Origin: an uncultured Flavobacteriaceae bacterium
Lineage (GTDB): Bacteria > Bacteroidota > Bacteroidia > Flavobacteriales > Flavobacteriaceae
Length of the DNA: 64,000 nt
Assembly (NCBI GenBank): GCA_964595625.1
Contig: CAZQQU010000003.1
Location: forward strand, 40,327 to 104,326
Direction: 5' to 3'
In this document: in pieces, positions 1-64,000 of the stretch
Numbering within the stretch: the stretch's first letter is position 1
How the letters are laid out: every line of letters begins with the position of its first letter
The notes under the pieces: generated by a model
What the model was told of the DNA's origin: nothing
What the model saw: the letters and a program-made list of their open reading frames with translations, nothing else
Databases searched by the model: none
Translations under genes and position numbers: made by a program

Positions 1-558
1 GCCGGCGTAGCGGTCATGTTTTCAAAAAAAATCCGAATGATTGGTAATACTTTCCGCAAGAGTTGGGGCGACGGCTCCTATGGTTTATTGCTGAAAGAAA
101 TCACCGATTCTGAACTGACTAATAATGTTTTTGACAACAATACCATCGGTATCAATGCCGACGGAGCCAGCCGGATTGTTTATAAACAAAACAATTTTCA
201 CAAAAACGGATACGCAATAAAAGTGCACGGAGCGTGTTATAATAACACTTTCGTGGAAAACAATTTTTTACACAACGCTTTTGACGTATCTTATCACGGA
301 AATATCAATCAAAATGTTTTTGACGGAAATTATTGGACCGCTTACAGCGGATATGATTTAGACAAAGATGGAGTGGGCGACGTGCCCTACCGACCGGTAA
401 AACTCTTTTCGTATCTGGTAAACAAAACTCCCGAGGCCATAGTGTTGTTGCGTAGTTTGTTTATGGATATCATAGATTTTTCGGAAAAAGTATCTCCCGT
501 TTTTACTCCGGCCGATTTGATTGATAATAACCCGAAAATGAAAAAAATAGCATGGTAA
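1..558 (+). CDS. nosD: Nitrous-oxide reductase maturation protein NosD, C-terminal part (5-prime end outside window)
   Basis: The reading frame is open from base 1. It shows repeated parallel beta-helix style N-x-F/N-N-x-I motifs (TNNVFDNNTIGI, NNTFVENNFLHN). It is followed directly by ABC ATPase and ABC-2 permease genes in nosDFY order. Confidence 0.8.
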   Translation, partial: AGVAVMFSKKIRMIGNTFRKSWGDGSYGLLLKEITDSELTNNVFDNNTIGINADGASRIVYKQNNFHKNGYAIKVHGACYNNTFVENNFLHNAFDVSYHGNINQNVFDGNYWTAYSGYDLDKDGVGDVPYRPVKLFSYLVNKTPEAIVLLRSLFMDIIDFSEKVSPVFTPADLIDNNPKMKKIAW

Positions 559-1259
559 GTATTCAAAATTTGCATAAAAAATTTGGCAGAAACACCGTAC
601 TCGCGGGTATCGATTTTTCGGTGGAAGAAAACGGTGTCATTGCGGTTTTGGGACCCAACGGTTCAGGGAAAACTACACTGATTAAATCGATTTTGGGCAT
701 GGTAATTTCCGATTCCGGAACTATTTCGGTTCAAAAAAATGACATCAAAAAAAACTGGGAATACCGCAAAAACATTGACTATTTGCCTCAAATTGCGAAT
801 TTTCCGGGCAACCTGAAAGTACGCGAACTCATCACCATGATTAAGGATTTGCGAAACAAAGATGCAGATGACCAAACGCTGATAGATTTCTTTAAAATCC
901 AACCTTTTTTAGACAAAAAACTCGCCAACTTATCCGGCGGAACCAAGCAAAAAGTAAATCTGGTGCTGTGCTTTATGTTTGACAGCCCCTTGATTATACT
1001 CGACGAACCTACTTCAGGTCTGGACCCTGTAGCTTTGATAAAACTCAAAGAAATCATCCACCGCGAAAAAGCCAAAGGCAAAACCATATTGATCACTTCG
1101 CATATTATGAATTTTGTGGAGGAAGTAGCCGACCGGGTGGTGTTTATCTTAGACGGAAAAATTTATTTCAACGGCACGATAAACCAATTGAAGCAACAAA
1201 CCGGAAATCCCGATTTTGAACACGCCATAGCCACTCTTTTATCCAATCACTATGCTTAA
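552..1259 (+). CDS. nosF: ABC transporter ATP-binding protein NosF
   Basis: Walker A GPNGSGKT, ABC signature LSGGTKQK and Walker B IILDEPTSGLD are present. It overlaps nosD by 7 nt and nosY by 8 nt. Confidence 0.85.
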   Translation: MVSIQNLHKKFGRNTVLAGIDFSVEENGVIAVLGPNGSGKTTLIKSILGMVISDSGTISVQKNDIKKNWEYRKNIDYLPQIANFPGNLKVRELITMIKDLRNKDADDQTLIDFFKIQPFLDKKLANLSGGTKQKVNLVLCFMFDSPLIILDEPTSGLDPVALIKLKEIIHREKAKGKTILITSHIMNFVEEVADRVVFILDGKIYFNGTINQLKQQTGNPDFEHAIATLLSNHYA

Positions 1260-2034
1260 AATATTAAAATACAGTTTTTACGATTTATCCCGTAGCCGCT
1301 GGAGTTATGTGTATTTTCTATTTTACCTGATGCTGGGCTTCGTGTTGCTTTTTCTCAACAACGACTTGTCGGGAGCAGTAATCACTCTGATGAATGTTAT
1401 TATCATCCTCATTCCGCTCATCGGGACCATTTTTGGAGTCATGTATTATTACAATTCCAAAGAATTTACCGAATTGCTCTTAGCCCAACCGGTTAAACGC
1501 ACCAATATATTTTTAGGCCAGTACTTAGGTGTGGCTATTTCGCTCTCAGCGAGTTTGTTTTTCGGATTGGGAATACCTTTTGTCGCATACGGACTTTTCC
1601 AGTCGGCGGTGCTTTCGCATTTTGTGATTCTGCTGGTGACCGGTATATTCCTGACATTCATTTTTACTGCCTTGGCATTCAACATTGCTTTGTCTAACGA
1701 AAACAAAATCAAAGGTTTTGGCTACGCTATATTGATGTGGTTATTTTTGGCGGTAATCTACGACGGTTTATTTCTCATCGCTCTGGTATATTTTCAGGAT
1801 TATCCGTTGGATAAATTTTCGCTCATAGCCACGGTTATGAATCCCATCGACTTGTCACGAATTTTGATTCTATTGGAATTAGATATTTCGGCACTTTTAG
1901 GATATACCGGGGCGGTTTTTAAACGCTTTTTTGGCACCCCTCTGGGTACTTCACTGGCTCTCATCATGCTCCTATTGTGGGTTATTTTACCTGTTTGGAG
2001 AATTGCAAGGATAGCAGCTAAAAAGGATTTTTAA
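1252..2034 (+). CDS. nosY: ABC-2 type permease NosY
   Basis: 260-aa hydrophobic protein with about 6 TM segments, translationally coupled to nosF. Confidence 0.8.
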   Translation: MLKILKYSFYDLSRSRWSYVYFLFYLMLGFVLLFLNNDLSGAVITLMNVIIILIPLIGTIFGVMYYYNSKEFTELLLAQPVKRTNIFLGQYLGVAISLSASLFFGLGIPFVAYGLFQSAVLSHFVILLVTGIFLTFIFTALAFNIALSNENKIKGFGYAILMWLFLAVIYDGLFLIALVYFQDYPLDKFSLIATVMNPIDLSRILILLELDISALLGYTGAVFKRFFGTPLGTSLALIMLLLWVILPVWRIARIAAKKDF

Positions 2035-2100
2035 AAAGGTTTTTTCAAAATAAAAGCAGTTTTCACATACGGCTTCTTTATGCTCCAAATCATAAAATTA

Positions 2101-2115
2101 GGGTAATTATTACCC
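2101..2115. promoter_or_regulatory. Perfect 7-1-7 palindrome GGGTAATTATTACCC abutting a TTTG -7-like element upstream of ric; candidate operator
   Basis: Read directly from the sequence. It is followed by GAACTTTG (2116-2123), about 20 nt before the ric start codon. Confidence 0.35.
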
Positions 2116-2143
2116 GAACTTTGTCTAAGAAATTTTAAATAAA

Positions 2144-2875
2144 TTGATTATGGAAACTCTTGAGGAAAAAACTGTAGCCGAATATGTAGCCAACAATATT
2201 AAAACCGCTCATGTTTTTAAAAAATTTGGCATTGACTTTTGTTGTGGTGGAAAAATCACTTTGCAAAAGGCCTGTGAAAAATTTGGAGCAGATTATAACG
2301 CTGTAATCAGTGAACTTGAACAAATAGAAAATTCTGGAAAACCTGTATACAATTACAACTCTTGGGAACCGGATTTTTTAGCCGATCATATTGTACATAT
2401 ACACCATCGTTATGTGGATGACAACATTCCCATCTTGTTGAGCTATGCCGAAAAGGTTAACCGCGTTCATGGTCATCATAATACTGAATTGCAACAAATC
2501 GAAAAACTGGTTCAGGAAGTTTGCGACGAATTGGCAACCCACATGAAAAAGGAAGAAATTATTCTTTTTCCTTACATCAAAAAATTAGTTGCCACAAAAA
2601 GAGACAACCTGCCCTTCAACCCGCCACCTTTCGGTACTGTAGATAATCCGGTGCGGATGATGGAAGACGAACACGAAACCGCCGGAACTATTTTAAAAGA
2701 AATCGCCCGATTGAGCAACGGCTATACTCCTCCCGAATATGCCTGCAATACCTATAGGGCTTTTTATGAGAAGATAGACGAATTTGAACAAGATTTGCAT
2801 TTGCATATTCATTTAGAAAATAACATACTGTTTCCAAAAGCTAAACTTTTGGAAAAAAGCTTGACAGATAAATAA
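2144..2875 (+). CDS. ric: Iron-sulfur cluster repair di-iron protein (RIC / ScdA / YtfE family)
   Basis: The N-terminal ScdA_N motif (FGIDFCCGG) is present. Hemerythrin-like H/E ligand motifs are present (HIVHIHHRY, MEDEHE, HIHLENNILFP). The start could also be 2150. Confidence 0.85.
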   Translation: MIMETLEEKTVAEYVANNIKTAHVFKKFGIDFCCGGKITLQKACEKFGADYNAVISELEQIENSGKPVYNYNSWEPDFLADHIVHIHHRYVDDNIPILLSYAEKVNRVHGHHNTELQQIEKLVQEVCDELATHMKKEEIILFPYIKKLVATKRDNLPFNPPPFGTVDNPVRMMEDEHETAGTILKEIARLSNGYTPPEYACNTYRAFYEKIDEFEQDLHLHIHLENNILFPKAKLLEKSLTDK

Positions 2876-2890
2876 ACTTTCTAATCCCCT

Positions 2891-3328
2891 ATGAACCTCC
2901 TACTCATATTCCATCTTGTTGCCGCAACGATATGGGTGGGAGGTCATTTTTACCTGAGTGTAATCATACTTCCGAAAGTTCTTAAGAACCGTTCTTCGCA
3001 GACCTTATTGGATTTCGAAAAGAGCTACGAACCCGTGGGATTGCCGGCTCTTTTGATACTTGTTGTCACCGGCGTGTGGATGGCTTTTCGATGGGGAGTA
3101 CCCATAAATCGATGGTTGGCTTTTGAAACCGGAATTGAAAAATTAGTTTCGGTGAAATTGATTTTGCTTTTTGCAACGTTGGCTTTGGCCATACATGCCC
3201 AAACCCGAGTTTTGCCAAAATTGAGTGAAAAAACATTGCCCCTTATGGCTTTGCATATCGTGGCTGTAACTCTTATCGGAATTGGCATGCTTACTTTGGG
3301 AACTCTGTTCAGAAACGGTGGTATATGA
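2891..3328 (+). CDS. CopD-like small integral membrane protein
   Basis: 145 aa with about 4 TM segments. The N-terminal H-x3-A-x2-W-x-GG motif (FHLVAATIWVGGH) is typical of the CopD C-terminal domain family. Confidence 0.5.
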   Translation: MNLLLIFHLVAATIWVGGHFYLSVIILPKVLKNRSSQTLLDFEKSYEPVGLPALLILVVTGVWMAFRWGVPINRWLAFETGIEKLVSVKLILLFATLALAIHAQTRVLPKLSEKTLPLMALHIVAVTLIGIGMLTLGTLFRNGGI

Positions 3329-3337
3329 GGTGGTAGA

Positions 3338-3349
3338 TGACAATAATCA
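3338..3349 (+). promoter_or_regulatory. Weaker FNR/FixK-like box TGACAATAATCA upstream of the 3386 gene
   Basis: 14-mer ATGACAATAATCAT with one arm mismatch. A -7 element TATTTTTG lies at 3375-3382, giving a spacing of 38.5 bp (36.5 bp to the overlapping TATATTTT). Confidence 0.3.
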
Positions 3350-3385
3350 TACTAAAAAAATACGAGATTGCGTATATTTTTGCAA

Positions 3386-3769
3386 ATGAAAAAAAATCCT
3401 CTCATAGCAGCTTGGTTTTTAATTTTGGTTTTGCTGTTTAACAGCATTCAAACCGGGGTTATGTTGGGATATTATATGATTGACACGGGTAGTTTTGTGG
3501 AAGTTTTTTGTGTAAACAAAGACACACCCGAACTAAAATGTAATGGAAAATGTGAGATGGCAAAATTGACTTCTCAAAATGACGATGCTGACAAACCTGG
3601 CAAAATAGATTTTTTAAACAAAACCGTAACTTTGTATCTCTTCGAAGAAATGATTTTTTCTTTGAATGAGTTATTTTCTCAAAACCAAAAAAACAATTAT
3701 TTCTACAGTAATCACTATTTTTTCTTGCACAAGAAAATACTCGACCATCCGCCTACTGTTTTAAGTTAA
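3386..3769 (+). CDS. Hypothetical membrane-anchored protein with a C-x10-C-x3-C motif
   Basis: One N-terminal TM segment followed by FCVNKDTPELKCNGKCEM. The ORF-track start at 3368 is a TTG lying inside the -7 box, so the ATG at 3386 is preferred. Confidence 0.5.
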   Translation: MKKNPLIAAWFLILVLLFNSIQTGVMLGYYMIDTGSFVEVFCVNKDTPELKCNGKCEMAKLTSQNDDADKPGKIDFLNKTVTLYLFEEMIFSLNELFSQNQKNNYFYSNHYFFLHKKILDHPPTVLS

Positions 3770-3851
3770 AATACCCTTGTTTAATTATTGTTTTTTCTAA
3801 GGCCCTAAGGTCCTTGGATACTTATTCCTATATTTTAACCTAAATTAAAAA

Positions 3852-4697
3852 ATGATGAAACTTTTAAAATATACCTTACTCATAGCAATTACCCTATTTG
3901 TGTCCTGCTCTAAAGACGATGACGACCAACAAAGCATTATTGACGAAACGGAAGGTTTAACCCTTATAAAATCTTTGTCAAACGATTCACATACTATTGA
4001 TCTTTATACTAAAACATCCTCATTAACAGACGGATACAACCTAATTTATTTACAAATAAAAGATGGCAACGGCAATTATATTTCAAACGCCTCAGTGAGT
4101 TGGACTCCTGTCATGCATATGGAAATGATGAACCATTCTTGTCCGTATTCGTCAGTAAATCGTGTTGCAGGAACTGAAACTTTGTACAGCGGTTATATTG
4201 TTTTCCAAATGCCCGGCAACTCTATGGAATATTGGGAAATCACTGTCAATTATTCCATAAACGGTACCGAATACAGCGCTTCTGATACCATTAATGTCTC
4301 GCCATCCGCTCACAAAAGAGTGGTTTCTTTTGTGGGGAATGATGAGAATCGGTATGTTTTGGCGCTTATAGAACCTATAAGCCCCGAGGTAGCAATAAAT
4401 GATATGGTAGCCGGAATTTTTGTCTCAGAAAGTATGATGCACTTTCCGATTGTTAACGATTATAAATTAAAAATTGACCCACGCATGCCCGGCATGGGAA
4501 ATCATGGCTCGCCTAATAATCAAGACTTAACCCAGTCAACTCAAGATTATTTATACCATGGAAAATTGAGTCTCACGATGACAGGATATTGGAAAATCAA
4601 TTTGATATTAGAAAATGAGAACCAAGAAGTTATTGGTGGCGAAGAAGTGACTGACACAATCGAAAGCAGTTCCATTTTCTTCGAAATTGATTTTTAA
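3852..4697 (+). CDS. Lipoprotein with Met/His-rich motifs (putative Cu-binding), function unknown
   Basis: Lipobox LFVSC followed by an acidic linker. Met/His motifs MHMEMMNHSC (aa 88-97) and RMPGMGNHG (aa 211-219). It sits immediately upstream of the copper-type TonB receptor. Confidence 0.6.
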   Translation: MMKLLKYTLLIAITLFVSCSKDDDDQQSIIDETEGLTLIKSLSNDSHTIDLYTKTSSLTDGYNLIYLQIKDGNGNYISNASVSWTPVMHMEMMNHSCPYSSVNRVAGTETLYSGYIVFQMPGNSMEYWEITVNYSINGTEYSASDTINVSPSAHKRVVSFVGNDENRYVLALIEPISPEVAINDMVAGIFVSESMMHFPIVNDYKLKIDPRMPGMGNHGSPNNQDLTQSTQDYLYHGKLSLTMTGYWKINLILENENQEVIGGEEVTDTIESSSIFFEIDF

Positions 4698-4709
4698 TTA
4701 AACATATCT

Positions 4710-4743
4710 CCCAATGCCTGATTTTTAGGAATCAGGCATTGGG
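4710..4743 (+). terminator. Perfect 14-bp stem hairpin between the lipoprotein and the TonB receptor gene
   Basis: CCCAATGCCTGATT / AATCAGGCATTGGG with a 6-nt loop. There is no clear T-run, so it may act as an attenuator or processing site rather than a full terminator. Confidence 0.45.
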
Positions 4744-4760
4744 ATTCTAAACTTAAAACT

Positions 4761-6755
4761 ATGAAACAACTCATTGTAATTGCCGGGGTTGTGTCGGTTA
4801 TTTTCTCCACCTTTGCTCAAGAACATCCGACAGACAGTTTGGACACCACGACGCTTAAAGAAATTGTGGTGATTGCTCACCCCACAAATAAACACCACAA
4901 CGAATGCAAGGCCTTGGGGTCTTTGGACAATTATTTGGAAAGTTCTCCGTCTTTAAACATGATTAAACGCGGAGCCTATGCCTGGGAGCCTATGTTGCAG
5001 GGATTGTCCTCCGAACGCAGTGTTTTAACCATAGACGGAATGCGTATTTACGGAGCCTGTACCGACAAAATGGACCCTGTTACTTCTTATGTTGAAATCT
5101 CTAACCTCTCCAAAGCACTAATCAGCGATGGTCAATCGGGTGCAGAACACGGCGGAACCATTGCCGGAAGTATTGATTTGGTGCGCCGAAAAAGCGGTTT
5201 TGGCAATCAAGGTTGGGGCGGGTCTTTTTTCACCGGAGGCGAAAGTGTGAATTACCAAAAAATAATCGGTTCTACCGTGCAATATTCCGGAGAACATGTA
5301 TTTGCCGATCTGGATATTACCTACCGCGATGCCGAAAATTATTTTGCCGGAGGCAGAAAAGAAGTCTTGTATTCTCAATTTACCAAGTACAATATTTCGG
5401 CTATTACCGGAATAAAAATTAACGAAAATCAACATCTGGAAGCCTCGCTTATTTTTGACGAAGCCACTGACGTGGGCTATCCGGCATTGCCAATGGATGT
5501 TTCTCTAGCTCAGGCATTTATAGCTTCACTGCAATACGAAGTACATCCCCATTCAGAGTTAATTTCTCGTTGGGAAACCAAAGTATATTTCAATACCATA
5601 ACTCATTTGATGGACGACAGTCCCCGTCCTGATGTTCCCATTCGAATGGATATGCCCGGATGGAGTAAAACCTGGGGAATCTATTCTAAGTTTTCCGGAA
5701 AAAAAAACAAACATAGCTGGAAAACAACCCTGTCAGGACACTACAATCATTCTTTGGCAGAAATGACTATGTATCCAAACAATCCCGGAGAGAGTGAAAT
5801 GTATATGATTACATGGCCGGATGTCAATACACTGTACGGTGGACTGCATCTGGAGGATAATATCTCCCTGAAATCCCATTTTAGTTTGTTGATATCCGGG
5901 GGAATAGGACTGCATTATAATAAAATTGACGACCTATTCGGGTTGCAAAGCTTACAAATTTTTTATCCCGGTTTGCATGCCGAAAAATCACGTATCCTTA
6001 AAAATTTAGCTACCCGAATTACCTACCAAAACCTTCCTTGGCAATTTCATTTGGCAGTGGGGTATGGCGAACGCGCTCCGTCGGTTTCGGAAGGATATGG
6101 TTTCTACCTCTTCAACAGTTATGATGGTTATGATTATGTAGGAAATCCTTCTTTGAAAAACGAAAAATCCTTGGATGTCTCAGTTTCAGCGCAGTTCAAA
6201 ACCAAAAATATTGCACTGAAATGGCAGGCGGCTTACTTTCATATAAATGACTATATCATTGGCAAACCCGACGAAAGACTCTTGCCCATGACCATTGGAG
6301 CAAACGGTATAAAAGTCTATGAACAATTGGATTACGCTTCCTTATTTACTACCCATTTCACCGCCGAAACTCGTTTTTTAACCAATTTTTCCCTGACGGG
6401 AAATCTGTCTTACAAACGCGGACAGGACTTTAACGAAAATAATCTGCCGCTGATACAACCACTGACCTATGAGGGTTCGTTGCGCTTTCGCAAAAATCTG
6501 TTTTTTGCCGAAACAACTATAGCCGGAGCAACCGCTCATAAAAATTTCAGTGCCGAATTTGGCGAAAGCCAAAAAGACCCTTACACCATTGCACACATTA
6601 CGCTTTCGCAAATCTTTTATTTTGACCAACAAAAATTGGTCTTAAAAGCAGGTGCCGAAAATATTTTTGACAAGTATTACACCACTTTTGCAGACTGGAA
6701 TAATATTCCGCGCCCCGGACGAAACTTTTTTATAAATGTGTTATATGTGCTGTAA
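4761..6755 (+). CDS. TonB-dependent copper receptor, OprC/NosA-like
   Basis: It has a signal peptide and a plug domain, and the C-terminus ends in an aromatic/hydrophobic stretch. The plug motif GACTDKMDPVTSY is present. CxxxM (C100, M104) and HxM (H282, M284) are spaced about 180 residues apart, as in the OprC Cu site (C143/M147/H323/M325). Confidence 0.8.
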   Translation: MKQLIVIAGVVSVIFSTFAQEHPTDSLDTTTLKEIVVIAHPTNKHHNECKALGSLDNYLESSPSLNMIKRGAYAWEPMLQGLSSERSVLTIDGMRIYGACTDKMDPVTSYVEISNLSKALISDGQSGAEHGGTIAGSIDLVRRKSGFGNQGWGGSFFTGGESVNYQKIIGSTVQYSGEHVFADLDITYRDAENYFAGGRKEVLYSQFTKYNISAITGIKINENQHLEASLIFDEATDVGYPALPMDVSLAQAFIASLQYEVHPHSELISRWETKVYFNTITHLMDDSPRPDVPIRMDMPGWSKTWGIYSKFSGKKNKHSWKTTLSGHYNHSLAEMTMYPNNPGESEMYMITWPDVNTLYGGLHLEDNISLKSHFSLLISGGIGLHYNKIDDLFGLQSLQIFYPGLHAEKSRILKNLATRITYQNLPWQFHLAVGYGERAPSVSEGYGFYLFNSYDGYDYVGNPSLKNEKSLDVSVSAQFKTKNIALKWQAAYFHINDYIIGKPDERLLPMTIGANGIKVYEQLDYASLFTTHFTAETRFLTNFSLTGNLSYKRGQDFNENNLPLIQPLTYEGSLRFRKNLFFAETTIAGATAHKNFSAEFGESQKDPYTIAHITLSQIFYFDQQKLVLKAGAENIFDKYYTTFADWNNIPRPGRNFFINVLYVL

Positions 6756-6909
6756 ATACTCTTGAAACTCAACGCAAGTCTTTTCACAGTCCAATGAAAA
6801 CGCTTGCAATATTTTATTGTTTAAAACTTTGTTGATACTAATTTCGGACATTTTTATCCTTTATTATTAATTACCTTAATTTTAAAACTCACTTTTAACC
6901 TCGAGCATT

Positions 6910-8760
6910 ATGGATATAAATCAAGAAATTTTATCAAACATAGTGGTGCATATGAAATATGCTCGCTATTTACCCGAAAAAAACCGTCGCGAAATTTGGC
7001 CGGAAATCTGTGATCGTTACGAAGATATGATGCTAGACAAATACCCGCATCTCACCACCGAAATCATCAAAAACATGCATTGGGTACGACAAAAAAAAGT
7101 ACTCCCTTCGATGCGTGCTATGCAATTTGCCGGTCCGGCTATAAAACGCAATCACAGCCGGATATACAATTGTGCATATTTGCCGGTGGACGACATTCGA
7201 GCTTTTTCAGAAACTATGTTTTTACTGCTGGGCGGTACGGGTGTAGGATATTCGGTGCAATATCATCATGTGACTAAATTACCACCCATTAAAAAAGGGT
7301 TAAAAAAGCGCAAGTTTTTGATCGGTGACAGCTTAGAGGGCTGGGCTGATGCCGTGAAGGTTTTGCTCAAATCGTATTTCGGTATCCACGAATCCATTCC
7401 AGATTTTGACTTTTCAGACATTCGTCCTAAAGGAAGTCGCTTAATCACTGCGGGTGGTAAAGCTCCCGGTCCCGAACCGCTAAAAATTTGTATTGCTCAC
7501 CTTACGGCTATTTTAGACAGAAAACAAGACGGCGAAAAACTTACTCCTTTAGAATGTCACGATATGATGTGTCACATTGCCAATGCGGTTTTGGCCGGCG
7601 GTATTCGTCGCTCGGCTATGATTGCCTTGTTTTCCCACGACGATGATGAAATGCTTACCTGTAAATTCGGGAATTGGTGGGAACTCAACGAACAACGAGG
7701 GCGTGCCAATAATTCGGCTGTATTGCACCGGGACAGTATTTTGGAGCAGGAATTTTTTAATTTATGGAAAAAAATAGAGCTTTCGGGCAGTGGCGAACCG
7801 GGTTTTTATTTTACGAACAACATCAACTGGGGCACCAATCCCTGTTGTGAAATTGCACTGCGCCCTTTCCAGTTTTGCAACCTTTGTGAAGTCAATGTCA
7901 GTACGATTGAAAACCAACAAGACTTAAACGAAAGAGCTTCAGCAGCAGCATTTTTAGGAACCTTGCAAGCCGGGTTTACTAATTTTCATTACTTGCGAGA
8001 ACAATGGAAAATCAACACCGAAAAAGACGCGCTCATCGGTGTGGGGATGACCGGGATAGCTTCCGGTAGACTCAACGGATTAAATATAGAAGAAACTGCT
8101 CAGGTAGTTAAGAAAACCAATGAAGAAACTGCCCGTAAAATAGGTGTCAATATAGCCGCTCGAACCACGACGATTAAACCCTCCGGAACTACTTCGTTAG
8201 TATTAGGGACTTCTTCGGGAGTTCACGCTTGGCACAACGACTATTACATACGGCGCATCCGAATCGGGAAAGACGAGGCCTTGTGTCAATATTTGGCTGA
8301 ATTTCACCCCGAATTAGTGGAGCAGGATTTACTCAATCCCAAACAAATGATTGTCTGCATTCCGCAAAAATCACCCAAGGGCGCTATCACCCGACACGAA
8401 AACACCTTAGACCTGTTGCAACGCATTGCTTTTTTAAATGAAAATTGGATAAAAAAAGGGTACAGAAACGGAGAAAACGACAACAATGTTTCGGCTACTG
8501 TTTCCATCAAAAATTCGGAATGGGGCATGGTAGGAGAATGGATGTGGCACAACAAATCTTCGTATAACGGGCTGAGTGTTTTGCCGTTCGACAACGGGAA
8601 TTACCAACAAGCCCCTTTTACGGATATAGACGAAGAGACGTTCTTAAAAATGGAAGCCAAATTGCACATAGTGGATTTGGAAAACGTTTTGGAATACGAA
8701 GACGAAACCGACTTAAAAGCGGAGGCTGCATGCGCCGGAGGGGGTTGTGTGGTGATGTAA
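6910..8760 (+). CDS. nrdJ: Adenosylcobalamin-dependent ribonucleoside-triphosphate reductase (monomeric class II RNR)
   Basis: The thiyl-radical loop TNPCCEIALRPFQFCNLCEV resembles the L. leichmannii NPCGEI...CNL motif. The C-terminal redox pair is C-x4-C (CAGGGC). Confidence 0.8.
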   Translation: MDINQEILSNIVVHMKYARYLPEKNRREIWPEICDRYEDMMLDKYPHLTTEIIKNMHWVRQKKVLPSMRAMQFAGPAIKRNHSRIYNCAYLPVDDIRAFSETMFLLLGGTGVGYSVQYHHVTKLPPIKKGLKKRKFLIGDSLEGWADAVKVLLKSYFGIHESIPDFDFSDIRPKGSRLITAGGKAPGPEPLKICIAHLTAILDRKQDGEKLTPLECHDMMCHIANAVLAGGIRRSAMIALFSHDDDEMLTCKFGNWWELNEQRGRANNSAVLHRDSILEQEFFNLWKKIELSGSGEPGFYFTNNINWGTNPCCEIALRPFQFCNLCEVNVSTIENQQDLNERASAAAFLGTLQAGFTNFHYLREQWKINTEKDALIGVGMTGIASGRLNGLNIEETAQVVKKTNEETARKIGVNIAARTTTIKPSGTTSLVLGTSSGVHAWHNDYYIRRIRIGKDEALCQYLAEFHPELVEQDLLNPKQMIVCIPQKSPKGAITRHENTLDLLQRIAFLNENWIKKGYRNGENDNNVSATVSIKNSEWGMVGEWMWHNKSSYNGLSVLPFDNGNYQQAPFTDIDEETFLKMEAKLHIVDLENVLEYEDETDLKAEAACAGGGCVVM

Positions 8761-8768
8761 AGCACTGT

Positions 8769-8820
8769 AAATAGCAGGCATCTCGAGTAACGGTGTCTGC
8801 TATTTCTCTACTTTTTTTTC
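8769..8820 (+). terminator. Rho-independent terminator after nrdJ
   Basis: 12-bp stem AAATAGCAGGCA / TGTCTGCTATTT (one G-U pair) with a 13-nt loop, followed by a T8 run at 8812-8819. Confidence 0.6.
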
Positions 8821-8834
8821 GTACGTTTGTCGGT

Positions 8835-9269
8835 ATGTTTTCCAAAGCTTGTGAATATGGCATTAAAGCTACTTTGTTTGTGGCGTCCCAATCGTTGCAA
8901 GGTAAGCGTACCATATTACCCGAAATCGCCGTCAAAATTGACTCCCCCGTAGCTTTTACCGCTAAAATTTTACAGCAATTGGCGCGACATAAAGTAATTC
9001 ATTCTTTTAAAGGACCTAATGGTGGCTTTTTTATATTTCCTGAAAGCATGACGTCCTTAAAATTGAAAGACATAGTAACCGCCATTGACGGAGATGCTAT
9101 CGTGACCGAATGTGCTTTGGGTTTAAAAAAATGTGACGAAAACTCGCCTTGCCCGATTCATTATAAGTTTAAATCTATTCGAAAAGAGATAATCGATCTT
9201 TTGGAAAATGTTACCCTTAAAGAACTTTCCGAAAAAATAGAAAAAGGCGATACTGTTTTGAAAATTTAA
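8835..9269 (+). CDS. Rrf2 family transcriptional regulator with Fe-S ligand set (NsrR/IscR-like)
   Basis: The N-terminus MFSKACEYGIKA is typical of Rrf2 proteins. Ligand motif C-x6-C-x5-C-x2-H (CALGLKKCDENSPCPIH). The ATG at 8835 is chosen over the upstream ORF-track start. Confidence 0.8.
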   Translation: MFSKACEYGIKATLFVASQSLQGKRTILPEIAVKIDSPVAFTAKILQQLARHKVIHSFKGPNGGFFIFPESMTSLKLKDIVTAIDGDAIVTECALGLKKCDENSPCPIHYKFKSIRKEIIDLLENVTLKELSEKIEKGDTVLKI

Positions 9270-9373
9270 GTGCTTGCCATTTTTCTCTTTTCACTTCTTT
9301 GTGTAACAAAAGTAACTGTGTGTGTTTTTTTGAATACAGAATTTTGCAGTCATAAAACCTAAATTATTTTCTC

Positions 9374-9835
9374 ATGCTTACCGAACATTTTTACGAAGTT
9401 AAAGCGCAATGGAACGAAGGCCGAAAAGGCGTTTTATCTTCCCGCGATTTGGATCAAACCATTGCTTGTACCACTCCGCCTGAATTTGCTAAGGGAGTCC
9501 CCAATATATGGTCTCCGGAGCATTTATATGCCGCTGCTATCAGCAGTTGTTTTATGACCACATTTTTGGCTATTGCAGAAAACTCCAAACTCGAATTCAC
9601 TGATTTTTCGTGCAATACCCAATGTAAATTGGAATTCGTTGAAGGGAAATACCTCATCACGGAAGCCATTGTAGAGCCCGTAGTGCACCTACCCCATCCC
9701 GAACGAGATGCGGAAAAGGCCAATAAAGTTTTGGACAAAACCAAAGCTGCTTGCTTAATTACCAACTCAATGAAAACGACTGTTGTATTAGACAAAAAAG
9801 TTGTTTCAGACCAAGAAGAATTAATAGCACAATAA
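9374..9835 (+). CDS. OsmC/Ohr family peroxiredoxin-like protein
   Basis: The size and the two conserved Cys contexts (AISSCFMTT, KAACLITNS) fit the family. Confidence 0.75.
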   Translation: MLTEHFYEVKAQWNEGRKGVLSSRDLDQTIACTTPPEFAKGVPNIWSPEHLYAAAISSCFMTTFLAIAENSKLEFTDFSCNTQCKLEFVEGKYLITEAIVEPVVHLPHPERDAEKANKVLDKTKAACLITNSMKTTVVLDKKVVSDQEELIAQ

Positions 9836-9854
9836 AATTATCAAATTACAGATT

Positions 9855-10175
9855 ATGGGATTTTTTTCATCTTTATTCGGAAAAACAGATAGCCAACTAA
9901 CCGATGCTATAAAAAAACAACCTCTTTTAGTGGATGTACGTACCCCGGGAGAATTTAGAGCGGGCAGCATTCCGGGTGCCGTGAACATACCTTTAGATAT
10001 GTTGAACTCCCAATTGTCTAAATGCAGAGGGAAAAATTGCATAGTGGTATTTTGTGCCAGCGGTATGCGCAGCAGTCAAGCCAAAGGTATTTTGGAACGC
10101 AACGGTTTTACGGATGTCATCAACGGAGGTTCTTGGAAAAATGTACAAACGACTATTGAAAATATTTCATCGTGA
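9855..10175 (+). CDS. Single-domain rhodanese (sulfurtransferase)
   Basis: Active-site loop CASGMRS (C-x2-G-x-R-S/T) in a 106-aa protein. Confidence 0.8.
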   Translation: MGFFSSLFGKTDSQLTDAIKKQPLLVDVRTPGEFRAGSIPGAVNIPLDMLNSQLSKCRGKNCIVVFCASGMRSSQAKGILERNGFTDVINGGSWKNVQTTIENISS

Positions 10176-10744
10176 AAAGTATATTAAAAACCGTTTTTTT
10201 ACTTGGAATTTTGTTGTTTTTTTCATGCAAAAAATCAACCTACATCCCCTTGGACGAAGCCCAAAAATCCGGCTACCTACAGCTGGGTGACAGCATCGCT
10301 ACCGAAATGCAAAAAGTACTATTGCAAAATGTAAGCAGCGCTATACAACAAGGAGGCTCCGAATATGCCGTCACGTTTTGCAACACTCAAGCAATGCCAT
10401 TAACCGATTCTATTTCAAAAAAATACGACGTTCAAATTTCGCGTCTAAGCGATAAAAACCGAAATCCGATGAACGCCCTTGAAAGCTCCCGAGACAGAAT
10501 AAGCTGGGAAAAAATTAAGTCCGATAAAAAAGATTTTGTAATACAGGAATCTGCCGAAGCAATCTATTACTACAAACCCATTGCCATCGGAATACCAACC
10601 TGTTTACAATGTCACGGAGGAACCTCCGATATCGCTCAAGAAACTATGGATGTTATCAAGTTAAACTATCCCAACGACAAAGCAGTGGGGTACCAAACAG
10701 GAGATTTACGTGGCATGTGGAAAATAGAATTTAAACTCCAATGA
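10172..10744 (+). CDS. Lipoprotein with a c-type haem site, DUF3365 (Tll0287-like) type
   Basis: GTG start overlapping the rhodanese stop codon. Lipobox LLFFSC and a single CxxCH (CLQCH) near the C-terminus. Confidence 0.6.
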   Translation: MKSILKTVFLLGILLFFSCKKSTYIPLDEAQKSGYLQLGDSIATEMQKVLLQNVSSAIQQGGSEYAVTFCNTQAMPLTDSISKKYDVQISRLSDKNRNPMNALESSRDRISWEKIKSDKKDFVIQESAEAIYYYKPIAIGIPTCLQCHGGTSDIAQETMDVIKLNYPNDKAVGYQTGDLRGMWKIEFKLQ

Positions 10745-10944
10745 AAACATTTTTTAAAAAAAACTTACTCGTTGTCATCGGTATTCCGCTCGGAGCATTA
10801 GGAGGATACCTTTACTGGTACTACATCGGATGTCTTTCGGGCAGTTGTGCCATTACCTCTAATCCGCTAAACAGTACCCTGTATGGAGCCGCTATGGGTA
10901 GATTGATTTTTTCTATGTTTAAAAAAGAAAAAAAATCTTCATGA
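10741..10944 (+). CDS. Small two-TM membrane protein with a C-x4-C motif
   Basis: 67 aa with motif GCLSGSCAITSNP. Its ATG overlaps the upstream stop (ATGA). Confidence 0.5.
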   Translation: MKTFFKKNLLVVIGIPLGALGGYLYWYYIGCLSGSCAITSNPLNSTLYGAAMGRLIFSMFKKEKKSS

Positions 10945-11022
10945 AAACGGCTTTTGCCCAGTATTTCCGCCTATTTTTCATCAAAATTTCGTATCTTTAT
11001 GGGAGAAACAAATTTTACTTGA

Positions 11023-11655
11023 ATGACCGAATTAATAAGGGGATTTTTTGGGCAACTATTTGAAAAAGAACTTATTTCAGAAATCGAACAAGTAGCCGAA
11101 ATTCGTGTCTTTGAAGAAGGGGAAATACTGATTGATATCGGGCAATACATCCGATCTATGCCCCTACTCCTTGATGGTGCCGTAAAAATCATGCGTGAAG
11201 ACCCTGACGAAGGTGAATTATTACTTTATTTTCTCGAAAAAGGCGATACCTGCGCTATGACTTTGGCATGCTGTATGGGTGATAAGCAAAGCGAGATACG
11301 TGCCATTGCCGAAAACCCAAGTACGGTGGCGATGATACCGGTGGAAAAAATGGAAGCCTGGCTCGGCAAATTCAAAAGTTGGAGATCTTTTGTTTTTAAC
11401 AGCTACAACAACCGTTTAGCTGAAATGCTGAGAGCCATTGATAATCTGGCTTTTTTGAAAATGGACGAACGGTTATTGAAATACTTGCAAGAAAACGCAA
11501 AAATCAATCAATCTAAAACCATTTACAAGACGCACCAAGAAATCGCCTACGAACTCAACACGTCGAGGGTGGTGGTTTCAAGATTGTTGAAAGCATTTGA
11601 AAATGAAGGAAAAATAAAATTAAACAGAAATAACATCGATTTATTAAAAACATAA
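11023..11655 (+). CDS. Crp/FNR family transcriptional regulator
   Basis: A cNMP-binding beta-roll plus a C-terminal HTH (TSRVVVSRLLKAFENEGKI). An unusual Cys triplet sits in the roll (GDTCAMTLACCMG). Confidence 0.8.
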   Translation: MTELIRGFFGQLFEKELISEIEQVAEIRVFEEGEILIDIGQYIRSMPLLLDGAVKIMREDPDEGELLLYFLEKGDTCAMTLACCMGDKQSEIRAIAENPSTVAMIPVEKMEAWLGKFKSWRSFVFNSYNNRLAEMLRAIDNLAFLKMDERLLKYLQENAKINQSKTIYKTHQEIAYELNTSRVVVSRLLKAFENEGKIKLNRNNIDLLKT

Positions 11656-11671
11656 ATTATGAAAAATTTAA

Positions 11672-11905
11672 TTGAAGTTGAAAGAAGGATGTATCAACAC
11701 CATTAGAAAAGCTCTCGAAAAAATAGACGGTCTTACCCAACTGTCTATTGACAAAGAAACTGAGGTGATTTCGTATGAAGGCAATCCCCCCAGAGAACAA
11801 GTTATTGCAATTTTGTCAAAGTTAGGTTACCCCGAAAAAGGGCATAATAGCTTTACCAAAAAGGCCAAATCGTACGTGAGCTGTGCCATCGGAAGGATGG
11901 GGTAG
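11672..11905 (+). CDS. Heavy-metal-associated (HMA)-like small protein with a disrupted N-terminal CxxC motif; possible frameshift
   Basis: The ferredoxin-like HMA body and C-terminal AKSYVSCAIGRMG are retained. The only in-frame start is a TTG. An ATG at 11659 opens MKNLIEVE in the -1 frame and stops after 15 codons. Confidence 0.45.
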   Translation: MKLKEGCINTIRKALEKIDGLTQLSIDKETEVISYEGNPPREQVIAILSKLGYPEKGHNSFTKKAKSYVSCAIGRMG

Positions 11906-11928
11906 TATTAATTTAAATCTAAACCGCT

Positions 11929-12648
11929 TTGAAACAGTTAGTTGTAATTTTAGTGTTGATTTTTACTTTTGGGGCTTGTGCCAAAAAAGGAGAATCCCAA
12001 ATACCCGACAAGCAAAGAGTATCGGCTACCGAATTTCTTGAAATCATTCAACAAACCCCTGAAGGGGTGATTGTTGACGTTCGTACTCCCAAAGAATTCA
12101 GTGAGGGACATCTTGAAAATGCCTTGAATATCGACTGGAACAGCGACGACTTTGATACGCATTTGGCTACTTTAGATAAAAACACTCCTGTATTTGTTTA
12201 TTGTCTCAGCGGCGGAAGAAGTTCGGCTGCCGCAGAAACAATGCGCGCGGAAGGTTTTACTAAGGTTGTAGAACTTGAAAACGGAATTATGGGTTGGCGT
12301 GCCAAAAACCTCCCCGAAAAAATCCTTGCCCAAACTTCAAAAGGCATGACGCTTGAGGAGTATCACTCACTTTTAGAAAACGAAAAACCGGTCTTGGTAA
12401 GTTTTTATGCCGACTGGTGTGCTCCGTGCAAAAAAATGAAGCCTTATCTTGACCAAATGGAAACGGATATGCAAGACTCTATCCGACTGGTACGTATAGA
12501 CGCCGATGCCCATAAACTGTTGACCAAAGAATTACTCGTTAAAACTTTGCCGGTACTGAAATTGTATAAAAACCATTCGGAAGTGTGGCAGCATACCGGC
12601 TATATTTCGGAGGAAGATTTACTACAACAATTACAACCGCATCTCTAA
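11929..12648 (+). CDS. Lipoprotein fusing a rhodanese domain to a thioredoxin domain
   Basis: TTG start and lipobox TFGAC. Rhodanese loop CLSGGRS and thioredoxin WCAPC active site. Confidence 0.75.
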   Translation: MKQLVVILVLIFTFGACAKKGESQIPDKQRVSATEFLEIIQQTPEGVIVDVRTPKEFSEGHLENALNIDWNSDDFDTHLATLDKNTPVFVYCLSGGRSSAAAETMRAEGFTKVVELENGIMGWRAKNLPEKILAQTSKGMTLEEYHSLLENEKPVLVSFYADWCAPCKKMKPYLDQMETDMQDSIRLVRIDADAHKLLTKELLVKTLPVLKLYKNHSEVWQHTGYISEEDLLQQLQPHL

Positions 12649-12732
12649 TAAATTCCACACTTTTTTTGTTGTTTCAGAAAATGAGTGGTAAAAGATTTCT
12701 ATTTAGGATAAAAAGGTATTAAATTATTTTTT

Positions 12733-12740
12733 TACCTTTG
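12733..12740 (+). promoter_or_regulatory. Bacteroidota -7 promoter element TACCTTTG for the nadA operon
   Basis: It matches TAnnTTTG and lies about 75 nt upstream of the nadA ATG. Confidence 0.4.
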
Positions 12741-12814
12741 TTCTTCCAACTTTCTTATTCGTTAAAATAGGATAAAAAAAAGGAAGGTGGAGTGACTTCT
12801 GACCAAATTATTAA

Positions 12815-13780
12815 ATGGTTTTTACAGAAGAAATCTATAGGAAAATGGACAGCAAAGTTTATTTTGCGAACGAAATAGCTCGCTTGAAAAAAGAAAAAAA
12901 TGCGGTATTACTGGCGCATTATTATCAGGAAGAAAGCATTCAGGATATAGCTGATTTTGTAGGAGACAGTCTCGAATTAGCCAAAAAAGCCGCACAGACA
13001 GATGCCGATATTATTGTTTTTGCTGGGGTGTATTTTATGGCTGAAACCGCCAAAATTCTCAATCCCGATAAAAAAGTTCTCCTCCCTGACCTGCAGGCCG
13101 GATGCTCCTTAGCCGATGGCTGCAACCCGGGGGATTTTGCTGCATTTAAGCAAAAATATCCCGGACACAAAGTGGTGACTTATATCAATACGAAGGCAGA
13201 AATAAAAGCCCTCAGCGATTACACCTGTACCTCTTCCAACGCCTTGAAGGTAATCGCCTCCATCCCCGAAGACCAACCTATAATTTTTGCTCCGGATAAA
13301 AATTTGGGGAAATACCTCAGTCAAAAAACCGGTCGAAATATGGTGTTGTGGGACGGCTCATGTATCGTTCACGAAGCTTTTTCGATAGAAAAATTAATTA
13401 CGCTGATTCGCCAATACCCAGAAGCAAAAATTGTTGCTCATCCCGAATCAGAGGAACCGATTTTAAAATTGGCGCATTTCATTAGTTCGACTTCCCAAAT
13501 GATACAGTACATACTTCAAAGTGATGCAACAACTTTTGTCGTTGCTACCGAAGCAGGGATTTTACACCAACTCCGACTTAAAACTCCGGGTAAAACGCTT
13601 ATTCCGGCACCGTCTGTTGAAGATAACACTTGTAGTTGCAGTGAATGTGCCTTTATGAAAGTGAATTCACTCCAAAAAGTATATCTCTGCCTGAGAGACG
13701 AGACCCCTGAAATCCAAATCAGTGGTTCCTTGGCTGCTGCTGCCTTAAAACCCATTGAAAAAATGTTGCAAATCTCGTAA
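12815..13780 (+). CDS. nadA: Quinolinate synthase NadA
   Basis: Motifs [15 protein letters not shown], the [11 protein letters not shown] region and the HPE motif, with conserved Cys residues. Confidence 0.9.
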
Positions 13781-13783
13781 CAC

Positions 13784-15244
13784 ATGAAAACAGATGTATT
13801 AGTCATAGGTTCAGGGATTGCCGGCTTGTCTTTTGCCATCAAAATGGCCGAGCGAAGACCCGACATGCATATCAGTATATTTACTAAGGCAGATGCTTTT
13901 GAAACCAATACCAAATACGCTCAAGGAGGAATTGCCGCGGTGATGAACAACGATGTGTACAATGTCGAATCGCATGTACACGACACCCTCATCGCCGGGA
14001 AAGGACTTTGCGACAGCAAAACCGTGAGAATGGTGGTAGAAAAAGCTCCTGAACGATTAAACGAACTCATTCAATGGGGAACAGATTTTGACAAAACTCC
14101 TGACGGGAATTGGCATTACGGATTAGAAGGCGGACATAGCACCGCCCGAATTTTGCATCACAAAGACCAAACCGGAAAAGTGCTGGAAAAAACACTTTTG
14201 AAACGATTAAAATCTCATAAAAATATTGGGCTGCACACGGAATATTTTGCCCTCGATCTCATAGTGGAAAATAACCAGTGTTTTGGAGCATACTTTTTTG
14301 ATAGAAACCAAAAACAAGACATCCCGGTTTTTGCCAAAGCCACCTACCTCTCTACCGGAGGAAGCGGACAAGTTTTTGAAAAAACCACCAATCCCGAAAT
14401 TGCCACGGGAGACGGCGTTGCCATGGCCTACCGCGCCGGTGCGAAAATTAGTCACATGGGGTATTATCAATTTCATCCCACGGCCTTGGCAACCTCACAA
14501 AATTCAGCCGCATTTTTAATCTCAGAAGCTGTTAGGGGCGCCGGTGCCTACCTGATAAACTCTCAGGGGCACCGGTTTATTTTTGATTATGATGGACTCG
14601 GCGAACTGGCTACTCGAGACGACGTTTGTCACGCTATTTTTAGTGAAATGCAAAAAACCAATTCCTCGTATGTATTCTTAGACGCCAGACATTTGGATAA
14701 AAAAACTTTCAAAAATCACTTCCCTCACATTATAAAAAATTGCCGCTTACACGGTTTCGATATCTTAAATGAACCCGTTCCGGTAGCTCCGGCGGCTCAC
14801 TACCAATGCGGGGGAATAGCCGTTAACAATAAATCCGAAACATCGGTAAAAAACTTGTACGTCAACGGCGAATGTGCTTACACCGGACTACACGGTGCCA
14901 ATCGATTGGCGTCAAACTCGCTTTTGGAGGCCGTGGTTTTTGCCCACGAAGCAGCTTGCAAAGTAGGGAAAAAATTGGATGCTCCACACCGCTACCCAAA
15001 CTCGATAACTTCGGTAATCATAACCGAAGAGAAATCAGATTCAGAGACTATTTCGGCACAAAAAAAACAACTTCGAAAGTGGATGTACGATTTTTATTTA
15101 CAAAAAATATTAGGTAAAGATACTTCAGCGATTCGGGATAAAATTGATGAAATGGCTCGTCAAACTGACCCGAAACCGCAGTCGGTTGAAGCTTGCGAAT
15201 TGGCAAATCTGCTTTGTGTAGCCCAACTCATAATTCGGCAGTAA
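13784..15244 (+). CDS. nadB: L-aspartate oxidase NadB
   Basis: N-terminal FAD fold VLVIGSGIAGLS, YAQGGIAA, and the C-terminal GLHGANRLASNSLLE motif. Confidence 0.9.
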   Translation: MKTDVLVIGSGIAGLSFAIKMAERRPDMHISIFTKADAFETNTKYAQGGIAAVMNNDVYNVESHVHDTLIAGKGLCDSKTVRMVVEKAPERLNELIQWGTDFDKTPDGNWHYGLEGGHSTARILHHKDQTGKVLEKTLLKRLKSHKNIGLHTEYFALDLIVENNQCFGAYFFDRNQKQDIPVFAKATYLSTGGSGQVFEKTTNPEIATGDGVAMAYRAGAKISHMGYYQFHPTALATSQNSAAFLISEAVRGAGAYLINSQGHRFIFDYDGLGELATRDDVCHAIFSEMQKTNSSYVFLDARHLDKKTFKNHFPHIIKNCRLHGFDILNEPVPVAPAAHYQCGGIAVNNKSETSVKNLYVNGECAYTGLHGANRLASNSLLEAVVFAHEAACKVGKKLDAPHRYPNSITSVIITEEKSDSETISAQKKQLRKWMYDFYLQKILGKDTSAIRDKIDEMARQTDPKPQSVEACELANLLCVAQLIIRQ

Positions 15245-15247
15245 AGA

Positions 15248-15676
15248 ATGAAGTCTGTACATTACATAGCCATCACTTATATAATTTTAAGCATTTCATA
15301 TTTAGTGCTTTCCTTTGTAATTTATACGGATACAGACACTTATCAGGTAAAATCTCAGGAGATTGATGTTTCGACCGCTTCTCAAGGGCGTTTGGTTTGG
15401 CAAAAATACAACTGCCAGGCTTGTCATCAGTTGTACGGTTTGGGAGGTTTTTTAGGCCCTGATCTGACGAATGTTTCCCAAAAAGGATTTTTTTACGTAG
15501 ATGCTTTTTTAAAAACCGGCGTAAACTCTATGCCCGAATTTTCACTCTCTGAAGAAGAAACCCACCAATTGTTCGAATTTCTCAAATCGGTTGACAACAC
15601 CGGAAACGCCATCCCGGCTACTTACAACACTTTTTGGAACGGAATGATACAACCCGAGCATGAAACCCAACCGTAA
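15248..15676 (+). CDS. Membrane-anchored mono-haem cytochrome c (small subunit of the HCO-like complex)
   Basis: N-terminal TM helix, CQACH haem site and a downstream SMPEF methionine. It starts 3 nt after the nadB stop and overlaps the next gene by 17 nt. Confidence 0.75.
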   Translation: MKSVHYIAITYIILSISYLVLSFVIYTDTDTYQVKSQEIDVSTASQGRLVWQKYNCQACHQLYGLGGFLGPDLTNVSQKGFFYVDAFLKTGVNSMPEFSLSEEETHQLFEFLKSVDNTGNAIPATYNTFWNGMIQPEHETQP

Positions 15677-16985
15677 TTCCATAGGAGCTTTGTTTTTAAA
15701 AACCGCATTGATATTGTTGGTTTTAGGATTGATATTTGGTGCATTGGCCTCTGTCATTTACATAGTGCCGGAATTTTTAAAAAACAATTTTGGTCTTACC
15801 GCTTTAAGACCTTTACATGTTTCATCGGTGGTGTTTTGGATTTTATTGGCTGCTACAGGAAGTATTTATCTGGCGCTCGAAAATATCACTCCAAAACAGT
15901 CGTCAACCCTACTGCAAAAACTCCATTTGATTTTTTGGTGGATGGCGTTAGCGGGAATATTTTATTCCTATTTTACAAAAAACTTCGGGGGGCGCGAATA
16001 TTGGGAATATCCTTCGGTCTATGCCCTTCTCGTCGGAATTGCTTGGGTTTTATTTTTGATTTTATTTATTCAAAAAGTTCGTACACTGCGGCCATGGCCC
16101 GTCTATATCTGGATGTGGATGACCGGAATTGTCTATTTTTTATTCATTTTTATAGAAAATTATTTGTGGGTAATCCCTTGGTTTAGAGAGATTTTTGTAA
16201 AAGACATGGTCATTCAATGGAAAGCAGCCGGAAGTATTGTAGGGGCTTATAATATGTTGGTGTATGGAGTCGCATTTTACCTGATGGAACGCATCAGTAA
16301 ACAGTCGGTTCCCAGTTATAACAAATGGGCTTTTGCGCTGTTTTTTCTGAGTTTTTTCAATATGCTTTTCAACTGGGGACACCATCTCTATCTCGTTCCG
16401 GCGAAGCCGTATATACATTACATCGGTTATGCGGTGAGTATGACCGAGTGGGTTTTCTTTATAAAAATTCTTTGGAACTGGCACAAACAAGTCACCGAAG
16501 CCGAAACTTATTACCATTATTTCCCGTACCGGTTTTTGTTGGCATCCAACTTCTGGTTGTTTTTTAACCTCACCTTGGCTTTGTTTATGTCGATACCGGC
16601 CATAAACCTCTATATGCACGGCACGCACTTTATCACGGCGCATGCCATGGGTACTACCATCGGAATTAACACTATGATATTGTTGGCTGCTGCTTTTGAA
16701 CAATTGTTGCCTAAGCAAAGCTCTTTCTCAAAGGGAAGTAAAAGGACTTTCTGGGTAATCCAACTAAGTTTGTTGTTGTTCTTGGTGTTTTTACTGTTGA
16801 TGGGAATTCACAAAAGCATTTGGTTTTTTCAAGACCCACAACCTCCCTTTTCCGAAATGATGGAAAAAATGAAATTTTGGTCTGCCGGATTTATGATTTC
16901 GGGTATCACTTTGGCTATATCAGTAGTATTAATGGTAACTTTGTTTTTTAGGAAAAAGTTTGCTCAGGGCAATCCAAACCATTAA
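15660..16985 (+). CDS. Divergent heme-copper oxidase superfamily subunit I-like protein (cbb3/NOR-related) with non-canonical active-site ligands
   Basis: It aligns without gaps to the CcoN in this window over helices VI-VII and with a single one-residue gap as far as helix X. LRPLH (H53), WGHH (H241/H242) and TAH (H328) are retained. The helix-VI CuB His aligns to G191, the cross-link Tyr to M235 and the second helix-X His to M330. Confidence 0.75.
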   Translation: MKPNRNSIGALFLKTALILLVLGLIFGALASVIYIVPEFLKNNFGLTALRPLHVSSVVFWILLAATGSIYLALENITPKQSSTLLQKLHLIFWWMALAGIFYSYFTKNFGGREYWEYPSVYALLVGIAWVLFLILFIQKVRTLRPWPVYIWMWMTGIVYFLFIFIENYLWVIPWFREIFVKDMVIQWKAAGSIVGAYNMLVYGVAFYLMERISKQSVPSYNKWAFALFFLSFFNMLFNWGHHLYLVPAKPYIHYIGYAVSMTEWVFFIKILWNWHKQVTEAETYYHYFPYRFLLASNFWLFFNLTLALFMSIPAINLYMHGTHFITAHAMGTTIGINTMILLAAAFEQLLPKQSSFSKGSKRTFWVIQLSLLLFLVFLLLMGIHKSIWFFQDPQPPFSEMMEKMKFWSAGFMISGITLAISVVLMVTLFFRKKFAQGNPNH

Positions 16986-16991
16986 TCCATC

Positions 16992-18206
16992 ATGCTAAAA
17001 ACAGCTGCTTTAACAGCATTGGGATATTTAGCCATAGCGTCCCTACTGGGATTGGCGCTTCGTTATACTGCCCTAGCAGAGCTACCGATAACGTATCGGT
17101 ATTTTGTACATGGCCACTCGCATATTGCTATGCTGGGATGGATTTATATTGCTCTGACGACTCTTATTTACAAGGCCTATCTTCACACTGAGTCCGTACC
17201 TTTTTCTTATAAAATACTTTTTGTTTGTACCCAAATTACCCTATTAGGTATGTTGATTGCCTTTCCGCTGCAGGGATATGCTTTATTTTCCATACTCTTT
17301 TCGAGTCTGTTTTTAATCGCCAGCTACGGATTTATATACTTTTTTTTCAAAAATGTTTACCCGGAAAATAAAAACACTTTCTCTTATCATTTGATCAAAC
17401 AGGCCTTGGGGTTTTTGGGCTTGTCAAGTATAGGCGCTTGGTCTTTGGGCATTATCATGACTACCGCCGGAAATACTTCGATTTATTACAAATTGGCGAT
17501 TTATTTCTTTTTACATTTTCAATACAACGGATGGATGCTTCTCGCTGTTTTGGGCTTGTTTTTTTATGTTTTGGAGAAAAAAAATATTGTTTTTTCTAAA
17601 GAAAAAACCCTCTCTTTAAGACGTTGGATAGCCGGCAGTGTGTATCTGACTTATTTGTTGTCGGCTTTGTTTGCCCAGCCCCATGAAAGTATTTATGCTT
17701 TAGCCGGCATAGGCGTTCTTTTACAACTCATGGCTTTTGCCAAAGTTTGGAAAATGGTTCGGTCAAAACACAACGCTATTCAACAAGTTTTTCCTCAAAA
17801 AATATTTTGGATACTCGCTTTATCGGGACTATTGTGGGTGGTAAAACTACTGTTGCAAACACTTTCTGTCTTCCCGTATTTTGCCGATTTGGCTTATCAA
17901 TTCCCCGATTTTATCATCGGATATCTGCACTGGGTTTTTCTTGGAATTATCAGTTTGGCTCTCTTCGGGTTAACAACATCTTTTGATTTATTGACTCTAT
18001 CACAAAAACTTATGTCTTTGTTTTTAATAGGTTTTGCGGCTACAGAATTATTGATATTCTACCGTGCCATGGCTCAATGGCTGGATATGCCTTTGCCATC
18101 ACAATTTCTATTCGCCTTATTTTTAGCAAGTTTGGTATTATTTATCGGAATTGCGGGCTTGCTTTTGAAGAATATTTCGATTTTATTTTTTGATAAAACA
18201 AAATAA
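16992..18206 (+). CDS. Polytopic (about 12 TM) membrane protein of unknown function, co-operonic with the HCO-like gene
   Basis: 404 aa and hydrophobic throughout. It has three His-containing helix motifs (HGHSHIAMLGW, HFQYNGW, YLHWVFLG). Any NnrS-like resemblance is only impressionistic. Confidence 0.5.
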   Translation: MLKTAALTALGYLAIASLLGLALRYTALAELPITYRYFVHGHSHIAMLGWIYIALTTLIYKAYLHTESVPFSYKILFVCTQITLLGMLIAFPLQGYALFSILFSSLFLIASYGFIYFFFKNVYPENKNTFSYHLIKQALGFLGLSSIGAWSLGIIMTTAGNTSIYYKLAIYFFLHFQYNGWMLLAVLGLFFYVLEKKNIVFSKEKTLSLRRWIAGSVYLTYLLSALFAQPHESIYALAGIGVLLQLMAFAKVWKMVRSKHNAIQQVFPQKIFWILALSGLLWVVKLLLQTLSVFPYFADLAYQFPDFIIGYLHWVFLGIISLALFGLTTSFDLLTLSQKLMSLFLIGFAATELLIFYRAMAQWLDMPLPSQFLFALFLASLVLFIGIAGLLLKNISILFFDKTK

Positions 18207-18218
18207 TCTCAACTCACT

Positions 18219-18602
18219 TTACAAGCGACTTTCATAAATGCTGAGGTATAGGTGTGTAGCCATTTTTCGGGCATTGTTTTTGGCGCGTTCGGCCAATTCA
18301 CCTTCAAACAACTCATCTATGGTTTGAATCCACAAATTCAGCCATTCGCCAAAATGCTCCTGCTGAATGATATTAGAAAAATGCGAATCGACCTGTATGT
18401 GCGCCAAACGCGGATTTCCTTTGTACTTGGCTTTAAAAAACAAATTGCTCTCCCAAAAATCTGTCAGTTTTTCTAAATGTTCGTCCCAATTGTGAATGAT
18501 TTCGTTAAAAAACCGACCAATAAATTCGCTCGTTCTTACTTTTCCGTAAAAAGTAGAAACCAGTAAATACACATCGTCCCGCGATTCAATTTGTTTTTTC
18601 AT
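18219..18602 (-). CDS. Truncated haemoglobin, group III-like (Ctb-like)
   Basis: 127 aa. The pattern FYGKVR...FF...W.EH..KL.DFW...Y.GNP...H...F..WL.LW matches my memory of C. jejuni Ctb-type globins. Confidence 0.7.
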   Translation of the reverse strand: MKKQIESRDDVYLLVSTFYGKVRTSEFIGRFFNEIIHNWDEHLEKLTDFWESNLFFKAKYKGNPRLAHIQVDSHFSNIIQQEHFGEWLNLWIQTIDELFEGELAERAKNNARKMATHLYLSIYESRL

Positions 18603-18883
18603 ACTATTAAATGAAAAATAATGATTCCTAAACTCACAAAAATACTAAGCAATAACGAGTTAAACACAAATCCGGGTTTCATTTGTGCCAACACCGAAGC
18701 GTTGTACCACATAGCTACCGAAACCACCATCACCAATTGAATAAGTTCGGAAATTCCCGTGCCGCTTTGTAAAACAAACATAGCGGCAATAGAACCAATA
18801 CAGCTCGAGGCAATAATACCCAAGGTAATGTTCAGATAAAACATTTGCTGAAAATCGGAGCGTAATTTTTTATACAATCTCAT
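18599..18883 (-). CDS. Small three-TM membrane protein, overlapping the globin start (ATGA)
   Basis: 94 aa and hydrophobic, with a 4-nt overlap with the downstream globin gene. Confidence 0.5.
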   Translation of the reverse strand: MRLYKKLRSDFQQMFYLNITLGIIASSCIGSIAAMFVLQSGTGISELIQLVMVVSVAMWYNASVLAQMKPGFVFNSLLLSIFVSLGIIIFHLIV

Positions 18884-19064
18884 CTGTTTTATATTTTAAT
18901 TATTATCAAAGATTTCTAGCCAAAACACATTTTCAGGTGTTTGGACAATATGTTAATCCGGCATTTCATGAAATGATTTTTTCAGTAATAAAATTATTTC
19001 TCCTCAAAAAATTTATTTATGACCTGAATCATAATCCTCTGCAGGGTTATTTGGGATTTAAGAT

Positions 19065-19076
19065 TGACATTTGTCA
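19065..19076 (+). promoter_or_regulatory. FNR/FixK-type box TGACATTTGTCA upstream of ccoI
   Basis: 14-mer TTGACATTTGTCAT. The dyad centre is 36.5 bp from the terminal G of the -7-like element CACTTTTG (19100-19107). Confidence 0.55.
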
Positions 19077-19134
19077 TTGTTTACCCGATTATTCCATTGC
19101 ACTTTTGTACCATAGTATCGGATACTGAAAATAT

Positions 19135-21522
19135 ATGGCAAAGGAGGTATCTTGTTATCACTGCGGAAACAGTTGTAACGAAGGCGAGATCGTTACTGAC
19201 GGAAAGAATTTTTGTTGCAACGGTTGTAAAACCGTTTACGAAATTTTTGCCGCCAGCGACCTTACTTGTTATTACGATTTGCAACAATCTCCGGGGGCTA
19301 TTCCCAAGGAAATAAAAGGGAAATACGATTTTTTAGACAACCCGGATATCGCCTCCAAAATCCTTGAGTTTGACGATGATAAACTGCAAATTGTTTTACT
19401 CTACATACCTCATATTCACTGTAGTTCGTGTATTTGGATTTTAGAAAATCTAAACAAACTCAACCCGGAAATTACCTCCTCGCAAGTAAATTTTCCAAAA
19501 AAAATCGTTCGTATACAGTTTAAAAAACAGGGAGTTTCTCTCAAAGAAGTAGTGCTTTTACTGTGTAGCATCGGCTATGAACCCTATATCAGTTTGGAGA
19601 ATTACGAAGGAAAACCCAGGGTCACCGACCGCAGTTTGCTATACAAACTAGCCACTGCGGGATTTGCCTTTGGAAATATCATGTTTTTATCCTTTCCCGA
19701 ATATTTTGACTTCAACGATCTTTGGCTTGAACAATACAAACATTTGTTCCGTTGGATGATGTTTGCTTTTTCGGTGCCGGTGTTGTTATACTCTGCCTCG
19801 GGTTATTTTGTTTCGGCTTATTTAGGGTTGAAAAGGGGCTTTTTAAACATCGATGTGCCTTTGGCTTTGGGAATACTGGTTTTGTTTGTTCGCAGTGTGG
19901 TAGAAATTTCTTTCGACTGGGGTTCGGGGTTTTTTGACAGTTTTTCGGGGTTGGTATTTTTTATTTTGTTAGGAAAATATTTCCAACAACGCACCTATAA
20001 TTTTCTTTCATTTGAAAGGGATTACAAATCGTATTTCCCCATCGCTGTAACTCGCATTCGCGACGGTATAGAAGAATCGGCGCCGGTGTACAACATTCAA
20101 AAGGGCGATAGATTACTGATTAGAAACGAAGAACTCATCCCGGTGGACGGTATTTTGATTAAAGGAAACGGGAGGGTGGATTACAGTTTTGTCACCGGAG
20201 AATCCGTTCCTGTACGAAAAGAATCAGGTGATAAAATATTTGCCGGAGGCAAACAAATAGCAGGCCTCATAGAGATGGAAAGCTTGAAAGCGGTATCACA
20301 AAGCTACCTTACCCAACTATGGAGCAACGATGTTTTTAACAAAGACAAAGAACACGCATTTGTGGGGTTGACCAACCGAGTGAGCAAATATTTTACCATC
20401 GTCATTCTTATCATAGCTTTTGCTTCGTTGGGAATTTGGACGTATTTAGGTAATTTCCCGGTAGCCATTCAGGCATTTACAGCGGTTTTAATCATTGCCT
20501 GCCCCTGTGCCTTGGCCATGTCAGTGCCGTTTACCATGGGAAATATGCTTCGTATTTTCGGGCGACTCAAATTTTATCTAAAAAACGCTAATGTCATTGA
20601 GAAACTGGCAGCGATTGACACTATCATTTTTGACAAAACCGGAACGATTACCACCGGCACCAAAAGCAATATCAGTTATGATGGTGTGCCGCTCACTCAC
20701 GAAGAAGCTGCGTTGCTCAAATCTACGTTGCGAACCTCAAACCACCCGCTCAGTCGTTCGCTTTACGCTATTTTAAAAGAAAACGACATTCTTACCTTAG
20801 ACGAATACCAAGAGCATGTGGGGCAGGGTTTACAAGCTCAAGCCAACGGAAACAGCATTAAAATAGGTTCGTCTGATTTTGTAAATAAAAAGTCGGCTCC
20901 CTCTGAAAAAGTATACCACGAAACCTCCGTGCATATCAGCACCAACGATACTTACAAAGGAAAATTTGTTTTCAAAAATCAATACCGCGAAAATGTAAAA
21001 GAAACTTTTGAAATTTTGGGTAAAAACTATCATTTGGCCATACTATCGGGAGACAACGAAGGTGAAAAAATATACCTTCGCGAAATTTTACCCCCACAAA
21101 CTGAACTGGCTTTCAACCAAAAACCAGACGACAAATTAAAGCATATTGAACATCTGCAGAATTTCGGTCATCGAGTAATGATGGTAGGAGACGGGCTAAA
21201 CGACGCCGGAGCTTTACAACAAAGCGATGTGGGAATAGCTATTTCGGAGAATGTCAATGTTTTCTCTCCCGCCTGCGACGGAATTTTGGATGCGTCCAAG
21301 TTTAAAGAGCTTCCTCATTACATCCGAGCGTCCAATACTGCCATTAAAATTGTCAAAGCGAGTATTACCATCTCATTTTTATACAATATAGTGGGCCTGT
21401 ACTTTGCGGTTACCGGACAATTAGCCCCGGTAGTAGCTGCCATTATCATGCCCATGAGTTCGATTAGCGTAGTAGCATTTACGACTGTAATGACTAACTT
21501 AACAGGAAGAAAATTGAGATAA
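19135..21522 (+). CDS. ccoI: Copper-translocating P1B-type ATPase for cbb3 assembly (CcoI/FixI)
   Basis: N-terminal CYHCGNSC...CCNGC motif, transmembrane CPC, DKTGTIT phosphorylation site and the GDGLNDAGAL hinge. Confidence 0.9.
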   Translation: MAKEVSCYHCGNSCNEGEIVTDGKNFCCNGCKTVYEIFAASDLTCYYDLQQSPGAIPKEIKGKYDFLDNPDIASKILEFDDDKLQIVLLYIPHIHCSSCIWILENLNKLNPEITSSQVNFPKKIVRIQFKKQGVSLKEVVLLLCSIGYEPYISLENYEGKPRVTDRSLLYKLATAGFAFGNIMFLSFPEYFDFNDLWLEQYKHLFRWMMFAFSVPVLLYSASGYFVSAYLGLKRGFLNIDVPLALGILVLFVRSVVEISFDWGSGFFDSFSGLVFFILLGKYFQQRTYNFLSFERDYKSYFPIAVTRIRDGIEESAPVYNIQKGDRLLIRNEELIPVDGILIKGNGRVDYSFVTGESVPVRKESGDKIFAGGKQIAGLIEMESLKAVSQSYLTQLWSNDVFNKDKEHAFVGLTNRVSKYFTIVILIIAFASLGIWTYLGNFPVAIQAFTAVLIIACPCALAMSVPFTMGNMLRIFGRLKFYLKNANVIEKLAAIDTIIFDKTGTITTGTKSNISYDGVPLTHEEAALLKSTLRTSNHPLSRSLYAILKENDILTLDEYQEHVGQGLQAQANGNSIKIGSSDFVNKKSAPSEKVYHETSVHISTNDTYKGKFVFKNQYRENVKETFEILGKNYHLAILSGDNEGEKIYLREILPPQTELAFNQKPDDKLKHIEHLQNFGHRVMMVGDGLNDAGALQQSDVGIAISENVNVFSPACDGILDASKFKELPHYIRASNTAIKIVKASITISFLYNIVGLYFAVTGQLAPVVAAIIMPMSSISVVAFTTVMTNLTGRKLR

Positions 21523-21563
21523 AAAATTAGGTCGATTTTAGACTGTCTCTAAATAGACAAATA

Positions 21564-21575
21564 TGACTAATGTCA
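21564..21575 (+). promoter_or_regulatory. FNR/FixK-type box TGACTAATGTCA upstream of ccoS-ccoNO
   Basis: 14-mer ATGACTAATGTCAT with perfect arms. The dyad centre is 36.5 bp from the terminal G of TATTTTTG (21599-21606). Confidence 0.55.
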
Positions 21576-21623
21576 TTTTTTGACGTAGCGTCGAAAAGTA
21601 TTTTTGATAGCAAATTCAGTCGC

Positions 21624-21833
21624 ATGAGCGTAATATACTTAACCTTAGCAATAAGTACCTTGGTAGCTATTGTCTTTTTCTTCATTTTTATTTTAAGTGT
21701 GAAAAAAGGACAGTATGACGACACCTATACCCCATCGGTAAGGATGCTTTTTGAAGACGAACTCGTAAAGGACAAAAATAAAATCGATATACAAGAAACC
21801 TCAACTAAAAAGTCCACTAATAAAGAAAACTAA
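21624..21833 (+). CDS. ccoS: cbb3 oxidase maturation protein CcoS
   Basis: A single TM segment followed by KKGQYDD, the CcoS signature. The internal ATG at 21624 is preferred over the ORF-track start. Confidence 0.75.
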   Translation: MSVIYLTLAISTLVAIVFFFIFILSVKKGQYDDTYTPSVRMLFEDELVKDKNKIDIQETSTKKSTNKEN

Positions 21834-21835
21834 TT

Positions 21836-24040
21836 ATGGAAGTACAGCAGTTTTATTATGATAACAAAATCGTAAAGAAGTTTATTTACGCAACGATACT
21901 CTGGGGCGTCGTGGGAATGGCCGTGGGATTGTTGCTTGCTTTTATGTTTTTATTCCCCAATCTTACCGAAGGTATCTCTTGGCTTAGCTTTGGACGGCTA
22001 AGACCCTTACATACCAATGCGGTGATTTTTGCTTTTGTGGGGAACGCTATTTTTGCAGGGGTCTATTACTCATTACAAAGGCTCTTAAAAACCCGGATGT
22101 ATAGTAACTTTTTGAGTAATTTCAACTTCTGGGGATGGCAACTTATCATTGTTTCGGCAGCACTCACACTACCTTTGGGGTTTACCACTTCAAAAGAATA
22201 TGCTGAACTCGAATGGCCTATCGATATTGCTATTGCATTAGTTTGGGTGGCTTTTGGGGTGAATATGATTGGTACCATCTTACGAAGAAGACAACGGCAT
22301 TTGTACGTGGCTATCTGGTTTTATTTAGCCACTTTTGTGACTGTAGCTGTACTCCATATTTTCAACAGCTTAGCGCTTCCGGTAGATTTCTTAAAAAGTT
22401 ATTCGGTATATGCCGGAGTACAAGACGCATTGGTGCAATGGTGGTACGGACATAATGCCGTGGCATTTTTCTTGACCACACCCTTTTTGGGTTTGATGTA
22501 CTACTATGTGCCCAAAATTGCTGATCGCCCCATATACTCCTACCGCTTGTCCATTGTACACTTTTGGTCATTAATCTTTATCTACATTTGGGCAGGTCCT
22601 CACCACTTGTTATACACTGCTTTACCCACCTGGGCACAAAGCTTGGGGGTAACCTTCTCGATCATGTTGATAGCTCCTTCTTGGGGTGGTATGATCAACG
22701 GACTTTTAACCTTAAGAGGTGCTTGGGACAAAGTACGTACCGATCCCACTCTCAAATTTATGGTGGTAGCTATCACCGGTTACGGTATGGCCACTTTTGA
22801 AGGCCCGATGTTATCGCTTAAAAATGTCAATGCAATTGCCCACTTTACCGACTGGATTATTGCACACGTACACGTAGGTGCCTTGGCTTGGAACGGATTT
22901 TTAACCTTCGGTATGGTCTATTGGTTGGTGCCCAAACTTTTTAAAACCAAATTATACTCCACTGCCTTAGCCAATACCCACTTCTGGTTAGGAACCCTCG
23001 GAATTGTTTTATACGCTCTGCCGATGTACGTAGCCGGCGTGGTTCAGGCTTCTATGTGGAAACAATTCAACCCCGACGGAACTTTGGTTTACGGTAACTT
23101 TATGGAAACCGTTACCGAAATTATCCCGATGTACTGGATGCGTGCCATAGGCGGTAGCTTATACATCTTGGGTATGTTTATATTACTCTACAACATTATC
23201 AAAACCATCAAAAGCGGTAGTGCTGTCACCGACGAGTTGGCTGAAGCCGCTCCTCTCGAAAAAGTTTCTAAAAGACGTGTTTCCGGTGAGGGGTATCACT
23301 CTTGGTTAGAAAGAAGACCGGTACAACTTACCATTTTTGCAACCATTGCCATCTTAATCGGTGGAATTGTGCAAATTGTTCCGACCTTAGTCGTCAAATC
23401 AAACATTCCTACTATCACGAGTGTGCATCCTTATACACCCTTGGAGCTCGAAGGAAGAGACCTCTACATCCGGGAAGGCTGTGTGGGCTGTCACTCACAA
23501 ATGGTTCGGCCTTTTAGGAGTGAAACCGAGCGGTATAATGGCGAGTATGCCAAAGCCGGAGAGTTTGTTTACGACCACCCGTTTTTGTGGGGTAGTAAAC
23601 GTACCGGACCCGACTTACTTCGGGTGGGTGGGAAATACTCCGACAGTTGGCATTTTAACCACTTTTACGACCCGCAGAGTACCTCGACCAACTCTATTAT
23701 GCCAAGCTATAAATGGCTAATTACCAACAAATTAAACAAGTCCAAAACCGAAAATAAAATGCAGATAATGCGTAAGTTGGGCGTGCCTTATTCGGAAGAA
23801 GACATCAACCGAGCACAAGAATGGATGCTTGAACAAGGGTCGCAAATAGAGCAAAACCTTATGGGAGACCCCGAATTTACTCGGGTATATGAAGCCGAAA
23901 AACAGTACAACCTTGAGAATGGTTTGGAATTTATAGAAATGAAGAACCGTGAAGTGGTTGCGTTAATCGCTTACTTACAACGTCTTGGAACCGATATCAA
24001 AATAAAAAATCAAGAGGAAACAACCTCACAAAACCAATAA
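21836..24040 (+). CDS. ccoN: cbb3-type cytochrome c oxidase, fused subunits I and II (CcoN-CcoO)
   Basis: The CcoN part carries LRPLHT, WWYGHNAV, GPHH and AHVHVG. The C-terminal CcoO part carries the CVGCH haem site. This fusion is usual in Bacteroidota. Confidence 0.9.
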   Translation: MEVQQFYYDNKIVKKFIYATILWGVVGMAVGLLLAFMFLFPNLTEGISWLSFGRLRPLHTNAVIFAFVGNAIFAGVYYSLQRLLKTRMYSNFLSNFNFWGWQLIIVSAALTLPLGFTTSKEYAELEWPIDIAIALVWVAFGVNMIGTILRRRQRHLYVAIWFYLATFVTVAVLHIFNSLALPVDFLKSYSVYAGVQDALVQWWYGHNAVAFFLTTPFLGLMYYYVPKIADRPIYSYRLSIVHFWSLIFIYIWAGPHHLLYTALPTWAQSLGVTFSIMLIAPSWGGMINGLLTLRGAWDKVRTDPTLKFMVVAITGYGMATFEGPMLSLKNVNAIAHFTDWIIAHVHVGALAWNGFLTFGMVYWLVPKLFKTKLYSTALANTHFWLGTLGIVLYALPMYVAGVVQASMWKQFNPDGTLVYGNFMETVTEIIPMYWMRAIGGSLYILGMFILLYNIIKTIKSGSAVTDELAEAAPLEKVSKRRVSGEGYHSWLERRPVQLTIFATIAILIGGIVQIVPTLVVKSNIPTITSVHPYTPLELEGRDLYIREGCVGCHSQMVRPFRSETERYNGEYAKAGEFVYDHPFLWGSKRTGPDLLRVGGKYSDSWHFNHFYDPQSTSTNSIMPSYKWLITNKLNKSKTENKMQIMRKLGVPYSEEDINRAQEWMLEQGSQIEQNLMGDPEFTRVYEAEKQYNLENGLEFIEMKNREVVALIAYLQRLGTDIKIKNQEETTSQNQ

Positions 24041-24043
24041 GTT

Positions 24044-24235
24044 ATGTTGAAATTTGTAAAAGGACATATGGAAAGTATTGATGGTGTAGAGGTTTACCCC
24101 ATCATCTCTCTGCTGATTTTCTTTATCTTCTTTGCCCTACTTTTTATTTGGGTATTGACAGCTAAGAAAAGTTATATTGAAAAGGTTAGTAACATTCCTC
24201 TAGAAAACGAGGAAGAAAATACCGGCGCATTATGA
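24044..24235 (+). CDS. Small single-TM cbb3 subunit (CcoQ-like)
   Basis: 63 aa with one TM segment, lying between ccoNO and ccoP and overlapping ccoP by 4 nt. Confidence 0.55.
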   Translation: MLKFVKGHMESIDGVEVYPIISLLIFFIFFALLFIWVLTAKKSYIEKVSNIPLENEEENTGAL

Positions 24236-25191
24236 AAACATTTTGGTCCATTTTTAGAATTGCAGTTATTGCTGTCATCTCCCTGTACTTAATCGAAAAA
24301 TTATCCGGTGTAGCTGAAGGCGAGTGGGCTATTATTCAACACCCGGTATTGATTCTCGTGTGGTTGGGAATTGCCCTGTTCATGACAGCCATTGAAGTGA
24401 GCATAGCTTCTTTGAGAAGATTATTGTTTCACACTTTAAGTGACGAAGCAAAAGTCAAATATTTGGCTGCCGAAGAAATAAGAAATGAGAAATTTACCGG
24501 AAGATTTAAAAAATTGTATCACCGATTGGTGGATTCTAAACCTGTCGAAAAAGAGGGCGAAATTCTTCTAGACCACGATTACGACGGTATCAGGGAATTG
24601 GACAACAACTTACCTCCGTGGTGGTTATACGGTTTTTATATTTCGATACTTTTTGCCATAATTTATATGGTGCGTTTTCACGTATTTGACGGAAAACAAC
24701 AAGATGAAGAATACCAAATGGAAATGGCAAAAGCCGCTCTCGAGATAGAAGAATACAAAAAGAATGCGAAGGATTTAGTCGACGCCAGCACTGTTGTGGT
24801 TCTCACAGATCCGGCGGATTTAAATACCGGAAAATCAGTTTTTGAAACTACTTGTGCGACTTGTCACAGAGCTGACGGAGGTGGTGGTATCGGCCCCAAT
24901 CTTACTGATGATTACTGGATTATGGGCGGGGATATCCGTGATATTTTTACGGTAATTTCAGAAGGTGGTCGCCCGGGTAAAGGGATGATTGCATGGAAAA
25001 ACGACCTCAGCCCGTTGCAAATTGCACAAACCGCCAGTTATATTACCACGCTATATGGAACCAACCCTGCTGACGCCAAAGATCCGGAAGGAGAATTATA
25101 TGTCAAAGATGGGGATTCGGGTGAACAAGCCACTGATACCGAAACCATAGATAGCGCAGAGTCGGAAAGTGTTTCGGAAGTAGAACAATAA
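24232..25191 (+). CDS. ccoP: cbb3-type oxidase cytochrome c subunit CcoP (single CxxCH seen)
   Basis: The N-terminal TM region includes the DHDYDGIRELDNNLPPWW motif. There is one CATCH site and an acidic C-terminal tail. Confidence 0.8.
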   Translation: MKTFWSIFRIAVIAVISLYLIEKLSGVAEGEWAIIQHPVLILVWLGIALFMTAIEVSIASLRRLLFHTLSDEAKVKYLAAEEIRNEKFTGRFKKLYHRLVDSKPVEKEGEILLDHDYDGIRELDNNLPPWWLYGFYISILFAIIYMVRFHVFDGKQQDEEYQMEMAKAALEIEEYKKNAKDLVDASTVVVLTDPADLNTGKSVFETTCATCHRADGGGGIGPNLTDDYWIMGGDIRDIFTVISEGGRPGKGMIAWKNDLSPLQIAQTASYITTLYGTNPADAKDPEGELYVKDGDSGEQATDTETIDSAESESVSEVEQ

Positions 25192-25209
25192 AATTCAATC
25201 AACAAGGCG

Positions 25210-25253
25210 CTAAGACATCAGGATTTGACAAGAGAAAAATTCGGATGTCTTAG
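25210..25253 (+). terminator. Long-loop hairpin between ccoP and ccoG
   Basis: 10-bp stem CTAAGACATC / GATGTCTTAG followed by TGATTTTT. The 24-nt loop makes its function uncertain. Confidence 0.35.
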
Positions 25254-25269
25254 TGATTTTTAAAAAGTT

Positions 25270-26685
25270 ATGGAAAATCAGGAACAGTTTCGGGATTCTA
25301 TCGGAACCATTGATGAGACGGGTAAAAGAAAGTGGATTTTTCCCAAAAAACCTTCGGGGAAATTTTACACCTACCGAAAATATGTGAGTTATTTTTTACT
25401 CTTATTCCTGTTTGCGGCACCTTTTGTAAAAATTAACGGAAACCAGTTTTTGCTTTTTAATGTCATCGAACGTAAATTCAATATTTTCGGATTTCCGTTT
25501 TGGCCGCAGGACTTTTATCTCTTTGTGATTTCCATGGTAATCGGGGTGGTCTTTATCGCCTTGTTTACGGTAGCTTTTGGAAGGATATTTTGTGGATGGA
25601 TTTGTCCGCAAACTATTTTTATGGAAATGGTTTTTCGCCGAATCGAATATGCCATCGAGGGCGACAGAGGAAAACAGATTCGGCTAGACAAAATGCCCTG
25701 GAATACCGAAAAAATTACTAAAAAAGGTCTGAAATGGTTCTTGTTTGCCATTATTTCTTTTTTAATCGCCAATGTATTTTTGGCTTATCTGATTGGTAGC
25801 GATCGGCTTGTGCTCTACATCACCGAAGGCCCCATCAACCACTTAAATACTTTCATCGGGTTGTTGATTTTTACCGCGGTATTCTATTTTGTTTTTGCCT
25901 GGTTTAGAGAACAAGTATGTATCATTGCCTGTCCGTATGGGCGTCTGCAAGGAGTTTTGTTGGATACTAAATCCATAGTGGTAGCTTACGACCACAAACG
26001 AGGCGAAGCTGAAAAAGGGCGAAAAAAATTTCGTAAAAATGAAGACCGAAAAGAATTGGGTTATGGCGATTGTATCGATTGTTTTCAATGTGTCCACGTT
26101 TGTCCTACGGGTATTGATATCCGAAATGGAACCCAACTGGAATGTGTAAACTGTACAGCCTGTATAGACGCTTGTGACAGTATCATGGAATCGGTTAATT
26201 ATCCCAAAGGACTTATCCGGTACGCCAGTGAGGAAAATATTCAAAAGAAAAAAAGATTTGAGTTTACCCTCCGAATGAAAGGCTATACCGCCGTTTTGAT
26301 TATCCTGATAGGAGTACTTATTGGAATGTTATTCTTAAGGAGCGATGTCGAAGCTTTGGTTTTACGACTACCCGGACAATTATACGAATTAAAAGAAAAC
26401 AGCCGAGTAAGTAATGTTTATACCTATAAACTGATTAATAAAACCACGCTGGAGTATCACAATATCGAGTTTAAGTTGTTATCACATAAAGGGGATATTA
26501 ACTTTGTAACTCAAGCCGAAGTGGTGGTTCCGCCTCAGGGATTGGTAGAAGGGACTCTTTTTATTGAGGTTCCTCAAGCCGCTCTCGACGGACATAAAAC
26601 TAAAATGGAAATAGGGGTTTATAGTGACGGAAAATTAATCGAAACAACTCGAACCAACTTTTTAGGACCGAGGAGTTTCAGATAA
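25270..26685 (+). CDS. ccoG: Cytochrome c oxidase accessory protein CcoG (4Fe-4S, membrane)
   Basis: Motifs CGWICPQ, CPYGRLQ, and two ferredoxin-type motifs CIDCFQCVHVCP and CVNCTACIDAC. Confidence 0.85.
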   Translation: MENQEQFRDSIGTIDETGKRKWIFPKKPSGKFYTYRKYVSYFLLLFLFAAPFVKINGNQFLLFNVIERKFNIFGFPFWPQDFYLFVISMVIGVVFIALFTVAFGRIFCGWICPQTIFMEMVFRRIEYAIEGDRGKQIRLDKMPWNTEKITKKGLKWFLFAIISFLIANVFLAYLIGSDRLVLYITEGPINHLNTFIGLLIFTAVFYFVFAWFREQVCIIACPYGRLQGVLLDTKSIVVAYDHKRGEAEKGRKKFRKNEDRKELGYGDCIDCFQCVHVCPTGIDIRNGTQLECVNCTACIDACDSIMESVNYPKGLIRYASEENIQKKKRFEFTLRMKGYTAVLIILIGVLIGMLFLRSDVEALVLRLPGQLYELKENSRVSNVYTYKLINKTTLEYHNIEFKLLSHKGDINFVTQAEVVVPPQGLVEGTLFIEVPQAALDGHKTKMEIGVYSDGKLIETTRTNFLGPRSFR

Positions 26686-26782
26686 GCCCCTCCCTAATCC
26701 TCTCCAAAGGGGAGGGAAAGGGTTGATAAAAATAGATTGTTTAATTATAAAAATCCCCCTTTGGGGGAGAAAGGGGTTTGAA
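26686..26782 (+). repeat. GC-rich hairpin/direct-repeat island between ccoG and fixH (REP-like)
   Basis: CCCTCCC (26688-26694) pairs with GGGAGGG (26710-26716). CCCCCTTTGGGGG lies at 26755-26767. The G-rich unit GGGGAG(G)GAAAGGG(G)TT occurs twice, about 54 nt apart. Confidence 0.4.
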
Positions 26783-27226
26783 ATGAAATTAAACTGGGGA
26801 ACAGGAATCTTAGTGGCAATCATCGGGTTTATTGCCTTTATTATGTATTTTATTATCACTATGACAACCGATAAAAAATACGATTTTGAAATGGTGGTAG
26901 ATGATTATTACAAAAAAGAAATTGGTTTTCAGGAAGAGTTGGATGCACAACAAAACGCTTTAAATCTTTCCGAAAAAATACAAATACAAACCTCAACCGA
27001 AGGTGTTATCTTGATTTTCCCTGAGACGATGACAGAAGTACAAAACGGAACAGTAAATTTTTACCGGGTTTCACAAAAATCACTTGATTTTCAAGAAGAA
27101 ATTCGACTCCAAGACAACCAAATGCACATTCCGGCTTCCCGCCTTCTTCCCGGAAGATGGAACATAACTTTGCAGTGGGAATCGGGGGGTAAAAAATATA
27201 TGGTAAAAGAAAATATCACTTTTTAA
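26783..27226 (+). CDS. FixH family protein
   Basis: An N-terminal TM segment (MKLNWGTGILVAIIGF) plus a periplasmic domain, in the position expected within the cco cluster. The internal ATG at 26783 is preferred. Confidence 0.7.
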   Translation: MKLNWGTGILVAIIGFIAFIMYFIITMTTDKKYDFEMVVDDYYKKEIGFQEELDAQQNALNLSEKIQIQTSTEGVILIFPETMTEVQNGTVNFYRVSQKSLDFQEEIRLQDNQMHIPASRLLPGRWNITLQWESGGKKYMVKENITF

Positions 27227-27228
27227 CC

Positions 27229-27936
27229 GTGTTGTTAGGAGCGTTCATACTCGGTCTTTTGGGCAGTCTGCATTGTATAGGTATGTGCGGGCCTATCGCT
27301 CTTATGTTACCAGTAGACCGAAGCAAACCTCTAAAACGCTTTATTCAAACTTTGAGCTACCACGTCGGGCGGATTACTGCCTATGCCCTCATCGGGTTGG
27401 TTTTGGGTGTCGTGGGAAAAAGCTTTTCCATTTTCGGGTTACAGCAATATCTTTCGATTGCCATGGGTATACTTTTGATTGTGGTTATTATTTTGCCGAA
27501 ACAAAAATTACAACGATTTAAAATCGCTTCTTTCCTACATAAATTCATTGCAAAAATCAAACAACAACTGGGAGCTTCACTTAAGAAAAAAACAGCAGAC
27601 ACCTTTTTAACCTTAGGGGTTTTAAACGGTTTTTTGCCCTGTGGATTAGTGTATATTGCTGTTTTTTCGGCCATTGCCATGGGCTCTTTGTGGGAAAGCA
27701 GTATGTATATGGTTTTTTTCGGATTAGGCACCGTCCCTTTAATGACGGTGGCTGTTTATGCCGCTGGTTTTCTGAAAGAAATAACCCGTAGAAAAATTCA
27801 AAAGTTAATTCCTACCTTCGTAGTTATTCTGGGGGCTTTGTTTATTTTACGAGGTCTTGGGTTAGGAATCCCCTATGTTTCCCCAAAACCCGCAACGGAA
27901 ATGGTATCATCAAAAATGGAGTGCCATTCGCCGTGA
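27229..27936 (+). CDS. DsbD_2 / TauE-SafE-like membrane protein ending the cco cluster
   Basis: GTG start and N-terminal GSLHCIGMCGPI motif, with about 6 TM segments. Confidence 0.6.
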   Translation: MLLGAFILGLLGSLHCIGMCGPIALMLPVDRSKPLKRFIQTLSYHVGRITAYALIGLVLGVVGKSFSIFGLQQYLSIAMGILLIVVIILPKQKLQRFKIASFLHKFIAKIKQQLGASLKKKTADTFLTLGVLNGFLPCGLVYIAVFSAIAMGSLWESSMYMVFFGLGTVPLMTVAVYAAGFLKEITRRKIQKLIPTFVVILGALFILRGLGLGIPYVSPKPATEMVSSKMECHSP

Positions 27937-28012
27937 TTGAATATCAAATTTAATTAATCCATAGTATGGTAGCGGCGTAATATATTACACCGCTACTCAA
28001 AAAACAAAATAT

Positions 28013-29284
28013 ATGCTACAATACATCACCGCCGAAGAGGCCGTATCACATGTAAAATCAGGAAATCGCATTTTTTTTCAAGGGGCCGCAATGACCCCGA
28101 AAATTTTAATTACAGCCTTGTGTAACAATTACCGACAACTGCAGGAGGTCGAAATTGTACAAATGCACACCGAAGGCGAAGCCCTTTACACACAAAGCCC
28201 TTACAATGAGAGTTTTTTTACCAACAGTTGTTTTGTAGGCAGCAATGTCCGTCAGGTTATAAATTCGGAGCGCGGGGCTTATACCCCGATATTTTTAAGT
28301 GAGTTGCATTTACTTTTCAAAAAAAATATACTTCCGCTTGACATTGCTTTTATACAAGTTTCACCACCCGACAAACACGGGTATTGTTCGTTGGGAACTT
28401 CCATAGACGTAACGTTGACCGCCATTCAGTCCGCAAAAAAAGTAATAGCGCAAGTCAACCCGTATGTGCCTCGAACTCACGGCGACGGAATTATTCACAT
28501 TAAAAACATCAATGCCGCGGTGTGGACCGATACCCCCATCCATAGCACTGAAGCTGCCGAACCTACCCAAACCGAAAAAAGAATTGGTTATCACGTGGCA
28601 CAATTAATCGAAGACGGAGCCACCCTGCAAATGGGAATAGGCGGTATCCCAAATGTGGTTCTCAACAATCTGACCAATCACCAACGATTGGGTATTCACA
28701 CCGAAATGTTTTCAGACGGAATTCTACCTTTGGTAGAAAAAGGAATTATTACGGGTGAGGATAAAAAAATTAAACGAGGAAAAATTGTTACCTGCTTTGC
28801 CATCGGCTCACGAAAATTGTATGATTTTTTGGATGACAATCCTATTGTTCATTTTAAAGAAGCTTCCTATACCAACGACACGGCACTAATTCGTCAAAAT
28901 CCGAAAGTTACGGCCATAAACAGTGCCATAGAAATTGATTTAACCGGACAAGTTTGTGCAGATACCATTGGAAGGATGCAATACAGCGGAGTAGGCGGTC
29001 AGATGGATTTTATTCGCGGGGCCTCACTTTCAGAAGGAGGAAAACCCATTATCGCCATGCCTTCAATCACTAATAAAGGAATTTCTAAAATTGTTCCATT
29101 TTTAAAAGAAGGCGCCGGAGTAACAACCACCCGGGCACACGTTCATTATATTGCCACCGAAAATGGGGTAGTAAATTTATATGGAAAAAATCTAAAAGAA
29201 AGAGCCCGATTACTGATTTCGATTGCGGATGCTGCCCATCAGGAAACTCTGGAAAAAGCTGCATTTGAACGATTTAAATTTTAA
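28013..29284 (+). CDS. Acetyl-CoA hydrolase/transferase family protein (CoA-transferase)
   Basis: 423 aa with family-typical motifs LQMGIGGIPN and GVGGQMDF. Confidence 0.8.
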   Translation: MLQYITAEEAVSHVKSGNRIFFQGAAMTPKILITALCNNYRQLQEVEIVQMHTEGEALYTQSPYNESFFTNSCFVGSNVRQVINSERGAYTPIFLSELHLLFKKNILPLDIAFIQVSPPDKHGYCSLGTSIDVTLTAIQSAKKVIAQVNPYVPRTHGDGIIHIKNINAAVWTDTPIHSTEAAEPTQTEKRIGYHVAQLIEDGATLQMGIGGIPNVVLNNLTNHQRLGIHTEMFSDGILPLVEKGIITGEDKKIKRGKIVTCFAIGSRKLYDFLDDNPIVHFKEASYTNDTALIRQNPKVTAINSAIEIDLTGQVCADTIGRMQYSGVGGQMDFIRGASLSEGGKPIIAMPSITNKGISKIVPFLKEGAGVTTTRAHVHYIATENGVVNLYGKNLKERARLLISIADAAHQETLEKAAFERFKF

Positions 29285-29915
29285 CTTTGCTAAAAAAGTA
29301 TATTTACAAACTCTAAAATTGATATCCGAAGAAATTTTATATCGGTTTGGTGCAGAAAAACTGTTTTTCAACAAAGGTGAAACCATCTTTAAAGAAGGAC
29401 AACAGGCGGTTTGTTATTATCAGATTATTTTCGGGGAAGTTAAGATGAATAATTTTAACGAAGACGGGAAAGAGTTTATTCAGGGGATGTTTTTACCAGG
29501 ACAAAGTTTTGGCGAACCACCGCTTTTTGCTGATTTTAAATATCCGGCTGGTGCCGAGGCCCTAACGGATGTTGAAATTTTCCGGCTAGCAAAAGACAAG
29601 TTTTTACTGCTCTTAGAAGCTCATCCCGAGGAACATTTGGCCATTACCAAATCCTTAGCCCGAAGGTTATACTACAAAGCCATCATGGCCACAGAAATTT
29701 CTTCCCAAGAACCCGAACACCGTATTTTGCGGATTTTGGATTATCTGAAAAAATATGTCCACCATTTGAACGAACCTTTTTCTTTTCAAGTAAATATTAC
29801 CCGACAACAAATTGCCGATCTTACGGGATTAAGAGTTGAAACTGTCATCAGAGCGACCAAATCGCTAGAACGTAAAGGAGAATTGAAAATAAAAAACCGG
29901 AAGTTATATCGGTGA
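29223..29915 (+). CDS. Crp/FNR family transcriptional regulator (start uncertain: 29223, 29229 or TTG 29319)
   Basis: cNMP-binding roll (GETIFKEGQ..., FGEPPLF) and a C-terminal HTH with an FNR/FixK-like recognition helix RVETVIRATKSLERKG. The ATG starts overlap the upstream gene by 56-62 nt. Confidence 0.75.
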   Translation: MRMLPIRKLWKKLHLNDLNFNFAKKVYLQTLKLISEEILYRFGAEKLFFNKGETIFKEGQQAVCYYQIIFGEVKMNNFNEDGKEFIQGMFLPGQSFGEPPLFADFKYPAGAEALTDVEIFRLAKDKFLLLLEAHPEEHLAITKSLARRLYYKAIMATEISSQEPEHRILRILDYLKKYVHHLNEPFSFQVNITRQQIADLTGLRVETVIRATKSLERKGELKIKNRKLYR

Positions 29916-29923
29916 TTGGAACT

Positions 29924-30514
29924 TTATTCTTCGTTTTCTGTGAAAGTATCTATGGTAAGTTTAAAGTCAAAATGAATACTAATTTCTTCTCTGACCACGA
30001 TAGCTCCAAGCATTTTTTTGGGTGGAACCAAATTAAAGTCGGTGATGTTGATATCCAGTTTTCCTGAATATTTATCGGTGGTTTCATTTTGTTTTATCGG
30101 AATCGCATAACGAATTTTCTTTCCCGCAATTTGAATTTCCACATAAGCGGTATACCCATAATCATGAGAAACTATTTTTTCGAGTTCTAAGTGAATGAAG
30201 GGATGTTTTTCGCTTTGGAGTAATTCGTGAAAATCTTTGTTGATGAGTCTGCTTCCACAATCAAACCCTTGGTTTGTGAGTTTTAATTTAGCATTTTTAA
30301 AACTGATAATCGGCTCGTTTTTTTGGTAGTAAATTCGAGTTTTTGCAGGCATTGATGCCATATTAAAATGGCATTGGAAAGTATTTACATTAGAAGACCC
30401 CTGAATGAACAGAGAGCTTGAAGTATGGAAGGAAACATCGGCGTATTCAAATTCTTCTTTTAAGCAAAAAGAAGAAAGAACCACAAAAAGTACTATGGCT
30501 AGGTACTTGTCCAT
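29924..30514 (-). CDS. YceI-like domain protein (divergent)
   Basis: It has a signal peptide and a beta-rich sequence. The C-terminal pattern GKLDINITDFNL...P.K resembles the YceI lipid-binding family. Confidence 0.5.
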   Translation of the reverse strand: MDKYLAIVLFVVLSSFCLKEEFEYADVSFHTSSSLFIQGSSNVNTFQCHFNMASMPAKTRIYYQKNEPIISFKNAKLKLTNQGFDCGSRLINKDFHELLQSEKHPFIHLELEKIVSHDYGYTAYVEIQIAGKKIRYAIPIKQNETTDKYSGKLDINITDFNLVPPKKMLGAIVVREEISIHFDFKLTIDTFTENEE

Positions 30515-30540
30515 AACTATAAAGATAAGCAGTTTTCGTA

Positions 30541-30576
30541 AGAAAAAGAAAAGGGAGTACCAGCGACTCCCTTTTC
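30541..30576 (-). terminator. Rho-independent terminator after the porin gene (minus strand)
   Basis: 11-bp stem GAAAAGGGAGT / ACTCCCTTTTC with a 7-nt loop, followed on the minus strand by TTTTTCTT. Confidence 0.55.
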
Positions 30577-30593
30577 CTCCTTGGTAATTGTTA

Positions 30594-31858
30594 TTAGAAG
30601 CTAATTACCGCTTCAACGACTAATCCGTTAAACTTACCTTCGTTAAAGATACTTTCGTCTGGATAACCGTCATAAGTTTGGTTGACGTATTCTAATTTTG
30701 TCAAGATATTTTTAGTCAAAAACCAACCGGCACCTACATTAAATCGAGTGATATCTACTTTATCTTGAGTACCAAACAATTCTCCGCTAGCCAAGTTATA
30801 GCGTCCTCCTACGTACATGTTTTCATTTTTTCCAAAACGGTAAATTAGCTCAGCTGCGTATTGATTCCAAATACGTGCCTCCACATCACCGTGGTTTTTA
30901 CCGTCAGCGCGTTCTACCAATCCAAAGAACTCTAGCCCTTTGTATTTAACAAATGGGTTAAACATCACAGCTGTCAAACGAGCATTATACATGGGGTTTA
31001 CACGTCCAGAGCTATAGTTTGCAGAAGAAGTAGCTTCCGGGTTTTCCATTACAAAGTAATATCTAGATCCGGCGCGGTCTCCGGCGTATAAGTAAGTTCT
31101 AGAAGAATGAGCAGTACTATACACTGATCCGGTAAGACGTACTCTCAAGTCTTCGTTGATTTGCTTATCCCAACCTAATTTACCGATGAAAGAAGGACTG
31201 GTTGTTCCGGGGTTATTTACGGCTTGATTTAATTTTCCGTTACTTAAACCAGCCATAACCATCCAGGCATTTTTTCTAAAATAAACCTCTCCACCTACTT
31301 CAGTGGTAAATCCGTCCATCAAGTAGTTGCCCACAAATGGGTTATACAGTGCCATAGCATTGTCTGATCTTCTGAAGTGAGCATCACCGTAGTTGTTTTC
31401 CATGTGCCCCAACTTAATGGTAACGTATTGCATTACATCTTCCATAAAACCCTCTTTGATAAAGTCAAGTTTATCAATTTGTAAATAACCGCCTTTCACA
31501 TAAGGTTCGGGGTGGTGACGAGAAGACAAGTACGTACGTAAATGAAGATTAACACCGTCATAAAGAGCCACGTCAATATCCAGGTTAGCGGTAGCTAAGT
31601 TAAAGTTGTCACCAATTTCTATAAGTTCTGCGTTACCGCTGTTTTCGTGGTTTATAGACTGGTATTGCAGTGCAAAAGCCCCCCCATGCGTACTTTAATA
31701 CCTTCATAAGTAGAGGCAGTATCTTTGGGAGCTTCAAAAACATTCAGACCGTCTTTATCAGGACTTCTGTAATTATCTAAGTTTCGTTTTTGTGCCTGTG
31801 CTGCAAAAGCCATTGCAAACAAGGCTACCATTAAGAATATGGATTTTAGTGTTTTCAT
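30594..31858 (-). pseudogene. Outer-membrane porin-like beta-barrel gene split by a frameshift at a G7 (plus-strand C7) tract
   Basis: ORF 31652-31858 carries the signal peptide. ORF 30594-31571 is the barrel and ends in ...EAVISF. Adding one G at the tract reads through as ...VRMGGAFALQYQSINHENSGNAELIEIGDNFNLATANLDIDVALYDG..., joining the two ORFs. Confidence 0.7.
31679..31685 (-). repeat. Homopolymer tract (C7 on plus strand, G7 on coding strand) at the porin frameshift point
   Basis: Counted directly: ...aaaagCCCCCCCatgcg... Confidence 0.9.
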
Positions 31859-31879
31859 ATCTTTAAATTTTGGTTGTTT

Positions 31880-32458
31880 TTATTTATAAGTTACTTCAAA
31901 TTCTACGGTTACATCTTTACCGGTTTTGATGGTTCCCATAACGGCTGTGGGGGGGTCCACTTTGTAATTTGTCATATCAATTGTTGATTTACCGGTTAAG
32001 ACAAAACCATTGTTGGGAAGCATTTTAACAACCATAGACAAATTCACTTGTTTGGCTGTTCCTGCGATGCTAAGGGTACCTTGTGTATCCACCCGGTAAC
32101 TATCATGACCGGCAGGAGTAATTTTATTCACTTTAGCCATGGTAAAAGTGATGTTTTTATGACTGTCTGTTTTTAAAGCTTTATAAGTGTTTTTGTCCAT
32201 GCCGCTTTTTCCACTTTTTAAACTTTCTGCTTGTACTACAAAAGTCAACTTAGCTATTCCGGCTAATTTCTCTTCTTTTATTTCAAAATTTGCGTTACCA
32301 CTCATTTTTTCAGCTTTAATATCCCATTCGTGTATATTAGAAGTGCCAAAAACAGTTAATTTACTTTTTGCATTATCTAATTTTACATCCTGAGCCATAT
32401 GATTTGTAACAGTAAACAGAGCCATAATTGTTGCAAATATTAATACTGTGCGTTTCAT
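31880..32458 (-). CDS. YceI family periplasmic protein
   Basis: 192 aa with a signal peptide. Motifs KSKLTVFGTSNIHEW and the C-terminal GKDVTVEFEVTYK are typical of YceI. Confidence 0.7.
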   Translation of the reverse strand: MKRTVLIFATIMALFTVTNHMAQDVKLDNAKSKLTVFGTSNIHEWDIKAEKMSGNANFEIKEEKLAGIAKLTFVVQAESLKSGKSGMDKNTYKALKTDSHKNITFTMAKVNKITPAGHDSYRVDTQGTLSIAGTAKQVNLSMVVKMLPNNGFVLTGKSTIDMTNYKVDPPTAVMGTIKTGKDVTVEFEVTYK

Positions 32459-32522
32459 CTTTTTAGAATTTAATTGTTGTTATTTACACCGCAAAGATGA
32501 GGCAGGCTCACTTTTTAAAAAA

Positions 32523-32534
32523 TGATTTTTATCA
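32523..32534 (-). promoter_or_regulatory. FNR/FixK-type box TGATTTTTATCA in the yceI / kinase divergent region
   Basis: 14-mer ATGATTTTTATCAT with perfect arms. The dyad centre is 36.5 bp from the terminal G of the minus-strand -7-like element CATCTTTG (plus-strand coordinates 32492-32499). Confidence 0.5.
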
Positions 32535-32601
32535 TAGAAATTTATTCTTCAAAAAGTCAAAAAATATTGATTATAGTAGGCATTTTCTTTAACTTTGAAG
32601 G

Positions 32602-33840
32602 ATGAATTCTTTTAAAGAAGAAAACAGGCTACTACACCTTTTATCAGAAGCTATATCTGAAGGAGTGGTAATTGTTGATGATAAACAAACCATCGTTTCT
32701 GCCAATCAACCTCTCGGAGAGATGTTTGGTTACAACCCCGCGGAACTCGAAGGAAAAGATTTAAATATTTTAATTCCCCGAAACATCCACAGTAAACACG
32801 CCGATTATTCCCGAAGTTTTTTTAAGCAAAACGAAAAACGCCAGATGGGACAAGGCCGGGAGTTGTTTGGGGTGCACAAAAACGGAACACCCATTTCGGT
32901 GGAGGTAGGATTGAATCCCTTCAAAATAAAGGATAATATGTACGTGATGGGTATCGTCGTGGATATTACGCTGAGAAAATCTCATGAAGAAAAAATACTG
33001 GAAATCAATCAACAGTTAGAAGAAAAAATCAAACAACGCACCCAAGAACTACACCAAACTGTAGAAGAACTTCAGGAAGAAATTCAACGTCGTTTACAAG
33101 CGGAAAGGAAAATTAAATCGGCGTTGAAACACGAAAAAGAGCTCAACGAACTCAAGACCAAATTTCTCTCTATGGTTTCGCACGAGTTCAAAACCCCACT
33201 CAGCGGTATTCTTACCTCTACTATATTGTTAGGGAAATACCACCTCACTGAGCAACAAGACAAACGAGAGAAACACCTGCGTATTATCACCGAAAAAATT
33301 CATTACCTCAATAATATACTTAATGACTTCTTATCTATCGAGCGACTCGAAACCGGTAAAGTAGTTTATAAATATTCTACCTTCAAACTGAGCAAAGTGG
33401 TTAATGAAGTGGTTTACAACGCAAATATGTTACTCAAATCCGGACAAAAAATTACTTTTCCACCCGAAGTAGACGAATACATTATTACTCAGGATGAAAA
33501 AATATTGGAATTATGTCTCTCAAATTTGGTTCACAATGCCATAAAATACTCGCCTGAAAATACCACTATTTATATAGGGGTTACTGTTGAAAACAACATG
33601 CTTACCATGAGTGTCACCGACCAAGGTATCGGCATTCCTGCAGACTGTCAAAAAAATATTTTCAGTCGCTATTACCGAGCCGAAAATGCTCTCAATACCC
33701 AAGGTACCGGTATAGGATTGAACATTGTTAAAGGACACTTGAAAAATTTAGGAGGAAATATTACTTTTGAAAGTAAAGAAAACCAGGGAAGTACATTTAC
33801 ATTTTCGATACCGGTCAATAATAACTCTCAAACTTTATAA
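32602..33840 (+). CDS. Cytoplasmic PAS sensor histidine kinase, FixL-like haem-PAS
   Basis: No TM segments. The PAS core NILIPRNIHSKHADYSRSFF...GQGRELFGVHKNGTPISVEV...GIVVDIT aligns without gaps to the rhizobial FixL haem pocket recalled from memory. H66 matches the BjFixL proximal His200 and R86 matches Arg220. A coiled coil, H-box SHEFKTPL and HATPase N/G boxes follow. Confidence 0.8.
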   Translation: MNSFKEENRLLHLLSEAISEGVVIVDDKQTIVSANQPLGEMFGYNPAELEGKDLNILIPRNIHSKHADYSRSFFKQNEKRQMGQGRELFGVHKNGTPISVEVGLNPFKIKDNMYVMGIVVDITLRKSHEEKILEINQQLEEKIKQRTQELHQTVEELQEEIQRRLQAERKIKSALKHEKELNELKTKFLSMVSHEFKTPLSGILTSTILLGKYHLTEQQDKREKHLRIITEKIHYLNNILNDFLSIERLETGKVVYKYSTFKLSKVVNEVVYNANMLLKSGQKITFPPEVDEYIITQDEKILELCLSNLVHNAIKYSPENTTIYIGVTVENNMLTMSVTDQGIGIPADCQKNIFSRYYRAENALNTQGTGIGLNIVKGHLKNLGGNITFESKENQGSTFTFSIPVNNNSQTL

Positions 33841-33844
33841 TATT

Positions 33845-34879
33845 TTGACAAAAAAAATATTGCTCATAGAAGACGATACGGTGGTTCGTGAAAATACAGC
33901 CGAACTCTTGGAATTATCCGGCTACGAGGTAATCGCCGTTGCCAATGGGAAAATGGGTGTTACTACTGCCAAAAACAGCTTGCCCAATCTTATCATCTGT
34001 GACATCATGATGCCCGAACTCGACGGTTATGCGGTGCTGGAAGAATTATCACTCGAACCCGCTACCCGAAATATTCCTTTTATTTTTCTATCAGCCAAAT
34101 CAGAACACAGAGACATCCGAAAAGGGATGGATTTGGGAGCCGACGATTATCTGACCAAACCTTTTGATGAACAAGAACTGATAAGCGCTATAGAAAGTCG
34201 CTTGGCAAAATCTTCTATTCAAAAAGAATCTTTGGACGAAACAAATAACGGCTTGCACACTCTTAATGACCTTAAAAATTATTTTGATGACAACGGCATC
34301 GAAATGAATTTTCATAAAGGAGAGCAAATTTTTTCCGAAAACAGCCATCCAAACTACGTGTATCTCGTCTCCAAAGGCAATGTAAAATGCTATAAAAATG
34401 AAGAATCGGGGAAAGAACTCACCACGACACTTTACAAAGAAGACGACCTGTTTGGCTACATCGCTGTGTTACACGACACTCCCAGACAACTCAATGCCAT
34501 TGCACTCAACGATTGTTCTCTGATGGCTTTGCCAAAAGAGACCTTCAGAGAACTGCTGGCAACTAATTATAAATTGGTTTTTGAAATCATCAATCTGCTG
34601 GCAGACAACCTCGAAGAAACCCGCGACCAACTCCTTCAAATGGCTTACGGTTCGGTGAGAAAAAAAACCGCTTCTACCATTTTGCAGTTTGCCGAAAAAC
34701 TCGGAGGCAGACGCCAAGACAGTATCAAAATTTCTCGTAACGATTTGGCCAGCGTGGCCGGTATTGCCACTGAAAGTTTGATTCGTACTTTATCTGCTCT
34801 CCAAAAGGAAGGTTTGATAGACATCGACGGAAGAAACATAAAAATACTTGATTTAGAAAAACTTACAAAAGTTACTTAG
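33845..34879 (+). CDS. Hybrid response regulator: receiver domain fused to a Crp/FNR-type effector plus HTH module
   Basis: The TTG start gives TKKILLIEDD. The receiver has the acceptor Asp in LIICDIMMPELDG and KPF. A cNMP-like roll and the HTH GIATESLIRTLSALQKEG follow. It starts 4 nt after the kinase stop. Confidence 0.8.
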   Translation: MTKKILLIEDDTVVRENTAELLELSGYEVIAVANGKMGVTTAKNSLPNLIICDIMMPELDGYAVLEELSLEPATRNIPFIFLSAKSEHRDIRKGMDLGADDYLTKPFDEQELISAIESRLAKSSIQKESLDETNNGLHTLNDLKNYFDDNGIEMNFHKGEQIFSENSHPNYVYLVSKGNVKCYKNEESGKELTTTLYKEDDLFGYIAVLHDTPRQLNAIALNDCSLMALPKETFRELLATNYKLVFEIINLLADNLEETRDQLLQMAYGSVRKKTASTILQFAEKLGGRRQDSIKISRNDLASVAGIATESLIRTLSALQKEGLIDIDGRNIKILDLEKLTKVT

Positions 34880-34897
34880 CCTCGTCCCTCCCAATTC

Positions 34898-34909
34898 TGA
34901 CATTTGTCA
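34898..34909 (+). promoter_or_regulatory. FNR/FixK-type box TGACATTTGTCA upstream of the universal stress protein gene
   Basis: 14-mer CTGACATTTGTCAT. The dyad centre is 36.5 bp from the terminal G of TACATTTG (34933-34940). Confidence 0.55.
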
Positions 34910-34960
34910 TTTTTCTAAGCCCTCGCCGGTTATACATTTGCTGCTCATTGTAATAGAAAA

Positions 34961-35767
34961 ATGGTAAACGTACTCATTCCCACGGATTTTTCTGCGAATG
35001 CAGAAAATGCTTTCTTTTACGCACTTTCTTTGCTAAAAAGGAAAAAGTGTACCTTTTATATTACCCATATACTCGGGGGCTCAGCCAAATATTTTCCTTA
35101 TAAAAAACCCGAAGCCGACGACCTTGCCAAAAAACAAATCCAACAGCTAATACTCAAAGCCGAAAAAAACTTTTCGGATGAATCTTATGTGTTCTTTTCG
35201 CAAGTGTTGTACGGAAATACCGTTGATTCTATCCGCAACGAAGTGGAAGACAAAAAGATAAATCTTATTGTCATTGGAGTAAAAGGACGCGCGGCCTCTG
35301 ACAATTCCGTGGGTTCTACCACGGCCGACATTATCCATAAGGTGAAATGTTCGACACTTATCGTTCCCGAAAAAGCCACATTTACTCCCGGAAAAAATAT
35401 CGCTTTCCCTACCGATTATTCTATTTTTTACGGAAGTGAAATTCTGGAAACCATTTCTTTTTACCAAAAACAACTGCATTCCAAAATACACATCCTATAT
35501 CTTTCCAAAAAAGATGAAAAGATGATTGAAGCTCAGAAACAAAACAAAGAATTGTTACAAGAATACTTTTCGGAAAATCTGCATTGCTTTTGTGCCGTTA
35601 CCAGCAAAGAAATAGATTCGGCTGTTAAAAGTTATGTGGCCAACAACGACATTGGTTTGATAGCTTTGGCAGCTCGCGACATACACATTTTTCAGCAACT
35701 CTTGCTGAACCCTACCCACACCGGGAAAATCCAACAGGCTTATGTGCCTTTCTTGGTGCTTCACTAA
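34961..35767 (+). CDS. Universal stress protein (tandem Usp domains)
   Basis: 268 aa with two Usp-like halves (ILIPTDFS..., GSTTADIIHKVKCSTLIVP). Confidence 0.75.
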   Translation: MVNVLIPTDFSANAENAFFYALSLLKRKKCTFYITHILGGSAKYFPYKKPEADDLAKKQIQQLILKAEKNFSDESYVFFSQVLYGNTVDSIRNEVEDKKINLIVIGVKGRAASDNSVGSTTADIIHKVKCSTLIVPEKATFTPGKNIAFPTDYSIFYGSEILETISFYQKQLHSKIHILYLSKKDEKMIEAQKQNKELLQEYFSENLHCFCAVTSKEIDSAVKSYVANNDIGLIALAARDIHIFQQLLLNPTHTGKIQQAYVPFLVLH

Positions 35768-35770
35768 GGG

Positions 35771-36871
35771 TTAAAAATCAAATTCCAGTTGGACGTAGAC
35801 TTCCTTTCTTTCCGTTTTTTGGGTTTTATTTTCGTTGTTGAGATGGGACAAAGTAATCCCAATCAGTCGCACTGATTCTTTGAGTTTTTCTTGGTATAAC
35901 AACTCTTTAGCAGTGTCTAAAATCAAACTTTTTTTCCGAATAAAATACGGCAAGGTTTTACTGCGCGTCTGTATGGTAAAATCACTGTATTTTATTTTGA
36001 GTGTCACGGTCTTTCCTGAAATATTGTTTTTTTTAAGCCGTTTTTCTACCTCTTCGGCTATGGGATTTAGTTTTTCCAATAAAAAAATTTCTGAAGTAAT
36101 GTTTTTGAAAAAAGTACGCTCGGCTCCCAAAGACTTAGCAATTCGCGAAGATTTTACTTCTCCGTAATGAATCCCTCGTACTACTTGAAAATAGAGCTTG
36201 CCGCTTTTCCCGAAGTGTTTTTCTAAAAATTCTTCGGATTTAGATTTTAAATCTCTTCCGGTGAAAATGCCCAATTGGTACATTTTTTCTTGAGTAACTT
36301 TCCCCACCCCGTAAAACTTCCTGATGTCAAGTGCTTCCAAAAACGAAATGACATCTTCGGGCGGCACCGTTTTTTGTCCGTTGGGTTTGTTTACATCACT
36401 GGCAATTTTGGCAACAAACTTATTAATCGAAATTCCTGCGGAAGCAGTAAGTCCGGTTTGCTCAAAAATTTTTCTTCTGATTTCGGCAGCAATCAGTGTA
36501 GCACTGGGATTACCGATTTTGTTTTGAGTTACATCCAAATAGGCTTCGTCTAACGAAAGCGGCTCTACCAAATCAGTATATTCTCTGAAAATTTTTCGGA
36601 TGATTTTTGAAATTTCGGAATACCTTTCAAAACGCGGCTTTACAAAAATGAGTTCGGGACATTTTTTTCTCGCCAACATACCCGACATGGCACTGCGTAC
36701 TCCGAATTTTCGAGCTTCATAGCTGGCTGCTGCAACCACGCCTCGTTCGCTTTTGCCTCCCACCGCCACAGGTTTTCCGCGTAAATCGGGGTTGTCTAAC
36801 TGCTCCACAGAAGCGTAGAAAGCATCCATATCGATGTGGATAATTTTTCTATGTGGTAAAACCGATTCCAT
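35771..36871 (-). CDS. dinB: DNA polymerase IV
   Basis: IIHIDMDAFYASVEQ, the SLDEAYLDVT motif and the Y-family little-finger region. Confidence 0.9.
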   Translation of the reverse strand: MESVLPHRKIIHIDMDAFYASVEQLDNPDLRGKPVAVGGKSERGVVAAASYEARKFGVRSAMSGMLARKKCPELIFVKPRFERYSEISKIIRKIFREYTDLVEPLSLDEAYLDVTQNKIGNPSATLIAAEIRRKIFEQTGLTASAGISINKFVAKIASDVNKPNGQKTVPPEDVISFLEALDIRKFYGVGKVTQEKMYQLGIFTGRDLKSKSEEFLEKHFGKSGKLYFQVVRGIHYGEVKSSRIAKSLGAERTFFKNITSEIFLLEKLNPIAEEVEKRLKKNNISGKTVTLKIKYSDFTIQTRSKTLPYFIRKKSLILDTAKELLYQEKLKESVRLIGITLSHLNNENKTQKTERKEVYVQLEFDF

Positions 36872-36914
36872 TCAAACAAAAATACTGTAAATTTGAGACT
36901 CAAGATTCAAACCC

Positions 36915-37382
36915 ATGGTGGAAATAGAACGAAAATTTTTGGTTAAAAACCTTGATTTTATCGCACAATCCCAAAGGAATTACGTTATAAAACAAGGTTT
37001 TCTCAACACCCATCCCGATCGAACAGTACGTGTGCGCGTAACCGGCGACCAAGGTTTTTTAACCGTTAAAGGGCGCTCCAACCCAAGCGGCCTCACGCGT
37101 TTTGAATGGGAAATTGAAATACCTTCTCAAGAGGCCGAAGAGTTACTTGCCTTATGTGAAAGCAGTATTATCAGAAAAACCCGTTATCTGGTGCCCGTGG
37201 GTAAACACACCTTTGAAATAGATGTGTTTCATGGGGAGAATGAAGGGCTAATTCTAGCAGAAATCGAACTCCAATCGGAAGATGAAATATATGAAAAACC
37301 GGAATGGCTCGGTCTAGAAGTCACCGGAGATTCTCGTTATTACAATTCCTATTTAAGTCGGCAACCTTATACAAAATGGTAG
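36915..37382 (+). CDS. CYTH domain protein (triphosphate tunnel metalloenzyme family)
   Basis: N-terminal EIERKFLV signature in a 155-aa protein. Confidence 0.8.
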   Translation: MVEIERKFLVKNLDFIAQSQRNYVIKQGFLNTHPDRTVRVRVTGDQGFLTVKGRSNPSGLTRFEWEIEIPSQEAEELLALCESSIIRKTRYLVPVGKHTFEIDVFHGENEGLILAEIELQSEDEIYEKPEWLGLEVTGDSRYYNSYLSRQPYTKW

Positions 37383-37426
37383 GTAAACAAGCTCGAGGAA
37401 TAACTCAATTTTATACTTTTGTACCT

Positions 37427-38062
37427 ATGTCACATAATCTTATTCTGACTTTATTTTTGGCTTTACTATTCAGTTGTCAATCGCCAACCGAAATCGCTTT
37501 AGAAAACGGTGATTTGTTGTTTTTGGGCAGTGTTGCCGGAGAACTTTCTGAGGCTATCAATACCGTCACTCAAACCGAAAAGGCCACCAATTATTCGCAT
37601 ATTGCGATGGTAGAAATAACCGAAGGTCAAATCTGGGTGCTCCATGCTGCACCTGAAAATGGCTCCGAGAGAATTTCACTTCAAGATTTTTTGACGTACG
37701 CCAAAAAAGATTCTTCGACAGTTGTTGCCTATCGAATAAAACCAGAAATTCATTTTGATGCCTCTCGAGCAATCCAAAAAGCTCAGCAAATGCTAGGTAA
37801 GCCGTATAATTACAGTTATATTTTGACAGATACCGCCTATTATTGTTCTGATTTTGTATATCGCGCTTTTGAAGAAGACAATATTTTTACCTTAGAACCC
37901 ATGACGTTTAAAGACCCAATCAGCGGAACGATTCACCCCACTTGGGTATCACATTACGAAAAAATGGGCCTGCAAGTACCCGAGGGACTGCTGGGTTGTA
38001 ATCCAAACGGAATGGCTGCTTCTGCAAAAATTGAAAAAATAGGAATTCTACAACAACCTTAA
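37427..38062 (+). CDS. YiiX-like permuted papain-fold lipoprotein
   Basis: The internal ATG gives a lipobox (LLFSC). Motifs SHIAMV... and YYCSDFVYRAF (Cys nucleophile context). Confidence 0.55.
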   Translation: MSHNLILTLFLALLFSCQSPTEIALENGDLLFLGSVAGELSEAINTVTQTEKATNYSHIAMVEITEGQIWVLHAAPENGSERISLQDFLTYAKKDSSTVVAYRIKPEIHFDASRAIQKAQQMLGKPYNYSYILTDTAYYCSDFVYRAFEEDNIFTLEPMTFKDPISGTIHPTWVSHYEKMGLQVPEGLLGCNPNGMAASAKIEKIGILQQP

Positions 38063-38064
38063 TC

Positions 38065-40410
38065 CTATTGGGTAAGACTGATTTCTATTTGCTGCTGTAA
38101 TCGATTGCCCTGATGATCCACCACAGTCAGTACATAGGTCCCGGGTTGTGGTGCCACGGCCAATTCGTGAAAGGTATCGGTTCGGCCCAAATAATTTTCA
38201 TCCAAATACCAATAAACTATTGCATCGGGTTGTTGATGAGCCACTTTAAAAACAACTTCGTTGATACGTTCGTCAAATTGCTTGGGAAGTATAATTTTTT
38301 CTGCTTTTTTAGGAAAAATAAATTCCAATATCCGCTCATTATCTGCATAACAACCCGAAAGAAAAGGGGGTAAAGTCCGGTAATGTGGATGGTGTTGTGT
38401 GTAAAAATGTTCTTGTATGGGCGGTAATGAGAACCAGGAGACCGGTTTGATATCTTCCAAGGGATAGCATGAGGAGTTCACTCGAAATGTTTGAGTTTCT
38501 TCCAAAAAAATCAGATGATGGTAGGGACAAGATGGACTATCGTTAGAATGAGTTACCACCCATTGCTCTTGGATATTTTCGCAATATAAACCCGCCATAT
38601 ATCCGCTGTGAGTACAAATTTTTTTTTGTATCAAATCATCATACGGTGTTTCAAAACCTTGATGTTGGCTAGGGAGAACTTTAAAAACATCAAACATTAC
38701 CGGTGCTGCAGTGAGTATTCCGGTGAGTCCGGGTCGTCCTTCACCATCGGCATTTCCTACCCACACCCCCACGGTATAATCGGGTGTTACTCCAATGGCC
38801 CACGCGTCTTTAAATCCATAACTCGTGCCCGTTTTCCAAGCTATCGGATGAGCTCCTTGATAAAAGCTCCAATTTTCTTCCCTGCCGGGGCGATTGGTTT
38901 CTTGCAAGCTTTCAAAAGTTTGGTAAATAGCCCCGGCACCTAAAACTGGGGGATAGTGTTGGGGGTTGCCCAAATCAACTGTTTCACCCAAAATATATAT
39001 GGGATCCACAAACTCATTACTTCTGTATTGGCTAGAATTCTGAGTATAAAATTGTAAGGTAGAGCCGAGTGCAGCATAAATTTTAGTCACTTCCCACAGA
39101 CTGCTTTCAGCGCCACCCAAAATCAAAGACAAGCCGTAATAGTCAGCGGGGTGTGTCATTTGTGTAAGCTTCATTTTTTGCAACTGATTATAAAAACGTT
39201 GAAGTCCATAGCTTCGAAGCATGCGTACTGCCGGAACATTCAGAGATCGGCTTAAAGCTTCACGAGCAGGTACTGCTCCGTAAAAAGTTTTATCAAAATT
39301 TTCCGGACTATAACCGTTAATAGTAGTTGGTATATCAGCAACTAACATAGATGGTAATAAGTCGCCACTTTGTAACATAGAAGCAAAGAGAAAGGGTTTT
39401 AAAACACTCCCGGTACTTCGTGATTTATCAATAATATCCACATACCGATGGTTCTCATTGGTTGTGGGGGTATTTCCAACATACGCCAGTACTTCCCGGG
39501 TAGAAGTATCTAATACCAATACGGCTAGGTTATGAATTTGATTTTGTCGAAACAAGTAATAATATTCTTCAACAATTCGGTTTATTTGAAGCTGATAGTC
39601 TATATGGAGAGTGGTTGTAATGCGATGATCAGGTGCCGTGCGTCTTAATTTTTCGGTCAAGTGATGGGCAAAATCGGGCAAAGCATGGGGTTTACCTGGA
39701 AGTTCTTCCAAAATTGCCATGCGGTAGGTGGTTTCGTCAATGATGTTTTTTTGAAACAACTTCAGTAATAAAGCATCTCGTTTTTGTTTTAAAATGATTT
39801 CGTTTTTTCCCGGAAAAACTAAGGAGGGCGCATTGGGTAGTACCGCTAGAGCAGCACTTTGCCCCCAGCTCAAATCCGTTGCCGGAACGCCATAATACCT
39901 CCACGAAGCCGTTTCTAATCCCACCACATTTCCCCCGAAAGGGGCATGAGAAGCATACCAATTAAGGATTTCTTTTTTTGAGCTACTAGCCTCCAAACGA
40001 GTGGCTTGAATTAACTCAATTATTTTTTCGCCGTACGTACGTTTTTTATTTTTTTTAGCTAAACGAATTACTTGCTGGGTAATAGTACTCGCGCCACGTC
40101 GTTTGCCTGTGGATATATTTTGATACAAGGCTTTACCAATCGAAATGGGGTTAAAACCCGGATGGTAGTAAAAATATTCGTCTTCGAAATGAACTACACA
40201 CTGCTCAAAGCGGTAAGGCACACTGTCTAAAGCCGGAAAACGCCATTGTCCGTCCGAAGCAATACGGGCACCTAATAAAACCCCTTCTCTACTTTCAATA
40301 ACCGTTGAAACCGGATCGTCAAACAAAGGCCGTGGCAAACAAAATAGCCAAAAAATAAAACCCATTCCCAGTAGGATCCATATCGTCTTATTCCGGGTTC
40401 GGGTTTTCAT
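38065..40410 (-). CDS. pbpC: Penicillin-binding protein 1C (bifunctional glycosyltransferase/transpeptidase)
   Basis: GT51 motifs (EDEYFYYHPGFNP, RGASTITQQ), transpeptidase STGSVLKP, and a PBP1C C-terminal domain. The ATG at 40410 is preferred over the TTG at 40431. Confidence 0.85.
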   Translation of the reverse strand: MKTRTRNKTIWILLGMGFIFWLFCLPRPLFDDPVSTVIESREGVLLGARIASDGQWRFPALDSVPYRFEQCVVHFEDEYFYYHPGFNPISIGKALYQNISTGKRRGASTITQQVIRLAKKNKKRTYGEKIIELIQATRLEASSSKKEILNWYASHAPFGGNVVGLETASWRYYGVPATDLSWGQSAALAVLPNAPSLVFPGKNEIILKQKRDALLLKLFQKNIIDETTYRMAILEELPGKPHALPDFAHHLTEKLRRTAPDHRITTTLHIDYQLQINRIVEEYYYLFRQNQIHNLAVLVLDTSTREVLAYVGNTPTTNENHRYVDIIDKSRSTGSVLKPFLFASMLQSGDLLPSMLVADIPTTINGYSPENFDKTFYGAVPAREALSRSLNVPAVRMLRSYGLQRFYNQLQKMKLTQMTHPADYYGLSLILGGAESSLWEVTKIYAALGSTLQFYTQNSSQYRSNEFVDPIYILGETVDLGNPQHYPPVLGAGAIYQTFESLQETNRPGREENWSFYQGAHPIAWKTGTSYGFKDAWAIGVTPDYTVGVWVGNADGEGRPGLTGILTAAPVMFDVFKVLPSQHQGFETPYDDLIQKKICTHSGYMAGLYCENIQEQWVVTHSNDSPSCPYHHLIFLEETQTFRVNSSCYPLEDIKPVSWFSLPPIQEHFYTQHHPHYRTLPPFLSGCYADNERILEFIFPKKAEKIILPKQFDERINEVVFKVAHQQPDAIVYWYLDENYLGRTDTFHELAVAPQPGTYVLTVVDHQGNRLQQQIEISLTQ

Positions 40411-40463
40411 AGGTTTGTAGCTAAAACGCAAGTTGTTTAGAGGGACGCGGAATCGAAAACCGT

Positions 40464-41039
40464 TTATCCACTCTTTTTAACAAATTTCGTAAGTATTACA
40501 ATTTGTTGCCCTTCTACACGACCTTCGATTTGCTCGGGATTATCGTGAACCAAAGAAATACGTCGTACCGCCGTGCCTCGTTTTGCTACTAAAGAGGAGC
40601 CTTTGACGTCTAAATCTTTGATTAAAACCACCGTATCACCATTTTCTAAAACTGCACCGTTACTATCGCGATGCACTATTTGGTTTTCTTCTTCTTGTAT
40701 CCCCGCTTTCGCCCAAGCCAACACCTCATCTTCTAAATAAGCCATATCGAGTATGTCTGCCGCCCACCCCTCATTTTTGAGCCACTGCAAAGCCCGCCAA
40801 GAAACAACCTGTACTGCGGGAACCGTACTCCAAATTGTTTCATTTAAAAATCGCCACTCATTGGGCACCATAGTAGCTGGGTTTTCTAACTGATGAACCA
40901 GAGACTCGCTCAATAACAGGGCCGCTTCGGATCCTGAGGTGGGAGAATGAGGTATTTGATATACTTGTAAGGGTTCTGAAGCTCCACTTAATTCGCAAAC
41001 AGAGCCACTTCTTTCATGTAATTGCTGTTCGATATTCAT
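40464..41039 (-). CDS. phnA: PhnA-domain protein
   Basis: The C-terminus DSNGAVLENGDTVVLIKDLDVKGSS...VRRI is typical of PhnA. The internal ATG at 41039 is preferred, and TACCTTTG promoter-like sequence lies just upstream. Confidence 0.7.
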   Translation of the reverse strand: MNIEQQLHERSGSVCELSGASEPLQVYQIPHSPTSGSEAALLLSESLVHQLENPATMVPNEWRFLNETIWSTVPAVQVVSWRALQWLKNEGWAADILDMAYLEDEVLAWAKAGIQEEENQIVHRDSNGAVLENGDTVVLIKDLDVKGSSLVAKRGTAVRRISLVHDNPEQIEGRVEGQQIVILTKFVKKSG

Positions 41040-41124
41040 AATAACTATTTTACTACAAAGGTATAAAACTAACTGTAATGGTTTCGTAAGCCATGTAAGG
41101 ACTCCTTGGCCATTTATTTGGCGA

Positions 41125-42126
41125 TTAATTACCTTTAATTCGTTGCCAAAGTTGCCGTAATAGCAATCGGGCATCTTCTCGAGTTTTTCTATTTTCGGCA
41201 ATATGAATCGTCTCTTGGGTAGGTATAAGTTGATAACTAAAAGCAAACTGGGGGTTTGCCATGTTGTTATTTAACAACCCAAATCGCAGATCGTTGAGAT
41301 ACAACATATCACCTTCCTGCTCAACCGTAAACCATCCCTCTGTAATTTTAATTAATCGTTGGACGTTTTTATCATGTATTAAATCGCCCAAAAGATGATG
41401 ATTCTTAGGAACGGGATAAAATCGAATGGGCTGAGAATCCAATAAGGAATAATCGGCCAAATAGATTACCTCTTCGCCCATAATATTTGCATTCCAAAGT
41501 ATAACATTTAAAGGAGCTGGCTTGGTCTTCATAGCCGAATAGGAAATAGCTTGCTGATCAAGCGCTGAGGTAAATGAAAAATACACCACCGATTTAATCA
41601 ATAGTGTCAACAAGAGGTAACTACTGCTTATAATCAGGGCGAGCCGATTATAAGAAGCTCTTTTGGGAGAAGTCCTTTTCTGGAACATAGTCAAGATGAC
41701 CAAGCCTAAAAAAGGCAAGGTATAAAGCGGATCAATGACAAAAATATTTTGAATCGCTACCGGGAAGTGTATGGGCCAAAAAAGCTGAGTTCCCCAAGTG
41801 GTCATGGCATCCAATAAAGCATGGGTTACAAAACCCAAAAAAAACAACAGCCACCATTCTCGATAAGTAGCTTCACTTCGTTTTTCTACTTTTGAAACTA
41901 ACCAAGCCAACAGAGGCGCAAAAAATAAGGCAAACACAAACGAATGCGTAAATCCTCGGTGAATTTCTATAGCTGTAAGGGCATCGGTAAAATAATTAGC
42001 CAAGACATCTAAATCGGGAATGGTCCCTGCTATAGCTCCGTATAAAATAGCTTTATTGCCTATTTTTTTTCCGAGAACAGCTTCACCTACCGAAGCCCCA
42101 AGTACAATTTGTGTAAGTGAGTCCAA
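41125..42126 (-). CDS. Membrane-bound metal-dependent hydrolase (DUF457 / YdjM-like)
   Basis: N-terminus MDSLTQIVLGASVGE...GTIPDLD and HRGFTHS motifs. A -7 element TACCTTTG lies on the minus strand at about 42138-42145. Confidence 0.7.
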   Translation of the reverse strand: MDSLTQIVLGASVGEAVLGKKIGNKAILYGAIAGTIPDLDVLANYFTDALTAIEIHRGFTHSFVFALFFAPLLAWLVSKVEKRSEATYREWWLLFFLGFVTHALLDAMTTWGTQLFWPIHFPVAIQNIFVIDPLYTLPFLGLVILTMFQKRTSPKRASYNRLALIISSSYLLLTLLIKSVVYFSFTSALDQQAISYSAMKTKPAPLNVILWNANIMGEEVIYLADYSLLDSQPIRFYPVPKNHHLLGDLIHDKNVQRLIKITEGWFTVEQEGDMLYLNDLRFGLLNNNMANPQFAFSYQLIPTQETIHIAENRKTREDARLLLRQLWQRIKGN

Positions 42127-42381
42127 ATTTGCCTTTTTTTGTATCTACAAAGGTAGTTTAACCCATCTAAAATAAAAAACAGTTCAGGCAGTTAATCGCA
42201 TAGCGAGAGTAAGGACGAAGCCCTTGATGGGATTGTTTTTTAGCTATTGCCAAATTTAAAAAACTGTACCGTTTAATCACGTGGTTTTTAATGTATTATA
42301 GAGTACCTCTTTTTTCCCGTAAGGGTATACAACCTGATACAAAAAAATGTGGCCTTTTGCACCTATAAATCCACCTGCTCG

Positions 42382-43416
42382 TTAAGGGGCCGGATTTGGC
42401 ACTTGGGTATGTATGGCGTCGATTTCTTTAAGTATTTCCAAAGACAATACCCGCTGCCGACTGACCAAATTTTCTTGCAATTGGTCCAATGTGCGCGCTC
42501 CAATCAAGGTGGAAGTAACAAAAGGCTGCTGACGAACAAACGCTAAAGCGAGTTCCGTCAAAGTCAATCCGTGATGGCGAGCCAGTTGTTCATACATTTC
42601 TGTAGCTCGGTAGGATTGCGGTTTAAAATAACGGTTTTGAAATGGAAATAAGGTATGTCGGCACCCTTCAGGAAACTGTTGGTTGAGGTATTTTCCAGTC
42701 AGTTGACCAAAACCCAACGGAGAATAAGCCAAATAGCCCAGCTGTTCGTGATGCAATATCTCGGTCAGTCCGATTTGATCAGTTCGATTTAATAAATTAA
42801 ACGCATTTTGAACACTTACAATCCGAAGTTTTCCTCGGCGAGATTCTTCTAAAAAGCGCATGACTCCCCACGGATTTTCATTAGACACCCCAAAAAACCT
42901 GATTTTTCCAGCTTCTACCAGATTTTCCATATGCATAAGTACCTCCGCAAAATTGTCTTTCCACGCATCCTCCCGAGGCGTAAAATTTAATTGCCCAAAA
43001 AAATTAGTTTTCCGTTCGGGCCAATGTAGTTGATACAAATCGATATAATCGGTTTGCAGGCGTTTTAAACTGCCCTCTATGGCCTGATCAATAGATTTCT
43101 TTGAAAAGTCTAACGGACTTCGGATGTGATCCAGTTTGCGGTTCGGCCCGGCTATTTTGGTAGCTAATATGACTTGGTCTCTTTTGTTGGTTTTCTTAAA
43201 CCAGCGTCCTAAAATCTGCTCGGTACTTCCTTGAGTTTCTGCCCTTCCGGGAAAGGAGTACATTTCGGCCGTATCGATACAATTAATTCCTTGATCCAAA
43301 GCAAAATCCAATAGCCGGAATGCTTCAGACTCTGGGGTTTGTTCTCCAAAAGTCATGGTTCCCAAACTAAACTCACTGATTTTTAATGGGGTGTGGGGTA
43401 ATGAGTTATATTTCAT
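42382..43416 (-). CDS. Aldo/keto reductase (Tas-like)
   Basis: 344 aa. Motifs GINCIDTAEMY and LQTDYIDLYQLHWP, with a family-typical C-terminal region. Confidence 0.85.
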   Translation of the reverse strand: MKYNSLPHTPLKISEFSLGTMTFGEQTPESEAFRLLDFALDQGINCIDTAEMYSFPGRAETQGSTEQILGRWFKKTNKRDQVILATKIAGPNRKLDHIRSPLDFSKKSIDQAIEGSLKRLQTDYIDLYQLHWPERKTNFFGQLNFTPREDAWKDNFAEVLMHMENLVEAGKIRFFGVSNENPWGVMRFLEESRRGKLRIVSVQNAFNLLNRTDQIGLTEILHHEQLGYLAYSPLGFGQLTGKYLNQQFPEGCRHTLFPFQNRYFKPQSYRATEMYEQLARHHGLTLTELALAFVRQQPFVTSTLIGARTLDQLQENLVSRQRVLSLEILKEIDAIHTQVPNPAP

Positions 43417-43453
43417 AAAATATTTTTTTTATTATAAGGATTGCTCTTCTTCC

Positions 43454-44218
43454 TTATAAGTCCAATTCCAATACAATGGGGCAATGATCGCTGTGTTTTG
43501 CCTCCGGCAAAATTAAAGCGCGTTTTAACCGATCTTGGAGGGATTGGGTTACCATGTGATAGTCTATACGCCACCCTTTGTTATTCGCCCGAGCATTGGC
43601 TCGATAACTCCACCAAGAATATTGGTGCGGGTGGGGATTAAATTGGCGGAAAGAATCTACAAACCCACTTTCTATATACCGACTTAACCAAGCTCTTTCC
43701 TCCGGTAAAAAACCCGATACCGTTGCGTTGCGTATGGGGTCATGTATATCGATGGGTTGATGACAGATGTTGTAGTCTCCAGAAACAATAAGATTGGGAT
43801 GTTCTCTTCGCAAGTCTTTGGTATATTCCAAAAAATCATCCATATACTGAAATTTGTGGCCTAAGCGAGCCAAATTAGTGCCACTAGGCAGATACAGACT
43901 CATCACTGAAAATCCATCAAAATCTACTCGAAGGTTTCTGCCTTCAAAATCCATATAATCGATACCGGTTCCAAATTCGACATGATTGGGCTTGGTTTTG
44001 GATAAAATTGCTACCCCGCTATAGCCTTTTTTCTGAGCACTAAACCAATAATTATAAACATATCCAGCATCTTCAAAAAGAGCCAAATCCAGTTGGGAAG
44101 TTTCGGCTTTAATTTCCTGCAAACAAATAACGTCGGGATCTGCATGCTTCAGCCATTCCATAAAGCCTTTGTTAATGGCTGCTCGAATTCCGTTGACGTT
44201 GTACGAAATAATTTTCAA
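43454..44218 (-). CDS. xth: Exodeoxyribonuclease III
   Basis: MKIISYNVNGIRA, CLQEIK, and the C-terminal SDHCPI motif. Confidence 0.9.
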   Translation of the reverse strand: MKIISYNVNGIRAAINKGFMEWLKHADPDVICLQEIKAETSQLDLALFEDAGYVYNYWFSAQKKGYSGVAILSKTKPNHVEFGTGIDYMDFEGRNLRVDFDGFSVMSLYLPSGTNLARLGHKFQYMDDFLEYTKDLRREHPNLIVSGDYNICHQPIDIHDPIRNATVSGFLPEERAWLSRYIESGFVDSFRQFNPHPHQYSWWSYRANARANNKGWRIDYHMVTQSLQDRLKRALILPEAKHSDHCPIVLELDL

Positions 44219-44351
44219 GGTGTATGATCGTTTTGAAATGAATGCTCGAAGTTACATTTTTATGGGTAAATTTTAAAATGTAAGCGGGTTATTTTTTAGA
44301 TTCGTGCCACTGTCTGAACGATTTTGACAAATTAACCGTTGTTGTTTACTG

Positions 44352-47300
44352 ATGAGACTTTTTACGTTCATATTGGTTGTTTTTAGCTGCTCCGTTATCT
44401 GGGCACAAAATACGCCTGACCCCCTTACTCGTACTATCTCCTTGGCAGTAAGCGACACGTTAATTGTGGACTCGGTAAGTGTAAGCCCTCATCGATTGCT
44501 AGTATATGATACCAAAGGGCAGCTCCTCCCACCCTCGGAATACGAGTTTGATGCTGCCAAAGCTACCCTATATCTTTCTGAAAACCTCCAGCAGACACTA
44601 GATAGTGTCACGGTACACTATGTAGCTTATCCTAGTTTTTTGACAAGAAAATATTCGCTTTTTGATGAAAAAATTATCGCGGATGGTACGGCTGTAGAAC
44701 AGGTGTACAAAATGTCTCAATCTACTCGAACCAACACTTTTACTCCATTTGACGGGCTAACGACCTACGGTAGTATTTCACGGGGTATTACCATCGGAAA
44801 TAACCAAAACACCGTGGTTACCTCCGAATTGGACTTACAAATCACCGGCAAGCTGAGTGATAAAGTAAGTATTCGTGCCTCGATTCAAGATGCTAATATA
44901 CCCATGCAAGAAGGAGGATATTCACAGAGTTTGGACGAGTTTGACCAAATTTTTGTAGAACTATTTACCGACGATTGGCACATACGAGCCGGCGATATTG
45001 ATTTGGTTAACAAATCTACTTTTTTCGGCAATTTCGAAAAAAAAGTTCAAGGTGTTTTGGTAGGGGCCAAAATACAGTCTGACCAGTCCGAAACTACGGT
45101 TTTTGCATCGGGAGCGGTGGTTAAAGGAGTGTTTAGCAAAACCTCTTTTAACGGGCAGGAAGGCAACCAAGGGCCCTATAAATTAGTTGGACCCGATGGC
45201 GAACTCTATGTGTTAATTATTTCGGGCAGTGAGCGGGTGTATGTAAACGGACTCCTATTAGAACACGGTGAAGATAAGGATTATGTAATCGATTACAATG
45301 CAGGTGAAATTCGGTTTAACCCTACTTTCCCCATCACTTCCGAAATGCGAATTTTGGTTGAATACCAATACACCGACCGGAAATATACTCGTTTTACTGG
45401 TTTTGGAGGTGGGCACTACCAAGAAGAAAAATTTGAAATCGGTGCCTATTACTATATCGAAAGTGATTCTAAAAACCAGCCCTTACAGCAAAATTTAACG
45501 GAAGCACAAGTTCAAATCTTAAAAAATGCAGGTGATAATTCGGAGTTAATGACGGCTCCATCCGCCGTATCGGATACCTATTCGGACAATAAAATTTTGT
45601 ACAAAAAAGAATTGTTTAACGGCCAGGAAATTTTTGTTTTTTCTAATAATCCCGAAGATGAGTTGTTTTTTGTTCGATTTAGCTATGTAGGTGAAAACCA
45701 AGGAAATTACATCGTTGCTGATCAAACTGCAATCAACCGAATTTATGAGTTTGTACCTCCCGTTAACGGTGTATTACAAGGAAATTACGAACCCATTGTA
45801 CGTCTTTTTGCTCCAACACGGCTACAATTAGGCGGAGTTCAAGCCACCTACAAACCCAATGATAAAAACCAACTGGGGGTAGAACTGGCCGTGAGTAATA
45901 ACGATCTGAATTTATTTTCGGAAATGGACAAAGAAGATGATACCGGTTTTGCCGGAAGAATTCAATGGAACCGCGAACTTTTCCAAATTGAAGGGGGAAG
46001 TAAGTTTAGTTTGATGAGCCAGTACAACTTTATTCACCGTGATTTTGTGTCTGTAGAACGTTATTATAATGTGGAATTTGAACGGGATTGGCATTTACCT
46101 GTCACTCAAGGTAATGTACAAGATATGCTAACCCACCAAAGCTTTTTATCCACCGCTCTACACTGGCAACATCCCCAAAAAGGATCTGCTTCCTATGAGT
46201 TCCAAAAATTAGACTTTACAGATTATTTTAGTGGAAATCGCCAAGTACTGCGGTCTCAACTTCAATTAAATAAGTTGACTTGGAATCTATCCACCAGTAT
46301 GTTGCACAACAACACGCCGGTATATAAAACTAACTTTTTTAGAATTTACAGCGGAGGAACCTACGATTTTGGTAAGGCTTGGGCTGGAATTCGTGTACAA
46401 GCGGAAGACAATGTCCAACGATTTAAATACACCGACAGTCTCTCCATTTTAAGTCAGCGTTACCAACAATACGAGACTTTTGTTGGGGTCGGCGACAGCA
46501 CCCAGGTTTTTGTAGAAGGTGGATATCGTTACCGAACCAACGATAGTTTGCGTAACAACCAATTACAGCGGGTCACCCAATCTCACACTTGGTATATCAA
46601 ATCTCAGCTATTAAAAACCGAAACTTCCCAGCTGTCTGTTTATGCCAATTACCGAAATTTACGGTATCTGTATGACGACCGCCCCAACGACCAAAGTATC
46701 AATGGCCGCATTTTATACAACCAAAGTTTTTTAAACCGAGCCATTCAGTGGAATACTTCTTTAGAAACCAACAGCGGGGTGATGCCTCAACAAGAATACA
46801 CTTTCGTGGAAGTAGAACCGGGCCAAGGTACCCATACTTGGATCGATTATAACGGAAATGGCATACAGGAGTTAGAAGAATTTGAAATTGCCCCTTTCCC
46901 GGACGAAGCTCGCTATATCAAAGTGTTGTTGCCCAACCAGATTTTTATTAAAATACACAACAACAAACTAGGACAAACCTTAATTCTCAATCCGACTCAG
47001 TATTTTTTAAACCGAGAAGGCGGTAGGCTCTGGTCTAAATTTTACAACCAAACCTCCTTTTTAATCGATCGTAAAACCCGAAAAGACGGCAACAAAATTG
47101 ACCTCAATCCTTTTAATTCGGATCCGGAAAATCAAATGGGACTGACTCTGAGTTTTAGAAATTCATTGTTTTTTAACAGGGGTAAACAACATTTTACCAC
47201 CGGTTATAGTTATATCGTCACCGATACGGAACATTTATTTACAGCGGGGAGACAAAAAAACTCACTCCGTGGACACCAGCTACATTTTACACACAAATTT

Positions 47301-47786
47301 TGGGAAAGCTGGTTGTTTAATGCAAACACCGCCTATAACCAAACTCAATTGGAATCTGAAAATTATGAGTCGCGAAACTATATAATCGACACCTATCAAT
47401 TGGAGCCCAAAATATCGTATCTGTTTTCGGATAATGCCCGTTTATCACTCTTGTATGAGTGGTCTCAAAAAGAAAATACCACGGGAGATCAAGAACAATT
47501 ACTACAACAAACTCTCGGGTTGCAGTTATCTTTTCACAACGCAGAAAAATACGCTATTAATGGTGATTTTAACTATATTTCCAACGATTTTACTGGGAAC
47601 CCTTTCTCTCCGGTTGCTTTTCAGATGTTAGACGGATTACAACCTGGTGAAAACTATACTTGGACATTACTTTTTCAGCGTAAAATCACTAACTACTTAG
47701 ACGTGAACTTGTCTTATTTTGGTAGAAAAAGTGAAACTTCTAAAGCCATACATACTGGAAGTGTACAGTTAAAAGCATATTTCTAA
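44352..47786 (+). CDS. Large secreted protein, probable outer-membrane beta-barrel, function unknown
   Basis: Signal peptide (FSCSVIWAQ). The 1144-aa sequence is rich in alternating aromatic/polar beta-strand patterns, and the C-terminus is ...VQLKAYF. Confidence 0.45.
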   Translation: MRLFTFILVVFSCSVIWAQNTPDPLTRTISLAVSDTLIVDSVSVSPHRLLVYDTKGQLLPPSEYEFDAAKATLYLSENLQQTLDSVTVHYVAYPSFLTRKYSLFDEKIIADGTAVEQVYKMSQSTRTNTFTPFDGLTTYGSISRGITIGNNQNTVVTSELDLQITGKLSDKVSIRASIQDANIPMQEGGYSQSLDEFDQIFVELFTDDWHIRAGDIDLVNKSTFFGNFEKKVQGVLVGAKIQSDQSETTVFASGAVVKGVFSKTSFNGQEGNQGPYKLVGPDGELYVLIISGSERVYVNGLLLEHGEDKDYVIDYNAGEIRFNPTFPITSEMRILVEYQYTDRKYTRFTGFGGGHYQEEKFEIGAYYYIESDSKNQPLQQNLTEAQVQILKNAGDNSELMTAPSAVSDTYSDNKILYKKELFNGQEIFVFSNNPEDELFFVRFSYVGENQGNYIVADQTAINRIYEFVPPVNGVLQGNYEPIVRLFAPTRLQLGGVQATYKPNDKNQLGVELAVSNNDLNLFSEMDKEDDTGFAGRIQWNRELFQIEGGSKFSLMSQYNFIHRDFVSVERYYNVEFERDWHLPVTQGNVQDMLTHQSFLSTALHWQHPQKGSASYEFQKLDFTDYFSGNRQVLRSQLQLNKLTWNLSTSMLHNNTPVYKTNFFRIYSGGTYDFGKAWAGIRVQAEDNVQRFKYTDSLSILSQRYQQYETFVGVGDSTQVFVEGGYRYRTNDSLRNNQLQRVTQSHTWYIKSQLLKTETSQLSVYANYRNLRYLYDDRPNDQSINGRILYNQSFLNRAIQWNTSLETNSGVMPQQEYTFVEVEPGQGTHTWIDYNGNGIQELEEFEIAPFPDEARYIKVLLPNQIFIKIHNNKLGQTLILNPTQYFLNREGGRLWSKFYNQTSFLIDRKTRKDGNKIDLNPFNSDPENQMGLTLSFRNSLFFNRGKQHFTTGYSYIVTDTEHLFTAGRQKNSLRGHQLHFTHKFWESWLFNANTAYNQTQLESENYESRNYIIDTYQLEPKISYLFSDNARLSLLYEWSQKENTTGDQEQLLQQTLGLQLSFHNAEKYAINGDFNYISNDFTGNPFSPVAFQMLDGLQPGENYTWTLLFQRKITNYLDVNLSYFGRKSETSKAIHTGSVQLKAYF

Positions 47787-47873
47787 AAGGTCGAAATCCC
47801 AATGCGAAATACCTCGTAAAAAGTTTCTCAAGCTAAACGCATCACTTTGTGTATAGTATTTTCAATAAATAAA

Positions 47874-47909
47874 AAAACCGCAATCCTTAAAAATCAGAAT
47901 TGCGGTTTT
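47874..47909. terminator. Bidirectional terminator between convergent genes
   Basis: 11-bp stem AAAACCGCAAT / ATTGCGGTTTT, flanked by an A-run and a T-run. Confidence 0.6.
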
Positions 47910-47927
47910 CCTATGATGAAATTCTAA

Positions 47928-49535
47928 TTATTTAATAATCAATTTCTTGGTTACTATATTTCCGGTATCGTTATCTTTTATTTTAATAAAATAAATACCC
48001 GCCTGAACGGAAGAAAAATCTAGGGTCTGAGTCGCTCCAACCGCTCCGGACACAACGAGATTTCCGGTAACGGAAAACAATTCATACGATAAGGGGGCAG
48101 TGACTCCACTAATATTAAGAATACCTTCGGTAGGGTTGGGATATATAATTAAAGATATCGCCGTATAATCTTCAACCGTGTTGGTGGGGCCTCCGATTAA
48201 TGGATCAAGGGTAGTTTGGCCTGTATTTTCTGGGTCGAGCCATTCCCGAAGGTGTTGTGACTGAGTTGCCCCGGCATCCCACGAAATAGCAAAACGGCCG
48301 TATTCATCATATCCCCCATTATTTTGGGTACCTGAGCAAGCTGCTGAACCTCTCCATAACTGACCCGTAATTCTACCGTTATGATCAAATAAAGCGGATC
48401 CTGATGAGCCTCCTTCCGTAACTCCCAATTCCCAATTATGGATTCTCCAAACATTTCCATTACTGTTCATGGCAGTAGGTGTATTATTATCCACACAGAC
48501 TTTCATAATATCCCCACTAGGATGGTGAATTCCAAAGGATTTGATGGAAGGCACATCGGTTCTGTCCCATCCGGCCCAGGTCAACTGCCAATCTTCTGGA
48601 ACAGTTTGATTTAATTCAACCAAACAGAAGTCTGAATTGGAACGCATCGCCCGAAGTGTCGAACCACTCATAACGTGGTTCATGGGACCGTTGGGGCTAT
48701 TTTGGGTGGTAGCACATACCGGCTCGGGACTGATCCATTTAAATCGGAACGACCAGGTAGTGGGATTACCGGTATAGCAGTGATAAGCCGTTAAGAAATA
48801 AGGGGTCCCGTCTTGTGAGGTGTTATTTACCAAAGAACCAGTACACATATAGCCTCCCATAAGCATCCATGCAACACTAAATTTGTTTACATCTTTATAA
48901 CCTTCTAAGGTTGGATCAATTGGGCAGTCTACATCATGATTACAATTCCCTGAATCGTTTAAACCTCTTTCGCCGGCAAATGTATTAATAGATCGATAGC
49001 CATGTACTGCTTTTCCTATTTGTAAAATACCTTGTCCGGCAACAGCTGCAGGTTCAAAATATTCTATCCATACATCATCGCCTTCTACAAACCAAGTACC
49101 CAACATACGCTCGCTATTATTTTCGAGATGGGTATAGGCTCCTAACTGGCTTAAACGATCGTGTCGATATAAATAAATAGTTGCACCGGGTGGTAAATAA
49201 AAATCTTCAAAAATGAAGTTTAATGAAGTGGCTCCCTCAGAATAAAATCGGATTCTCCAAATCCGGTCGCCATTCTCTAAAACCGTCCAATGACCTGCAT
49301 TTTCGAGAGAATAATCAACCACAATTTCTTGTCCAAAACGATAGGGTCGTTCGCCCGTTTTATCATATTTAGCATCTTCCAAGAGCAAACTTTCCACATC
49401 TACTGCGGGTAGCACAATGGGATCAATTTCTGAGGCCTGTTGCATCAACCAACTCAAAGGAGCTCCTTGGTTAGTCACCTGAGCAAACAGGGCTGTACAA
49501 CTGCACAAAAGGGCAATAAAGATTAGCTTTTTCAT
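47928..49535 (-). CDS. Secreted S1-family (trypsin/lysyl-endopeptidase-like) serine protease with T9SS C-terminal domain
   Basis: Signal peptide, His context LTAYHC and Ser context GGSSGS. The C-terminal sorting domain runs IYPNPTEG...GIYFIKI...KKLIIK. Confidence 0.7.
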   Translation of the reverse strand: MKKLIFIALLCSCTALFAQVTNQGAPLSWLMQQASEIDPIVLPAVDVESLLLEDAKYDKTGERPYRFGQEIVVDYSLENAGHWTVLENGDRIWRIRFYSEGATSLNFIFEDFYLPPGATIYLYRHDRLSQLGAYTHLENNSERMLGTWFVEGDDVWIEYFEPAAVAGQGILQIGKAVHGYRSINTFAGERGLNDSGNCNHDVDCPIDPTLEGYKDVNKFSVAWMLMGGYMCTGSLVNNTSQDGTPYFLTAYHCYTGNPTTWSFRFKWISPEPVCATTQNSPNGPMNHVMSGSTLRAMRSNSDFCLVELNQTVPEDWQLTWAGWDRTDVPSIKSFGIHHPSGDIMKVCVDNNTPTAMNSNGNVWRIHNWELGVTEGGSSGSALFDHNGRITGQLWRGSAACSGTQNNGGYDEYGRFAISWDAGATQSQHLREWLDPENTGQTTLDPLIGGPTNTVEDYTAISLIIYPNPTEGILNISGVTAPLSYELFSVTGNLVVSGAVGATQTLDFSSVQAGIYFIKIKDNDTGNIVTKKLIIK

Positions 49536-49590
49536 ATATCAATTTTTAGTGAACCCAAACGGATTTGAATTAAAATTTGTTTTCTAAAAA

Positions 49591-49622
49591 TCCTCAGGCG
49601 TAGCAATTGCTACGCCTGAGGA
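49591..49622 (-). terminator. Perfect 14-bp stem / 4-nt loop terminator after the S8 protease gene
   Basis: TCCTCAGGCGTAGC AATT GCTACGCCTGAGGA, followed on the minus strand by ATTTTT. Confidence 0.65.
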
Positions 49623-49626
49623 AATT

Positions 49627-51618
49627 TTATTGAACTATTATTTTCTTAGTAGATCCATGACTAGAAGTGCCTACCCGCACATAATAAACTCCGGAAGCAT
49701 GATAATTCATATTGAGTTTGTACTGATACGAACCGTCGCTACTCGCCTCTAACAGGTGTTGTGCAACAATTTGTCCTAATGTATTATACACTTTGAGATA
49801 AATATTTTCATCAATCGGTTCGTAGGTGGTAAATAACACATCAAATAAGTTGTTTTCAAGAGTAACAACAACAAACTCCGTATTATCTAACGGAATATCA
49901 TTAAAACTAAGCGTGGTATTTGTAACCTCAACAGATTTCTCATTATTGGAGACAACCTCATCTCCTGCTAAGTTAGTTCCCGCTACGAGAGTGTAGGTAT
50001 GTTGTGGGGTACTAAGATCGGCTAAGGTGGTAAAAGTATAAGTAGCTTCCTCCATAGAGGCAAGTGTCCCGGTAAAAACTTCGGTTACATTAGCACCTCC
50101 ATCAATATTATAATAAACCGGTATGTTTGATTGCGTATTAGCTCCATAATTACGAACAGTAATAGTAATTGCCTCCGCATTTGTCAATTCTCCTGATACC
50201 GGAGCTATAAAGTTTTTCACACCTACATCGGTATTAGCTAAAACACACACCGACTCCATCAATAAGTCGATCGTAGATTTCGCATTAATTCGGCCCCCGT
50301 ATTTAACTCTTCCTTCCAGGTGAGCAGTTACATCTACTCCGTTAAAAACTGCATCCCGAACAGCTTCAGCTGCTGCTTGGGGGTCTGTCATTACTAAATC
50401 CATAAAGCTTTGACAAGGAATAGAATACATGAGTCCGATTAGTCCGGCGGTATATGGGCTAGCAAAAGAAGTGCCCGAAGTACTGCCATAAGAACCACTC
50501 CCACTGGTAGTGTAGATATTGGATCCAGGAGCTGCTACATCTACATGGGTTAAACCATAACCAGTAAAACTAGTATCATTGGAGTTGGTAGCGGTAACTG
50601 ATACCATAAATTCACTGGGACAGGTGGTAGGCATATCGCCAAAAACGTCCACATTAGCATTGTTGTTGGTGGTTGCCCCACAATTTAAAATTCCCTCTTG
50701 ACCTAAGGTATCATAAACACCACACCAGATGGGATAATCATCGGGGTTACCGTTATCTATACCCCAAGAAGCATTCGTTGCCACTACAAAGGCTCCTTCG
50801 GCTCCATTCGAATCATTCCACATTTGGCGCATTTTTAAAGGATACTCATACGCTTTAAAAATCTGAGCTTGATTAAAAGGCTGATTATAACCGGCCACAA
50901 CCATCATTTTTACATCCCAGTTTGCTCCTACAACGCCCAATTCATTATTTCCTTTGGCACCTATCATACCGGCCACTTGAGTACCATGAGCACCGGTACC
51001 GATTTGATCGTTATTTGAAGCCACATTCCAACCATTATAATCATCTATATAGCCATTACCATCGTCGTCAATTCCATTGTTGGGAATTTCCTCTTCGTTT
51101 TTCCAATGATTGGGAGATAGATCCGCATGTCCCATCACATTAGCACTTTCAATAATACACACAACAATATCATGGTCATTGGCAGTAGTACCTCCGGTCG
51201 TTATATCCCATGCCTCTGGTAATTGGATTTTGGGATGTTGCCATTGGTTACTGTAAAGTGGATCATTAGGCACCTCACGGAAATATACCCAGGTATTTTC
51301 TTGAGCCAGATTTACTTGTGCTAATTCATGTACTTGATTAAGCACTCTATTCACGTTGGTTACCGTATCGTCAAAAGAAAACAACCAAATATTCATGGTG
51401 GGAGAAAGTAGTTCCACAATTTGAAACCCAATATTTTGCGGCATCAATCGCACAATTTCTTCTCCTGAAACTCCGGGGTACATTTGTACAATAACTTGAT
51501 CCGGAATCAGTATATCTTCATACGAGGTGGGTTGTTTTTCATCAGATTGTGCTTGTATTCCAAAAGCAACAAACCAACCTAAGAAAACACAAAAAATAAT
51601 TTCTTTTTTCATTTTCAA
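49627..51618 (-). CDS. Secreted subtilisin-like S8 protease with T9SS C-terminal domain
   Basis: Catalytic contexts for Asp (VCIIES), His (HGTQVAGMIGA) and Ser (GTSFASPYTAG). The C-terminus is a beta-sandwich sorting-type tail ...GVYYVRV...KKIIVQ. Confidence 0.8.
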   Translation of the reverse strand: MKMKKEIIFCVFLGWFVAFGIQAQSDEKQPTSYEDILIPDQVIVQMYPGVSGEEIVRLMPQNIGFQIVELLSPTMNIWLFSFDDTVTNVNRVLNQVHELAQVNLAQENTWVYFREVPNDPLYSNQWQHPKIQLPEAWDITTGGTTANDHDIVVCIIESANVMGHADLSPNHWKNEEEIPNNGIDDDGNGYIDDYNGWNVASNNDQIGTGAHGTQVAGMIGAKGNNELGVVGANWDVKMMVVAGYNQPFNQAQIFKAYEYPLKMRQMWNDSNGAEGAFVVATNASWGIDNGNPDDYPIWCGVYDTLGQEGILNCGATTNNNANVDVFGDMPTTCPSEFMVSVTATNSNDTSFTGYGLTHVDVAAPGSNIYTTSGSGSYGSTSGTSFASPYTAGLIGLMYSIPCQSFMDLVMTDPQAAAEAVRDAVFNGVDVTAHLEGRVKYGGRINAKSTIDLLMESVCVLANTDVGVKNFIAPVSGELTNAEAITITVRNYGANTQSNIPVYYNIDGGANVTEVFTGTLASMEEATYTFTTLADLSTPQHTYTLVAGTNLAGDEVVSNNEKSVEVTNTTLSFNDIPLDNTEFVVVTLENNLFDVLFTTYEPIDENIYLKVYNTLGQIVAQHLLEASSDGSYQYKLNMNYHASGVYYVRVGTSSHGSTKKIIVQ

Positions 51619-51702
51619 TTAGTTTTAGCTTGGAAAGGTAAGGAAAAAAAATTCTCTTCCATTTCTTAGGAAGTTAAAAAACAACCTGTTAAAGGATTTT
51701 TT

Positions 51703-52461
51703 TTATCCTTTTAAACTAGCGCTAAGATATTCACGATTCATACGGGCGATATTTTCCAAAGAGATTTCTTTTGGACATTCAATCTCACAGGCTCCCGTAT
51801 TGGAGCAATTACCAAAACCTTCCTCATCCATTTGACGCACCATGTTAAGCACTCGTTGAGTAGCCTCTACTCTTCCTTGAGGTAACAGGGCAAGCTGAGA
51901 GACTTTGGCAGAAACAAATAACATGGCCGAGCTGTTTTTACAGGCAGCCACACAAGCTCCACAACCGATACAGGCCGCTGCTTCAAAAGCTTTATCAGCA
52001 TCCTGTTTAGGAATTGGTATAGCATTGGCATCGATGGTATTTCCAGAAGTGTTTACAGAAATAAATCCGCCAGCTTGTTGAATTCTTTCAAATGAGCTTC
52101 TATCTACGACCAAATCTTTAATCACCGGAAAAGCATGGGCGCGCCATGGTTCGACATAGATGGTATCTCCGTTTTTAAAAGCACGCATATGGAGTTGGCA
52201 AGTGGTAATACCGCGATCAGGACCATGAGGTCGACCATTGATATATAGAGAACACATACCACAGATACCTTCCCGGCAATCGTGATCAAAAGCCACCGGC
52301 TCCTGACCAGAAGATACTAGCTGTTCGTTTAGCTGGTCTAACATTTCCAAAAACGAACTGTCAGTTGACACGTTCTCCAGAGCATATGACTCCATTTTTC
52401 CGGGTGTGGATGCGTTTTTTTGGCGCCAGATTTTTAGGGTGATATTGATCGTTTTACTCAT
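51703..52461 (-). CDS. sdhB: Succinate dehydrogenase / fumarate reductase iron-sulfur subunit
   Basis: 2Fe-2S motif CREGICGMC, then [11 protein letters not shown] and [12 protein letters not shown] cluster motifs. Confidence 0.9.
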
Positions 52462-52586
52462 AGTAACAAGTTAATAATGTATAGTTTATGAAATAATGGA
52501 CAGGCTAAGCCCTCTCTAGTCTATATTTCATCGCTATGTTAGTATTTTTTGCTTCTTTCGATTAGTTGGAGCAGCCATCAAGATTA

Positions 52587-54599
52587 CTATTTATAATTTC
52601 TGGCTGCAATTTTTATTTCTTCATATTCTAATACTTCCTTGTGGAGAATTTCTCTACTAATATCTTCGCCTTGATACTCCCAAGCTCCTACAAACTTAAA
52701 GTTTTTGTCGTCTCTAAGTGTTTCTCCTTCTTCGTCTTGATATTCTTCTCTAAAATGACCTCCACAGGATTCTTTTCGCTGTAAAGCGTCCATGGCCATC
52801 AATTGACCTAATTCCATAAAATCAGCAACACGTAAGGCTTTTTCCAGCTCTTGATTAAAATCGTTGGCAGAGCCGGGCACATAAACATTTTGGTAAAACT
52901 CTTGCCGCAATTGTGCTATTTCTTCAATAGCCTCTTGCAAGCCTTTTTCATTGCGTGCCATCCCTACTTTATTCCACATGATGTGGCCCAAGCGTTTGTG
53001 AAAAGAATCTACAGATTGGGTCCCTTTATTGTTTATAAATTTATTAATTCGCTCCTCCACACTTTTTTCGGCCTCCACAAACTCGTGGGTTTCGGTCGAT
53101 ATTTTTCCGGTACGGATTTCGTCTGCCAAATAATTAGAAACCGTATAAGGCAATACAAAATAACCGTCTGCCAGACCTTGCATCAAGGCAGAGGCTCCTA
53201 AACGATTGGCGCCATGATCTGAAAAATTAGCTTCCCCGGCCACAAAACAACCCGGTATGGTACTCATTAAATCGTAATCTACCCAGATTCCTCCCATGGT
53301 ATAATGCACTGCTGGATAAATCTTCATCGGTGTTTCATAAGGATTTTCATCGGTAATTTTTTGGTACATGGTGAACAGGTTGCCGTATTTTTCTTCCAAC
53401 CATTTTTTACCTAACTCAATTATTTTTTCTTGAGACGGATTATGATCTCCTTGTGCATAGGCGGTTTGTTTTCCTTTAGCAATAATTTCTGAAGAGAAAT
53501 CCAGATAAACCCCTTCGTTGGTATCGTTTGCAACTATCCCATAACCGGCATCACAGCGTTCTTTAGCGGCGCGTGAAGCAACATCACGGGGCACTAAGTT
53601 TCCAAAAGCAGGATACCTTCTTTCTAGGTAATAATCTCGATCTTCTTCTTTAATATCGGTCGGTTTGAGCTTTCCTGCCCGAATGGCTTCGGCATCAGCT
53701 TTATTTTTGGGCACCCAAATTCTTCCTGAATTCCGCAGCGATTCTGACATCAAGGTTAATTTGGACTGATTACTTCCTTGAACCGGAATACAAGTAGGAT
53801 GAATTTGTACGTAACAAGGATTCGCAAAATAAGCTCCTTTTTTATGCACCCTCCAAGAGGCCGTCACATTACTTCCCATAGCATTGGTGGACAGATAATA
53901 CACGTTGCCATAACCTCCGGATGCAATAATCACAGCGTGTGCCGAATGTCGCTCCAAAGCACCAGTAATTAAATTTCGAGCGATGATACCTCGGGCTTTC
54001 CCGTCCACCACTACTAACTCTAACATTTCATGCCGGTTGAACATTTGGACACGTCCCAAACCGATTTGTCGAGATAAAGCCGAATAGGCTCCTAAAAGCA
54101 ACTGTTGTCCGGTCTGTCCGGCCGCATAGAAAGTACGCTGTACCTGAACTCCTCCAAACGATCGGTTGTCGAGCATACCACCATATTCGCGAGCGAAGGG
54201 AACCCCTTGAGCGACACATTGGTCTATAATATTTCCAGATACTTCGGCTAAACGATGAACATTCGCCTCTCGAGCCCGATAATCACCTCCTTTAATGGTA
54301 TCGTAAAACAAGCGATAAATACTGTCGCCGTCGTTTTGATAATTTTTTGCGGCATTTATACCTCCTTGCGCTGCAATCGAGTGGGCCCGTCGGGGCGAAT
54401 CTTGAAAACAAAAGGCCTTCACATTATAGCCCATTTCGCCTAAGGACGCTGCCGCCGAAGCTCCTGCCAAACCGGTTCCTACAACAATAATGTCAATTTT
54501 AGGCCGATTGTTGGGCGCCACTAATTTCAATTGGTTTTTATAATTGGTCCATTTGGAAGCCAACGGTCCTTGAGGTATCTTGGAATTTAATTTTGTCAT
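52587..54599 (-). CDS. sdhA: Succinate dehydrogenase / fumarate reductase flavoprotein subunit
   Basis: FAD fold [12 protein letters not shown], the [11 protein letters not shown] histidyl-FAD region, and HYTMGG. Confidence 0.9.
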
Positions 54600-54605
54600 A
54601 TCGTA

Positions 54606-55280
54606 CTAGTAGTTTAGATGATGATAAATCGCAATAATAATAAACCCTAAGGGAACTAAAATTGCAAATGCCGTGGTAAACTTTTTAAGCCCTCTTGAAT
54701 ATTTGTTGTTAAACCCGACCGATTGAAAGGAAGACTGGAATCCGTGCAGCAAGTGCAAGGCCAAAAAGACAAATCCCACACAATAAAGTAGAGTTCTCCA
54801 AAGCGGGGCAAAGGTGAGTTGCAAGTGTTCGAAGTACCGATAATCACCCGCGGCATTCAGTCCACTCATATCACCTTGTATAAATTTGGTATTGATCTCG
54901 GGCACCCAAAAATCTATTAGGTGAACTATTAAAAAAATCAATATAAATCCACCGCTCCATATCATATTGCGAGACACCCAAGAAGAATTAGCACTTCCCG
55001 AGTATTTTACATATCTGATTTTACGAGAACTACGGTTTTGGATTTCCAAAACAAACCCCATTACAAAATGAAATACCACACCAATCATTAATATGGGCTG
55101 CATCAGATACTGAATTAATGGATTGGTTCCCATAAAATGGGAAAGTTCATTAAAAGATTGGGCACTAATTACCGAAGTAAAATTGATAAAAAAATGTTGT
55201 GCCAGAAATACGATTAAAAACATTCCCGACAAAGCCATAGCGACTTTTCGGGCTATAGAGGATTTAAAAAGTCCGCTCAT
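54606..55280 (-). CDS. sdhC: Succinate dehydrogenase cytochrome b subunit (b558-type, five TM)
   Basis: Hydrophobic, with conserved His-bearing helices, directly upstream of sdhA. The internal ATG at 55280 is preferred. Confidence 0.8.
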   Translation of the reverse strand: MSGLFKSSIARKVAMALSGMFLIVFLAQHFFINFTSVISAQSFNELSHFMGTNPLIQYLMQPILMIGVVFHFVMGFVLEIQNRSSRKIRYVKYSGSANSSWVSRNMIWSGGFILIFLIVHLIDFWVPEINTKFIQGDMSGLNAAGDYRYFEHLQLTFAPLWRTLLYCVGFVFLALHLLHGFQSSFQSVGFNNKYSRGLKKFTTAFAILVPLGFIIIAIYHHLNY

Positions 55281-55600
55281 TTGAATGGTTCGATTAGAAA
55301 AGAATGATAACAAATGTACGATGAGTTCCTATTATGCGCAAGTATTCGCTTAGTATTTATGACATATTTAGAATGGTTTTAAAGAAATTACTCCGTCTTT
55401 GCATTCACCGTGCTTTCTAAAATCCCTTCCCGTGCTTGCCCAGTGATTTTATGCAACAGCTTTGAAATGTTTGATTACCTACAAATCATGCTTACTTGCT
55501 CCGAAACATTAGAAAGATTTTACAAAAAAAGTTTGTTTATTTATTACCTTTGGACATTATAAAAACTCTCTTAGAGAGACCCATATTCTCTTTTTTTACT

Positions 55601-56896
55601 ATGAAATATCATCTTATAGACCCAAATTTATTCATTAAAAACCGCAAGAACTTTATGGCTCAAATGGAACCTAAAAGTATTGCTGTATTTAATTCAAACG
55701 ACATTTATCCCATTAGTGCGGATAGCACCATGCCTTTCCAACAACACCGTGATATATTTTATTTAAGTGGTGTTGATCAAGAAGAAAGCATCTTGCTGTT
55801 GTTTCCCGATGCCGTCGAAGAAAAACATCGGGAAGTCCTTTTTTTGCGGGAAACCAACCCCCACATTGCCGTTTGGGAAGGGGAAAAACTTACCCGAGAG
55901 AAAGCTTGGGAAGTAAGTGGTGTGCAAACTGTATATTGGCTACAGGATTTTGACAAGATTTTCTTCAAACTGATGACCGAAGCAGAGACCATTTATTTTA
56001 ACACCAACGAACACTACCGCCAGAGTGTTGAAACAGAAACTCGCGAAGATCGATTTATAAAACGTACTAAAGACAAATTTCCTGCGCATCGTTGGGCAAA
56101 AAGCAATCCTATTTTACAACGGTTGCGAAGCGTCAAAGACCCCATTGAAATTGCCTTAATTCAACAGGCGTGCGACATTACTGAAAAGGGATTTAGACGG
56201 GTACTTTCTTTTATTAAACCCGGTGTGTGGGAATATGAAATTGAAGCCGAATACGCCCACGAATTTTTGAGAAATCGTTCCCAAGGTTTTGCCTACACTC
56301 CAATTATTGCTAGTGGTAATAACTCCAATGTGTTGCATTATATTCAAAATAATCAAATCTGTAAAGACGGCGATTTGTTGTTGATGGATGTAGGAGCCGA
56401 ATACGCCAATTATAGTAGCGATATGACGCGTACCGTTCCGGTAAACGGACGTTTTACACCTCGACAACGAAAGATTTACGAAAGCGTTTTACGCTGTAAA
56501 AAAGAGGCCGAAAACTTACTTGTATCAGGCAATGACTGGTACACTTACCACCGCCAGATGGGAGCTGTTTATACCGCTGAACTTATCCAACTGGGACTAC
56601 TGGATAAAGCCGATGTACAAAACGAAAATCCAGATTGGCCGGCCTATAAAAAATACATGATGCACGGCACTTCCCACCACTTAGGTTTGGACACCCACGA
56701 TTACGGTTTGTTGCATGACCCTTTTACGGCGGGTATGGTTTTTACCATCGAGCCCGGTTTCTATTTACCCGAAGAAGGATTCGGCATCCGATTAGAAGAC
56801 AATTATGTGGTACAATCGGAAGGCAACCCCGTGAATTTGATGAAAAACATTCCACTGGAAGTCGACGAAATCGAAGACCTGATGAACACACCATAA
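55601..56896 (+). CDS. pepP: Xaa-Pro aminopeptidase (M24B)
   Basis: The N-terminal creatinase-like domain is present. M24 metal ligand contexts are present (DVGAEYANYSSD, HGTSHHLGLDTHD, TIEPG, RLED). The internal ATG at 55601 is preferred. Confidence 0.8.
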   Translation: MKYHLIDPNLFIKNRKNFMAQMEPKSIAVFNSNDIYPISADSTMPFQQHRDIFYLSGVDQEESILLLFPDAVEEKHREVLFLRETNPHIAVWEGEKLTREKAWEVSGVQTVYWLQDFDKIFFKLMTEAETIYFNTNEHYRQSVETETREDRFIKRTKDKFPAHRWAKSNPILQRLRSVKDPIEIALIQQACDITEKGFRRVLSFIKPGVWEYEIEAEYAHEFLRNRSQGFAYTPIIASGNNSNVLHYIQNNQICKDGDLLLMDVGAEYANYSSDMTRTVPVNGRFTPRQRKIYESVLRCKKEAENLLVSGNDWYTYHRQMGAVYTAELIQLGLLDKADVQNENPDWPAYKKYMMHGTSHHLGLDTHDYGLLHDPFTAGMVFTIEPGFYLPEEGFGIRLEDNYVVQSEGNPVNLMKNIPLEVDEIEDLMNTP

Positions 56897-56922
56897 AAAA
56901 ACCCGGTTTTATCCGGGTTTTT
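56897..56922. terminator. Bidirectional terminator between pepP and the TerB-like gene
   Basis: AAAAACCCGG TTTTAT CCGGGTTTTT. Confidence 0.65.
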
Positions 56923-56925
56923 CGT

Positions 56926-57348
56926 TTATTTTTTTCGGTTTAATAAGTATTCGTAATCATAAAAATCCAACGGTCCGGAAAAAATTTCAATCGATCGGGC
57001 AATAACTCGTTGAGCTTCCTCTTCCGAAAAACCTAAAATATATGCATAGCGGTTTAAAAAAGCGGCTTCATCGGCGTCAATAGCGTGGTCTGCATAAATT
57101 ATACAGAGCATATCGTGCAGCTGCTTTAAACGAATTTCTTTGGAGTTGGTGGGATAAGTAGGATATTTAGTGGGGTTTTTAATGATATCGTTGTAGGTTA
57201 AATCGTCGATATCTAATTTTCGAGCAAATCGTTTGAGCATGGATTCCTCTTGCGGTGTCATCGTTCCATCTACGTGCACCATGTTAACCAAAGCTGAAAA
57301 ATGACCCAACTTCCGGTTTCGGCTTCCGCCACTGAATAAATCTTCCAT
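56926..57348 (-). CDS. TerB-like (tellurite-resistance TerB family) small protein
   Basis: 140 aa and helical. The pattern HVDG.M...E...L...A..L resembles the TerB fold family; this is a weak call. Confidence 0.45.
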   Translation of the reverse strand: MEDLFSGGSRNRKLGHFSALVNMVHVDGTMTPQEESMLKRFARKLDIDDLTYNDIIKNPTKYPTYPTNSKEIRLKQLHDMLCIIYADHAIDADEAAFLNRYAYILGFSEEEAQRVIARSIEIFSGPLDFYDYEYLLNRKK

Positions 57349-57500
57349 AAATACAAAAGTTTTTACAAAGATAAGACTTCAATTTTTTATTTGGCTTCGC
57401 AATAAAATTATTTTTTAACACTCCTTCAGTAGTTGGTTCTTGGGTTTTGATTACTTCCTTGTATTGCAGATTCCAAACTTACCCGTTACTTTTGCAAGTC

Positions 57501-60500
57501 ATGATTAATTCTTTTGTAACCGATTTTTTTGAAGGGTCTCTTGAAGCCCAACAACTGGAGCAAGCCCTGTCTGCAGTTGAGACCAAAGCGCACTCTTCCA
57601 GCTCACCCCAGCAAATACATGTGTCTGGATTACTGGGTAGTGCTTTGTCCTTAGTTGTAGCGCAAACGTTTACAAAAACCCGGCGCCCTTTTGTATTGAT
57701 CTTTAACGACAAGGAAGAAGCCGCTTACCATCTCAATGATTTAGAGGCTGCTTTGGGAAATAAACACGTGTTGTTTTATCCGGCGAGCTACCGCCGCCCC
57801 TACGAAGTAGAAGAAACAGACAACGCCAATATACTGCTGCGTTCTGAAGTATTAAACCGATTGAGTACGCGCAAAAAACCAGCTCTCATTGTTACCTTTA
57901 CAGAAGCACTTTTGGAAAAAGTGGTCACCCAACAAGAGCTTCAAAAAAACACGCTCAAAATGGCTGTGGGCGATCAACTCTCGATTGATTTTGTCAACGA
58001 AGTGCTGTTTGAGTACCACTTTAACCGAACTGATTTTGTCACCGAGCCCGGAGAGTTTTCCTTGCGCGGAGGTATCTTAGATGTGTTTTCGTTTTCGAAT
58101 GAGCACCCCTATCGAATTGAGTTTTTTGGAGATGAAATAGAAAGCATACGGACCTTTGATGTGGAAAGCCAGTTGTCTTTAAAACAGGTTAAAAAAATTT
58201 CGATTGTACCGTATATGGATCGTGCGCAATCCCAAAGCGTCCGACAAGGTTTTTTAGAATATATTTCGCCGGATACCGTCGTTTTCATTAAAAACAGAAC
58301 GCTTTTACAAGACCAAATAGCTACGCTTTTCGCGAAAGCGCAAGAGAATTTTAGTCAAATAAAGGAAGGCATTAGACAGCTGGAACCCGAAACCCTCTTT
58401 TGCACGGACAAAGACATAGAAACGCATTTGGCACAACGCACAACGGTAGATTTATACAAATCAAATCGTTCCTTTACGACCGAAATTGAGTTTAAAATCA
58501 GTCCCCAGCCTTCCTTTAACAAACAATTTGATTTACTAATTCAAAATCTGAATCAAAATACCGAGCAGGGTTATAAGAATTATATTTTTTGTGCTACCGA
58601 GCAGCAAGCCAAGCGGTTTCACGATATTTTTGAAGATGCCCAAGCGGATGTAAAACAATTTGAAACTCTGGTTTTTCCATTACACCAAGGGTTTATAGAT
58701 CATACTCAAAAGCGGGTGTGTTATACCGATCACCAAATTTTTGAACGCTACCATCGCTTTACTATAAAAAATGGCTACGCTAAAAAACAAGCAATCACCC
58801 TACAAGAACTCAACCGCCTGGAAATAGGCGATTACGTCACTCATATCGATCACGGAATTGGCAAGTATGGAGGTTTACAAAAAATAAATATTGAGGGTAA
58901 AAAACAAGAAGCAATAAAACTGATTTATGGAGAGCGTGATATATTGTACTTAAGTATTCACTCGTTACATAAAATAGCGAAGTACAACGGCAAAGACGGC
59001 AAACCACCTAAGATATATAAACTGGGCTCCGGAGCGTGGAAAGCTTTAAAACAAAAAACCAAAACTCGGGTCAAGCAAATTGCCTTTGACTTGATTCAAT
59101 TGTATGCCAAACGACGGATGCAAAAAGGGTTTGCATTTGCCCCGGATTCTTATTTACAACACGAGTTAGAATCGTCTTTTATATACGAAGACACCCCCGA
59201 TCAAGTTACGGCAACTGCGGATGTTAAACAGGATATGGAAAGTGAGCGACCGATGGATCGTTTGGTGTGTGGAGATGTAGGTTTTGGTAAAACCGAAATT
59301 GCCATACGGGCCGCATTTAAGGCTGTAGATAACAGCAAGCAAGTAGCCGTGCTAGTTCCTACTACGATTTTGGCTTTTCAACACTATAAAACTTTTTCGG
59401 AGCGACTCAAAGGACTACCGGTCAACATCGATTACCTCAACCGTTTTAGAACGGCTAAAGAGCGTAAAACCGTTTTAGAAAACCTAAAAAGCGGCTCGTT
59501 AGATATCGTGATTGGCACTCATCAATTAGTAAGTAAATCTGTGGTTTTTAAAGATTTGGGTCTTCTTATCATCGATGAGGAACAAAAATTTGGGGTAGCT
59601 GTCAAAGACCAACTGAAGTTGATTAAAGAAAATGTGGATACTCTGACATTAACGGCCACTCCCATACCCAGAACCTTACAGTTTAGTTTGATGGCAGCCC
59701 GAGATTTATCGGTGATCACCACGCCACCCCCCAACCGGTATCCCATCGAAACACAGGTTATACGTTTTTCAGAGGAGGCGCTACGAGATGCTATTATTTA
59801 TGAAATATCTCGCGGGGGCCAAGTCTATTTTATACACAATCGCATAGAAAACATTCAAGAAGTAGCCGGATTGTTGCAACGCCTAGTTCCCGATGCTAAA
59901 ATTGGGGTGGGACACGGGCGTATTGACGGCAAAAAAATGGAGGAATTGATGCTTCATTTTATGGAAGGAAGATTTGATATTTTGGTTTCTACCTCGATTG
60001 TTGAAAATGGTTTGGATGTACCCAATGCCAATACAATTTTTATCAATCAAGCGCATCAATTTGGATTAAGCGATCTACATCAAATGCGCGGGCGTGTAGG
60101 CCGTAGTAACAAGAAAGCTTTTTGTTATTTTATTACCCCAGAGTATTCGGCTATGACGGATGAAGCCCGAAAAAGAATCACCGCTTTGGAGCAGTTTAGC
60201 GATTTGGGCAGTGGTTTTCAAATTGCGATGAAAGATTTAGAAATTCGTGGTGCGGGAGATTTATTAGGGGGAGAGCAAAGTGGATTTATTAACGAAATAG
60301 GCTTTGAAACCTATCAAAAAATTTTGGCGGAAGCCATAGAAGAACTCAAAGAAAAGGAGTTTAAAGATCTTTATACGGAAGAAATCAACAAGAAAAACTA
60401 CGTAAAAGAAACCGTTCTCGACACCGATTGGGAAGTGTTATTTCCAGATAACTATATCAACAGCATAACCGAGCGCTACCACCTATATAACCAACTTGCC

Positions 60501-60863
60501 AACTTGCAAACCGAAGAAGAACTCGGCCAATTTGAAAACGATTTAAAAGATCGTTTTGGACCTCTTCCCGACCCTGCGGTGGATTTATTAGACAGTGTAA
60601 GGATTAAATGGATTGCCCAAAAAATGGGAATGGAACGGGTGGTTATGAAACAAAACAAATTGGTTGGTTATTTTATCGCCGATCAAGAATCTACTTTTTA
60701 TCAGTCGCCAGCTTTTCAACGGGTGTTGGAATTTGTTCAAAACCAAGCCCGGAAAGGACTGGAGTTAAAAGAAAAACAAACTAAAAATGGTTTACGATTG
60801 GTATTGACTTTGACCCCCATCAATAGTACCAAACAAGTATTGGAGCTTCTTAGAGCGTTCTGA
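57501..60863 (+). CDS. mfd: Transcription-repair coupling factor
   Basis: UvrB-homology N-terminal region, CarD-like domain, SF2 helicase motifs (GDVGFGKTE, DEEQKFG, TATPIPRT, QMRGRVGRS) and a TRCF C-terminal domain. The ATG at 57501 is preferred. Confidence 0.9.
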   Translation: MINSFVTDFFEGSLEAQQLEQALSAVETKAHSSSSPQQIHVSGLLGSALSLVVAQTFTKTRRPFVLIFNDKEEAAYHLNDLEAALGNKHVLFYPASYRRPYEVEETDNANILLRSEVLNRLSTRKKPALIVTFTEALLEKVVTQQELQKNTLKMAVGDQLSIDFVNEVLFEYHFNRTDFVTEPGEFSLRGGILDVFSFSNEHPYRIEFFGDEIESIRTFDVESQLSLKQVKKISIVPYMDRAQSQSVRQGFLEYISPDTVVFIKNRTLLQDQIATLFAKAQENFSQIKEGIRQLEPETLFCTDKDIETHLAQRTTVDLYKSNRSFTTEIEFKISPQPSFNKQFDLLIQNLNQNTEQGYKNYIFCATEQQAKRFHDIFEDAQADVKQFETLVFPLHQGFIDHTQKRVCYTDHQIFERYHRFTIKNGYAKKQAITLQELNRLEIGDYVTHIDHGIGKYGGLQKINIEGKKQEAIKLIYGERDILYLSIHSLHKIAKYNGKDGKPPKIYKLGSGAWKALKQKTKTRVKQIAFDLIQLYAKRRMQKGFAFAPDSYLQHELESSFIYEDTPDQVTATADVKQDMESERPMDRLVCGDVGFGKTEIAIRAAFKAVDNSKQVAVLVPTTILAFQHYKTFSERLKGLPVNIDYLNRFRTAKERKTVLENLKSGSLDIVIGTHQLVSKSVVFKDLGLLIIDEEQKFGVAVKDQLKLIKENVDTLTLTATPIPRTLQFSLMAARDLSVITTPPPNRYPIETQVIRFSEEALRDAIIYEISRGGQVYFIHNRIENIQEVAGLLQRLVPDAKIGVGHGRIDGKKMEELMLHFMEGRFDILVSTSIVENGLDVPNANTIFINQAHQFGLSDLHQMRGRVGRSNKKAFCYFITPEYSAMTDEARKRITALEQFSDLGSGFQIAMKDLEIRGAGDLLGGEQSGFINEIGFETYQKILAEAIEELKEKEFKDLYTEEINKKNYVKETVLDTDWEVLFPDNYINSITERYHLYNQLANLQTEEELGQFENDLKDRFGPLPDPAVDLLDSVRIKWIAQKMGMERVVMKQNKLVGYFIADQESTFYQSPAFQRVLEFVQNQARKGLELKEKQTKNGLRLVLTLTPINSTKQVLELLRAF

Positions 60864-60898
60864 TTGAAATGATCTTTCAAGACAAATTCCTAAACACA

Positions 60899-60922
60899 AA
60901 AGCAGGGATCAAGCCCTGCTTT
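60899..60922 (+). terminator. Terminator hairpin after mfd
   Basis: AGCAGGG ATCAAG CCCTGCT followed by TT. Confidence 0.5.
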
Positions 60923-61243
60923 CGATCATTTAAGCTGAAATAGTTATTAGGGAAGTTCGCTATTAGAGCCGGAAACTTAATAATCCTATGGAATCTGCTT
61001 CGTCGGTCACTCTTTCGTTACAATTCCCCATTAATTACAATTTGAACCGGCTTTATAACAAATATGAAAAAACAAACCTCGTTCTAAACATTTGATTTTA
61101 AAACTTTTCCACATCTTTTTTAACACTTTTATGATATAATAATCGTGTAACTCTTCTTTTCCGGTTGTTAATCAACCACTTACCGCATTGCTTACACTCC
61201 GTCCCTTGAATAAGGAACAATCCAGTAGGAAAATGGAAATAAA

Positions 61244-61267
61244 AAAATCGGCTCGATAGCCGATTTT
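61244..61267 (-). terminator. Terminator after the 61290-62144 gene (minus strand)
   Basis: 10-bp stem AAAATCGGCT / AGCCGATTTT with a 4-nt loop, followed by a T7 run on the minus strand. Confidence 0.55.
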
Positions 61268-61289
61268 AAAAGAACTGTCCTATTCAGTT

Positions 61290-62144
61290 TTAAAGTTTTT
61301 GATACCCTGCGGTAGAAAAGGTAAAGTTGGTTTTTTCAATTTTAAGACATTCCATTGTTACTAGGTCTTTACTTTTCTTGGTTTTGTCTTTGTATTCCAT
61401 ATACATCATTAAAGCACCATCTTTAAAATGTTCTTTTAAAGCCGCTGGAATATTTTGTTGGTTGGATTCAAATCCAAAAACATCCTGAAAAGACACGGGC
61501 ACCTCGTTGGTATAGTATACAATAATTTCGTTTTCACTGTTTTCCATTTTGGTTCCCTTACAGGTATAGCCTGAGAACACTCGGTCGGGTAGGGTTGTAA
61601 AGGTGTAATCGGAAGTACTGTTGCCTTCTACATCTTGAGGATCAATGGACGTAGTGGTTACAAATTTTGATCCGGCAGTATTCATAAACATGTGCATATT
61701 GTTTTTTTCCATAATCATAAACATATCTACGCCGGCTTGGTTCATTTTACTTCCCAAATAATTGCTTTTGGGTTTTAAGTAATAATCTACCAATACATCG
61801 CCTTGAGAGGTTGACATTTTTATTTGATAAATGTAACTAAAATCGTAGGTAGTTTGCAGGGCTGCAGAGGAAGAACCTCCTCCAATAATATTGGTATTGG
61901 ATGATTTTTTATTTTTCTCCTTTTTATTGCTTTTTTTAGTTTTTTTATCGGAGTCTCCTTCTAAGACATTATCGACCGCTTTTCCAGTTTCTTTCTCTGC
62001 TTTTTTAGAAGTTTTGTCAATAATGGTATTCTCAACACGTTCTTCCACTTTTTTGGTGAGCTTATCCAAAAACTGTGCTTGAGCAGTACTTGTTGCTACT
62101 AAAAAAGCAGACAAAAATAATATACGTACAAAGTTTCTTTTCAT
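61290..62144 (-). CDS. Secreted hypothetical protein with a Lys-rich low-complexity linker
   Basis: Signal peptide ending AQAQ, a KKTKKSNKKEKNKKS stretch, then a beta-rich domain. Confidence 0.45.
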   Translation of the reverse strand: MKRNFVRILFLSAFLVATSTAQAQFLDKLTKKVEERVENTIIDKTSKKAEKETGKAVDNVLEGDSDKKTKKSNKKEKNKKSSNTNIIGGGSSSAALQTTYDFSYIYQIKMSTSQGDVLVDYYLKPKSNYLGSKMNQAGVDMFMIMEKNNMHMFMNTAGSKFVTTTSIDPQDVEGNSTSDYTFTTLPDRVFSGYTCKGTKMENSENEIIVYYTNEVPVSFQDVFGFESNQQNIPAALKEHFKDGALMMYMEYKDKTKKSKDLVTMECLKIEKTNFTFSTAGYQKL

Positions 62145-62230
62145 GGTTGTGGTTTTTAGTTATTTTCTAATTTCATTAATAATAATGTACAAAAGTAACT
62201 CATATTTTTCATTAATGCTAGAAAAGAGTG

Positions 62231-62806
62231 TTAGAGACGCTTTTCATGTTCTTGAGCGACTTTTTCTAATTGAGCATACCAATTTTCTCCAAACTTTCTA
62301 ATCAGTGCTTCTTTTAAAAATTTATAAACCGGCACTCCCAGTTCTTTTCCTAAGGTACAGGCCTCATTACAAATTTGCCACACGTGGTAATTCACTGCAA
62401 CAAACTGACTAAAATTTTGAATCCGCACCGGATACAGATGGCATGAAATAGGTTTCTTAAAGTGGGTGGCACCGGCTGCATGTGCTTTTTCGATACCACA
62501 ACCTGCAATACCGTTATTATCAAAAACCACATAAGCACATTCGCCGCCGTTGACCAGCGGGGTTTCGTGTTCCCCAAAATCGTTAGTTACATGAGTTCCT
62601 TGCGCCTCGATGGCGGCAATTCCTTCGGGTCGTAAAAATGGTTTGATTTGCTCATAAATGGCTCGAAGTTGGTGGGTTTCTTCTTCTTCCACCGGAGCTC
62701 CGGCTTCACCGGCTACGCAACATTCTCCCTTGCATTTAGCCAAGTTGCATACAAACTCTTTTTCTAAAATATCATCACTGACGATGGTTTTATCTATCTG
62801 AAACAT
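62231..62806 (-). CDS. DUF3109-like Cys-rich protein
   Basis: N-terminal CNLAKCKGECC motif. The internal ATG at 62806 is preferred. Confidence 0.55.
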   Translation of the reverse strand: MFQIDKTIVSDDILEKEFVCNLAKCKGECCVAGEAGAPVEEEETHQLRAIYEQIKPFLRPEGIAAIEAQGTHVTNDFGEHETPLVNGGECAYVVFDNNGIAGCGIEKAHAAGATHFKKPISCHLYPVRIQNFSQFVAVNYHVWQICNEACTLGKELGVPVYKFLKEALIRKFGENWYAQLEKVAQEHEKRL

Positions 62807-62967
62807 ACGGCAAAGATAAGACCTTAAATTTTTTCTACCTCTGCCTATAGATAAAATCCGTCGTTTCAATAATTTCTAGTGGCAACGACTTCTTTTTCTG
62901 CATTAATTTTACCTTTTTTTTACAATTAAAAACACTACTTTTGCGGTCATAGCTGTAAAAAAACCTC

Positions 62968-64000
62968 ATGGAGACATTTCTTATAAAAGCCGCACAACTC
63001 TTGTTGAGTTTATCAATACTGGTGGTATTACACGAATTGGGTCACTTCATCCCAGCTAAAATTTTTAAAACTCGAGTCGAGAAATTCTATTTATTTTTTG
63101 ATGTAAAATTTTCTCTTTTTAAGAAAAAAATTGGAGAAACAGTGTATGGTATCGGATGGCTTCCTTTAGGAGGTTACGTAAAAATTGCCGGTATGATTGA
63201 CGAAAGCATGGATACCGAGCAAATGAAACAACCCCCACAGCCCTGGGAATTTCGTTCTAAACCCGCCTGGCAACGCCTGATTATTATGGTGGGAGGTGTA
63301 ACGGTGAATATCTTAGTGGGCTTTTTGATTTACAGTCTGATCTTGTACAATTATGGTCGAGAGGTGGTTACTGTGGACGACGTTCCTGCGGGGTTTGCAG
63401 TTAGCGAACAACTCAAACCGTACGGTATAGAAGACGGGGACCGTATCATTGCAGTGAATGGCAAACCTTTAGTAAATCTATTGGATGCCAATTCGTATAT
63501 AATGCTTCGCAAACACAAAAGTTTTGACGTGCTTAAGCAAAATGGTGCCGTAGAAACCGTAACCCTCCCCAACGACATAGGGATGACCTTGTTTAAATCG
63601 GGTGATTTACAACCCCTTTTGCCCTTTTATTTGATTCAAATTGATAGTGTTCTTCCCGGTTCACCGGCTGCGAATGCCGGAATCAAAAAAGGGGATAAAA
63701 TTACGGCTGTTAATGGGAAGCCCATTACCTATTGGCAAGAATTTATTCGTTTTATCAAGTCTAATGAGGGCAAAGAATTTCAGCTGACCTTCGAATCAAA
63801 CGGACAAACCAATCAAACAACTCTTACACCAAATGAAGATAACACCATTGGTATAAACCAAGCTACTTCCAGTGAATATGCCATGATGAAAACCACCCAG
63901 CTCAATTATAATTTTGGAGAAAGCTTTGCTTCAGGAATTGGATTTGGCACCCAAGTATTGGCGAATTATGTGGGGCAATTCAAATTTGTTTTCACCAAAC
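62968..64000 (+). CDS. rseP: RIP zinc metalloprotease RseP (site-2 protease), 3-prime end outside window
   Basis: It is not in the ORF track because no stop codon occurs before the window end. My translation gives METFLIKAAQLLLSLSILVVLHELGHF (HExxH), GWLPLGGYVKIAGM, and PDZ-like GDKITAVNGKPI. Confidence 0.8.
   Translation, partial: METFLIKAAQLLLSLSILVVLHELGHFIPAKIFKTRVEKFYLFFDVKFSLFKKKIGETVYGIGWLPLGGYVKIAGMIDESMDTEQMKQPPQPWEFRSKPAWQRLIIMVGGVTVNILVGFLIYSLILYNYGREVVTVDDVPAGFAVSEQLKPYGIEDGDRIIAVNGKPLVNLLDANSYIMLRKHKSFDVLKQNGAVETVTLPNDIGMTLFKSGDLQPLLPFYLIQIDSVLPGSPAANAGIKKGDKITAVNGKPITYWQEFIRFIKSNEGKEFQLTFESNGQTNQTTLTPNEDNTIGINQATSSEYAMMKTTQLNYNFGESFASGIGFGTQVLANYVGQFKFVFTK

What the first reader, a model, noticed from the sequence alone, without database searches (positions are those of the whole stretch)
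15248..18206. Cytochrome c + heme-copper-oxidase-like subunit with three canonical ligand positions substituted, plus a 12-TM partner
The 441-aa protein is clearly an HCO subunit-I homologue. It aligns without gaps to the CcoN encoded at 21836 over helices VI-VII. From the QW of helix VI to the HH of helix VII is 56 residues in both proteins. From HH to the helix-X AH is 87 versus 88 residues, so the alignment needs only one single-residue gap to reach helix X.

Retained: H53 (LRPLH), H241/H242 (WGHH) and H328 (TAH).

Substituted:

- The helix-VI CuB/FeB histidine (WWYGHNAV in CcoN) aligns to QWKAAGSIV, i.e. G191.
- The C-family cross-link tyrosine position is M235.
- The second helix-X histidine (AHVH), which ligates the low-spin haem, is M330 (AHAM).

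So the binuclear site would have at most two His. The low-spin haem would be His/Met rather than bis-His. No NOR-type helix-VI glutamates are visible.

The protein is translationally coupled to a NorC/CcoO-like membrane-anchored mono-haem cytochrome c (17-nt overlap). It is followed after 6 nt by an uncharacterised 404-aa polytopic protein with three His-bearing helices. A truncated haemoglobin operon converges on it.

This does not match the ligand sets I know for A/B/C oxidases, cNOR/qNOR or the proposed eNOR/bNOR/sNOR/gNOR/nNOR families. It could be a new catalytic or sensory derivative of the HCO fold acting on NO, N2O or O2.
Basis: partly seen in the sequence, partly recalled or inferred. 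Interest (0 to 1): 0.8.

Follow-up and report, generated by a model that had tools for sequence, protein, structure and literature searches.

The report
NorCB-like enzyme missing FeB ligands
A conserved membrane haem-protein pair, sister to bacterial nitric-oxide reductase but lacking the residues that hold its catalytic iron, sits in a low-oxygen/nitrogen-oxide gene island beside a second, unrecognised oxidase-fold protein. Its chemistry is untested and may be a different way of reducing NO or N2O.

Summary
Window 15248-18206 encodes three proteins:

- **NorC-like cytochrome c:** membrane-anchored, mono-haem.
- **NorB-like HCO subunit (441 aa):** it keeps H53, H241/H242 and H328. It has no helix-VI His or Glu and no cross-link Tyr. 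Met330 replaces the second axial His of haem b.
- **404-aa 12-helix protein ("p404").**

These are family traits under selection, not decay. The family scores nearest to cNOR.

The context is a low-O2/N-oxide island: nosDFY, RIC, an Fe-S Rrf2 regulator, Crp/Fnr regulators, a group III truncated globin and cbb3 oxidase. In two related genomes the pair sits directly upstream of nirK-nirV-sco1, the position norB holds in a Tenacibaculum cluster, and without norQD. In two others it follows norCBQD.

New here: p404 is predicted to have the HCO subunit-I fold. It also travels with qNOR and cNOR clusters.

My best reading is an FeB-free, cytochrome-c-fed N-oxide reductase, most likely acting on NO. 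Murali et al. (2024) list an uncharacterised cNOR-related family as a putative N2O reductase. This is probably that family, but I could not check membership.

The parts
15248..15676 (+). NorC-like membrane-anchored mono-haem cytochrome c (CQACH, Met in NSMPEF). Start codon lies 4 nt after the nadB stop.
   Evidence: Pfam Cytochrome_CBB3. Best PDB hits are NorC 3o0r_C (E 7.9e-11) and 4xyd_B. 29% identical to the NorC of a true cNOR in L020. Paired with the HCO gene in 46/46 loci that have room for it, usually overlapping it.
15660..16985 (+). NorB-like HCO subunit I (441 aa). Haem b ligands are H53/M330 and the haem b3 ligand is H328. H241/H242 are kept. No helix-VI His (position 190/191), no E211 or E215 equivalents (V194, N198). 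Family-specific K188 and E263.
   Evidence: Pfam COX1 at 91 bits. PDB phmmer finds only cNOR NorB. Ligand map. AF2 model pTM 0.84; Foldseek gives CcoN TM 0.83 and NorB TM 0.77-0.79. Family HMM is nearest to cNOR.
16992..18206 (+). p404: a 12-helix protein with predicted HCO subunit-I fold. Conserved His on helices 2 (H40/H42/H44), 6 (H175) and 10 (H313). No helix-7 His pair.
   Evidence: No Pfam or NCBIfam hit. Family conservation. AF2 pLDDT 90.7, pTM 0.91. The top 17 Foldseek PDB hits are all HCO subunit I, TM up to 0.77. Linked to the pair in 16 loci, in two gene orders. Also sits beside qNOR and beside a nirK/cNOR cluster.
18219..18602 (-). Group III truncated haemoglobin (Ctb-like), convergent on p404.
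   Evidence: PDB 2ig3_A, E 6.4e-10. Pfam Bac_globin is below threshold. Homologues occur near the pair in L014, L040 and L042.
18599..18883 (-). 94-aa membrane protein, first gene of the globin operon. Function unknown.
   Evidence: ORF. No family hit.
12815..15244 (+). nadA (12815-13780) and nadB (13784-15244), apparently co-transcribed with the pair.
   Evidence: Pfam NadA and FAD_binding_2 on identical contigs. nadB lies within 8 kb of the pair in 18 loci and nadA in 17; in most of these both sit directly upstream on the same strand.
12733..12740 (+). TACCTTTG, matching the Bacteroidetes -7 promoter element (TAnnTTTG), 75 nt upstream of nadA. Likely promoter of nadA-nadB-norC'-norB'-p404.
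   Evidence: Sequence. A conserved counterpart (TATCTTTG) is seen upstream of nadA in L001-L003, with close variants in L029 and L041. The consensus itself is from my own knowledge.
8835..9269 (+). Rrf2-family regulator with a C-x7-C-x5-C-x2-H motif (Fe-S type, NsrR/IscR-like).
   Evidence: Pfam Rrf2. A homologue lies within 8 kb of the pair in 22 loci.
1..2034 (+). End of a nos (N2O reductase) cluster: nosD C-terminus (1-558), nosF (552-1259), nosY (1252-2034).
   Evidence: Pfam NosD, ABC_tran and ABC2. Homologous to nosD/F/Y that follow nosZ in L019 and L022.
2144..2875 (+). RIC/YtfE-type di-iron protein (ScdA_N + hemerythrin).
   Evidence: Pfam. Found in 10 related loci.
2079..2094 (+). Crp/Fnr-type box TATGCTCCAAATCATA, upstream of RIC.
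   Evidence: The same palindrome lies upstream of the cyt c gene, p404, RIC and the nos cytochrome c gene in related loci.
19018..19033 (+). Crp/Fnr-type box TATGACCTGAATCATA, between the globin operon and ccoI.
   Evidence: sequence.
19135..27226 (+). cbb3 oxidase cluster: ccoI, ccoS, fused ccoNO (21836-24040), ccoQ, ccoP, ccoG, ccoH.
32602..34879 (+). PAS histidine kinase plus a response-regulator/cNMP-binding/HTH_Crp fusion. A Crp-type box precedes it at 32521-32536.
   Evidence: The same pair, with Usp proteins flanking it, lies just upstream of RIC-qNOR-p404 in Salinimicrobium.

Best explanation
**What it is.** The two overlapping genes encode a NorC/NorB-type complex from a small, conserved family that is sister to cNOR. 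The family is mostly Bacteroidota, with relatives elsewhere.

**What the sequence shows.**
- The large subunit keeps both haem sites. Haem b is ligated by His53 and Met330, and haem b3 by His328.
- It keeps the glutamates of the cNOR Ca2+ site (E113/E116).
- It keeps the cNOR E280 and S277 equivalents (E263, S260).
- It keeps the helix-VII His pair.
- It has lost the helix-VI His and both helix-VI Glu that bind and serve FeB.
- It has acquired an invariant Lys188, which covaries with Glu263.

**What I infer.**
- Electrons flow from periplasmic cytochrome c to the NorC-like haem c, then to haem b (potential raised by the Met ligand), then to haem b3.
- A small N-oxide is reduced in a pocket formed by H241, H242, K188 and E263. 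This pocket has no canonical FeB, and hence no need for the NorQ/NorD iron-insertion system.
- The genes belong to a low-O2/N-oxide regulon.
- The most likely substrate is NO, for detoxification or the NirK-to-NosZ link. I put about 0.35 on NO specifically and about 0.5 on 'catalytic N-oxide reductase' in general.
- p404 is an accessory HCO-fold membrane protein of NO-reductase clusters, analogous in role to NnrS. It is not a dedicated subunit.
For: **Homology.**
- NorB is the only PDB sequence hit for the large subunit.
- NorC is the best hit for the small subunit.
- The family HMM scores cNOR at 89.9 and 65.4 bits, CcoN at 55.2 and qNOR at 20.0.
- The predicted fold matches CcoN and NorB at TM 0.77-0.83.

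**Ligand map and selection.**
- M330 in 47/47; K188, E263, H241 and H242 in 47/47; E113 and E116 conserved.
- Across 82 sequences, including 81 cluster representatives, K/R188 goes with E263 in 63 of 65. H or Q at 188 goes with A or G at 263 in 17 of 17.

**Electron input.** The cyt c partner is present in 46/46 loci. Other lineages carry C-terminal fusions to CcoO-like plus further CxxCH domains.

**Context in the window.** nosDFY, RIC, Rrf2, Crp/Fnr, PAS kinase with RR-Crp fusion, a group III trHb and cbb3.

**Context in related loci.**
- L006 and L029: nadAB-cytc-HCO-NirK-NirV-SCO1-hemerythrin-p404, with no NorQD.
- Tenacibaculum has cNOR NorB in that slot, with NorQD present.
- L019 and L022: the pair lies beside nosZ-nosDFY.

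**Shared regulation.** A Crp/Fnr-type palindrome lies upstream of the cyt c gene, p404, RIC and the nos cytochrome c gene. Of 42 exact hits, 20 fall in the 8.5% of sequence that is intergenic.
Against: - No biochemical data exist for any member.
- From my own knowledge of the cNOR literature (Adelroth group work on NorQD), FeB-depleted cNOR is inactive. A haem-only site is therefore not obviously competent for N-N bond formation.
- In L020 and L008 the pair sits in tandem with a complete norCBQD set. In those genomes it is not simply 'the' NOR.
- The residue at the lost-His position is variable (N, A, Y or T), so it cannot be a substitute ligand.
- The AF2 model has low confidence exactly around H241-259 and 317-325. 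I had no coordinates to check the geometry of K188, E263 and the His pair.
- In the window there is no Crp box upstream of nadA. Regulation of this particular copy is therefore only inferred.
Confidence: 0.5

Rival explanations
1. It is a NosZ-independent, membrane-bound N2O reductase. This is the role Murali et al. (2024) proposed for the uncharacterised HCO family closely related to cNOR, citing the sulfide- and acetylene-insensitive membrane N2O reductase of Flexibacter canadensis.
For: - PMC11214002 places an 'N2O red' family between the C-family and cNOR. The family here scores between them, nearest cNOR, and is dominated by Bacteroidota, the phylum of F. canadensis.
- The tandem arrangement norCB-ric-norQD-...-cytc-HCO in L020 and L008 would suit consecutive steps.
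Against: - The window and at least eight related loci carry nos genes (nosZ in L019 and L022, nosDFY or part of that set elsewhere) within a few kb of the pair. An alternative N2O reductase would be redundant there.
- In L006 and L029, NirK and nos genes are present and the pair occupies the NOR position.
- The NosZ of L019 and L022 has a lipoprotein-type signal. That could by itself explain a membrane-bound N2O reductase (my inference).
- No haem-based N2O reductase is known.
- I could not verify that the window protein belongs to the paper's sequence set.
Confidence: 0.15
2. It is not a reductase. It is a haem-based NO/O2-binding, sensing or electron-relay module that has kept the NorCB scaffold, for example feeding or draining electrons for NosZ/NirK or buffering NO.
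For: - Loss of the FeB ligand set.
- Co-location with regulators (Rrf2, Crp/Fnr, PAS kinase) and with NO-binding or repair proteins (trHb, RIC, hemerythrin).
- Coexistence with a complete cNOR.
Against: - Strict retention of the haem b3 ligand, the His pair and E263/S260. The last two I take to be cNOR proton-path residues (my own knowledge).
- Retention of the Ca2+-site glutamates and of a dedicated electron-input cytochrome, including multi-haem fusions. This is the pattern of a working redox enzyme.
- There is no output or signalling domain.
Confidence: 0.15
3. It reduces O2 or H2O2, acting as a micro-oxic scavenger or peroxidase-like oxidase expressed together with cbb3.
For: - It lies next to the cbb3 cluster.
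- It sits in an island of O2-independent back-up enzymes: nadAB, class II RNR here and class III RNR in related loci.
- Crp/Fnr-type boxes are present.
Against: - It has no cross-link Tyr (M/L235) and no third CuB His. PMC11214002 treats the Tyr cofactor as required for O2 reduction within the superfamily.
- The recurrent neighbours are N-oxide genes rather than oxidase assembly genes.
Confidence: 0.08
4. It is a decaying or non-functional paralogue of cNOR/CcoN.
For: Three canonical ligand positions are substituted.
Against: - Intact ORFs in 46 genome loci from several Bacteroidota orders plus a Parabeggiatoa, at 29-80% identity.
- About 60 invariant residues, including the substituted positions.
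- 169 cluster representatives at E <= 1e-30.
- Conserved translational coupling to the cytochrome c gene.
Confidence: 0.02

Closest known systems
cNOR (NorCB), e.g. P. aeruginosa 3o0r
   Same: - Two subunits: a membrane-anchored mono-haem NorC-like cytochrome and a 12-TM NorB-like subunit.
- H60, H258, H259 and H347 equivalents are kept.
- The Ca2+-site glutamates E135/E138 are kept, as are E280, S277, H339 and the T330 equivalent (Ser here).
- No cross-link Tyr.
   Different: - FeB ligand H207 is lost (N/A/Y/T).
- E211 becomes Val and E215 becomes Asn.
- Haem b ligand H349 becomes Met.
- Invariant K188 is new.
- No NorQ/NorD next to it, except where a true cNOR is also present.
- Only about 21% identity.
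'N2O red' HCO family of Murali, Hemp et al., PNAS 2024 (PMC11214002)
   Same: - Described as an uncharacterised HCO family closely related to cNOR, in the C-family branch, lacking the active-site Tyr.
- Tied to a Bacteroidetes organism.
- All of this fits the present family.
   Different: - Membership could not be verified. The supplementary files (leaf lists, alignment) are not held, and the main text does not describe the family's active site.
- The N2O-reductase proposal is untested. It fits poorly with the frequent co-location with nosZ/nosDFY seen here.
nNOR (Murali et al. 2024)
   Same: The low-spin haem is ligated by His and Met.
   Different: - nNOR is related to the B-family and has a CuA-type subunit II.
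- It keeps the full cNOR-type FeB ligand set.
- The family here is on the C/cNOR branch, has a NorC-like subunit and has lost that ligand set.
NOD, putative NO dismutase (Ettwig et al. 2012, PMC3413370)
   Same: A NOR-derived enzyme in which one FeB His is replaced (by Asn) and a catalytic Glu is lost.
   Different: - NOD derives from qNOR and lacks any electron-donor site.
- The family here derives from the cNOR side and always keeps a cytochrome c electron-input subunit.
cbb3 oxidase CcoN (window 21836-24040)
   Same: - Same fold (TM about 0.83).
- Shared helix-II, helix-VII and helix-X His positions.
- Shared Ca2+-site Glu.
   Different: - No CuB helix-VI His.
- No cross-link Tyr (M235).
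- Met replaces the second helix-X His.
- E263 is cNOR-like, where CcoN has Leu.
NnrS (for p404)
   Same: - About 400 aa with 12 helices and several conserved His.
- A membrane protein encoded in NO-responsive or denitrification clusters.
- A few p404 homologues are labelled 'NnrS family' by UniRef.
   Different: - Pfam NnrS (PF05940) does not hit any of the 26 members scanned.
- The only weak family hits are COX1 and DUF2871.
- The predicted fold is HCO subunit I.

Membership tests
cNOR (NorCB) | NorC-type membrane-anchored mono-haem cytochrome c subunit encoded immediately upstream | tested here: met
   Best PDB hits are NorC 3o0r_C (E 7.9e-11) and 4xyd_B. CxxCH and Met are conserved. 17-nt overlap with the large-subunit gene.
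cNOR (NorCB) | Large subunit is an HCO subunit-I homologue closest to NorB | tested here: met
cNOR (NorCB) | Six-His signature (H60, H207, H258, H259, H347, H349) | tested here: not met
   Only four of six are present. Position 190/191 has no His, and H349 is Met in 47/47.
cNOR (NorCB) | FeB-associated glutamates E211 and E215 | tested here: not met
   V194 and N198. E280 is retained as E263.
cNOR (NorCB) | Ca2+ site bridging the haem propionates (NorB E135; NorC G71 and Y73) | tested here: met
   E113 and E116 are invariant. G66 is present. Y73 is Phe in the window and Tyr in most members.
cNOR (NorCB) | NorQ/NorD accessory genes for FeB insertion | tested here: not met
   None in the window. 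None beside the pair in L006 or L029. Present only where a true norCB is also present or implied (L020; a partial norD in L008) and in the Tenacibaculum cNOR cluster.
cNOR (NorCB) | NO reductase activity | not testable with these tools
   Needs biochemistry.
C-family (cbb3) oxygen reductase | Three-His CuB site plus the helix-VII cross-link Tyr | tested here: not met
   No helix-VI His. Tyr250 of the window CcoN aligns to M235, which is Leu in most members.
'N2O red' family of Murali et al. 2024 | HCO family on the C-family branch, closely related to cNOR, lacking the active-site Tyr | tested here: met
   HMM scores. No Tyr at the cross-link position. Description in the paper.
'N2O red' family of Murali et al. 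2024 | Recovered by the authors' family HMM or present in their leaf list | not testable with these tools
   No supplementary files are held. The BBA 2022 companion paper is not held.
nNOR | B-family-related, CuA-type subunit II, cNOR-like FeB ligands, His/Met low-spin haem | tested here: not met
   Only the His/Met feature is shared. The subunit II here is NorC-like and the FeB ligands are missing.
HCO superfamily (for p404) | 12-helix subunit-I fold | tested here: met
   AF2 pLDDT 90.7, pTM 0.91. The top 17 Foldseek PDB hits are all HCO subunit I, with TM up to 0.77.
HCO superfamily (for p404) | Sequence-profile membership (Pfam COX1) and the six-His ligand set | tested here: not met
   No Pfam hit for the window protein. 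Of 26 relatives, 2 hit COX1 weakly (best E 1.2e-5, below the curated cut-off). hhalign against the NorB-like family gives probability 0.4%. There is no helix-7 His pair.
NnrS (for p404) | Match to Pfam PF05940 | tested here: not met
   0 of 26 members at E <= 1.
Group III truncated haemoglobin (18219-18602) | Sequence similarity to a solved group III trHb | tested here: met
   2ig3_A, E 6.4e-10 over residues 5-123. Pfam Bac_globin scores 17.9 bits, below its cut-off of 21.

The most novel reading that the evidence does not exclude
**The reading.** The family catalyses N-oxide chemistry at a haem b3 site that has no canonical non-haem metal. The pocket is built from His241, His242, Lys188 and Glu263. 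Two versions are possible:
- a NosZ-independent N2O reductase;
- an FeB-free, NorQD-independent NO reductase.

**Possible partner.** It may work with p404, a second, previously unrecognised HCO-fold protein family that accompanies NO reductases of three different types.

**What it would mean.** Either version would be a new catalytic solution within the haem-copper superfamily. It would also be a missing term in N2O budgets for Bacteroidota.
Probability: 0.2. Interest if true: 0.9.

Novelty: new variant of a known kind. Interest (0 to 1): 0.62.

Why it matters
**N2O accounting.** NO reductases are the biological source of N2O, and NosZ is the only established sink. Bacteroidota with clade II nosZ are counted as 'non-denitrifying N2O reducers' in environmental surveys. 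Those surveys annotate this protein either as 'cbb3 oxidase subunit I' or as 'nitric oxide reductase subunit B'. If the family reduces NO or N2O, current gene-based N2O budgets misassign these organisms.

**Mechanism.** A NorB scaffold that has discarded FeB, E211 and E215 while staying under strong selection is a natural experiment on what the binuclear centre is needed for.

**The partner protein.** The HCO-fold p404 family has more than 2,500 homologues in the profile search. Almost all carry no name or are annotated 'hypothetical'. This adds a further uncharacterised branch to one of the best-studied enzyme superfamilies.

**Testability.** Cultivable hosts exist, so the question can be addressed directly.

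Tried and rejected
**Checks that ruled something out**
1. A His supplied from nearby to complete the site. No His occurs in 182-200 in any of 47 members. Beyond the four ligand His, the only other (near-)invariant His are H320/H323, in the periplasmic IX-X loop, and H286, in a cytoplasmic loop. I could not test 3D geometry because model coordinates are not exposed.
2. L047 (Parabeggiatoa) as a canonical cNOR reference. This was wrong: it is a true family member. The canonical sequence in my first alignment was L020:1545-2894.
3. My recollection that NorC carries a CxxCHSQxxRP motif and that the window cytochrome is therefore not NorC-like. The PDB search rejected this.
4. HCO-p404 fusion proteins as Rosetta-stone evidence. 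The roughly 800-aa relatives are fusions to c-type cytochrome domains, not to p404.

**Searches that gave no signal**
5. Sequence-level homology of p404 to the NorB-like family (hhalign, hmmsearch --max) and to PDB profiles gave nothing. Only the predicted structure showed the fold.
6. Sigma-70 promoter and terminator scans of 12500-19200 were at chance level.
7. A Crp-type box upstream of nadA in the window was not found.

**Literature searches**
8. Searches for a characterised Bacteroidota HCO N2O reductase, or for this gene pair in nos-cluster papers, found nothing beyond PMC11214002.
9. Confirming identity with the Murali 'N2O red' family failed. The supplements and the BBA 2022 paper are not held.

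Full report
**1. What is in the sequence**

Window 15248-18206 holds three tightly packed plus-strand ORFs:
- a 142-aa cytochrome c (15248-15676);
- a 441-aa protein (15660-16985, overlapping the first by 17 nt);
- a 404-aa polytopic protein (16992-18206, 6-nt gap).

The cytochrome c gene starts 4 nt after the stop of nadB (13784-15244), and nadB follows nadA (12815-13780). A two-gene operon converges from the minus strand: a 94-aa membrane protein and a 127-aa globin (18219-18883). Identical copies of the whole arrangement exist on at least three independent metagenome contigs, so it is not an assembly artefact.

**2. The ligand observation is correct**

The 441-aa protein matches Pfam COX1 at 91 bits, but no NCBIfam model. 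A phmmer search of all PDB sequences finds only the cNOR NorB chains 4xyd_A and 3o0r_B.

I checked the ligand positions with three alignments:
- the HMMER alignment to NorB;
- a MAFFT alignment that happened to include a genuine cNOR from locus L020;
- an L-INS-i alignment with P. aeruginosa NorB, a qNOR and the window's own CcoN.

| P. aeruginosa NorB | Window protein |
|---|---|
| H60 | H53 |
| E135 / E138 | E113 / E116 |
| H258 / H259 | H241 / H242 |
| S277 | S260 |
| E280 | E263 |
| H339 | H320 |
| H347 | H328 |
| H349 | M330 |
| E211 | V194 |
| E215 | N198 |

The FeB/CuB His of helix VI falls at position 190 in the cNOR register. No His exists anywhere in 182-200 in any member. The C-family cross-link Tyr (Y250 of the window CcoN) aligns to M235.

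**3. It is a family trait under selection**

- A protein search found more than 1,298 homologues. Where a source names them, the label is either 'cbb3-type cytochrome c oxidase subunit I' or 'nitric oxide reductase subunit B'.
- A scan of one genome per species returned 47 loci. They cover Flavobacteriaceae (including Planktosalinus lacus), Chitinophagaceae (Sediminibacterium), Chryseobacterium, Saprospiraceae, Cytophagales and one Parabeggiatoa.
- All 47 family members (46 from the loci plus the window) have M330, H53, H241/H242, H328, K188, N198 and E263. Nearly all have G191 and S192. Position 190 is N, A, Y or T.
- An exhaustive HMM search of 1.84 billion cluster representatives found only 702 hits at E <= 1e-3 and 169 at E <= 1e-30. 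The family is small and well delimited.
- Among 82 full-length sequences, K or R at 188 goes with E263 in 63 of 65. A sister clade has His (or Gln) at 188, Ala or Gly at 263, and usually a third His after the HH pair, in 17 of 17. This covariation suggests that residue 188 and residue 263 lie together in the active-site pocket. That is an inference; I had no coordinates.

A decaying paralogue is excluded.

**4. Relationship to known HCO families**

- The family HMM scores the L020 cNOR at 89.9 bits, P. aeruginosa NorB at 65.4, the window CcoN at 55.2 and a qNOR at 20.0.
- The AF2 model (pTM 0.84, pLDDT 79, weak around 241-259 and 317-325) superposes on CcoN at TM 0.82-0.83 and on NorB at 0.77-0.79.
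- The small subunit's best PDB hit is NorC (3o0r_C, E 7.9e-11). It is 29% identical to the NorC of L020.
- Retention of E280, S277, H339 and the Ca2+-site glutamates marks the large subunit as a cNOR-type protein rather than an oxidase.

Other lineages carry roughly 800-aa versions fused at the C-terminus to a CcoO-like domain plus two further CxxCH motifs. Electron input through c-type haem is therefore a constant of the family.

**5. Genomic context**

The window is a low-O2/N-oxide island. In order it contains:
- nosD (C-terminal part), nosF and nosY (1-2034);
- a RIC/YtfE-type protein (2144-2875);
- a class II RNR (6910-8760);
- an Fe-S-type Rrf2 regulator (8835-9269);
- a Crp/Fnr regulator (11023-11655);
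- nadAB, then the NorC-like/NorB-like pair and p404;
- a group III truncated haemoglobin (PDB 2ig3, E 6.4e-10);
- the cbb3 cluster ccoISNOQPGH (19135-27226);
- another Crp/Fnr regulator (29322-29915);
- a PAS kinase with a response-regulator/Crp fusion (32602-34879).

Recurrent neighbours across the 47 loci:

| Neighbour | Loci |
|---|---|
| Rrf2 regulator | 22 |
| beta-eliminating lyase | 19 |
| nadB | 18 |
| nadA | 17 |
| p404 | 16 |
| unknown 600-aa protein | 12 |
| PTPS | 11 |
| hemerythrin | 10 |
| RIC | 10 |
| nosY | 8 |

The most informative loci:
- **L006 and L029.** The order is nadA-nadB-cytc-HCO-NirK(cyt c fusion)-NirV-SCO1-hemerythrin-x-p404, with no NorQ or NorD.
- **Tenacibaculum (L050).** A homologous cluster reads cNOR NorB-NirK-NirV-SCO1-NorQ-NorD-NorE. 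The pair in L006/L029 therefore occupies the norCB slot.
- **L019.** The pair follows cyt c-nosZ-x-nosD-nosF-nosY on the same strand.
- **L022.** The operon Crp-p404-cytc-HCO diverges from the nos operon.
- **L020.** The order is Rrf2-norC-norB-ric-norQ-norD-lyase-cytc-HCO. L008 begins with a partial norD directly upstream of the pair. The family can therefore coexist in tandem with a true cNOR.

**6. Regulation**

A Crp/Fnr-type palindrome, TATGAT-N4-ATCATA, recurs in related loci. Of 42 exact TGAT-N4-ATCA hits, 20 lie in the 8.5% of sequence that is intergenic. They sit upstream of:
- the cyt c gene (L024, L036, L040, L042);
- p404 (L011, L022, L027, L045);
- the first gene of longer operons that contain the pair (L010, L014);
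- RIC and the nos cytochrome c gene.

In the window, one-mismatch copies lie upstream of RIC (2079-2094), between the globin operon and ccoI (19018-19033), and upstream of the PAS kinase (32521-32536). None lies upstream of nadA, and the total count in the window is not above chance.

Upstream of nadA there is a Bacteroidetes-type -7 box (TACCTTTG, 12733-12740) inside a palindrome, with close counterparts in the related Flavobacteriaceae loci L001-L003, L029 and L041.

The recurrent nadAB linkage has a plausible explanation from established knowledge. Many Bacteroidetes make quinolinate by the O2-dependent kynurenine route, so nadAB would be the O2-independent back-up, much as class II and III RNR are. 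This is inference, not a test.

**7. The 404-aa protein**

- It has no Pfam or NCBIfam match, and no profile-level similarity to the NorB-like family or to PDB sequences.
- Its family has more than 2,500 homologues in the profile search.
- It conserves H40/H42/H44 on helix 2, H175 in LHFQYNGW on helix 6 and H313 on helix 10.
- The AF2 model is confident (pLDDT 90.7, pTM 0.91). Its top 17 Foldseek PDB hits are all HCO subunit I: CcoN, NorB, qNOR and COX1, with TM up to 0.77.
- Two of 26 relatives hit Pfam COX1 weakly.

It is therefore a second, very divergent HCO-fold protein. It keeps a His on each of the three pseudo-symmetric ligand helices (II, VI, X) but lacks the helix-VII pair.

Its linkage to the pair holds in two different gene orders. 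It lies downstream in Flavobacteriaceae. It lies immediately upstream in L011, L022, L026, L027 and L045, overlapping the cyt c gene by 4 nt in four of these. It also lies next to RIC-qNOR in Salinimicrobium and next to Rrf2 and a nirK/cNOR cluster in Tenacibaculum. In Aquimarina it follows only a Fur-type regulator.

I read it as a general accessory of NO-reductase clusters, NnrS-like in role, rather than a dedicated subunit. Pfam NnrS does not match it.

**8. Mechanism and rivals**

*Shown:* the subunit homologies, the retained and lost residues, the conservation and the gene context.

*Inferred:*
- Electrons pass from haem c to haem b (His/Met) to haem b3.
- The distal pocket of H241, H242, K188 and E263 has no canonical FeB, which fits the absence of NorQ/NorD.
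- The substrate is a small N-oxide.

I favour NO for three reasons. The pair takes the norCB position beside nirK. It occurs in apparently non-denitrifying aerobes such as Chryseobacterium, where detoxification is the usual role of a NOR. And nosZ is usually present nearby, which would make a second N2O reductase redundant.

Against this, FeB-less cNOR is reported to be inactive (my own knowledge), and the pair coexists with cNOR in two loci.

The N2O-reductase proposal of Murali et al. remains possible. So do a non-catalytic haem module and an O2/H2O2 reductase, though the latter is disfavoured by the missing Tyr and CuB His.

**9. Novelty**

PMC11214002 lists 12 HCO families, including an uncharacterised 'N2O red' family 'closely related to cNOR' (25 NCBI genomes, 293 GTDB genomes). 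It gives no active-site description in the main text. Phylogenetic position, the lack of the Tyr and the Bacteroidetes link all fit the present family. The supplements are not held, so membership is unverified; I put it at about 0.7.

No characterisation of any member was found.

I therefore rate the finding as a new variant of a known kind. It is probably already catalogued but functionally open. Three elements appear to be new: the HCO-fold p404 family, the K188/E263 covariation and the nirK/nos/NorQD context.

Noticed in passing
window 16992-18206; L049 8001-9221; L050 8001-9224: The 'hypothetical' 404-aa protein family is predicted with high confidence to have the HCO subunit-I fold, although sequence profiles do not detect this. 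It sits beside qNOR, beside a cNOR/nirK cluster and beside the NorB-like pair. It may be an unrecognised branch of the superfamily and a general NO-cluster accessory.
   Followed up: yes
window 12815-15244; L001-L007, L012, L013, L016, L017, L025, L029, L031, L041, L044: nadA-nadB lie directly upstream of the cytochrome c/HCO pair, often in one operon, across several Bacteroidota lineages. Other recurrent neighbours are a beta-eliminating lyase, proline dehydrogenase, PTPS and, in L019, a tryptophan-2,3-dioxygenase-like gene. One possible explanation is an O2-independent NAD-synthesis back-up within a hypoxia regulon; this was not tested.
   Followed up: partly
L010, L011, L014, L022, L024, L027, L036, L040, L042, L045 intergenic regions; window 2079-2094, 19018-19033, 32521-32536: A Crp/Fnr-type palindrome, TATGAT-N4-ATCATA, lies upstream of the cyt c gene, p404, RIC, the nos cytochrome c gene and a Crp gene. 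This suggests one regulon. The window copies each have one mismatch, and their total number is not above chance.
   Followed up: partly
proteins P0386, P0391, P0396, P0397, P0404-P0433: A sister clade of the family has His instead of Lys at position 188, usually a third His after the HH pair (GHHH), and Ala or Gly instead of Glu263. It still has Met330. This covariation points to residue 188 lying in the active site.
   Followed up: partly
proteins P0310, P0314, P0341 (about 790-800 aa): High-GC relatives fuse the NorB-like domain at the C-terminus to a CcoO-like haem c domain plus two more CxxCH motifs. One of them, P0310, has Val instead of Met at position 330.
   Followed up: partly
L020 390-9323: A single same-strand array reads Rrf2-norC-norB(cNOR)-RIC-norQ-norD-lyase-cytc-NorB-like. 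A canonical cNOR and the variant therefore occur in tandem in one Chitinophagaceae MAG. L008 shows a partial norD directly upstream of the pair.
   Followed up: partly
L051 274-1566 (-); L010 4-879; L016 15511-16803: A further 430-aa membrane protein has a weak COX1 hit and an HAHIGLLGW motif resembling p404 helix 2 (hhalign probability 35%). It lies next to FeS_assembly_P, DUF1858/DUF2249 and RIC genes. It may be a third divergent HCO-like family in the same islands.
   Followed up: partly
L019 723-2702; L022 2919-4907 (-): The clade II-type NosZ proteins next to the pair begin with a lipoprotein-like signal (…LYSC, …TSGC). A lipid-anchored NosZ could by itself account for a membrane-bound N2O reductase in Bacteroidetes.
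   Followed up: no
L009 4916-6721 and homologues in 12 further loci: A conserved protein of about 600 aa with no Pfam match (N-terminal FHIPVMG(L/I)G(F/Y)(S/T)IDTP) is often the first gene of the operon that contains nadAB and the pair. In L010 and L014 it is preceded by the Crp-type box.
   Followed up: no
window 6910-9269; L051 15849-19333; L014 12868-15504: The Fe-S-type Rrf2 regulator lies next to an O2-independent ribonucleotide reductase. This is class II in the window and in Flavobacteriaceae loci, and class III NrdDG in others.
   Followed up: no
window 32602-35767; L049 1372-4602: The same regulatory trio occurs in the window and, in Salinimicrobium, immediately upstream of RIC-qNOR-p404. 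It consists of a PAS histidine kinase, a response-regulator/cNMP-binding/HTH_Crp fusion and a Usp protein.
   Followed up: no

Follow-up and report, generated by a model that had tools for sequence, protein, structure and literature searches.

Six promoters in a 64-kb stretch of DNA from an uncultured Flavobacteriaceae bacterium (64,000 nucleotides, here called the window) carry a short palindrome that resembles the sites of FNR and FixK, and two of them lead into genes for a cbb3 oxidase and its biogenesis. This raises the question whether the palindrome is a regulatory site, from which position in the promoter it would act, and which of the Crp/Fnr-family proteins encoded in the window would read it.

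Boxes and -7 Elements in the Window

The first-pass annotation had listed four such 14-mers, each followed by a -7 element, as well as a fifth, weaker copy. All five 14-mers and all four -7 elements, including the one on the minus strand at 32499-32492, were recovered, but the total had been set too low, as the window contains six boxes. Boxes and associated elements are given here with the scores of a composite matrix that is described below.

3337-3350, plus strand: box 5, ATGACAATAATCAT, the weaker site (score 19.6)
3373-3380, plus strand: TATATTTT, at the canonical offset from box 5
3375-3382, plus strand: TATTTTTG, 2 bp further from box 5
18996-18989, minus strand: -7-like element of box 6, TAATTTTA
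19019-19032, minus strand: box 6, ATGACCTGAATCAT, minus-strand reading ATGATTCAGGTCAT, promoter of the divergent operon 18883-18219 (score 18.5)
19064-19077, plus strand: box 1, TTGACATTTGTCAT, ccoI promoter (score 27.0)
19100-19107, plus strand: -7 element of box 1, CACTTTTG
21563-21576, plus strand: box 2, ATGACTAATGTCAT, promoter of ccoS-ccoNO(Q)P-ccoG-fixH-dsbD2 (score 29.1)
21599-21606, plus strand: -7 element of box 2, TATTTTTG
32499-32492, minus strand: -7 element of box 4, CATCTTTG
32522-32535, minus strand: box 4, ATGATTTTTATCAT, minus-strand reading ATGATAAAAATCAT, promoter of the YceI operon (score 23.1)
34897-34910, plus strand: box 3, CTGACATTTGTCAT, usp promoter (score 28.6)
34933-34940, plus strand: -7 element of box 3, TACATTTG

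The 8-mers of the four main promoters (boxes 1 to 4) end in TTTG. When these promoters are aligned on the box, exactly 22 nt separate it from the 8-mer, and the terminal G is thus 36.5 bp away from the dyad centre, the distance that had been claimed. The same 22-nt spacing is found for box 6, which had been overlooked and lies 45 bp upstream of the ccoI box in the opposite orientation. The copy at 3337 is real but weaker, with -7-like sequences at the canonical offset and 2 bp beyond, and since an ATG follows at 3386, the mRNA of the operon 3386-8760 would be leaderless or near-leaderless. Transcription of ccoI would start near 19112, upstream of its ATG at 19135. The centre of box 3 is located 24.5 nt past the stop codon of a response regulator gene (receiver-Crp, see below). 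The flanks of the six boxes are unrelated to one another, and a search of the window against Rfam gave no matches.

Genes Downstream of the Boxes

The following genes and operons lie behind the boxes; ccoI, ccoS, ccoNO, ccoP, ccoG, fixH, the DsbD_2-family gene, usp and both yceI genes were assigned by Pfam.

3386-8760, plus strand: operon after box 5, coding for membrane, YtkA-like, TonB-receptor-like and class II ribonucleotide-reductase-like proteins
18219-18602, minus strand: group III truncated haemoglobin, box 6 operon
18599-18883, minus strand: 94-aa protein with three transmembrane segments, box 6 operon
19135-21522, plus strand: ccoI, P-type ATPase
21624-21833, plus strand: ccoS
21836-24040, plus strand: fused ccoNO
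24232-25191, plus strand: ccoP
25270-26685, plus strand: ccoG
26723-27226, plus strand: fixH
27229-27936, plus strand: DsbD_2-family protein
32458-29924, minus strand: operon YceI / 325-aa protein / YceI, after box 4
34961-35767, plus strand: usp, tandem-domain, after box 3

The truncated haemoglobin matches PDB 2ig3 over its full length (E 6e-10). Two of the earlier gene labels were not confirmed: the 325-aa middle gene of the YceI operon (30594-31571), which had been called a porin, gave no family match, and the supposed copper-uptake genes after the box at 3337 are the set of proteins listed above for the operon 3386-8760. The left part of the window forms a denitrification neighbourhood with nosDFY, RIC/ScdA, an Rrf2 regulator, norCB-like genes and a crp-type gene at 11023.

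Significance of the Pattern

The 12-mer core TGAYNNNNRTCA occurs 8 times in the window, where 3.4 matches are expected. Two of these matches are found in coding regions and end in TCAA, while the six ending in TCAT are all intergenic; the informative pattern requires TCAT rather than TCAA. In this form, TGAY-N4-RTCAT, it marks six loci, 6/6 of them in the intergenic DNA that makes up 6.7-8.8% of the window (P ~1e-7). Four of the six boxes have a TTTG at one identical offset, which corresponds to P ~1e-4 when 60 offsets are allowed. The canonical FNR pattern TTGAYNNNNRTCAA with two mismatches was tried as well and was uninformative (164 matches, 139 expected).

A composite matrix was built from related loci, with the window left out. 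It picks exactly the six window sites with scores of 18.5-29.1, followed by the reverse-strand readings of two of the same palindromes (16.7 and 14.9) and by a next candidate at 5.3; the highest score in shuffled windows was 13.7. That the identical phasing is hard to obtain by chance had been argued from the start, and both the window statistics and the 80 related loci described in the following exclude chance.

Conservation of the Box in Related Flavobacteriaceae

The motif was examined in 80 Flavobacteriaceae loci from many genera (1.5 Mb in 21-kb pieces), which were fetched via the receiver-Crp protein, the motif itself not being used. When all 5+5 palindromes were counted, ATGAT-N4-ATCAT came first (43 intergenic, 2 coding), followed by ATGAC-N4-GTCAT with 23 intergenic and no coding copies; TGATA-N2-TATCA, also among the top palindromes, had 92 intergenic and 4 coding copies. 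The first-pass reading depended on the motif being commoner between genes than inside them. Between genes the core is present 458 times against 15 expected, a 30-fold excess, while coding DNA holds 77 copies against 112 expected, and at least one core was found in every one of the 80 loci.

The fixed offset to the -7 element, which had been proposed for a wider check, was recovered as well. In a strict test the end of TTTG falls at +36.5 in 148 box-gene pairs, and no other offset is used by more than 14. With the -7 variants TAnnTTTA and TAnnTTAG allowed, TAnnTT ends at +36.5 in 427 cases, whereas the median count for the other offsets is 12. Of the 452 testable boxes, 418 (92%) have, in at least one orientation, a -7-like element whose last base is exactly 36.5 bp away from the dyad. 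The centre of the box is located at a median of about 60 nt from the start codon.

The description of the box as an FNR/FixK-type palindrome holds for the TGA-N6-TCA core but not for the half-site, which reads (C/A/T)TGAY instead of TTGAT. The outermost T that each half-site of a canonical FNR box carries, and that is read by Ser212 of FNR, is not conserved, and the proximal half-site reads ATGAY. The promoter-proximal flank, the base after TCA, is a T in 97% of the sites, whereas the distal flank is C in 54%, A in 29% and T in 14%; the site is oriented, with the invariant T on the promoter side. Both halves are conserved, and their information content is symmetric. A division into two sub-motifs, one per regulator, was tried, but neither the base after TCAT (T/A) nor the G+C content of the central four bases sorts well by the neighbouring regulator. 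Altogether, it is very likely that the cis-element is a real, conserved regulatory site.

Position of the Box in the Promoter

For Flavobacterium psychrophilum about 1,900 5′ ends have been mapped, and the sigma-A -7 box TAnnTTTG is located there at -12 to -5 (PMC9723704). With the last base of the -7 box at -5, the spacing of 36.5 bp places the dyad at -41.5, and by analogy with F. psychrophilum the same centre is predicted for the organism studied here. In this predicted numbering the box spans -48 to -35 and abuts or replaces the -33 element, which is poorly conserved at the box promoters of the related loci. Roughly half of the -7 boxes have A in place of the final G, which makes them suboptimal, and A is the most frequent base at the predicted +1; all of these features suit promoters that depend on an activator. 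A centre at -41.5 is where CRP and FNR bind at class II promoters, and the box very probably acts as a class II-type activator site within a low-oxygen regulon.

Content of the Predicted Regulon

Genes for universal stress proteins (Usp) are the most widespread in this set, with 175 box-preceded genes in 77 of the 80 loci. The box precedes ccoI in 12 other loci, with TTTG at +36.5 in 9 of 13 box-gene pairs, and ccoNO in 11 other loci, 8 of which show the full composite. Further box-preceded genes among the 80 loci code for the S30AE hibernation factor (17 loci), Hsp20 (15), thioredoxin (12), DUF2267 proteins (9), an M50-CBS protease (7), a DnaJ-like protein (7), a PNPOx-like protein (4), DUF302 proteins (4) and YceI (3), and a 134-aa family encoded divergently from the kinase gene described below is preceded by a box in 44/80 loci. 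YceI promoters with the box and CAACTTTG were found in L083, L206 and L209. The promoter type of box 6 (ATGAYnnrrrTCATA ... TAAyTTTA) recurs before the orthologous small-gene pair in L081, L083 and L206-L210. The ccoS, ccoI, usp, yceI and truncated-haemoglobin promoters with the box are not confined to the window, being conserved across genera.

A metagenome scan was seeded by the motif alone, using the strict composite TGATANNTATCAT-N22-TANNTTTG, and yielded 120 stretches. The most frequent downstream gene was ccoS (10), followed by hemN (7) and Usp (7), c-type cytochromes and others. In F. psychrophilum, oxygen limitation induces cbb3 oxidase and haem synthesis, no regulator being named (PMC9723704). 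Judged by gene content, the genes behind the box correspond to those of an FNR/FixK regulon and would be read as a low-oxygen regulon.

Candidate Regulators

According to Pfam, three Crp/FNR-type proteins are encoded in the window, at 11023, 29223 and 33845. They had been put forward as equal candidates, which they are not, since they differ in their domains, partner kinase and recognition helix. The two that deserve closer attention and the kinase are the following.

29223-29915, plus strand: stand-alone Crp/Fnr regulator, recognition helix VETVIRA
32602-33840, plus strand: sensor histidine kinase (PAS, HisKA, HATPase), putative FixL/DosP-type haem-PAS with proximal His H66 and distal Arg R86
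33845-34879, plus strand: response regulator consisting of a receiver, a degenerate cNMP-binding domain and a Crp-type helix-turn-helix (receiver-Crp)

The 11023 protein has the helix SRVVVSR, and its gene is absent from the 80 loci; because its recognition helix differs, it is unlikely to read the box. Two scattered cysteines are present in receiver-Crp, one in the 29223 protein and three, all inside the cNMP domain, in the 11023 protein, none of them in an N-terminal cluster. Lacking an FNR-type cysteine cluster, in which N-terminal cysteines and one central cysteine hold a [4Fe-4S] centre, none of the three regulators is FNR proper.

In the window the receiver-Crp gene begins 5 nt past the stop codon of the kinase gene, whose mRNA would be leaderless because its -7 element TAACTTTG (32590-32597) ends 4 nt before the ATG. 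Of the 80 receiver-Crp loci, 78 contain the kinase gene, mostly with a gap of -10 to +20 nt to the regulator gene where this could be measured, and Usp accompanies receiver-Crp in 76/80. A box is found within 150 nt after the receiver-Crp gene in 75/80 loci, at a median of 35.5 nt past the stop codon. Box density across these loci peaks at this position and upstream of the kinase. It amounts to 0.30 sites per kb around the receiver-Crp gene, about 0.11 around genes of the 29223 type and 0.045 around random composite sites; the window, with 0.09 per kb, is less dense than typical receiver-Crp neighbourhoods. The receiver-Crp gene was also found in 5 of the 120 motif-seeded metagenome stretches, 4 of which have a site 15-45 nt after its stop codon. 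In 15/80 loci the distance from the receiver-Crp gene to ccoI or ccoNO is no more than 10 kb.

The recognition helix GIAxExLIR is invariant in the receiver-Crp family. The same applies to D10, D11, D53 and K105 of the receiver pocket, while S83 is nearly invariant, and the domain thus has the residues of a two-component receiver. The cNMP domain contains the stretch PYQETATA in the family consensus. Compared by eye with CRP, no Arg-Ser is kept at the cAMP contacts, which we take to be R82/S83 and Glu72 in CRP, and the domain is probably structural or allosteric. In a fold search the Crp/Fnr part of about 200 residues was the sole region with matches, which were to CAP, GlxR, NtcA and FixK2; the AlphaFold model (pLDDT 82, pTM 0.40) is uninformative about the domain arrangement. 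Structure and fold searches returned no solved structure spanning a receiver and a Crp/Fnr module, and NCBIfam holds no equivalog for the receiver-Crp regulator or the kinase.

The best matches of the kinase PAS domain among solved structures are almost all DosP and FixL (E 8e-12 to 2.5e-7). The residue aligned to His77 of DosP is kept in 67 of 72 family members and that aligned to Arg97 in 48 of 72. By homology and by these two residues the kinase seems to be a FixL-type haem-PAS sensor, with haem binding and oxygen sensing predicted from the alignment. Not all members have the distal Arg, and the ligand could also be nitric oxide or carbon monoxide instead of oxygen. The idea that the kinase operon regulates itself was considered and is unsupported as a conserved feature: the box upstream of the kinase faces the divergent gene, and a -7 element at the fixed offset was found in 0/62 kinase-direction pairs, the other offsets being scattered.

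On grounds of guilt by association, receiver-Crp appears to be the most promising candidate for binding the box. That it reads the box directly has, in our estimate, a slightly better than even chance.

Proposed Mechanism and Alternative Explanations

In the proposed mechanism the box would be the binding site of a dimeric activator of the Crp/Fnr family, centred at about -41.5 in a promoter of the Bacteroidota sigma-A type, with a -7 box present and a -33 element weak or absent. Its fixed place would allow the activator to make contact with RNA polymerase and turn the gene on, as FNR, FixK and CRP do at class II promoters. The six promoters would belong to a regulon for low oxygen, and possibly also for nitric oxide, that extends throughout the Flavobacteriaceae and to which the window would contribute ccoI, ccoS-ccoNOQP-ccoGH, Usp, the YceI module, the truncated haemoglobin operon and one further operon. 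The haem-PAS kinase would phosphorylate receiver-Crp on Asp53 once oxygen leaves the haem, and the FixL-FixJ-FixK cascade would in this way be shortened to two proteins. This account as a whole, that is activator boxes at about -41.5, a low-oxygen regulon and receiver-Crp as the likeliest regulator, is considered likely. The sites, their rigid spacing and conservation, the downstream genes and the protein domains are observed directly, while the transcription starts, activation as opposed to repression, the identity of the binding protein and oxygen as the signal are predictions. The core of the first-pass reading, namely an FNR/FixK-type palindrome that a Crp/Fnr protein would recognise, a class II distance from the -7 element and a low-oxygen regulon with cbb3, usp and YceI, is included in this account and is strongly backed by the 80 loci and the metagenome scan.

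The identity of the reader is the point at which another explanation has to be weighed most seriously, namely that the boxes are read by the stand-alone 29223-type regulator, a FixK-, Dnr- or NssR-like protein which may respond to nitric oxide or redox state, either alone or sharing them with receiver-Crp. The true start of its gene is probably near 29319, because the members of the family have 198 aa. Its helix VETVIRA has the same E--IR residues as that of receiver-Crp, with Ile at the position of FNR Ser212 in both, and the family is conserved at 65-86% identity across genera. Its gene lies in a conserved cluster with cco, YceI, acetyl-CoA hydrolase, thioredoxin, the truncated-haemoglobin pair and hemN, or elsewhere adjoins RIC/ScdA and nos genes. 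In 8 of the 9 loci examined its stop codon is followed by a box at 10-60 nt, and in one locus (L205) a box is located 62 nt upstream of its own start. This locus is the sole exception to the rule that no box lies upstream of the thioredoxin-Crp operon, which was found in seven loci and in the window, so that control of the stand-alone crp gene by the box was rejected. There is also a precedent in Campylobacter, whose Crp/Fnr protein NssR acts through an FNR-like box to control the truncated haemoglobin Ctb. Against this explanation, none of the 80 receiver-Crp loci, where the sites cluster most densely, contains the 29223-type gene, the site density around this gene is about 0.11 instead of 0.30 per kb, and one locus (L084) has the gene without any site in 20 kb. 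No true orthologue was found in the 120 motif-seeded stretches, as opposed to 5 with receiver-Crp, in a scan whose seed disfavoured the promoter type of the 29223 neighbours. Reading by the 29223-type regulator is thus regarded as possible but rather doubtful. Anr and Dnr, or FixK paralogues, share one box in other bacteria, and receiver-Crp and the 29223-type proteins may likewise both read the box as paralogous FNR-type factors.

Activation at these promoters is itself a deduction from their layout, and a box that abuts or overlaps the -33 region (-48 to -35) might instead be the operator of a repressor which blocks RNA polymerase in air. In some loci the box indeed lies between the -33 and -7 elements of the divergent kinase promoter (offsets 22-25), where binding would repress. 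Yet a spacing that is rigid to one bp at 92% of the 452 sites bears the signature of a protein-protein contact with RNA polymerase and not of steric blocking, the weak -33 elements and the half of -7 boxes that are suboptimal make the promoters look activator-dependent, and a Crp/Fnr-family protein at -41.5 is the classic activating layout; a repressor operator is accordingly held to be improbable. Still less credence is given to an explanation without any Crp/Fnr protein, in which the box would be the upstream element of an alternative sigma factor, a mobile repeat, a terminator hairpin or a chance sequence. The constant pairing of the box with a promoter element at fixed spacing does resemble a bipartite sigma motif, but the equally conserved and palindromic half-sites indicate a dimer, and the downstream element is a sigma-A -7 box. 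The unrelated flanks of the six window sites speak against a repeat, an A/T-rich stem of 5 bp upstream of genes is unable to terminate transcription, and chance is excluded by the counts in the window and in the 80 loci. All four variants together are therefore very improbable, and Crp/Fnr activation at -41.5, with receiver-Crp as the likeliest regulator, is kept as the preferred explanation.

Flavobacteriaceae are major marine degraders of algal and particle-bound carbon and live where oxygen forms gradients, on particles as well as in sediments and host tissue. Oxygen regulation in this family is essentially undescribed: a full-text literature search of incomplete coverage returned no account of the receiver-Crp/haem-PAS pair or of this box in flavobacteria, and the surveys of the CRP/FNR family that were consulted do not cover them. 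From the analysis come a cis-element that is precise and open to testing, a rule for the promoter (box, 22 nt, -7 box), two specific proteins as candidate regulators, and a predicted regulon that can be read from any flavobacterial genome. A Crp/Fnr activator would keep the -41.5 geometry with the divergent sigma-A polymerase of Bacteroidota. The domain make-up of receiver-Crp further points to an uncharacterised wiring of Crp/Fnr proteins, in which a phospho-receiver might take the place of a bound ligand or an iron-sulfur cluster.

Comparison With Known Systems

The class II boxes of FNR, FixK and Anr, such as those of Escherichia coli FNR and Bradyrhizobium FixK2 (TTGAT-N4-ATCAA at -41.5), share with the flavobacterial box the TGA-N6-TCA core and the inferred centre at -41.5. 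Common targets are ccoNOQP (fixNOQP), ccoGHIS (fixGHIS), hemN and usp, and the two candidate readers keep Glu and Arg at the positions of FNR E209 and R213. In contrast, the outer T is replaced by A or C or kept as T, Ser212 is changed to Ile in both candidates, and the site is oriented by the invariant T on its promoter side. The promoter is of the Bacteroidota sigma-A type (-7 TAnnTTTG) and not of the -10/-35 type, and unlike FNR the candidates are without an iron-sulfur cysteine cluster.

The FixL-FixJ-FixK system of rhizobia and Caulobacter resembles the proposed circuit in its FixL/DosP-type haem-PAS kinase, a phospho-accepting receiver, a Crp/Fnr reader and the cbb3 output. Instead of a separate FixJ of the LuxR type that induces fixK, the partner regulator is here itself Crp-type; as receiver and Crp/Fnr module are joined in one polypeptide, there is no LuxR-type FixJ step and no transcriptional relay.

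Campylobacter NssR with Ctb and Cgb is comparable as a Crp/Fnr regulator near a group III truncated haemoglobin with an FNR-like box near -40, and bears mainly on the 29223-type regulator. It differs in the half-site TTAAC, in responding to nitrosative stress and in having no kinase.

The DosS/DosT-DosR system of Mycobacterium tuberculosis combines a haem-sensor kinase and a response regulator over a similar gene set, which comprises usp, alpha-crystallin/Hsp20, S30AE, an M50-CBS protease, PNPOx-like proteins, a P-type ATPase and a class II ribonucleotide reductase. The likeness is one of content and not of descent: the mycobacterial sensor is of the GAF type, DosR is a NarL/LuxR-type regulator with an unrelated motif, and the flavobacterial set adds the cbb3 oxidase. 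Put together, we see the chances as evenly balanced that haem-PAS kinase and receiver-Crp form a two-protein circuit in which receiver-Crp binds (C/A)TGAY-N4-RTCAT at -41.5 and is the direct activator of a regulon for hypoxia and persistence throughout the family, converging in content with that of DosR. This would make it an early documented case of class II-type activation at the unusual -33/-7 promoters of Bacteroidota.

Promoter and divergent partner of the kinase operon

The operon of the haem-PAS sensor kinase, whose gene lies just upstream of the receiver-Crp/Fnr fusion regulator gene, is preceded by a promoter element of its own:

32590-32604, -7 box TAACTTTG and ATG, 4 nt apart

Such a short distance implies that the mRNA of the kinase operon would be leaderless in the window, and the 4-nt spacing recurs at the kinase gene in 20 of the 62 related loci. 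The commonest divergent partner of this operon among the 80 related Flavobacteriaceae loci is the gene of a 134-aa protein family (44 loci), which has no match in Pfam and whose promoter combines the TGAY-N4-RTCAT palindrome (hereafter, the box) with a TAnnTTTA variant of the -7 element. The YceI operon occupies this position in the window.

Non-coding tandem arrays

Tandem arrays with a period of ~180 nt, each comprising 2-4 non-coding units, were found 2.6-3.5 kb downstream of the regulator start in 11 related loci, and are absent from the window:

L059:8220-8810, tandem array
L011, L014, L017, L030, L033, L036, L042, L056, L064 and L065, tandem array

Each unit terminates in a hairpin with an 11-bp stem (GAAACAGGAAG-N6-CTTCCTGTTTC). 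No ORFs of at least 40 aa were found in the arrays, and a comparison with Rfam gave no match. The arrays could represent a small-RNA array or a repeated regulatory element within the hypoxia island.

Stand-alone Crp/Fnr and truncated haemoglobin

The ORF of the stand-alone Crp/Fnr protein was called with 230 aa, overlapping the acetyl-CoA hydrolase gene (29223-29330 region); members of this family are 198 aa long, and a -7 box TAACTTTG is located within the overlap. The true start is probably near 29319, with a promoter of its own. In other genera, the gene of this family is directly followed at its 3′ side by a pair which in the window is located divergently from ccoI:

18219-18883 (-), 94-aa three-transmembrane protein, then group III truncated haemoglobin (PDB 2ig3, E 6e-10)

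Denitrification and nitric-oxide neighbourhood

The region 16-18206 forms a denitrification and nitric-oxide gene neighbourhood, in which no gene carries a box except for the operon starting at 3386:

16-18206, nosD (partial), nosF, nosY, nadA, nadB and genes for a CopD-like protein, OsmC, rhodanese proteins and a Tll0287-like protein, together with:
2144-2875, RIC/ScdA-hemerythrin
8793, Rrf2 regulator
11023, Crp/Fnr regulator whose cNMP domain is Cys-rich and whose recognition helix reads SRVVVSR
15248-16985, norC/norB-like pair

The last gene of the operon behind box 5 (3337-3350) encodes a reductase-like protein:

6910-8760, 616-aa protein that weakly matches domains of the class II (B12-dependent) ribonucleotide reductase

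The regulon of the mycobacterial dormancy regulator DosR likewise holds a class II reductase (nrdZ).

Follow-up and report, generated by a model that had tools for sequence, protein, structure and literature searches.

A soluble histidine kinase with a PAS domain of the FixL/DosP haem-PAS subfamily is encoded directly upstream of a response regulator that joins a receiver to a Crp/FNR module, in a 64 kb stretch of DNA from an uncultured Flavobacteriaceae bacterium (the whole stretch analysed, hereafter the window). We lean towards reading the two genes as a two-component system, probably oxygen-responsive, that controls cbb3 oxidase and stress genes. A probability of about 0.6 is assigned to this reading; no experiment supports any of its steps. 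Flavobacteriaceae are major degraders of marine organic matter, including on sinking particles in which oxygen falls steeply, and to our knowledge no oxygen-sensing mechanism has been established in the family. By inference, the pair is the best candidate for the low-oxygen switch of Flavobacteriaceae over the cbb3 oxidase and stress genes.

The kinase gene (32602..33840, + strand) encodes 412 amino acids arranged as PAS, coiled coil, HisKA and HATPase_c. Pfam recognizes PAS_9 at residues 20-123, HisKA at 185-252 and HATPase_c at 298-406; the HisKA and HATPase_c transmitter lies 3' of the haem-PAS-type domain, as in FixL. The 19-residue Kyte-Doolittle mean peaks at 0.82 and there is no hydrophobic segment, so that the protein is taken as soluble and a membrane-bound sensor is ruled out. 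The predicted autophosphorylation site is His194 (codon 33181..33183, + strand), in the H-box SHEFKTPL. Residues 11-126 (32632..32979, + strand) form an N-terminal PAS domain of the haem-PAS type known from FixL and DosP.

Membership of this domain in the FixL/DosP subfamily is shown by profile and by fold, while haem binding is inferred. BLASTP aligns it with the haem domain of BjFixL (the FixL sequence used being identical to that of PDB 8js5/1dp6) over 117 residues without gaps (E 2e-12); identity to FixL is 21%. His66 (codon 32797..32799, + strand), the predicted proximal haem ligand, is in register with BjFixL His200 and RmFixL His194, and Arg86 (codon 32857..32859, + strand) with BjFixL Arg220, the FG-loop arginine through which ligand binding is coupled to signalling; the same two residues align with His77 and Arg97 of DosP. 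The MGQGR, KNGT and VDIT landmarks are all found. Within the FixL/DosP cluster, haem binding is reported to depend primarily on the F-alpha His (PMC10468136). When a profile of the family is compared with the PDB, all 14 top distinct sequences are haem-PAS domains, ranks 1-13 going to DosP (2.7e-22), RmFixL (4.9e-22) and BjFixL (1.4e-19) and rank 14 to FG214 (7.8e-15). Non-haem PAS domains begin only with the LOV domain of YtvA (3e-11), at 46.5 bits versus 58-82 bits. Haem-PAS domains are ahead of every other PAS by at least 12 bits, and FixL and full-length DosP by 20-36 bits. A LOV/flavin PAS is ruled out: the PDB matches next in rank are LOV domains of the YtvA type, which fall short by at least 12 bits, and the protein has no LOV Cys motif. 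An AlphaFold2 model of the domain (pLDDT 83, weaker at 60-69 in the F-helix/FG-loop region) retrieves haem-PAS structures as its top 17 Foldseek matches, the best being FixL 8js5 (TM 0.82); LOV domains score 10- to 100-fold worse than haem-PAS, no more.

Among 78 partner kinases, His66 is kept in 74 (95%) and absent from four, and Arg86 is kept in 52. The distal hydrophobic positions are conserved, with Leu104 in 77 kinases and Ala, Val or Ile at position 102. Arg80, found in 70 of the 78, stands at H+14 of the gapless alignment, where BjFixL has His214, a haem-propionate contact in FixL structures. Met82 (66 kinases) aligns with FG214 Met172, and position 84, where His is the most frequent residue in the family and the window kinase has Gln, aligns with DosP Met95. 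The PAS domain of one divergent pair, L083, is 40% identical to BjFixL without gaps and carries the motifs PDRSYHDRY and IIGIGR; its IIGIGR loop is of the FixL type and has no Met or His there. The original prediction, made from sequence alone, was of a FixL-like haem-PAS kinase whose H66 and R86 match BjFixL His200 and Arg220 in a gapless alignment with the landmarks kept. BLASTP upholds the alignment, and the profile together with AlphaFold2 and Foldseek upholds the subfamily; the haem remains an inference.

The kinase stop codon (33838-33840) is separated by a 4-nt spacer from the TTG start of the regulator gene (33845..34879, + strand; 344 amino acids). This start is preferred over that of a longer ORF from TTG 33767 because of the lengths of the homologues (344-351 amino acids) and their N-termini, M-(K)KxLLIEDD, which rule the longer ORF out. 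The domain make-up is shown: Pfam detects Response_reg at residues 5-117 (33857..34195, + strand; 3.8e-28), a cNMP_binding beta-barrel of the Crp/FNR effector type at 154-241 (34304..34567, + strand; 1.1e-21) and HTH_Crp_2 at 275-342 (34667..34870, + strand; 1.4e-14). The predicted secondary structure fits a barrel, a dimerisation helix and a Crp-type HTH, and the Crp module has full-length PDB matches in GlxR, Mtb CRP, FixK2 and FNR. In the receiver, Asp53 (34001-34003), Asp10/Asp11 and Lys105 are invariant across the family. The barrel is without cAMP contacts; relative to E. coli CRP, an invariant FGY replaces FGE, the Arg82 position is mostly Tyr and the Ser83 position is Gln. A cAMP-responsive CRP is ruled out, as neither the Glu72 nor the Arg82 contact exists in the family. 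In the recognition helix TESLIRTL (residues 309-316; 34769-34792, + strand), Glu310 and Arg314 are invariant, also in relatives down to 37% identity, and the FNR Ser212 position is Ile313, so that the Glu-x-x-Ser-Arg triad keeps its Glu and Arg. Co-variation of helix and box among divergent receiver-Crp proteins was uninformative, Glu and Arg being kept down to that same 37%. Unlike in the FNR subgroup, there is no Cys cluster at the regulator N-terminus, where the receiver lies.

In NCBIfam, the receiver region is matched best by models of response regulators of the OmpR family (CseB, PhoB). The regulator scores 65.3 bits with the FixK model (cut-off 300) and 64.4 with the FNR model (cut-off 228). 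Its Crp module is a generic Crp/FNR module and not a FixK orthologue, and the fusion is derived from neither FixJ nor FixK. AlphaFold2 of the whole regulator (pTM 0.41; pLDDT below 50 in the linker, residues 128-134) gives no defined receiver-Crp interface; the way in which phosphorylation would act on the Crp module therefore cannot be deduced. The original prediction had placed the regulator 4 nt downstream and described it as a receiver with a complete Crp/FNR module, not of the FixJ/LuxR type, and Pfam confirms this. The E..(S/I)R pattern that it read in the recognition helix holds in the form of the invariant Glu310 and Arg314, with Ile at the Ser position. Two outcomes that it named as refuting, a profile alignment without the proximal His and an effector that scores as something other than Crp/FNR, did not occur. 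Its picture of a FixL-FixJ-FixK cascade collapsed into two proteins holds in part, as a functional analogy and not as descent, given the OmpR-like receiver and the generic Crp module.

The synteny of the two genes is shown. A survey of the pair had been suggested for Flavobacteriia; across 80 related Flavobacteriaceae loci, which represent more than 25 genera, the kinase immediately precedes the regulator in 78, and in 65 of the related loci a usp gene comes next after the regulator. The window holds no other kinase and no other receiver. It is likely that the two proteins are a cognate pair conserved across Flavobacteriaceae, phosphotransfer between them being inferred. A metagenome scan with a divergent alignment (A4) relied on patterns that are generic receiver motifs; two of 80 loci, including L083, gave a full-length receiver-Crp protein.

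TGAY-N4-RTCA boxes number eight in the window, against 3.4 expected; spacers of promoter type hold five of them (19020 and 19065 in the ccoI region, 21564 before ccoS-ccoNO, 32523 before the kinase and 34898 before usp). The spacer between the regulator and the usp gene (34961..35767, + strand; 268 amino acids; a predicted direct target) holds a TGACATTTGTCA box (34898..34909, + strand), a predicted site without binding data, and 23 nt 3' of it the -7 promoter element TACATTTG (34933..34940, + strand). A second TGACATTTGTCA box (19065..19076, + strand) is found 70 nt 5' of the gene for a CcoI/FixI-type P-type ATPase (19135..21522, + strand), with a CACTTTTG element at 23-nt spacing. It shares a divergent spacer with a TGACCTGAATCA box (19020..19031, - strand) that faces a small ORF (18599-18883) and a weak globin-like ORF (18219-18602). 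A TGACTAATGTCA box (21564..21575, + strand), with the -7 element TATTTTTG (21599-21606) 23 nt 3' of it, precedes ccoS/fixS (21624..21833, + strand; 69 amino acids) and the cbb3 oxidase and maturation genes (21836..27936, + strand), which comprise a ccoNO fusion, ccoP, ccoG, fixH and a DsbD_2 protein gene. The TGATTTTTATCA box (32523..32534, no strand assigned) lies 79 nt 5' of the kinase ATG and is a possible autoregulation site; no canonical -7 element was found at 23-nt spacing from it. The window also holds nos genes and genes for a RIC/ScdA protein and an Rrf2 regulator.

The conserved geometry of these sites is likewise shown. A TGAY-N4-RTCAT box is present in all 65 regulator-usp spacers of the related loci. 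The T at box position +12 is invariant, and the 23-nt spacing between box and -7 element is identical in 61 of 66 sites. In 1.5 Mb, the arrangement of box, 23 nt and TAnnTTTG occurs 129 times, with about 0.7 expected by chance; every other spacing from 10 to 39 nt occurs 0-8 times. A box is found 258-272 nt 5' of ccoNO in eight of eight loci and 58-71 nt 5' of ccoI in eight of ten; before the internal genes there is none, ccoP having a box in 0/9 loci and ccoG in 0/8. The prediction of FixK-type boxes before the cbb3 genes thus held, here and in other genera, albeit without binding data. A box lies at most 350 nt 5' of the kinase in 36 of 60 related loci. Genes 3' of boxes in the relatives encode Usp (161 genes, 75 loci), HPF, Hsp20, thioredoxin and CcoNO, and the full geometry, including the -7 element, is found before usp, ccoI, ccoS-ccoNO, hpf, hsp20 and trx. 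It can be inferred, again without binding data, that the regulon extends beyond cbb3 to usp, hpf, hsp20 and trx. The box core is TGAT/ATCA without the outer T/A of the FNR consensus, which is consistent with the replacement of FNR Ser212 by Ile in the regulator. In Flavobacterium psychrophilum, a transcriptome study found the cbb3 oxidase to be strongly induced by O2 limitation, the regulator being unnamed (PMC9723704).

In the mechanism proposed here, the N-terminal PAS domain would hold a b-type haem with His66 of the F-alpha helix as ligand and, if FixL is a guide, release of O2 by the haem would lead to autophosphorylation of the kinase at His194. The phosphoryl group would be transferred to Asp53 of the receiver. 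Phosphorylation would then license the Crp module, probably via a productive dimer, to sit on TGAY-N4-RTCAT boxes centred about 42 nt 5' of the transcription start and separated by 23 nt from the Bacteroidetes -7 element (TAnnTTTG) that follows, a position from which the dimer would act as a class-II activator. The targets in the window would be the adjacent usp gene, ccoI and ccoS-ccoNO-ccoP, to which the relatives would add more usp genes, hpf, hsp20 and thioredoxin; together they would make up a hypoxia and persistence regulon. Haem binding, the O2 signal and its sign, and phosphotransfer are all inferred, as is the assumption that the receiver-Crp protein, and not a paralogue, binds the boxes.

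This last assumption is where a rival reading begins. The pair might be real while the cbb3 boxes are bound mainly by another Crp/FNR protein, either the stand-alone regulator Crp2 of the window (29313..29915, + strand; start codon not fixed) or a Cys-rich FNR-like protein encoded elsewhere. The receiver-Crp regulator would then control just the neighbouring usp gene and similar stress genes, or act above Crp2 as FixJ does on fixK. In favour of this, the helix of Crp2 (RVETVIR) has the same Glu/Ile/Arg recognition residues as the regulator, and the protein is strongly conserved in its clade (65-86% identity). Orthologues occur directly after the cco cluster in locus L081 and beside nosZLDFY in L082, where a canonical box with a -7 element at 23 nt lies 62 nt 5' of crp2. 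Moreover, five loci (L002-L005 and L016) have after usp a gene for an FNR-like protein with an N-terminal CxxC, the helix TATESAIR and again Glu/Ile/Arg; at 35-36% identity to the regulator, it is the closest paralogue seen. However, all Crp2 orthologues seen at or above 65% identity come from the Planktosalinus / Salegentibacter / Gillisia clade, whereas usp and cco boxes are present in every genus sampled. The Crp2 protein contains one Cys and lacks any evident sensor, none of the 80 loci has a Crp2 orthologue less than 10 kb away from the pair, and the sole box position present in every locus examined adjoins the receiver-Crp gene (65/65 where usp follows). We consider this rival unlikely. 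It is nevertheless possible that Crp2 (as a co-regulator) and the FNR-like paralogue share boxes with the regulator or make up a second tier, which could have survived because a Crp2 orthologue is itself preceded by a box and Crp2 has the same recognition residues. A third Crp-family gene (11023-11655) was ruled out as box binder, its helix SRVVVSR having no Glu.

Two other rivals concern the signal. The haem might be bound but six-coordinate, with Met82 or His84 as distal ligand, and the kinase might respond to redox state, NO or CO, as do DosP, DosS and FG214, rather than sense O2 like FixL; the regulon would then serve redox or nitrosative stress. The frequency of Met82 and His84 at the distal-ligand sites of DosP and FG214 speaks for this, as do the incomplete conservation of Arg86 and the nos, RIC/ScdA and Rrf2 genes of the window. 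Against it stand Gln84 in the window kinase, the FixL-type loop of L083 without Met or His, and a predicted regulon centred on a high-affinity cbb3 oxidase that is induced by low O2 in a flavobacterium (PMC9723704). This rival, too, is doubtful. The weakest of the three supposes that the PAS domain binds no haem at all, the His serving another ligand or dimerisation and the signal being an unrelated cytoplasmic one. The mere 21% identity to FixL, the small Foldseek margin over LOV domains, the four family members without the His and the low model confidence around the F-helix and FG-loop could be invoked for it. It is made very improbable by the profile gap of at least 12 bits (20-36 bits for FixL and full-length DosP), the missing LOV Cys motif, the His kept in 95% of partner kinases, the retained distal hydrophobics and Arg80, and the L083 domain, which bridges the family and canonical FixL.

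With the oxygen-responsive reading preferred, a bolder version can be formulated, on which we would not bet in either direction. It holds jointly that the regulator is a factor of the FNR lineage whose Fe-S-sensing N-terminus was swapped for a phospho-receiver, and that the pair is the master switch for hypoxia and persistence in marine Flavobacteriaceae, governing cbb3 and Hsp20 together with a ribosome hibernation factor and numerous Usp proteins. If so, the regulator would be the first member of the Crp/FNR family to be gated by a haem-based kinase through phosphorylation, and the pair would correspond in function to both FixLJ-FixK and the DosR regulon of mycobacteria. Even the main reading, if true, would be a new wiring, with a Crp/FNR factor under two-component control and not under that of a bound ligand or cluster, and would extend the outputs of FixL (FixJ, FxkR) to a direct kinase-to-Crp link. 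No characterised receiver-Crp regulator or haem-PAS kinase of Bacteroidota was found in the literature searched; papers on response-regulator classification were not covered, and a mention in an architecture census is not excluded. The pair is a testable candidate, with a defined DNA box, a fixed promoter geometry and a predicted regulon, and the rule of box, 23 nt and TAnnTTTG could serve at once for the annotation of low-oxygen regulons across thousands of genomes, metagenome-assembled ones included.

A close functional parallel is the rhizobial FixL-FixJ-FixK system, which likewise has a histidine kinase of the haem-PAS type, with proximal His and FG-loop Arg in register, and a Crp/FNR-type end output acting on a TGA-N6-TCA palindrome before the fixNOQP/ccoNOQP and fixGHIS genes. 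In contrast to rhizobia, there is here no FixJ (NarL/LuxR-type) and no separate step of fixK transcription; an OmpR-like receiver is fused to a Crp module that is not a FixK orthologue. Unlike FixL, the flavobacterial kinase is soluble with a single PAS, and the box lacks the outer T/A of the FixK/FNR box TTGAT-N4-ATCAA. That FixL-type kinases can use a response regulator other than FixJ is known from the hFixL-FxkR-FixK pathway of Rhizobium leguminosarum and R. etli (PMC7888657). However, FxkR induces a separate fixK, whereas here the Crp module is inside the response regulator. With FNR, ANR and FixK the regulator shares barrel, dimerisation helix and HTH, the recognition-helix Glu and Arg, and, by inference, a palindromic box in class-II position 5' of cbb3 genes; it differs from FNR in having a receiver in place of the N-terminal Cys cluster and Ile for Ser212.

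The best sequence match of the PAS domain is E. coli DosP (EcDOS; 9e-12 as a single sequence, 2.7e-22 by profile), whose His77 and Arg97 align with His66 and Arg86. The output of DosP, however, is a c-di-GMP phosphodiesterase and not a kinase, and its distal ligand Met95 corresponds to Gln84 here. In Mycobacterium tuberculosis, the haem-based kinases DosS and DosT act with DosR on a regulon of Usp, Hsp20/alpha-crystallin and ribosome hibernation genes; the predicted flavobacterial regulon also has Usp, Hsp20 and HPF. DosS and DosT use GAF and not PAS domains and DosR is of the NarL type, so that homology with the flavobacterial pair is limited to the kinase core. Finally, the one-component factor FG214 (bioRxiv 10.64898/2026.03.15.711900; PDB 10jx) belongs to the same haem-PAS subfamily (Foldseek rank 7), has the proximal His in register and is also a case of a shortened pathway from haem to DNA. 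Unlike the flavobacterial pair, it is a direct PAS-HTH fusion that lacks both kinase and receiver, and its haem is bis-His six-coordinate and drives a monomer-dimer switch.

The kinase gene (32602-33840, + strand) encodes a protein of 412 aa that carries, according to Pfam, a single PAS region (PAS_9, aa 20-123) followed by HisKA (185-252) and HATPase_c (298-406) domains. Its highest Kyte-Doolittle 19-residue mean is 0.82; there is no hydrophobic segment and the protein is therefore cytoplasmic, in keeping with the one-PAS soluble kinase of the original prediction. The regulator gene (TTG 33845 to 34879, + strand, 344 aa) opens 4 nt past the kinase stop and specifies Response_reg (5-117), cNMP_binding (154-241) and HTH_Crp_2 (275-342) domains. 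The start at 33845 is retained since all homologues are 344-351 aa long and begin with M-K-K-x-L-L-I-E-D-D; an upstream TTG (33767), taken as the start in a mechanical ORF list, is disfavoured by these N-termini. After an 81-nt spacer comes the universal stress protein gene, usp (34961-35767, + strand, 268 aa). The 64-kb window holds no histidine kinase or receiver domain besides those of the pair.

By sequence and fold, the PAS domain of the kinase belongs to the FixL/DosP haem-PAS subfamily, while haem binding itself is inferred. A PDB search with the single sequence (aa 1-143) returns among its best matches DosP (E 9e-12), the FG214 haem-PAS (3.6e-09), RmFixL (8.7e-09) and BjFixL (2.4e-08). 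The LOV domain of YtvA scores about as well as BjFixL in this search. A profile built from the PAS domains of 25 partner kinases does tell the two classes apart: in the PDB, only haem-PAS domains fill the top 14 places, counted as distinct sequences (DosP 2.7e-22, RmFixL 4.9e-22, BjFixL 1.4e-19, FG214 7.8e-15), and YtvA, at 3e-11, is the first PAS domain without haem. The domain was also modelled with AlphaFold2 (aa 1-140; mean pLDDT 83); confidence drops to 60-69 where the F helix ends and in the FG loop, the region expected around the cofactor. When this model is compared with the PDB by Foldseek, every one of the top 17 hits is a haem-PAS structure, headed by FixL 8js5 (E 9e-11, TM 0.82); LOV domains come next, with E-values one to two orders of magnitude worse at most.

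A published PAS classification (PMC10468136) names the F-alpha His as the main factor that decides haem binding within the FixL/DosP cluster. BLASTP against the BjFixL haem domain (reference sequence identical to PDB chains 8js5 and 1dp6) gives a gapless alignment of 117 residues that places His66 on His200 and Arg86 on Arg220, as had been proposed from sequence alone. The same residues are in register with DosP His77/Arg97 and RmFixL His194/Arg214. Among 78 partner kinases, His66 is kept in 74, Arg80 (at the BjFixL His214 position) in 70, Met82 in 66, Arg86 in 52, Leu104 in 77 and Phe107 in 72. The proximal His is replaced by Tyr or Leu in four kinases, those of the related loci L008, L043, L060 and L074.

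The original prediction of a receiver fused to a complete Crp/FNR module, not of FixJ/LuxR type, is borne out. The receiver has the Asp10/Asp11 acidic pair, the phospho-acceptor Asp53 and Lys105, each of them invariant across 27 aligned sequences. Its top NCBIfam models are OmpR-family response regulators (CseB, PhoB), and no FixJ/NarL-type model is found among them. The Crp module is complete, since Crp/FNR proteins of solved structure match the last 205 residues over their full length, yet it is generic: GlxR (1e-18), M. tuberculosis CRP (7e-18) and a P. gingivalis Crp/Fnr protein (1e-16) are better matches than FixK2 (2e-12) or FNR (about 2e-12). The proposed FixK-like character thus holds for the Crp/FNR assignment but fails for orthology, as the NCBIfam FixK model gives only 65 bits where 300 are required. 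cAMP contacts are lost in the regulator family, where an invariant FGY replaces FGE and the CRP Arg82 position is mostly Tyr. The FNR-type Cys cluster is absent from the regulator, and the receiver sits at that end. The recognition helix is TESLIRTL (aa 309-316); its Glu310 and Arg314, from the predicted E..(S/I)R pattern, are invariant, even in relatives down to 37% identity, and the position of FNR Ser212 is Ile, occasionally Val, Ala or Ser. In an AlphaFold2 model of the whole regulator (pLDDT 83, pTM 0.41) both halves fold well, but residues 128-139 between them form a disordered linker and no receiver-Crp interface is defined.

The pair is real and widespread. Kinase and regulator each have thousands of relatives, annotated merely as "PAS domain-containing sensor histidine kinase" and "response regulator". 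Of the representatives in a sequence library reduced to 50% identity, 2205 match the regulator at E <= 1e-30; among the top 150, about 140 are full-length (about 340-360 aa). With each species represented by a single genome, a scan gave at least 584 matches, from which 80 loci were kept. These are all annotated as Flavobacteriaceae except L013, a metagenome bin labelled Alteromonas, and come from over 25 genera, among them Mariniflexile, Algibacter, Aquimarina, Maribacter, Arenibacter, Polaribacter, Lutibacter, Aequorivita, Gillisia and Nonlabens. The kinase lies directly upstream of the regulator in 78 of the 80 loci, where an ORF with the N-terminal PAS of the kinase family (138-229 bits) ends at the regulator start; of the remaining two loci, one is truncated by the contig end. 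Many partner kinases are 500-650 aa long and insert one or two further PAS domains ahead of the transmitter, after the haem-type PAS (L008, L015, L021, L023, L033, L036, L043, L052, L058, L060, L064 and others). A usp gene lies within 600 nt downstream of the regulator in 65 of the 80 loci. The cbb3 (cco) genes are found within 10 kb of the pair in about 16 loci, with ccoI as the divergent neighbour of the kinase in four.

A divergent metagenomic pair, L083, links the kinase family of the window to canonical FixL. Its kinase (1293-2489) and receiver-Crp (2486-3538) genes overlap by 4 nt, and the regulator is 43% identical to that of the window. The L083 PAS aligns without gaps to the BjFixL haem domain (40% identity, E 2e-35) and displays the motifs LMPQPDRSYHDRY, IIGIGR and HDLT. 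An FNR-like box lies at 1143, upstream of this kinase.

Such boxes (TGAY-N4-RTCA) occur eight times in the window versus 3.4 expected. Those at 19065 (ccoI), 21564 (ccoS-ccoNO) and 34898 (usp) are followed, after 23 nt in each case, by a Bacteroidetes -7 element (TAnnTTTG), namely CACTTTTG, TATTTTTG and TACATTTG, respectively. The predicted presence of boxes before cbb3 genes therefore holds in the window, and it extends to related loci, with a box upstream of ccoNO (before ccoS) in 8/8 and upstream of ccoI in 8/10. The operon-internal genes ccoP (0/9 loci) and ccoG (0/8) are not preceded by a box. All 65 regulator-usp spacers in related loci contain one, with the consensus A-n-(A/C)-TGAT-n-T-T-T-ATCA-T-T-t; a T immediately follows the palindrome in 66/66 sites and the spacing to TAnnTTTG is the same in 61/66. 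Across the 80 loci (1.5 Mb), a box followed after 23 nt by TAnnTTTG occurs 129 times (about 0.7 by chance), whereas the counts for all other spacings between 10 and 39 nt are 0-8. Placing the -7 element as in Bacteroides promoters puts the box centre near -42. If that placement applies here, the box overlaps the -33 region, as expected of a class-II activator site.

When the genes downstream of box-plus-(-7) promoters are clustered and counted by locus, Usp comes first (75 loci, 161 genes). The second commonest predicted target, in 42 of the 80 loci, is a 134-aa protein without Pfam match, divergent from the kinase (e.g. L018 6759-7163 and L044 7963-8436, both - strand). Then come the ribosome hibernation factor HPF (Ribosomal_S30AE; 15 loci), the kinase gene itself (14), ccoNO (12), Hsp20 (11), a WG-repeat protein (10) and thioredoxin (8). 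A box is present upstream of the kinase gene in 36/60 loci, and the window has one there at 32523. Inferred as it is from box positions, this set reads as a predicted regulon for low oxygen and persistence.

Further genes are preceded by boxes. One unknown family, of 149 aa, has a box in front of it in 13 loci. In the window, the box TGACAATAATCA (3338-3349) has a -7 element 25 nt downstream and stands before an ORF (3368-3769) of 133 aa without family match, whose L064 homologue is likewise box-preceded. Divergent from ccoI is a small hydrophobic, probably membrane ORF (18599-18883, - strand), with box-preceded homologues in L034 and L072; a second box (19020-19031) faces both divergent ORFs. 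An adjoining ORF (18219-18602, - strand) gives a weak truncated-globin-like match (Bac_globin, E 0.004, below cut-off).

Assignment of the boxes to the receiver-Crp protein rests on standard comparative inference, because a conserved operator adjoins its own gene in all loci examined, and because its recognition helix does not vary. The assignment is thus inferred, and competitors exist. One is Crp2, a stand-alone Crp/FNR protein (about 29313-29915, + strand, 198 aa) whose helix, RVETVIR, has the same Glu/Ile/Arg recognition residues. It has one Cys and no obvious sensor, and is kept at 65-86% identity in the Planktosalinus/Salegentibacter/Gillisia/Zunongwangia clade. In L081 the orthologue (8001-8597) comes after the cco cluster; in L082 (8001-8597) it neighbours nosZLDFY and RIC. 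In L082, a canonical box (7939), 23 nt and a -7 element are found 62 nt upstream of crp2, which could fit either autoregulation or a second tier like that of FixJ to fixK. The other competitor is a Cys-rich FNR-like protein (MGKCEQC..., helix TATESAIR) encoded directly after usp in five loci (L002 12030-12698, L003 12033-12701, L004 7292-7960, L005 12006-12674, L016 11978-12646). At 35-36% identity it is the nearest paralogue seen of the regulator's Crp module, a hint that the fusion may have arisen from an FNR-like ancestor. A third Crp-family protein, Crp3 (11023-11655, + strand, 210 aa, Cys-rich stretch GDTCAMTLACCMGD), is ruled out as box binder: its recognition helix, SRVVVSR, lacks the Glu, and it likely binds a different DNA motif. 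On our reading, several paralogues probably share the box, as do FNR, ANR, DNR, FixK and NnrR in proteobacteria. We read the receiver-Crp protein as the paralogue that would get the oxygen signal.

In the mechanism we propose, the deoxy-haem kinase would autophosphorylate at His194 and the phosphoryl group would move on to Asp53 of the regulator. The Crp module, thereupon released or dimerised, would bind TGAY-N4-RTCAT near -42 and activate usp, ccoI, ccoS-ccoNO-ccoP and other targets. Domain identities, homology, operon structure, synteny and the conservation and geometry of the boxes are backed by data. Inference alone supplies the cofactor, which signal is sensed and with what sign, phosphotransfer and what it does to the regulator, and the pairing of protein with DNA box. 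A six-coordinate haem sensing redox state, NO or CO remains possible, because FG214 and DosP have their distal ligands at the positions of Met82, which is conserved, and of residue 84, which is often His in the family and is Gln in the window kinase.

As an oxygen sensor, the pair would work like FixL-FixJ-FixK, proposed earlier to be condensed here into two proteins, but the partner is not of FixJ type and the Crp module is not a FixK orthologue. By architecture the regulator fits the Crp/FNR family, outside both its cAMP and Fe-S subgroups. FixL outputs are already known to vary, from FixJ to FxkR in R. leguminosarum (PMC7888657), and FG214 takes a still shorter route, from haem-PAS to HTH. 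In F. psychrophilum, the transcriptome shows induction of cbb3 by O2 limitation, with no regulator named (PMC9723704). The full-text literature searched yielded neither a characterised receiver-Crp regulator nor a haem-PAS kinase in Bacteroidota; response-regulator censuses were not covered and may list the architecture.

Several other genes of the window were noted. Positions 16-2875 contain a nosD fragment, a nosF-like ABC ATPase and a 260-aa ORF at the nosY position (N2O-reductase accessory genes), then RIC/ScdA, a hemerythrin-type iron-sulfur repair protein; these mark the window as a low-oxygen, denitrification neighbourhood. A 441-aa COX1-superfamily protein (15660-16985, + strand; weak match, Pfam 7.5e-26, no NCBIfam match) is possibly a nitric-oxide-reductase-like haem-copper oxidase, and is followed by a 404-aa ORF without family match (16992-18206, + strand). 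An Rrf2-family regulator (IscR/NsrR-like) adjoins an OsmC/Ohr-type peroxiredoxin (8793-9269 and 9374-9835, both + strand). Within 4761-8760, a TonB-dependent protein of copper-receptor type stands beside a 616-aa protein related, below the curated cut-off, to adenosylcobalamin-dependent ribonucleotide reductase.
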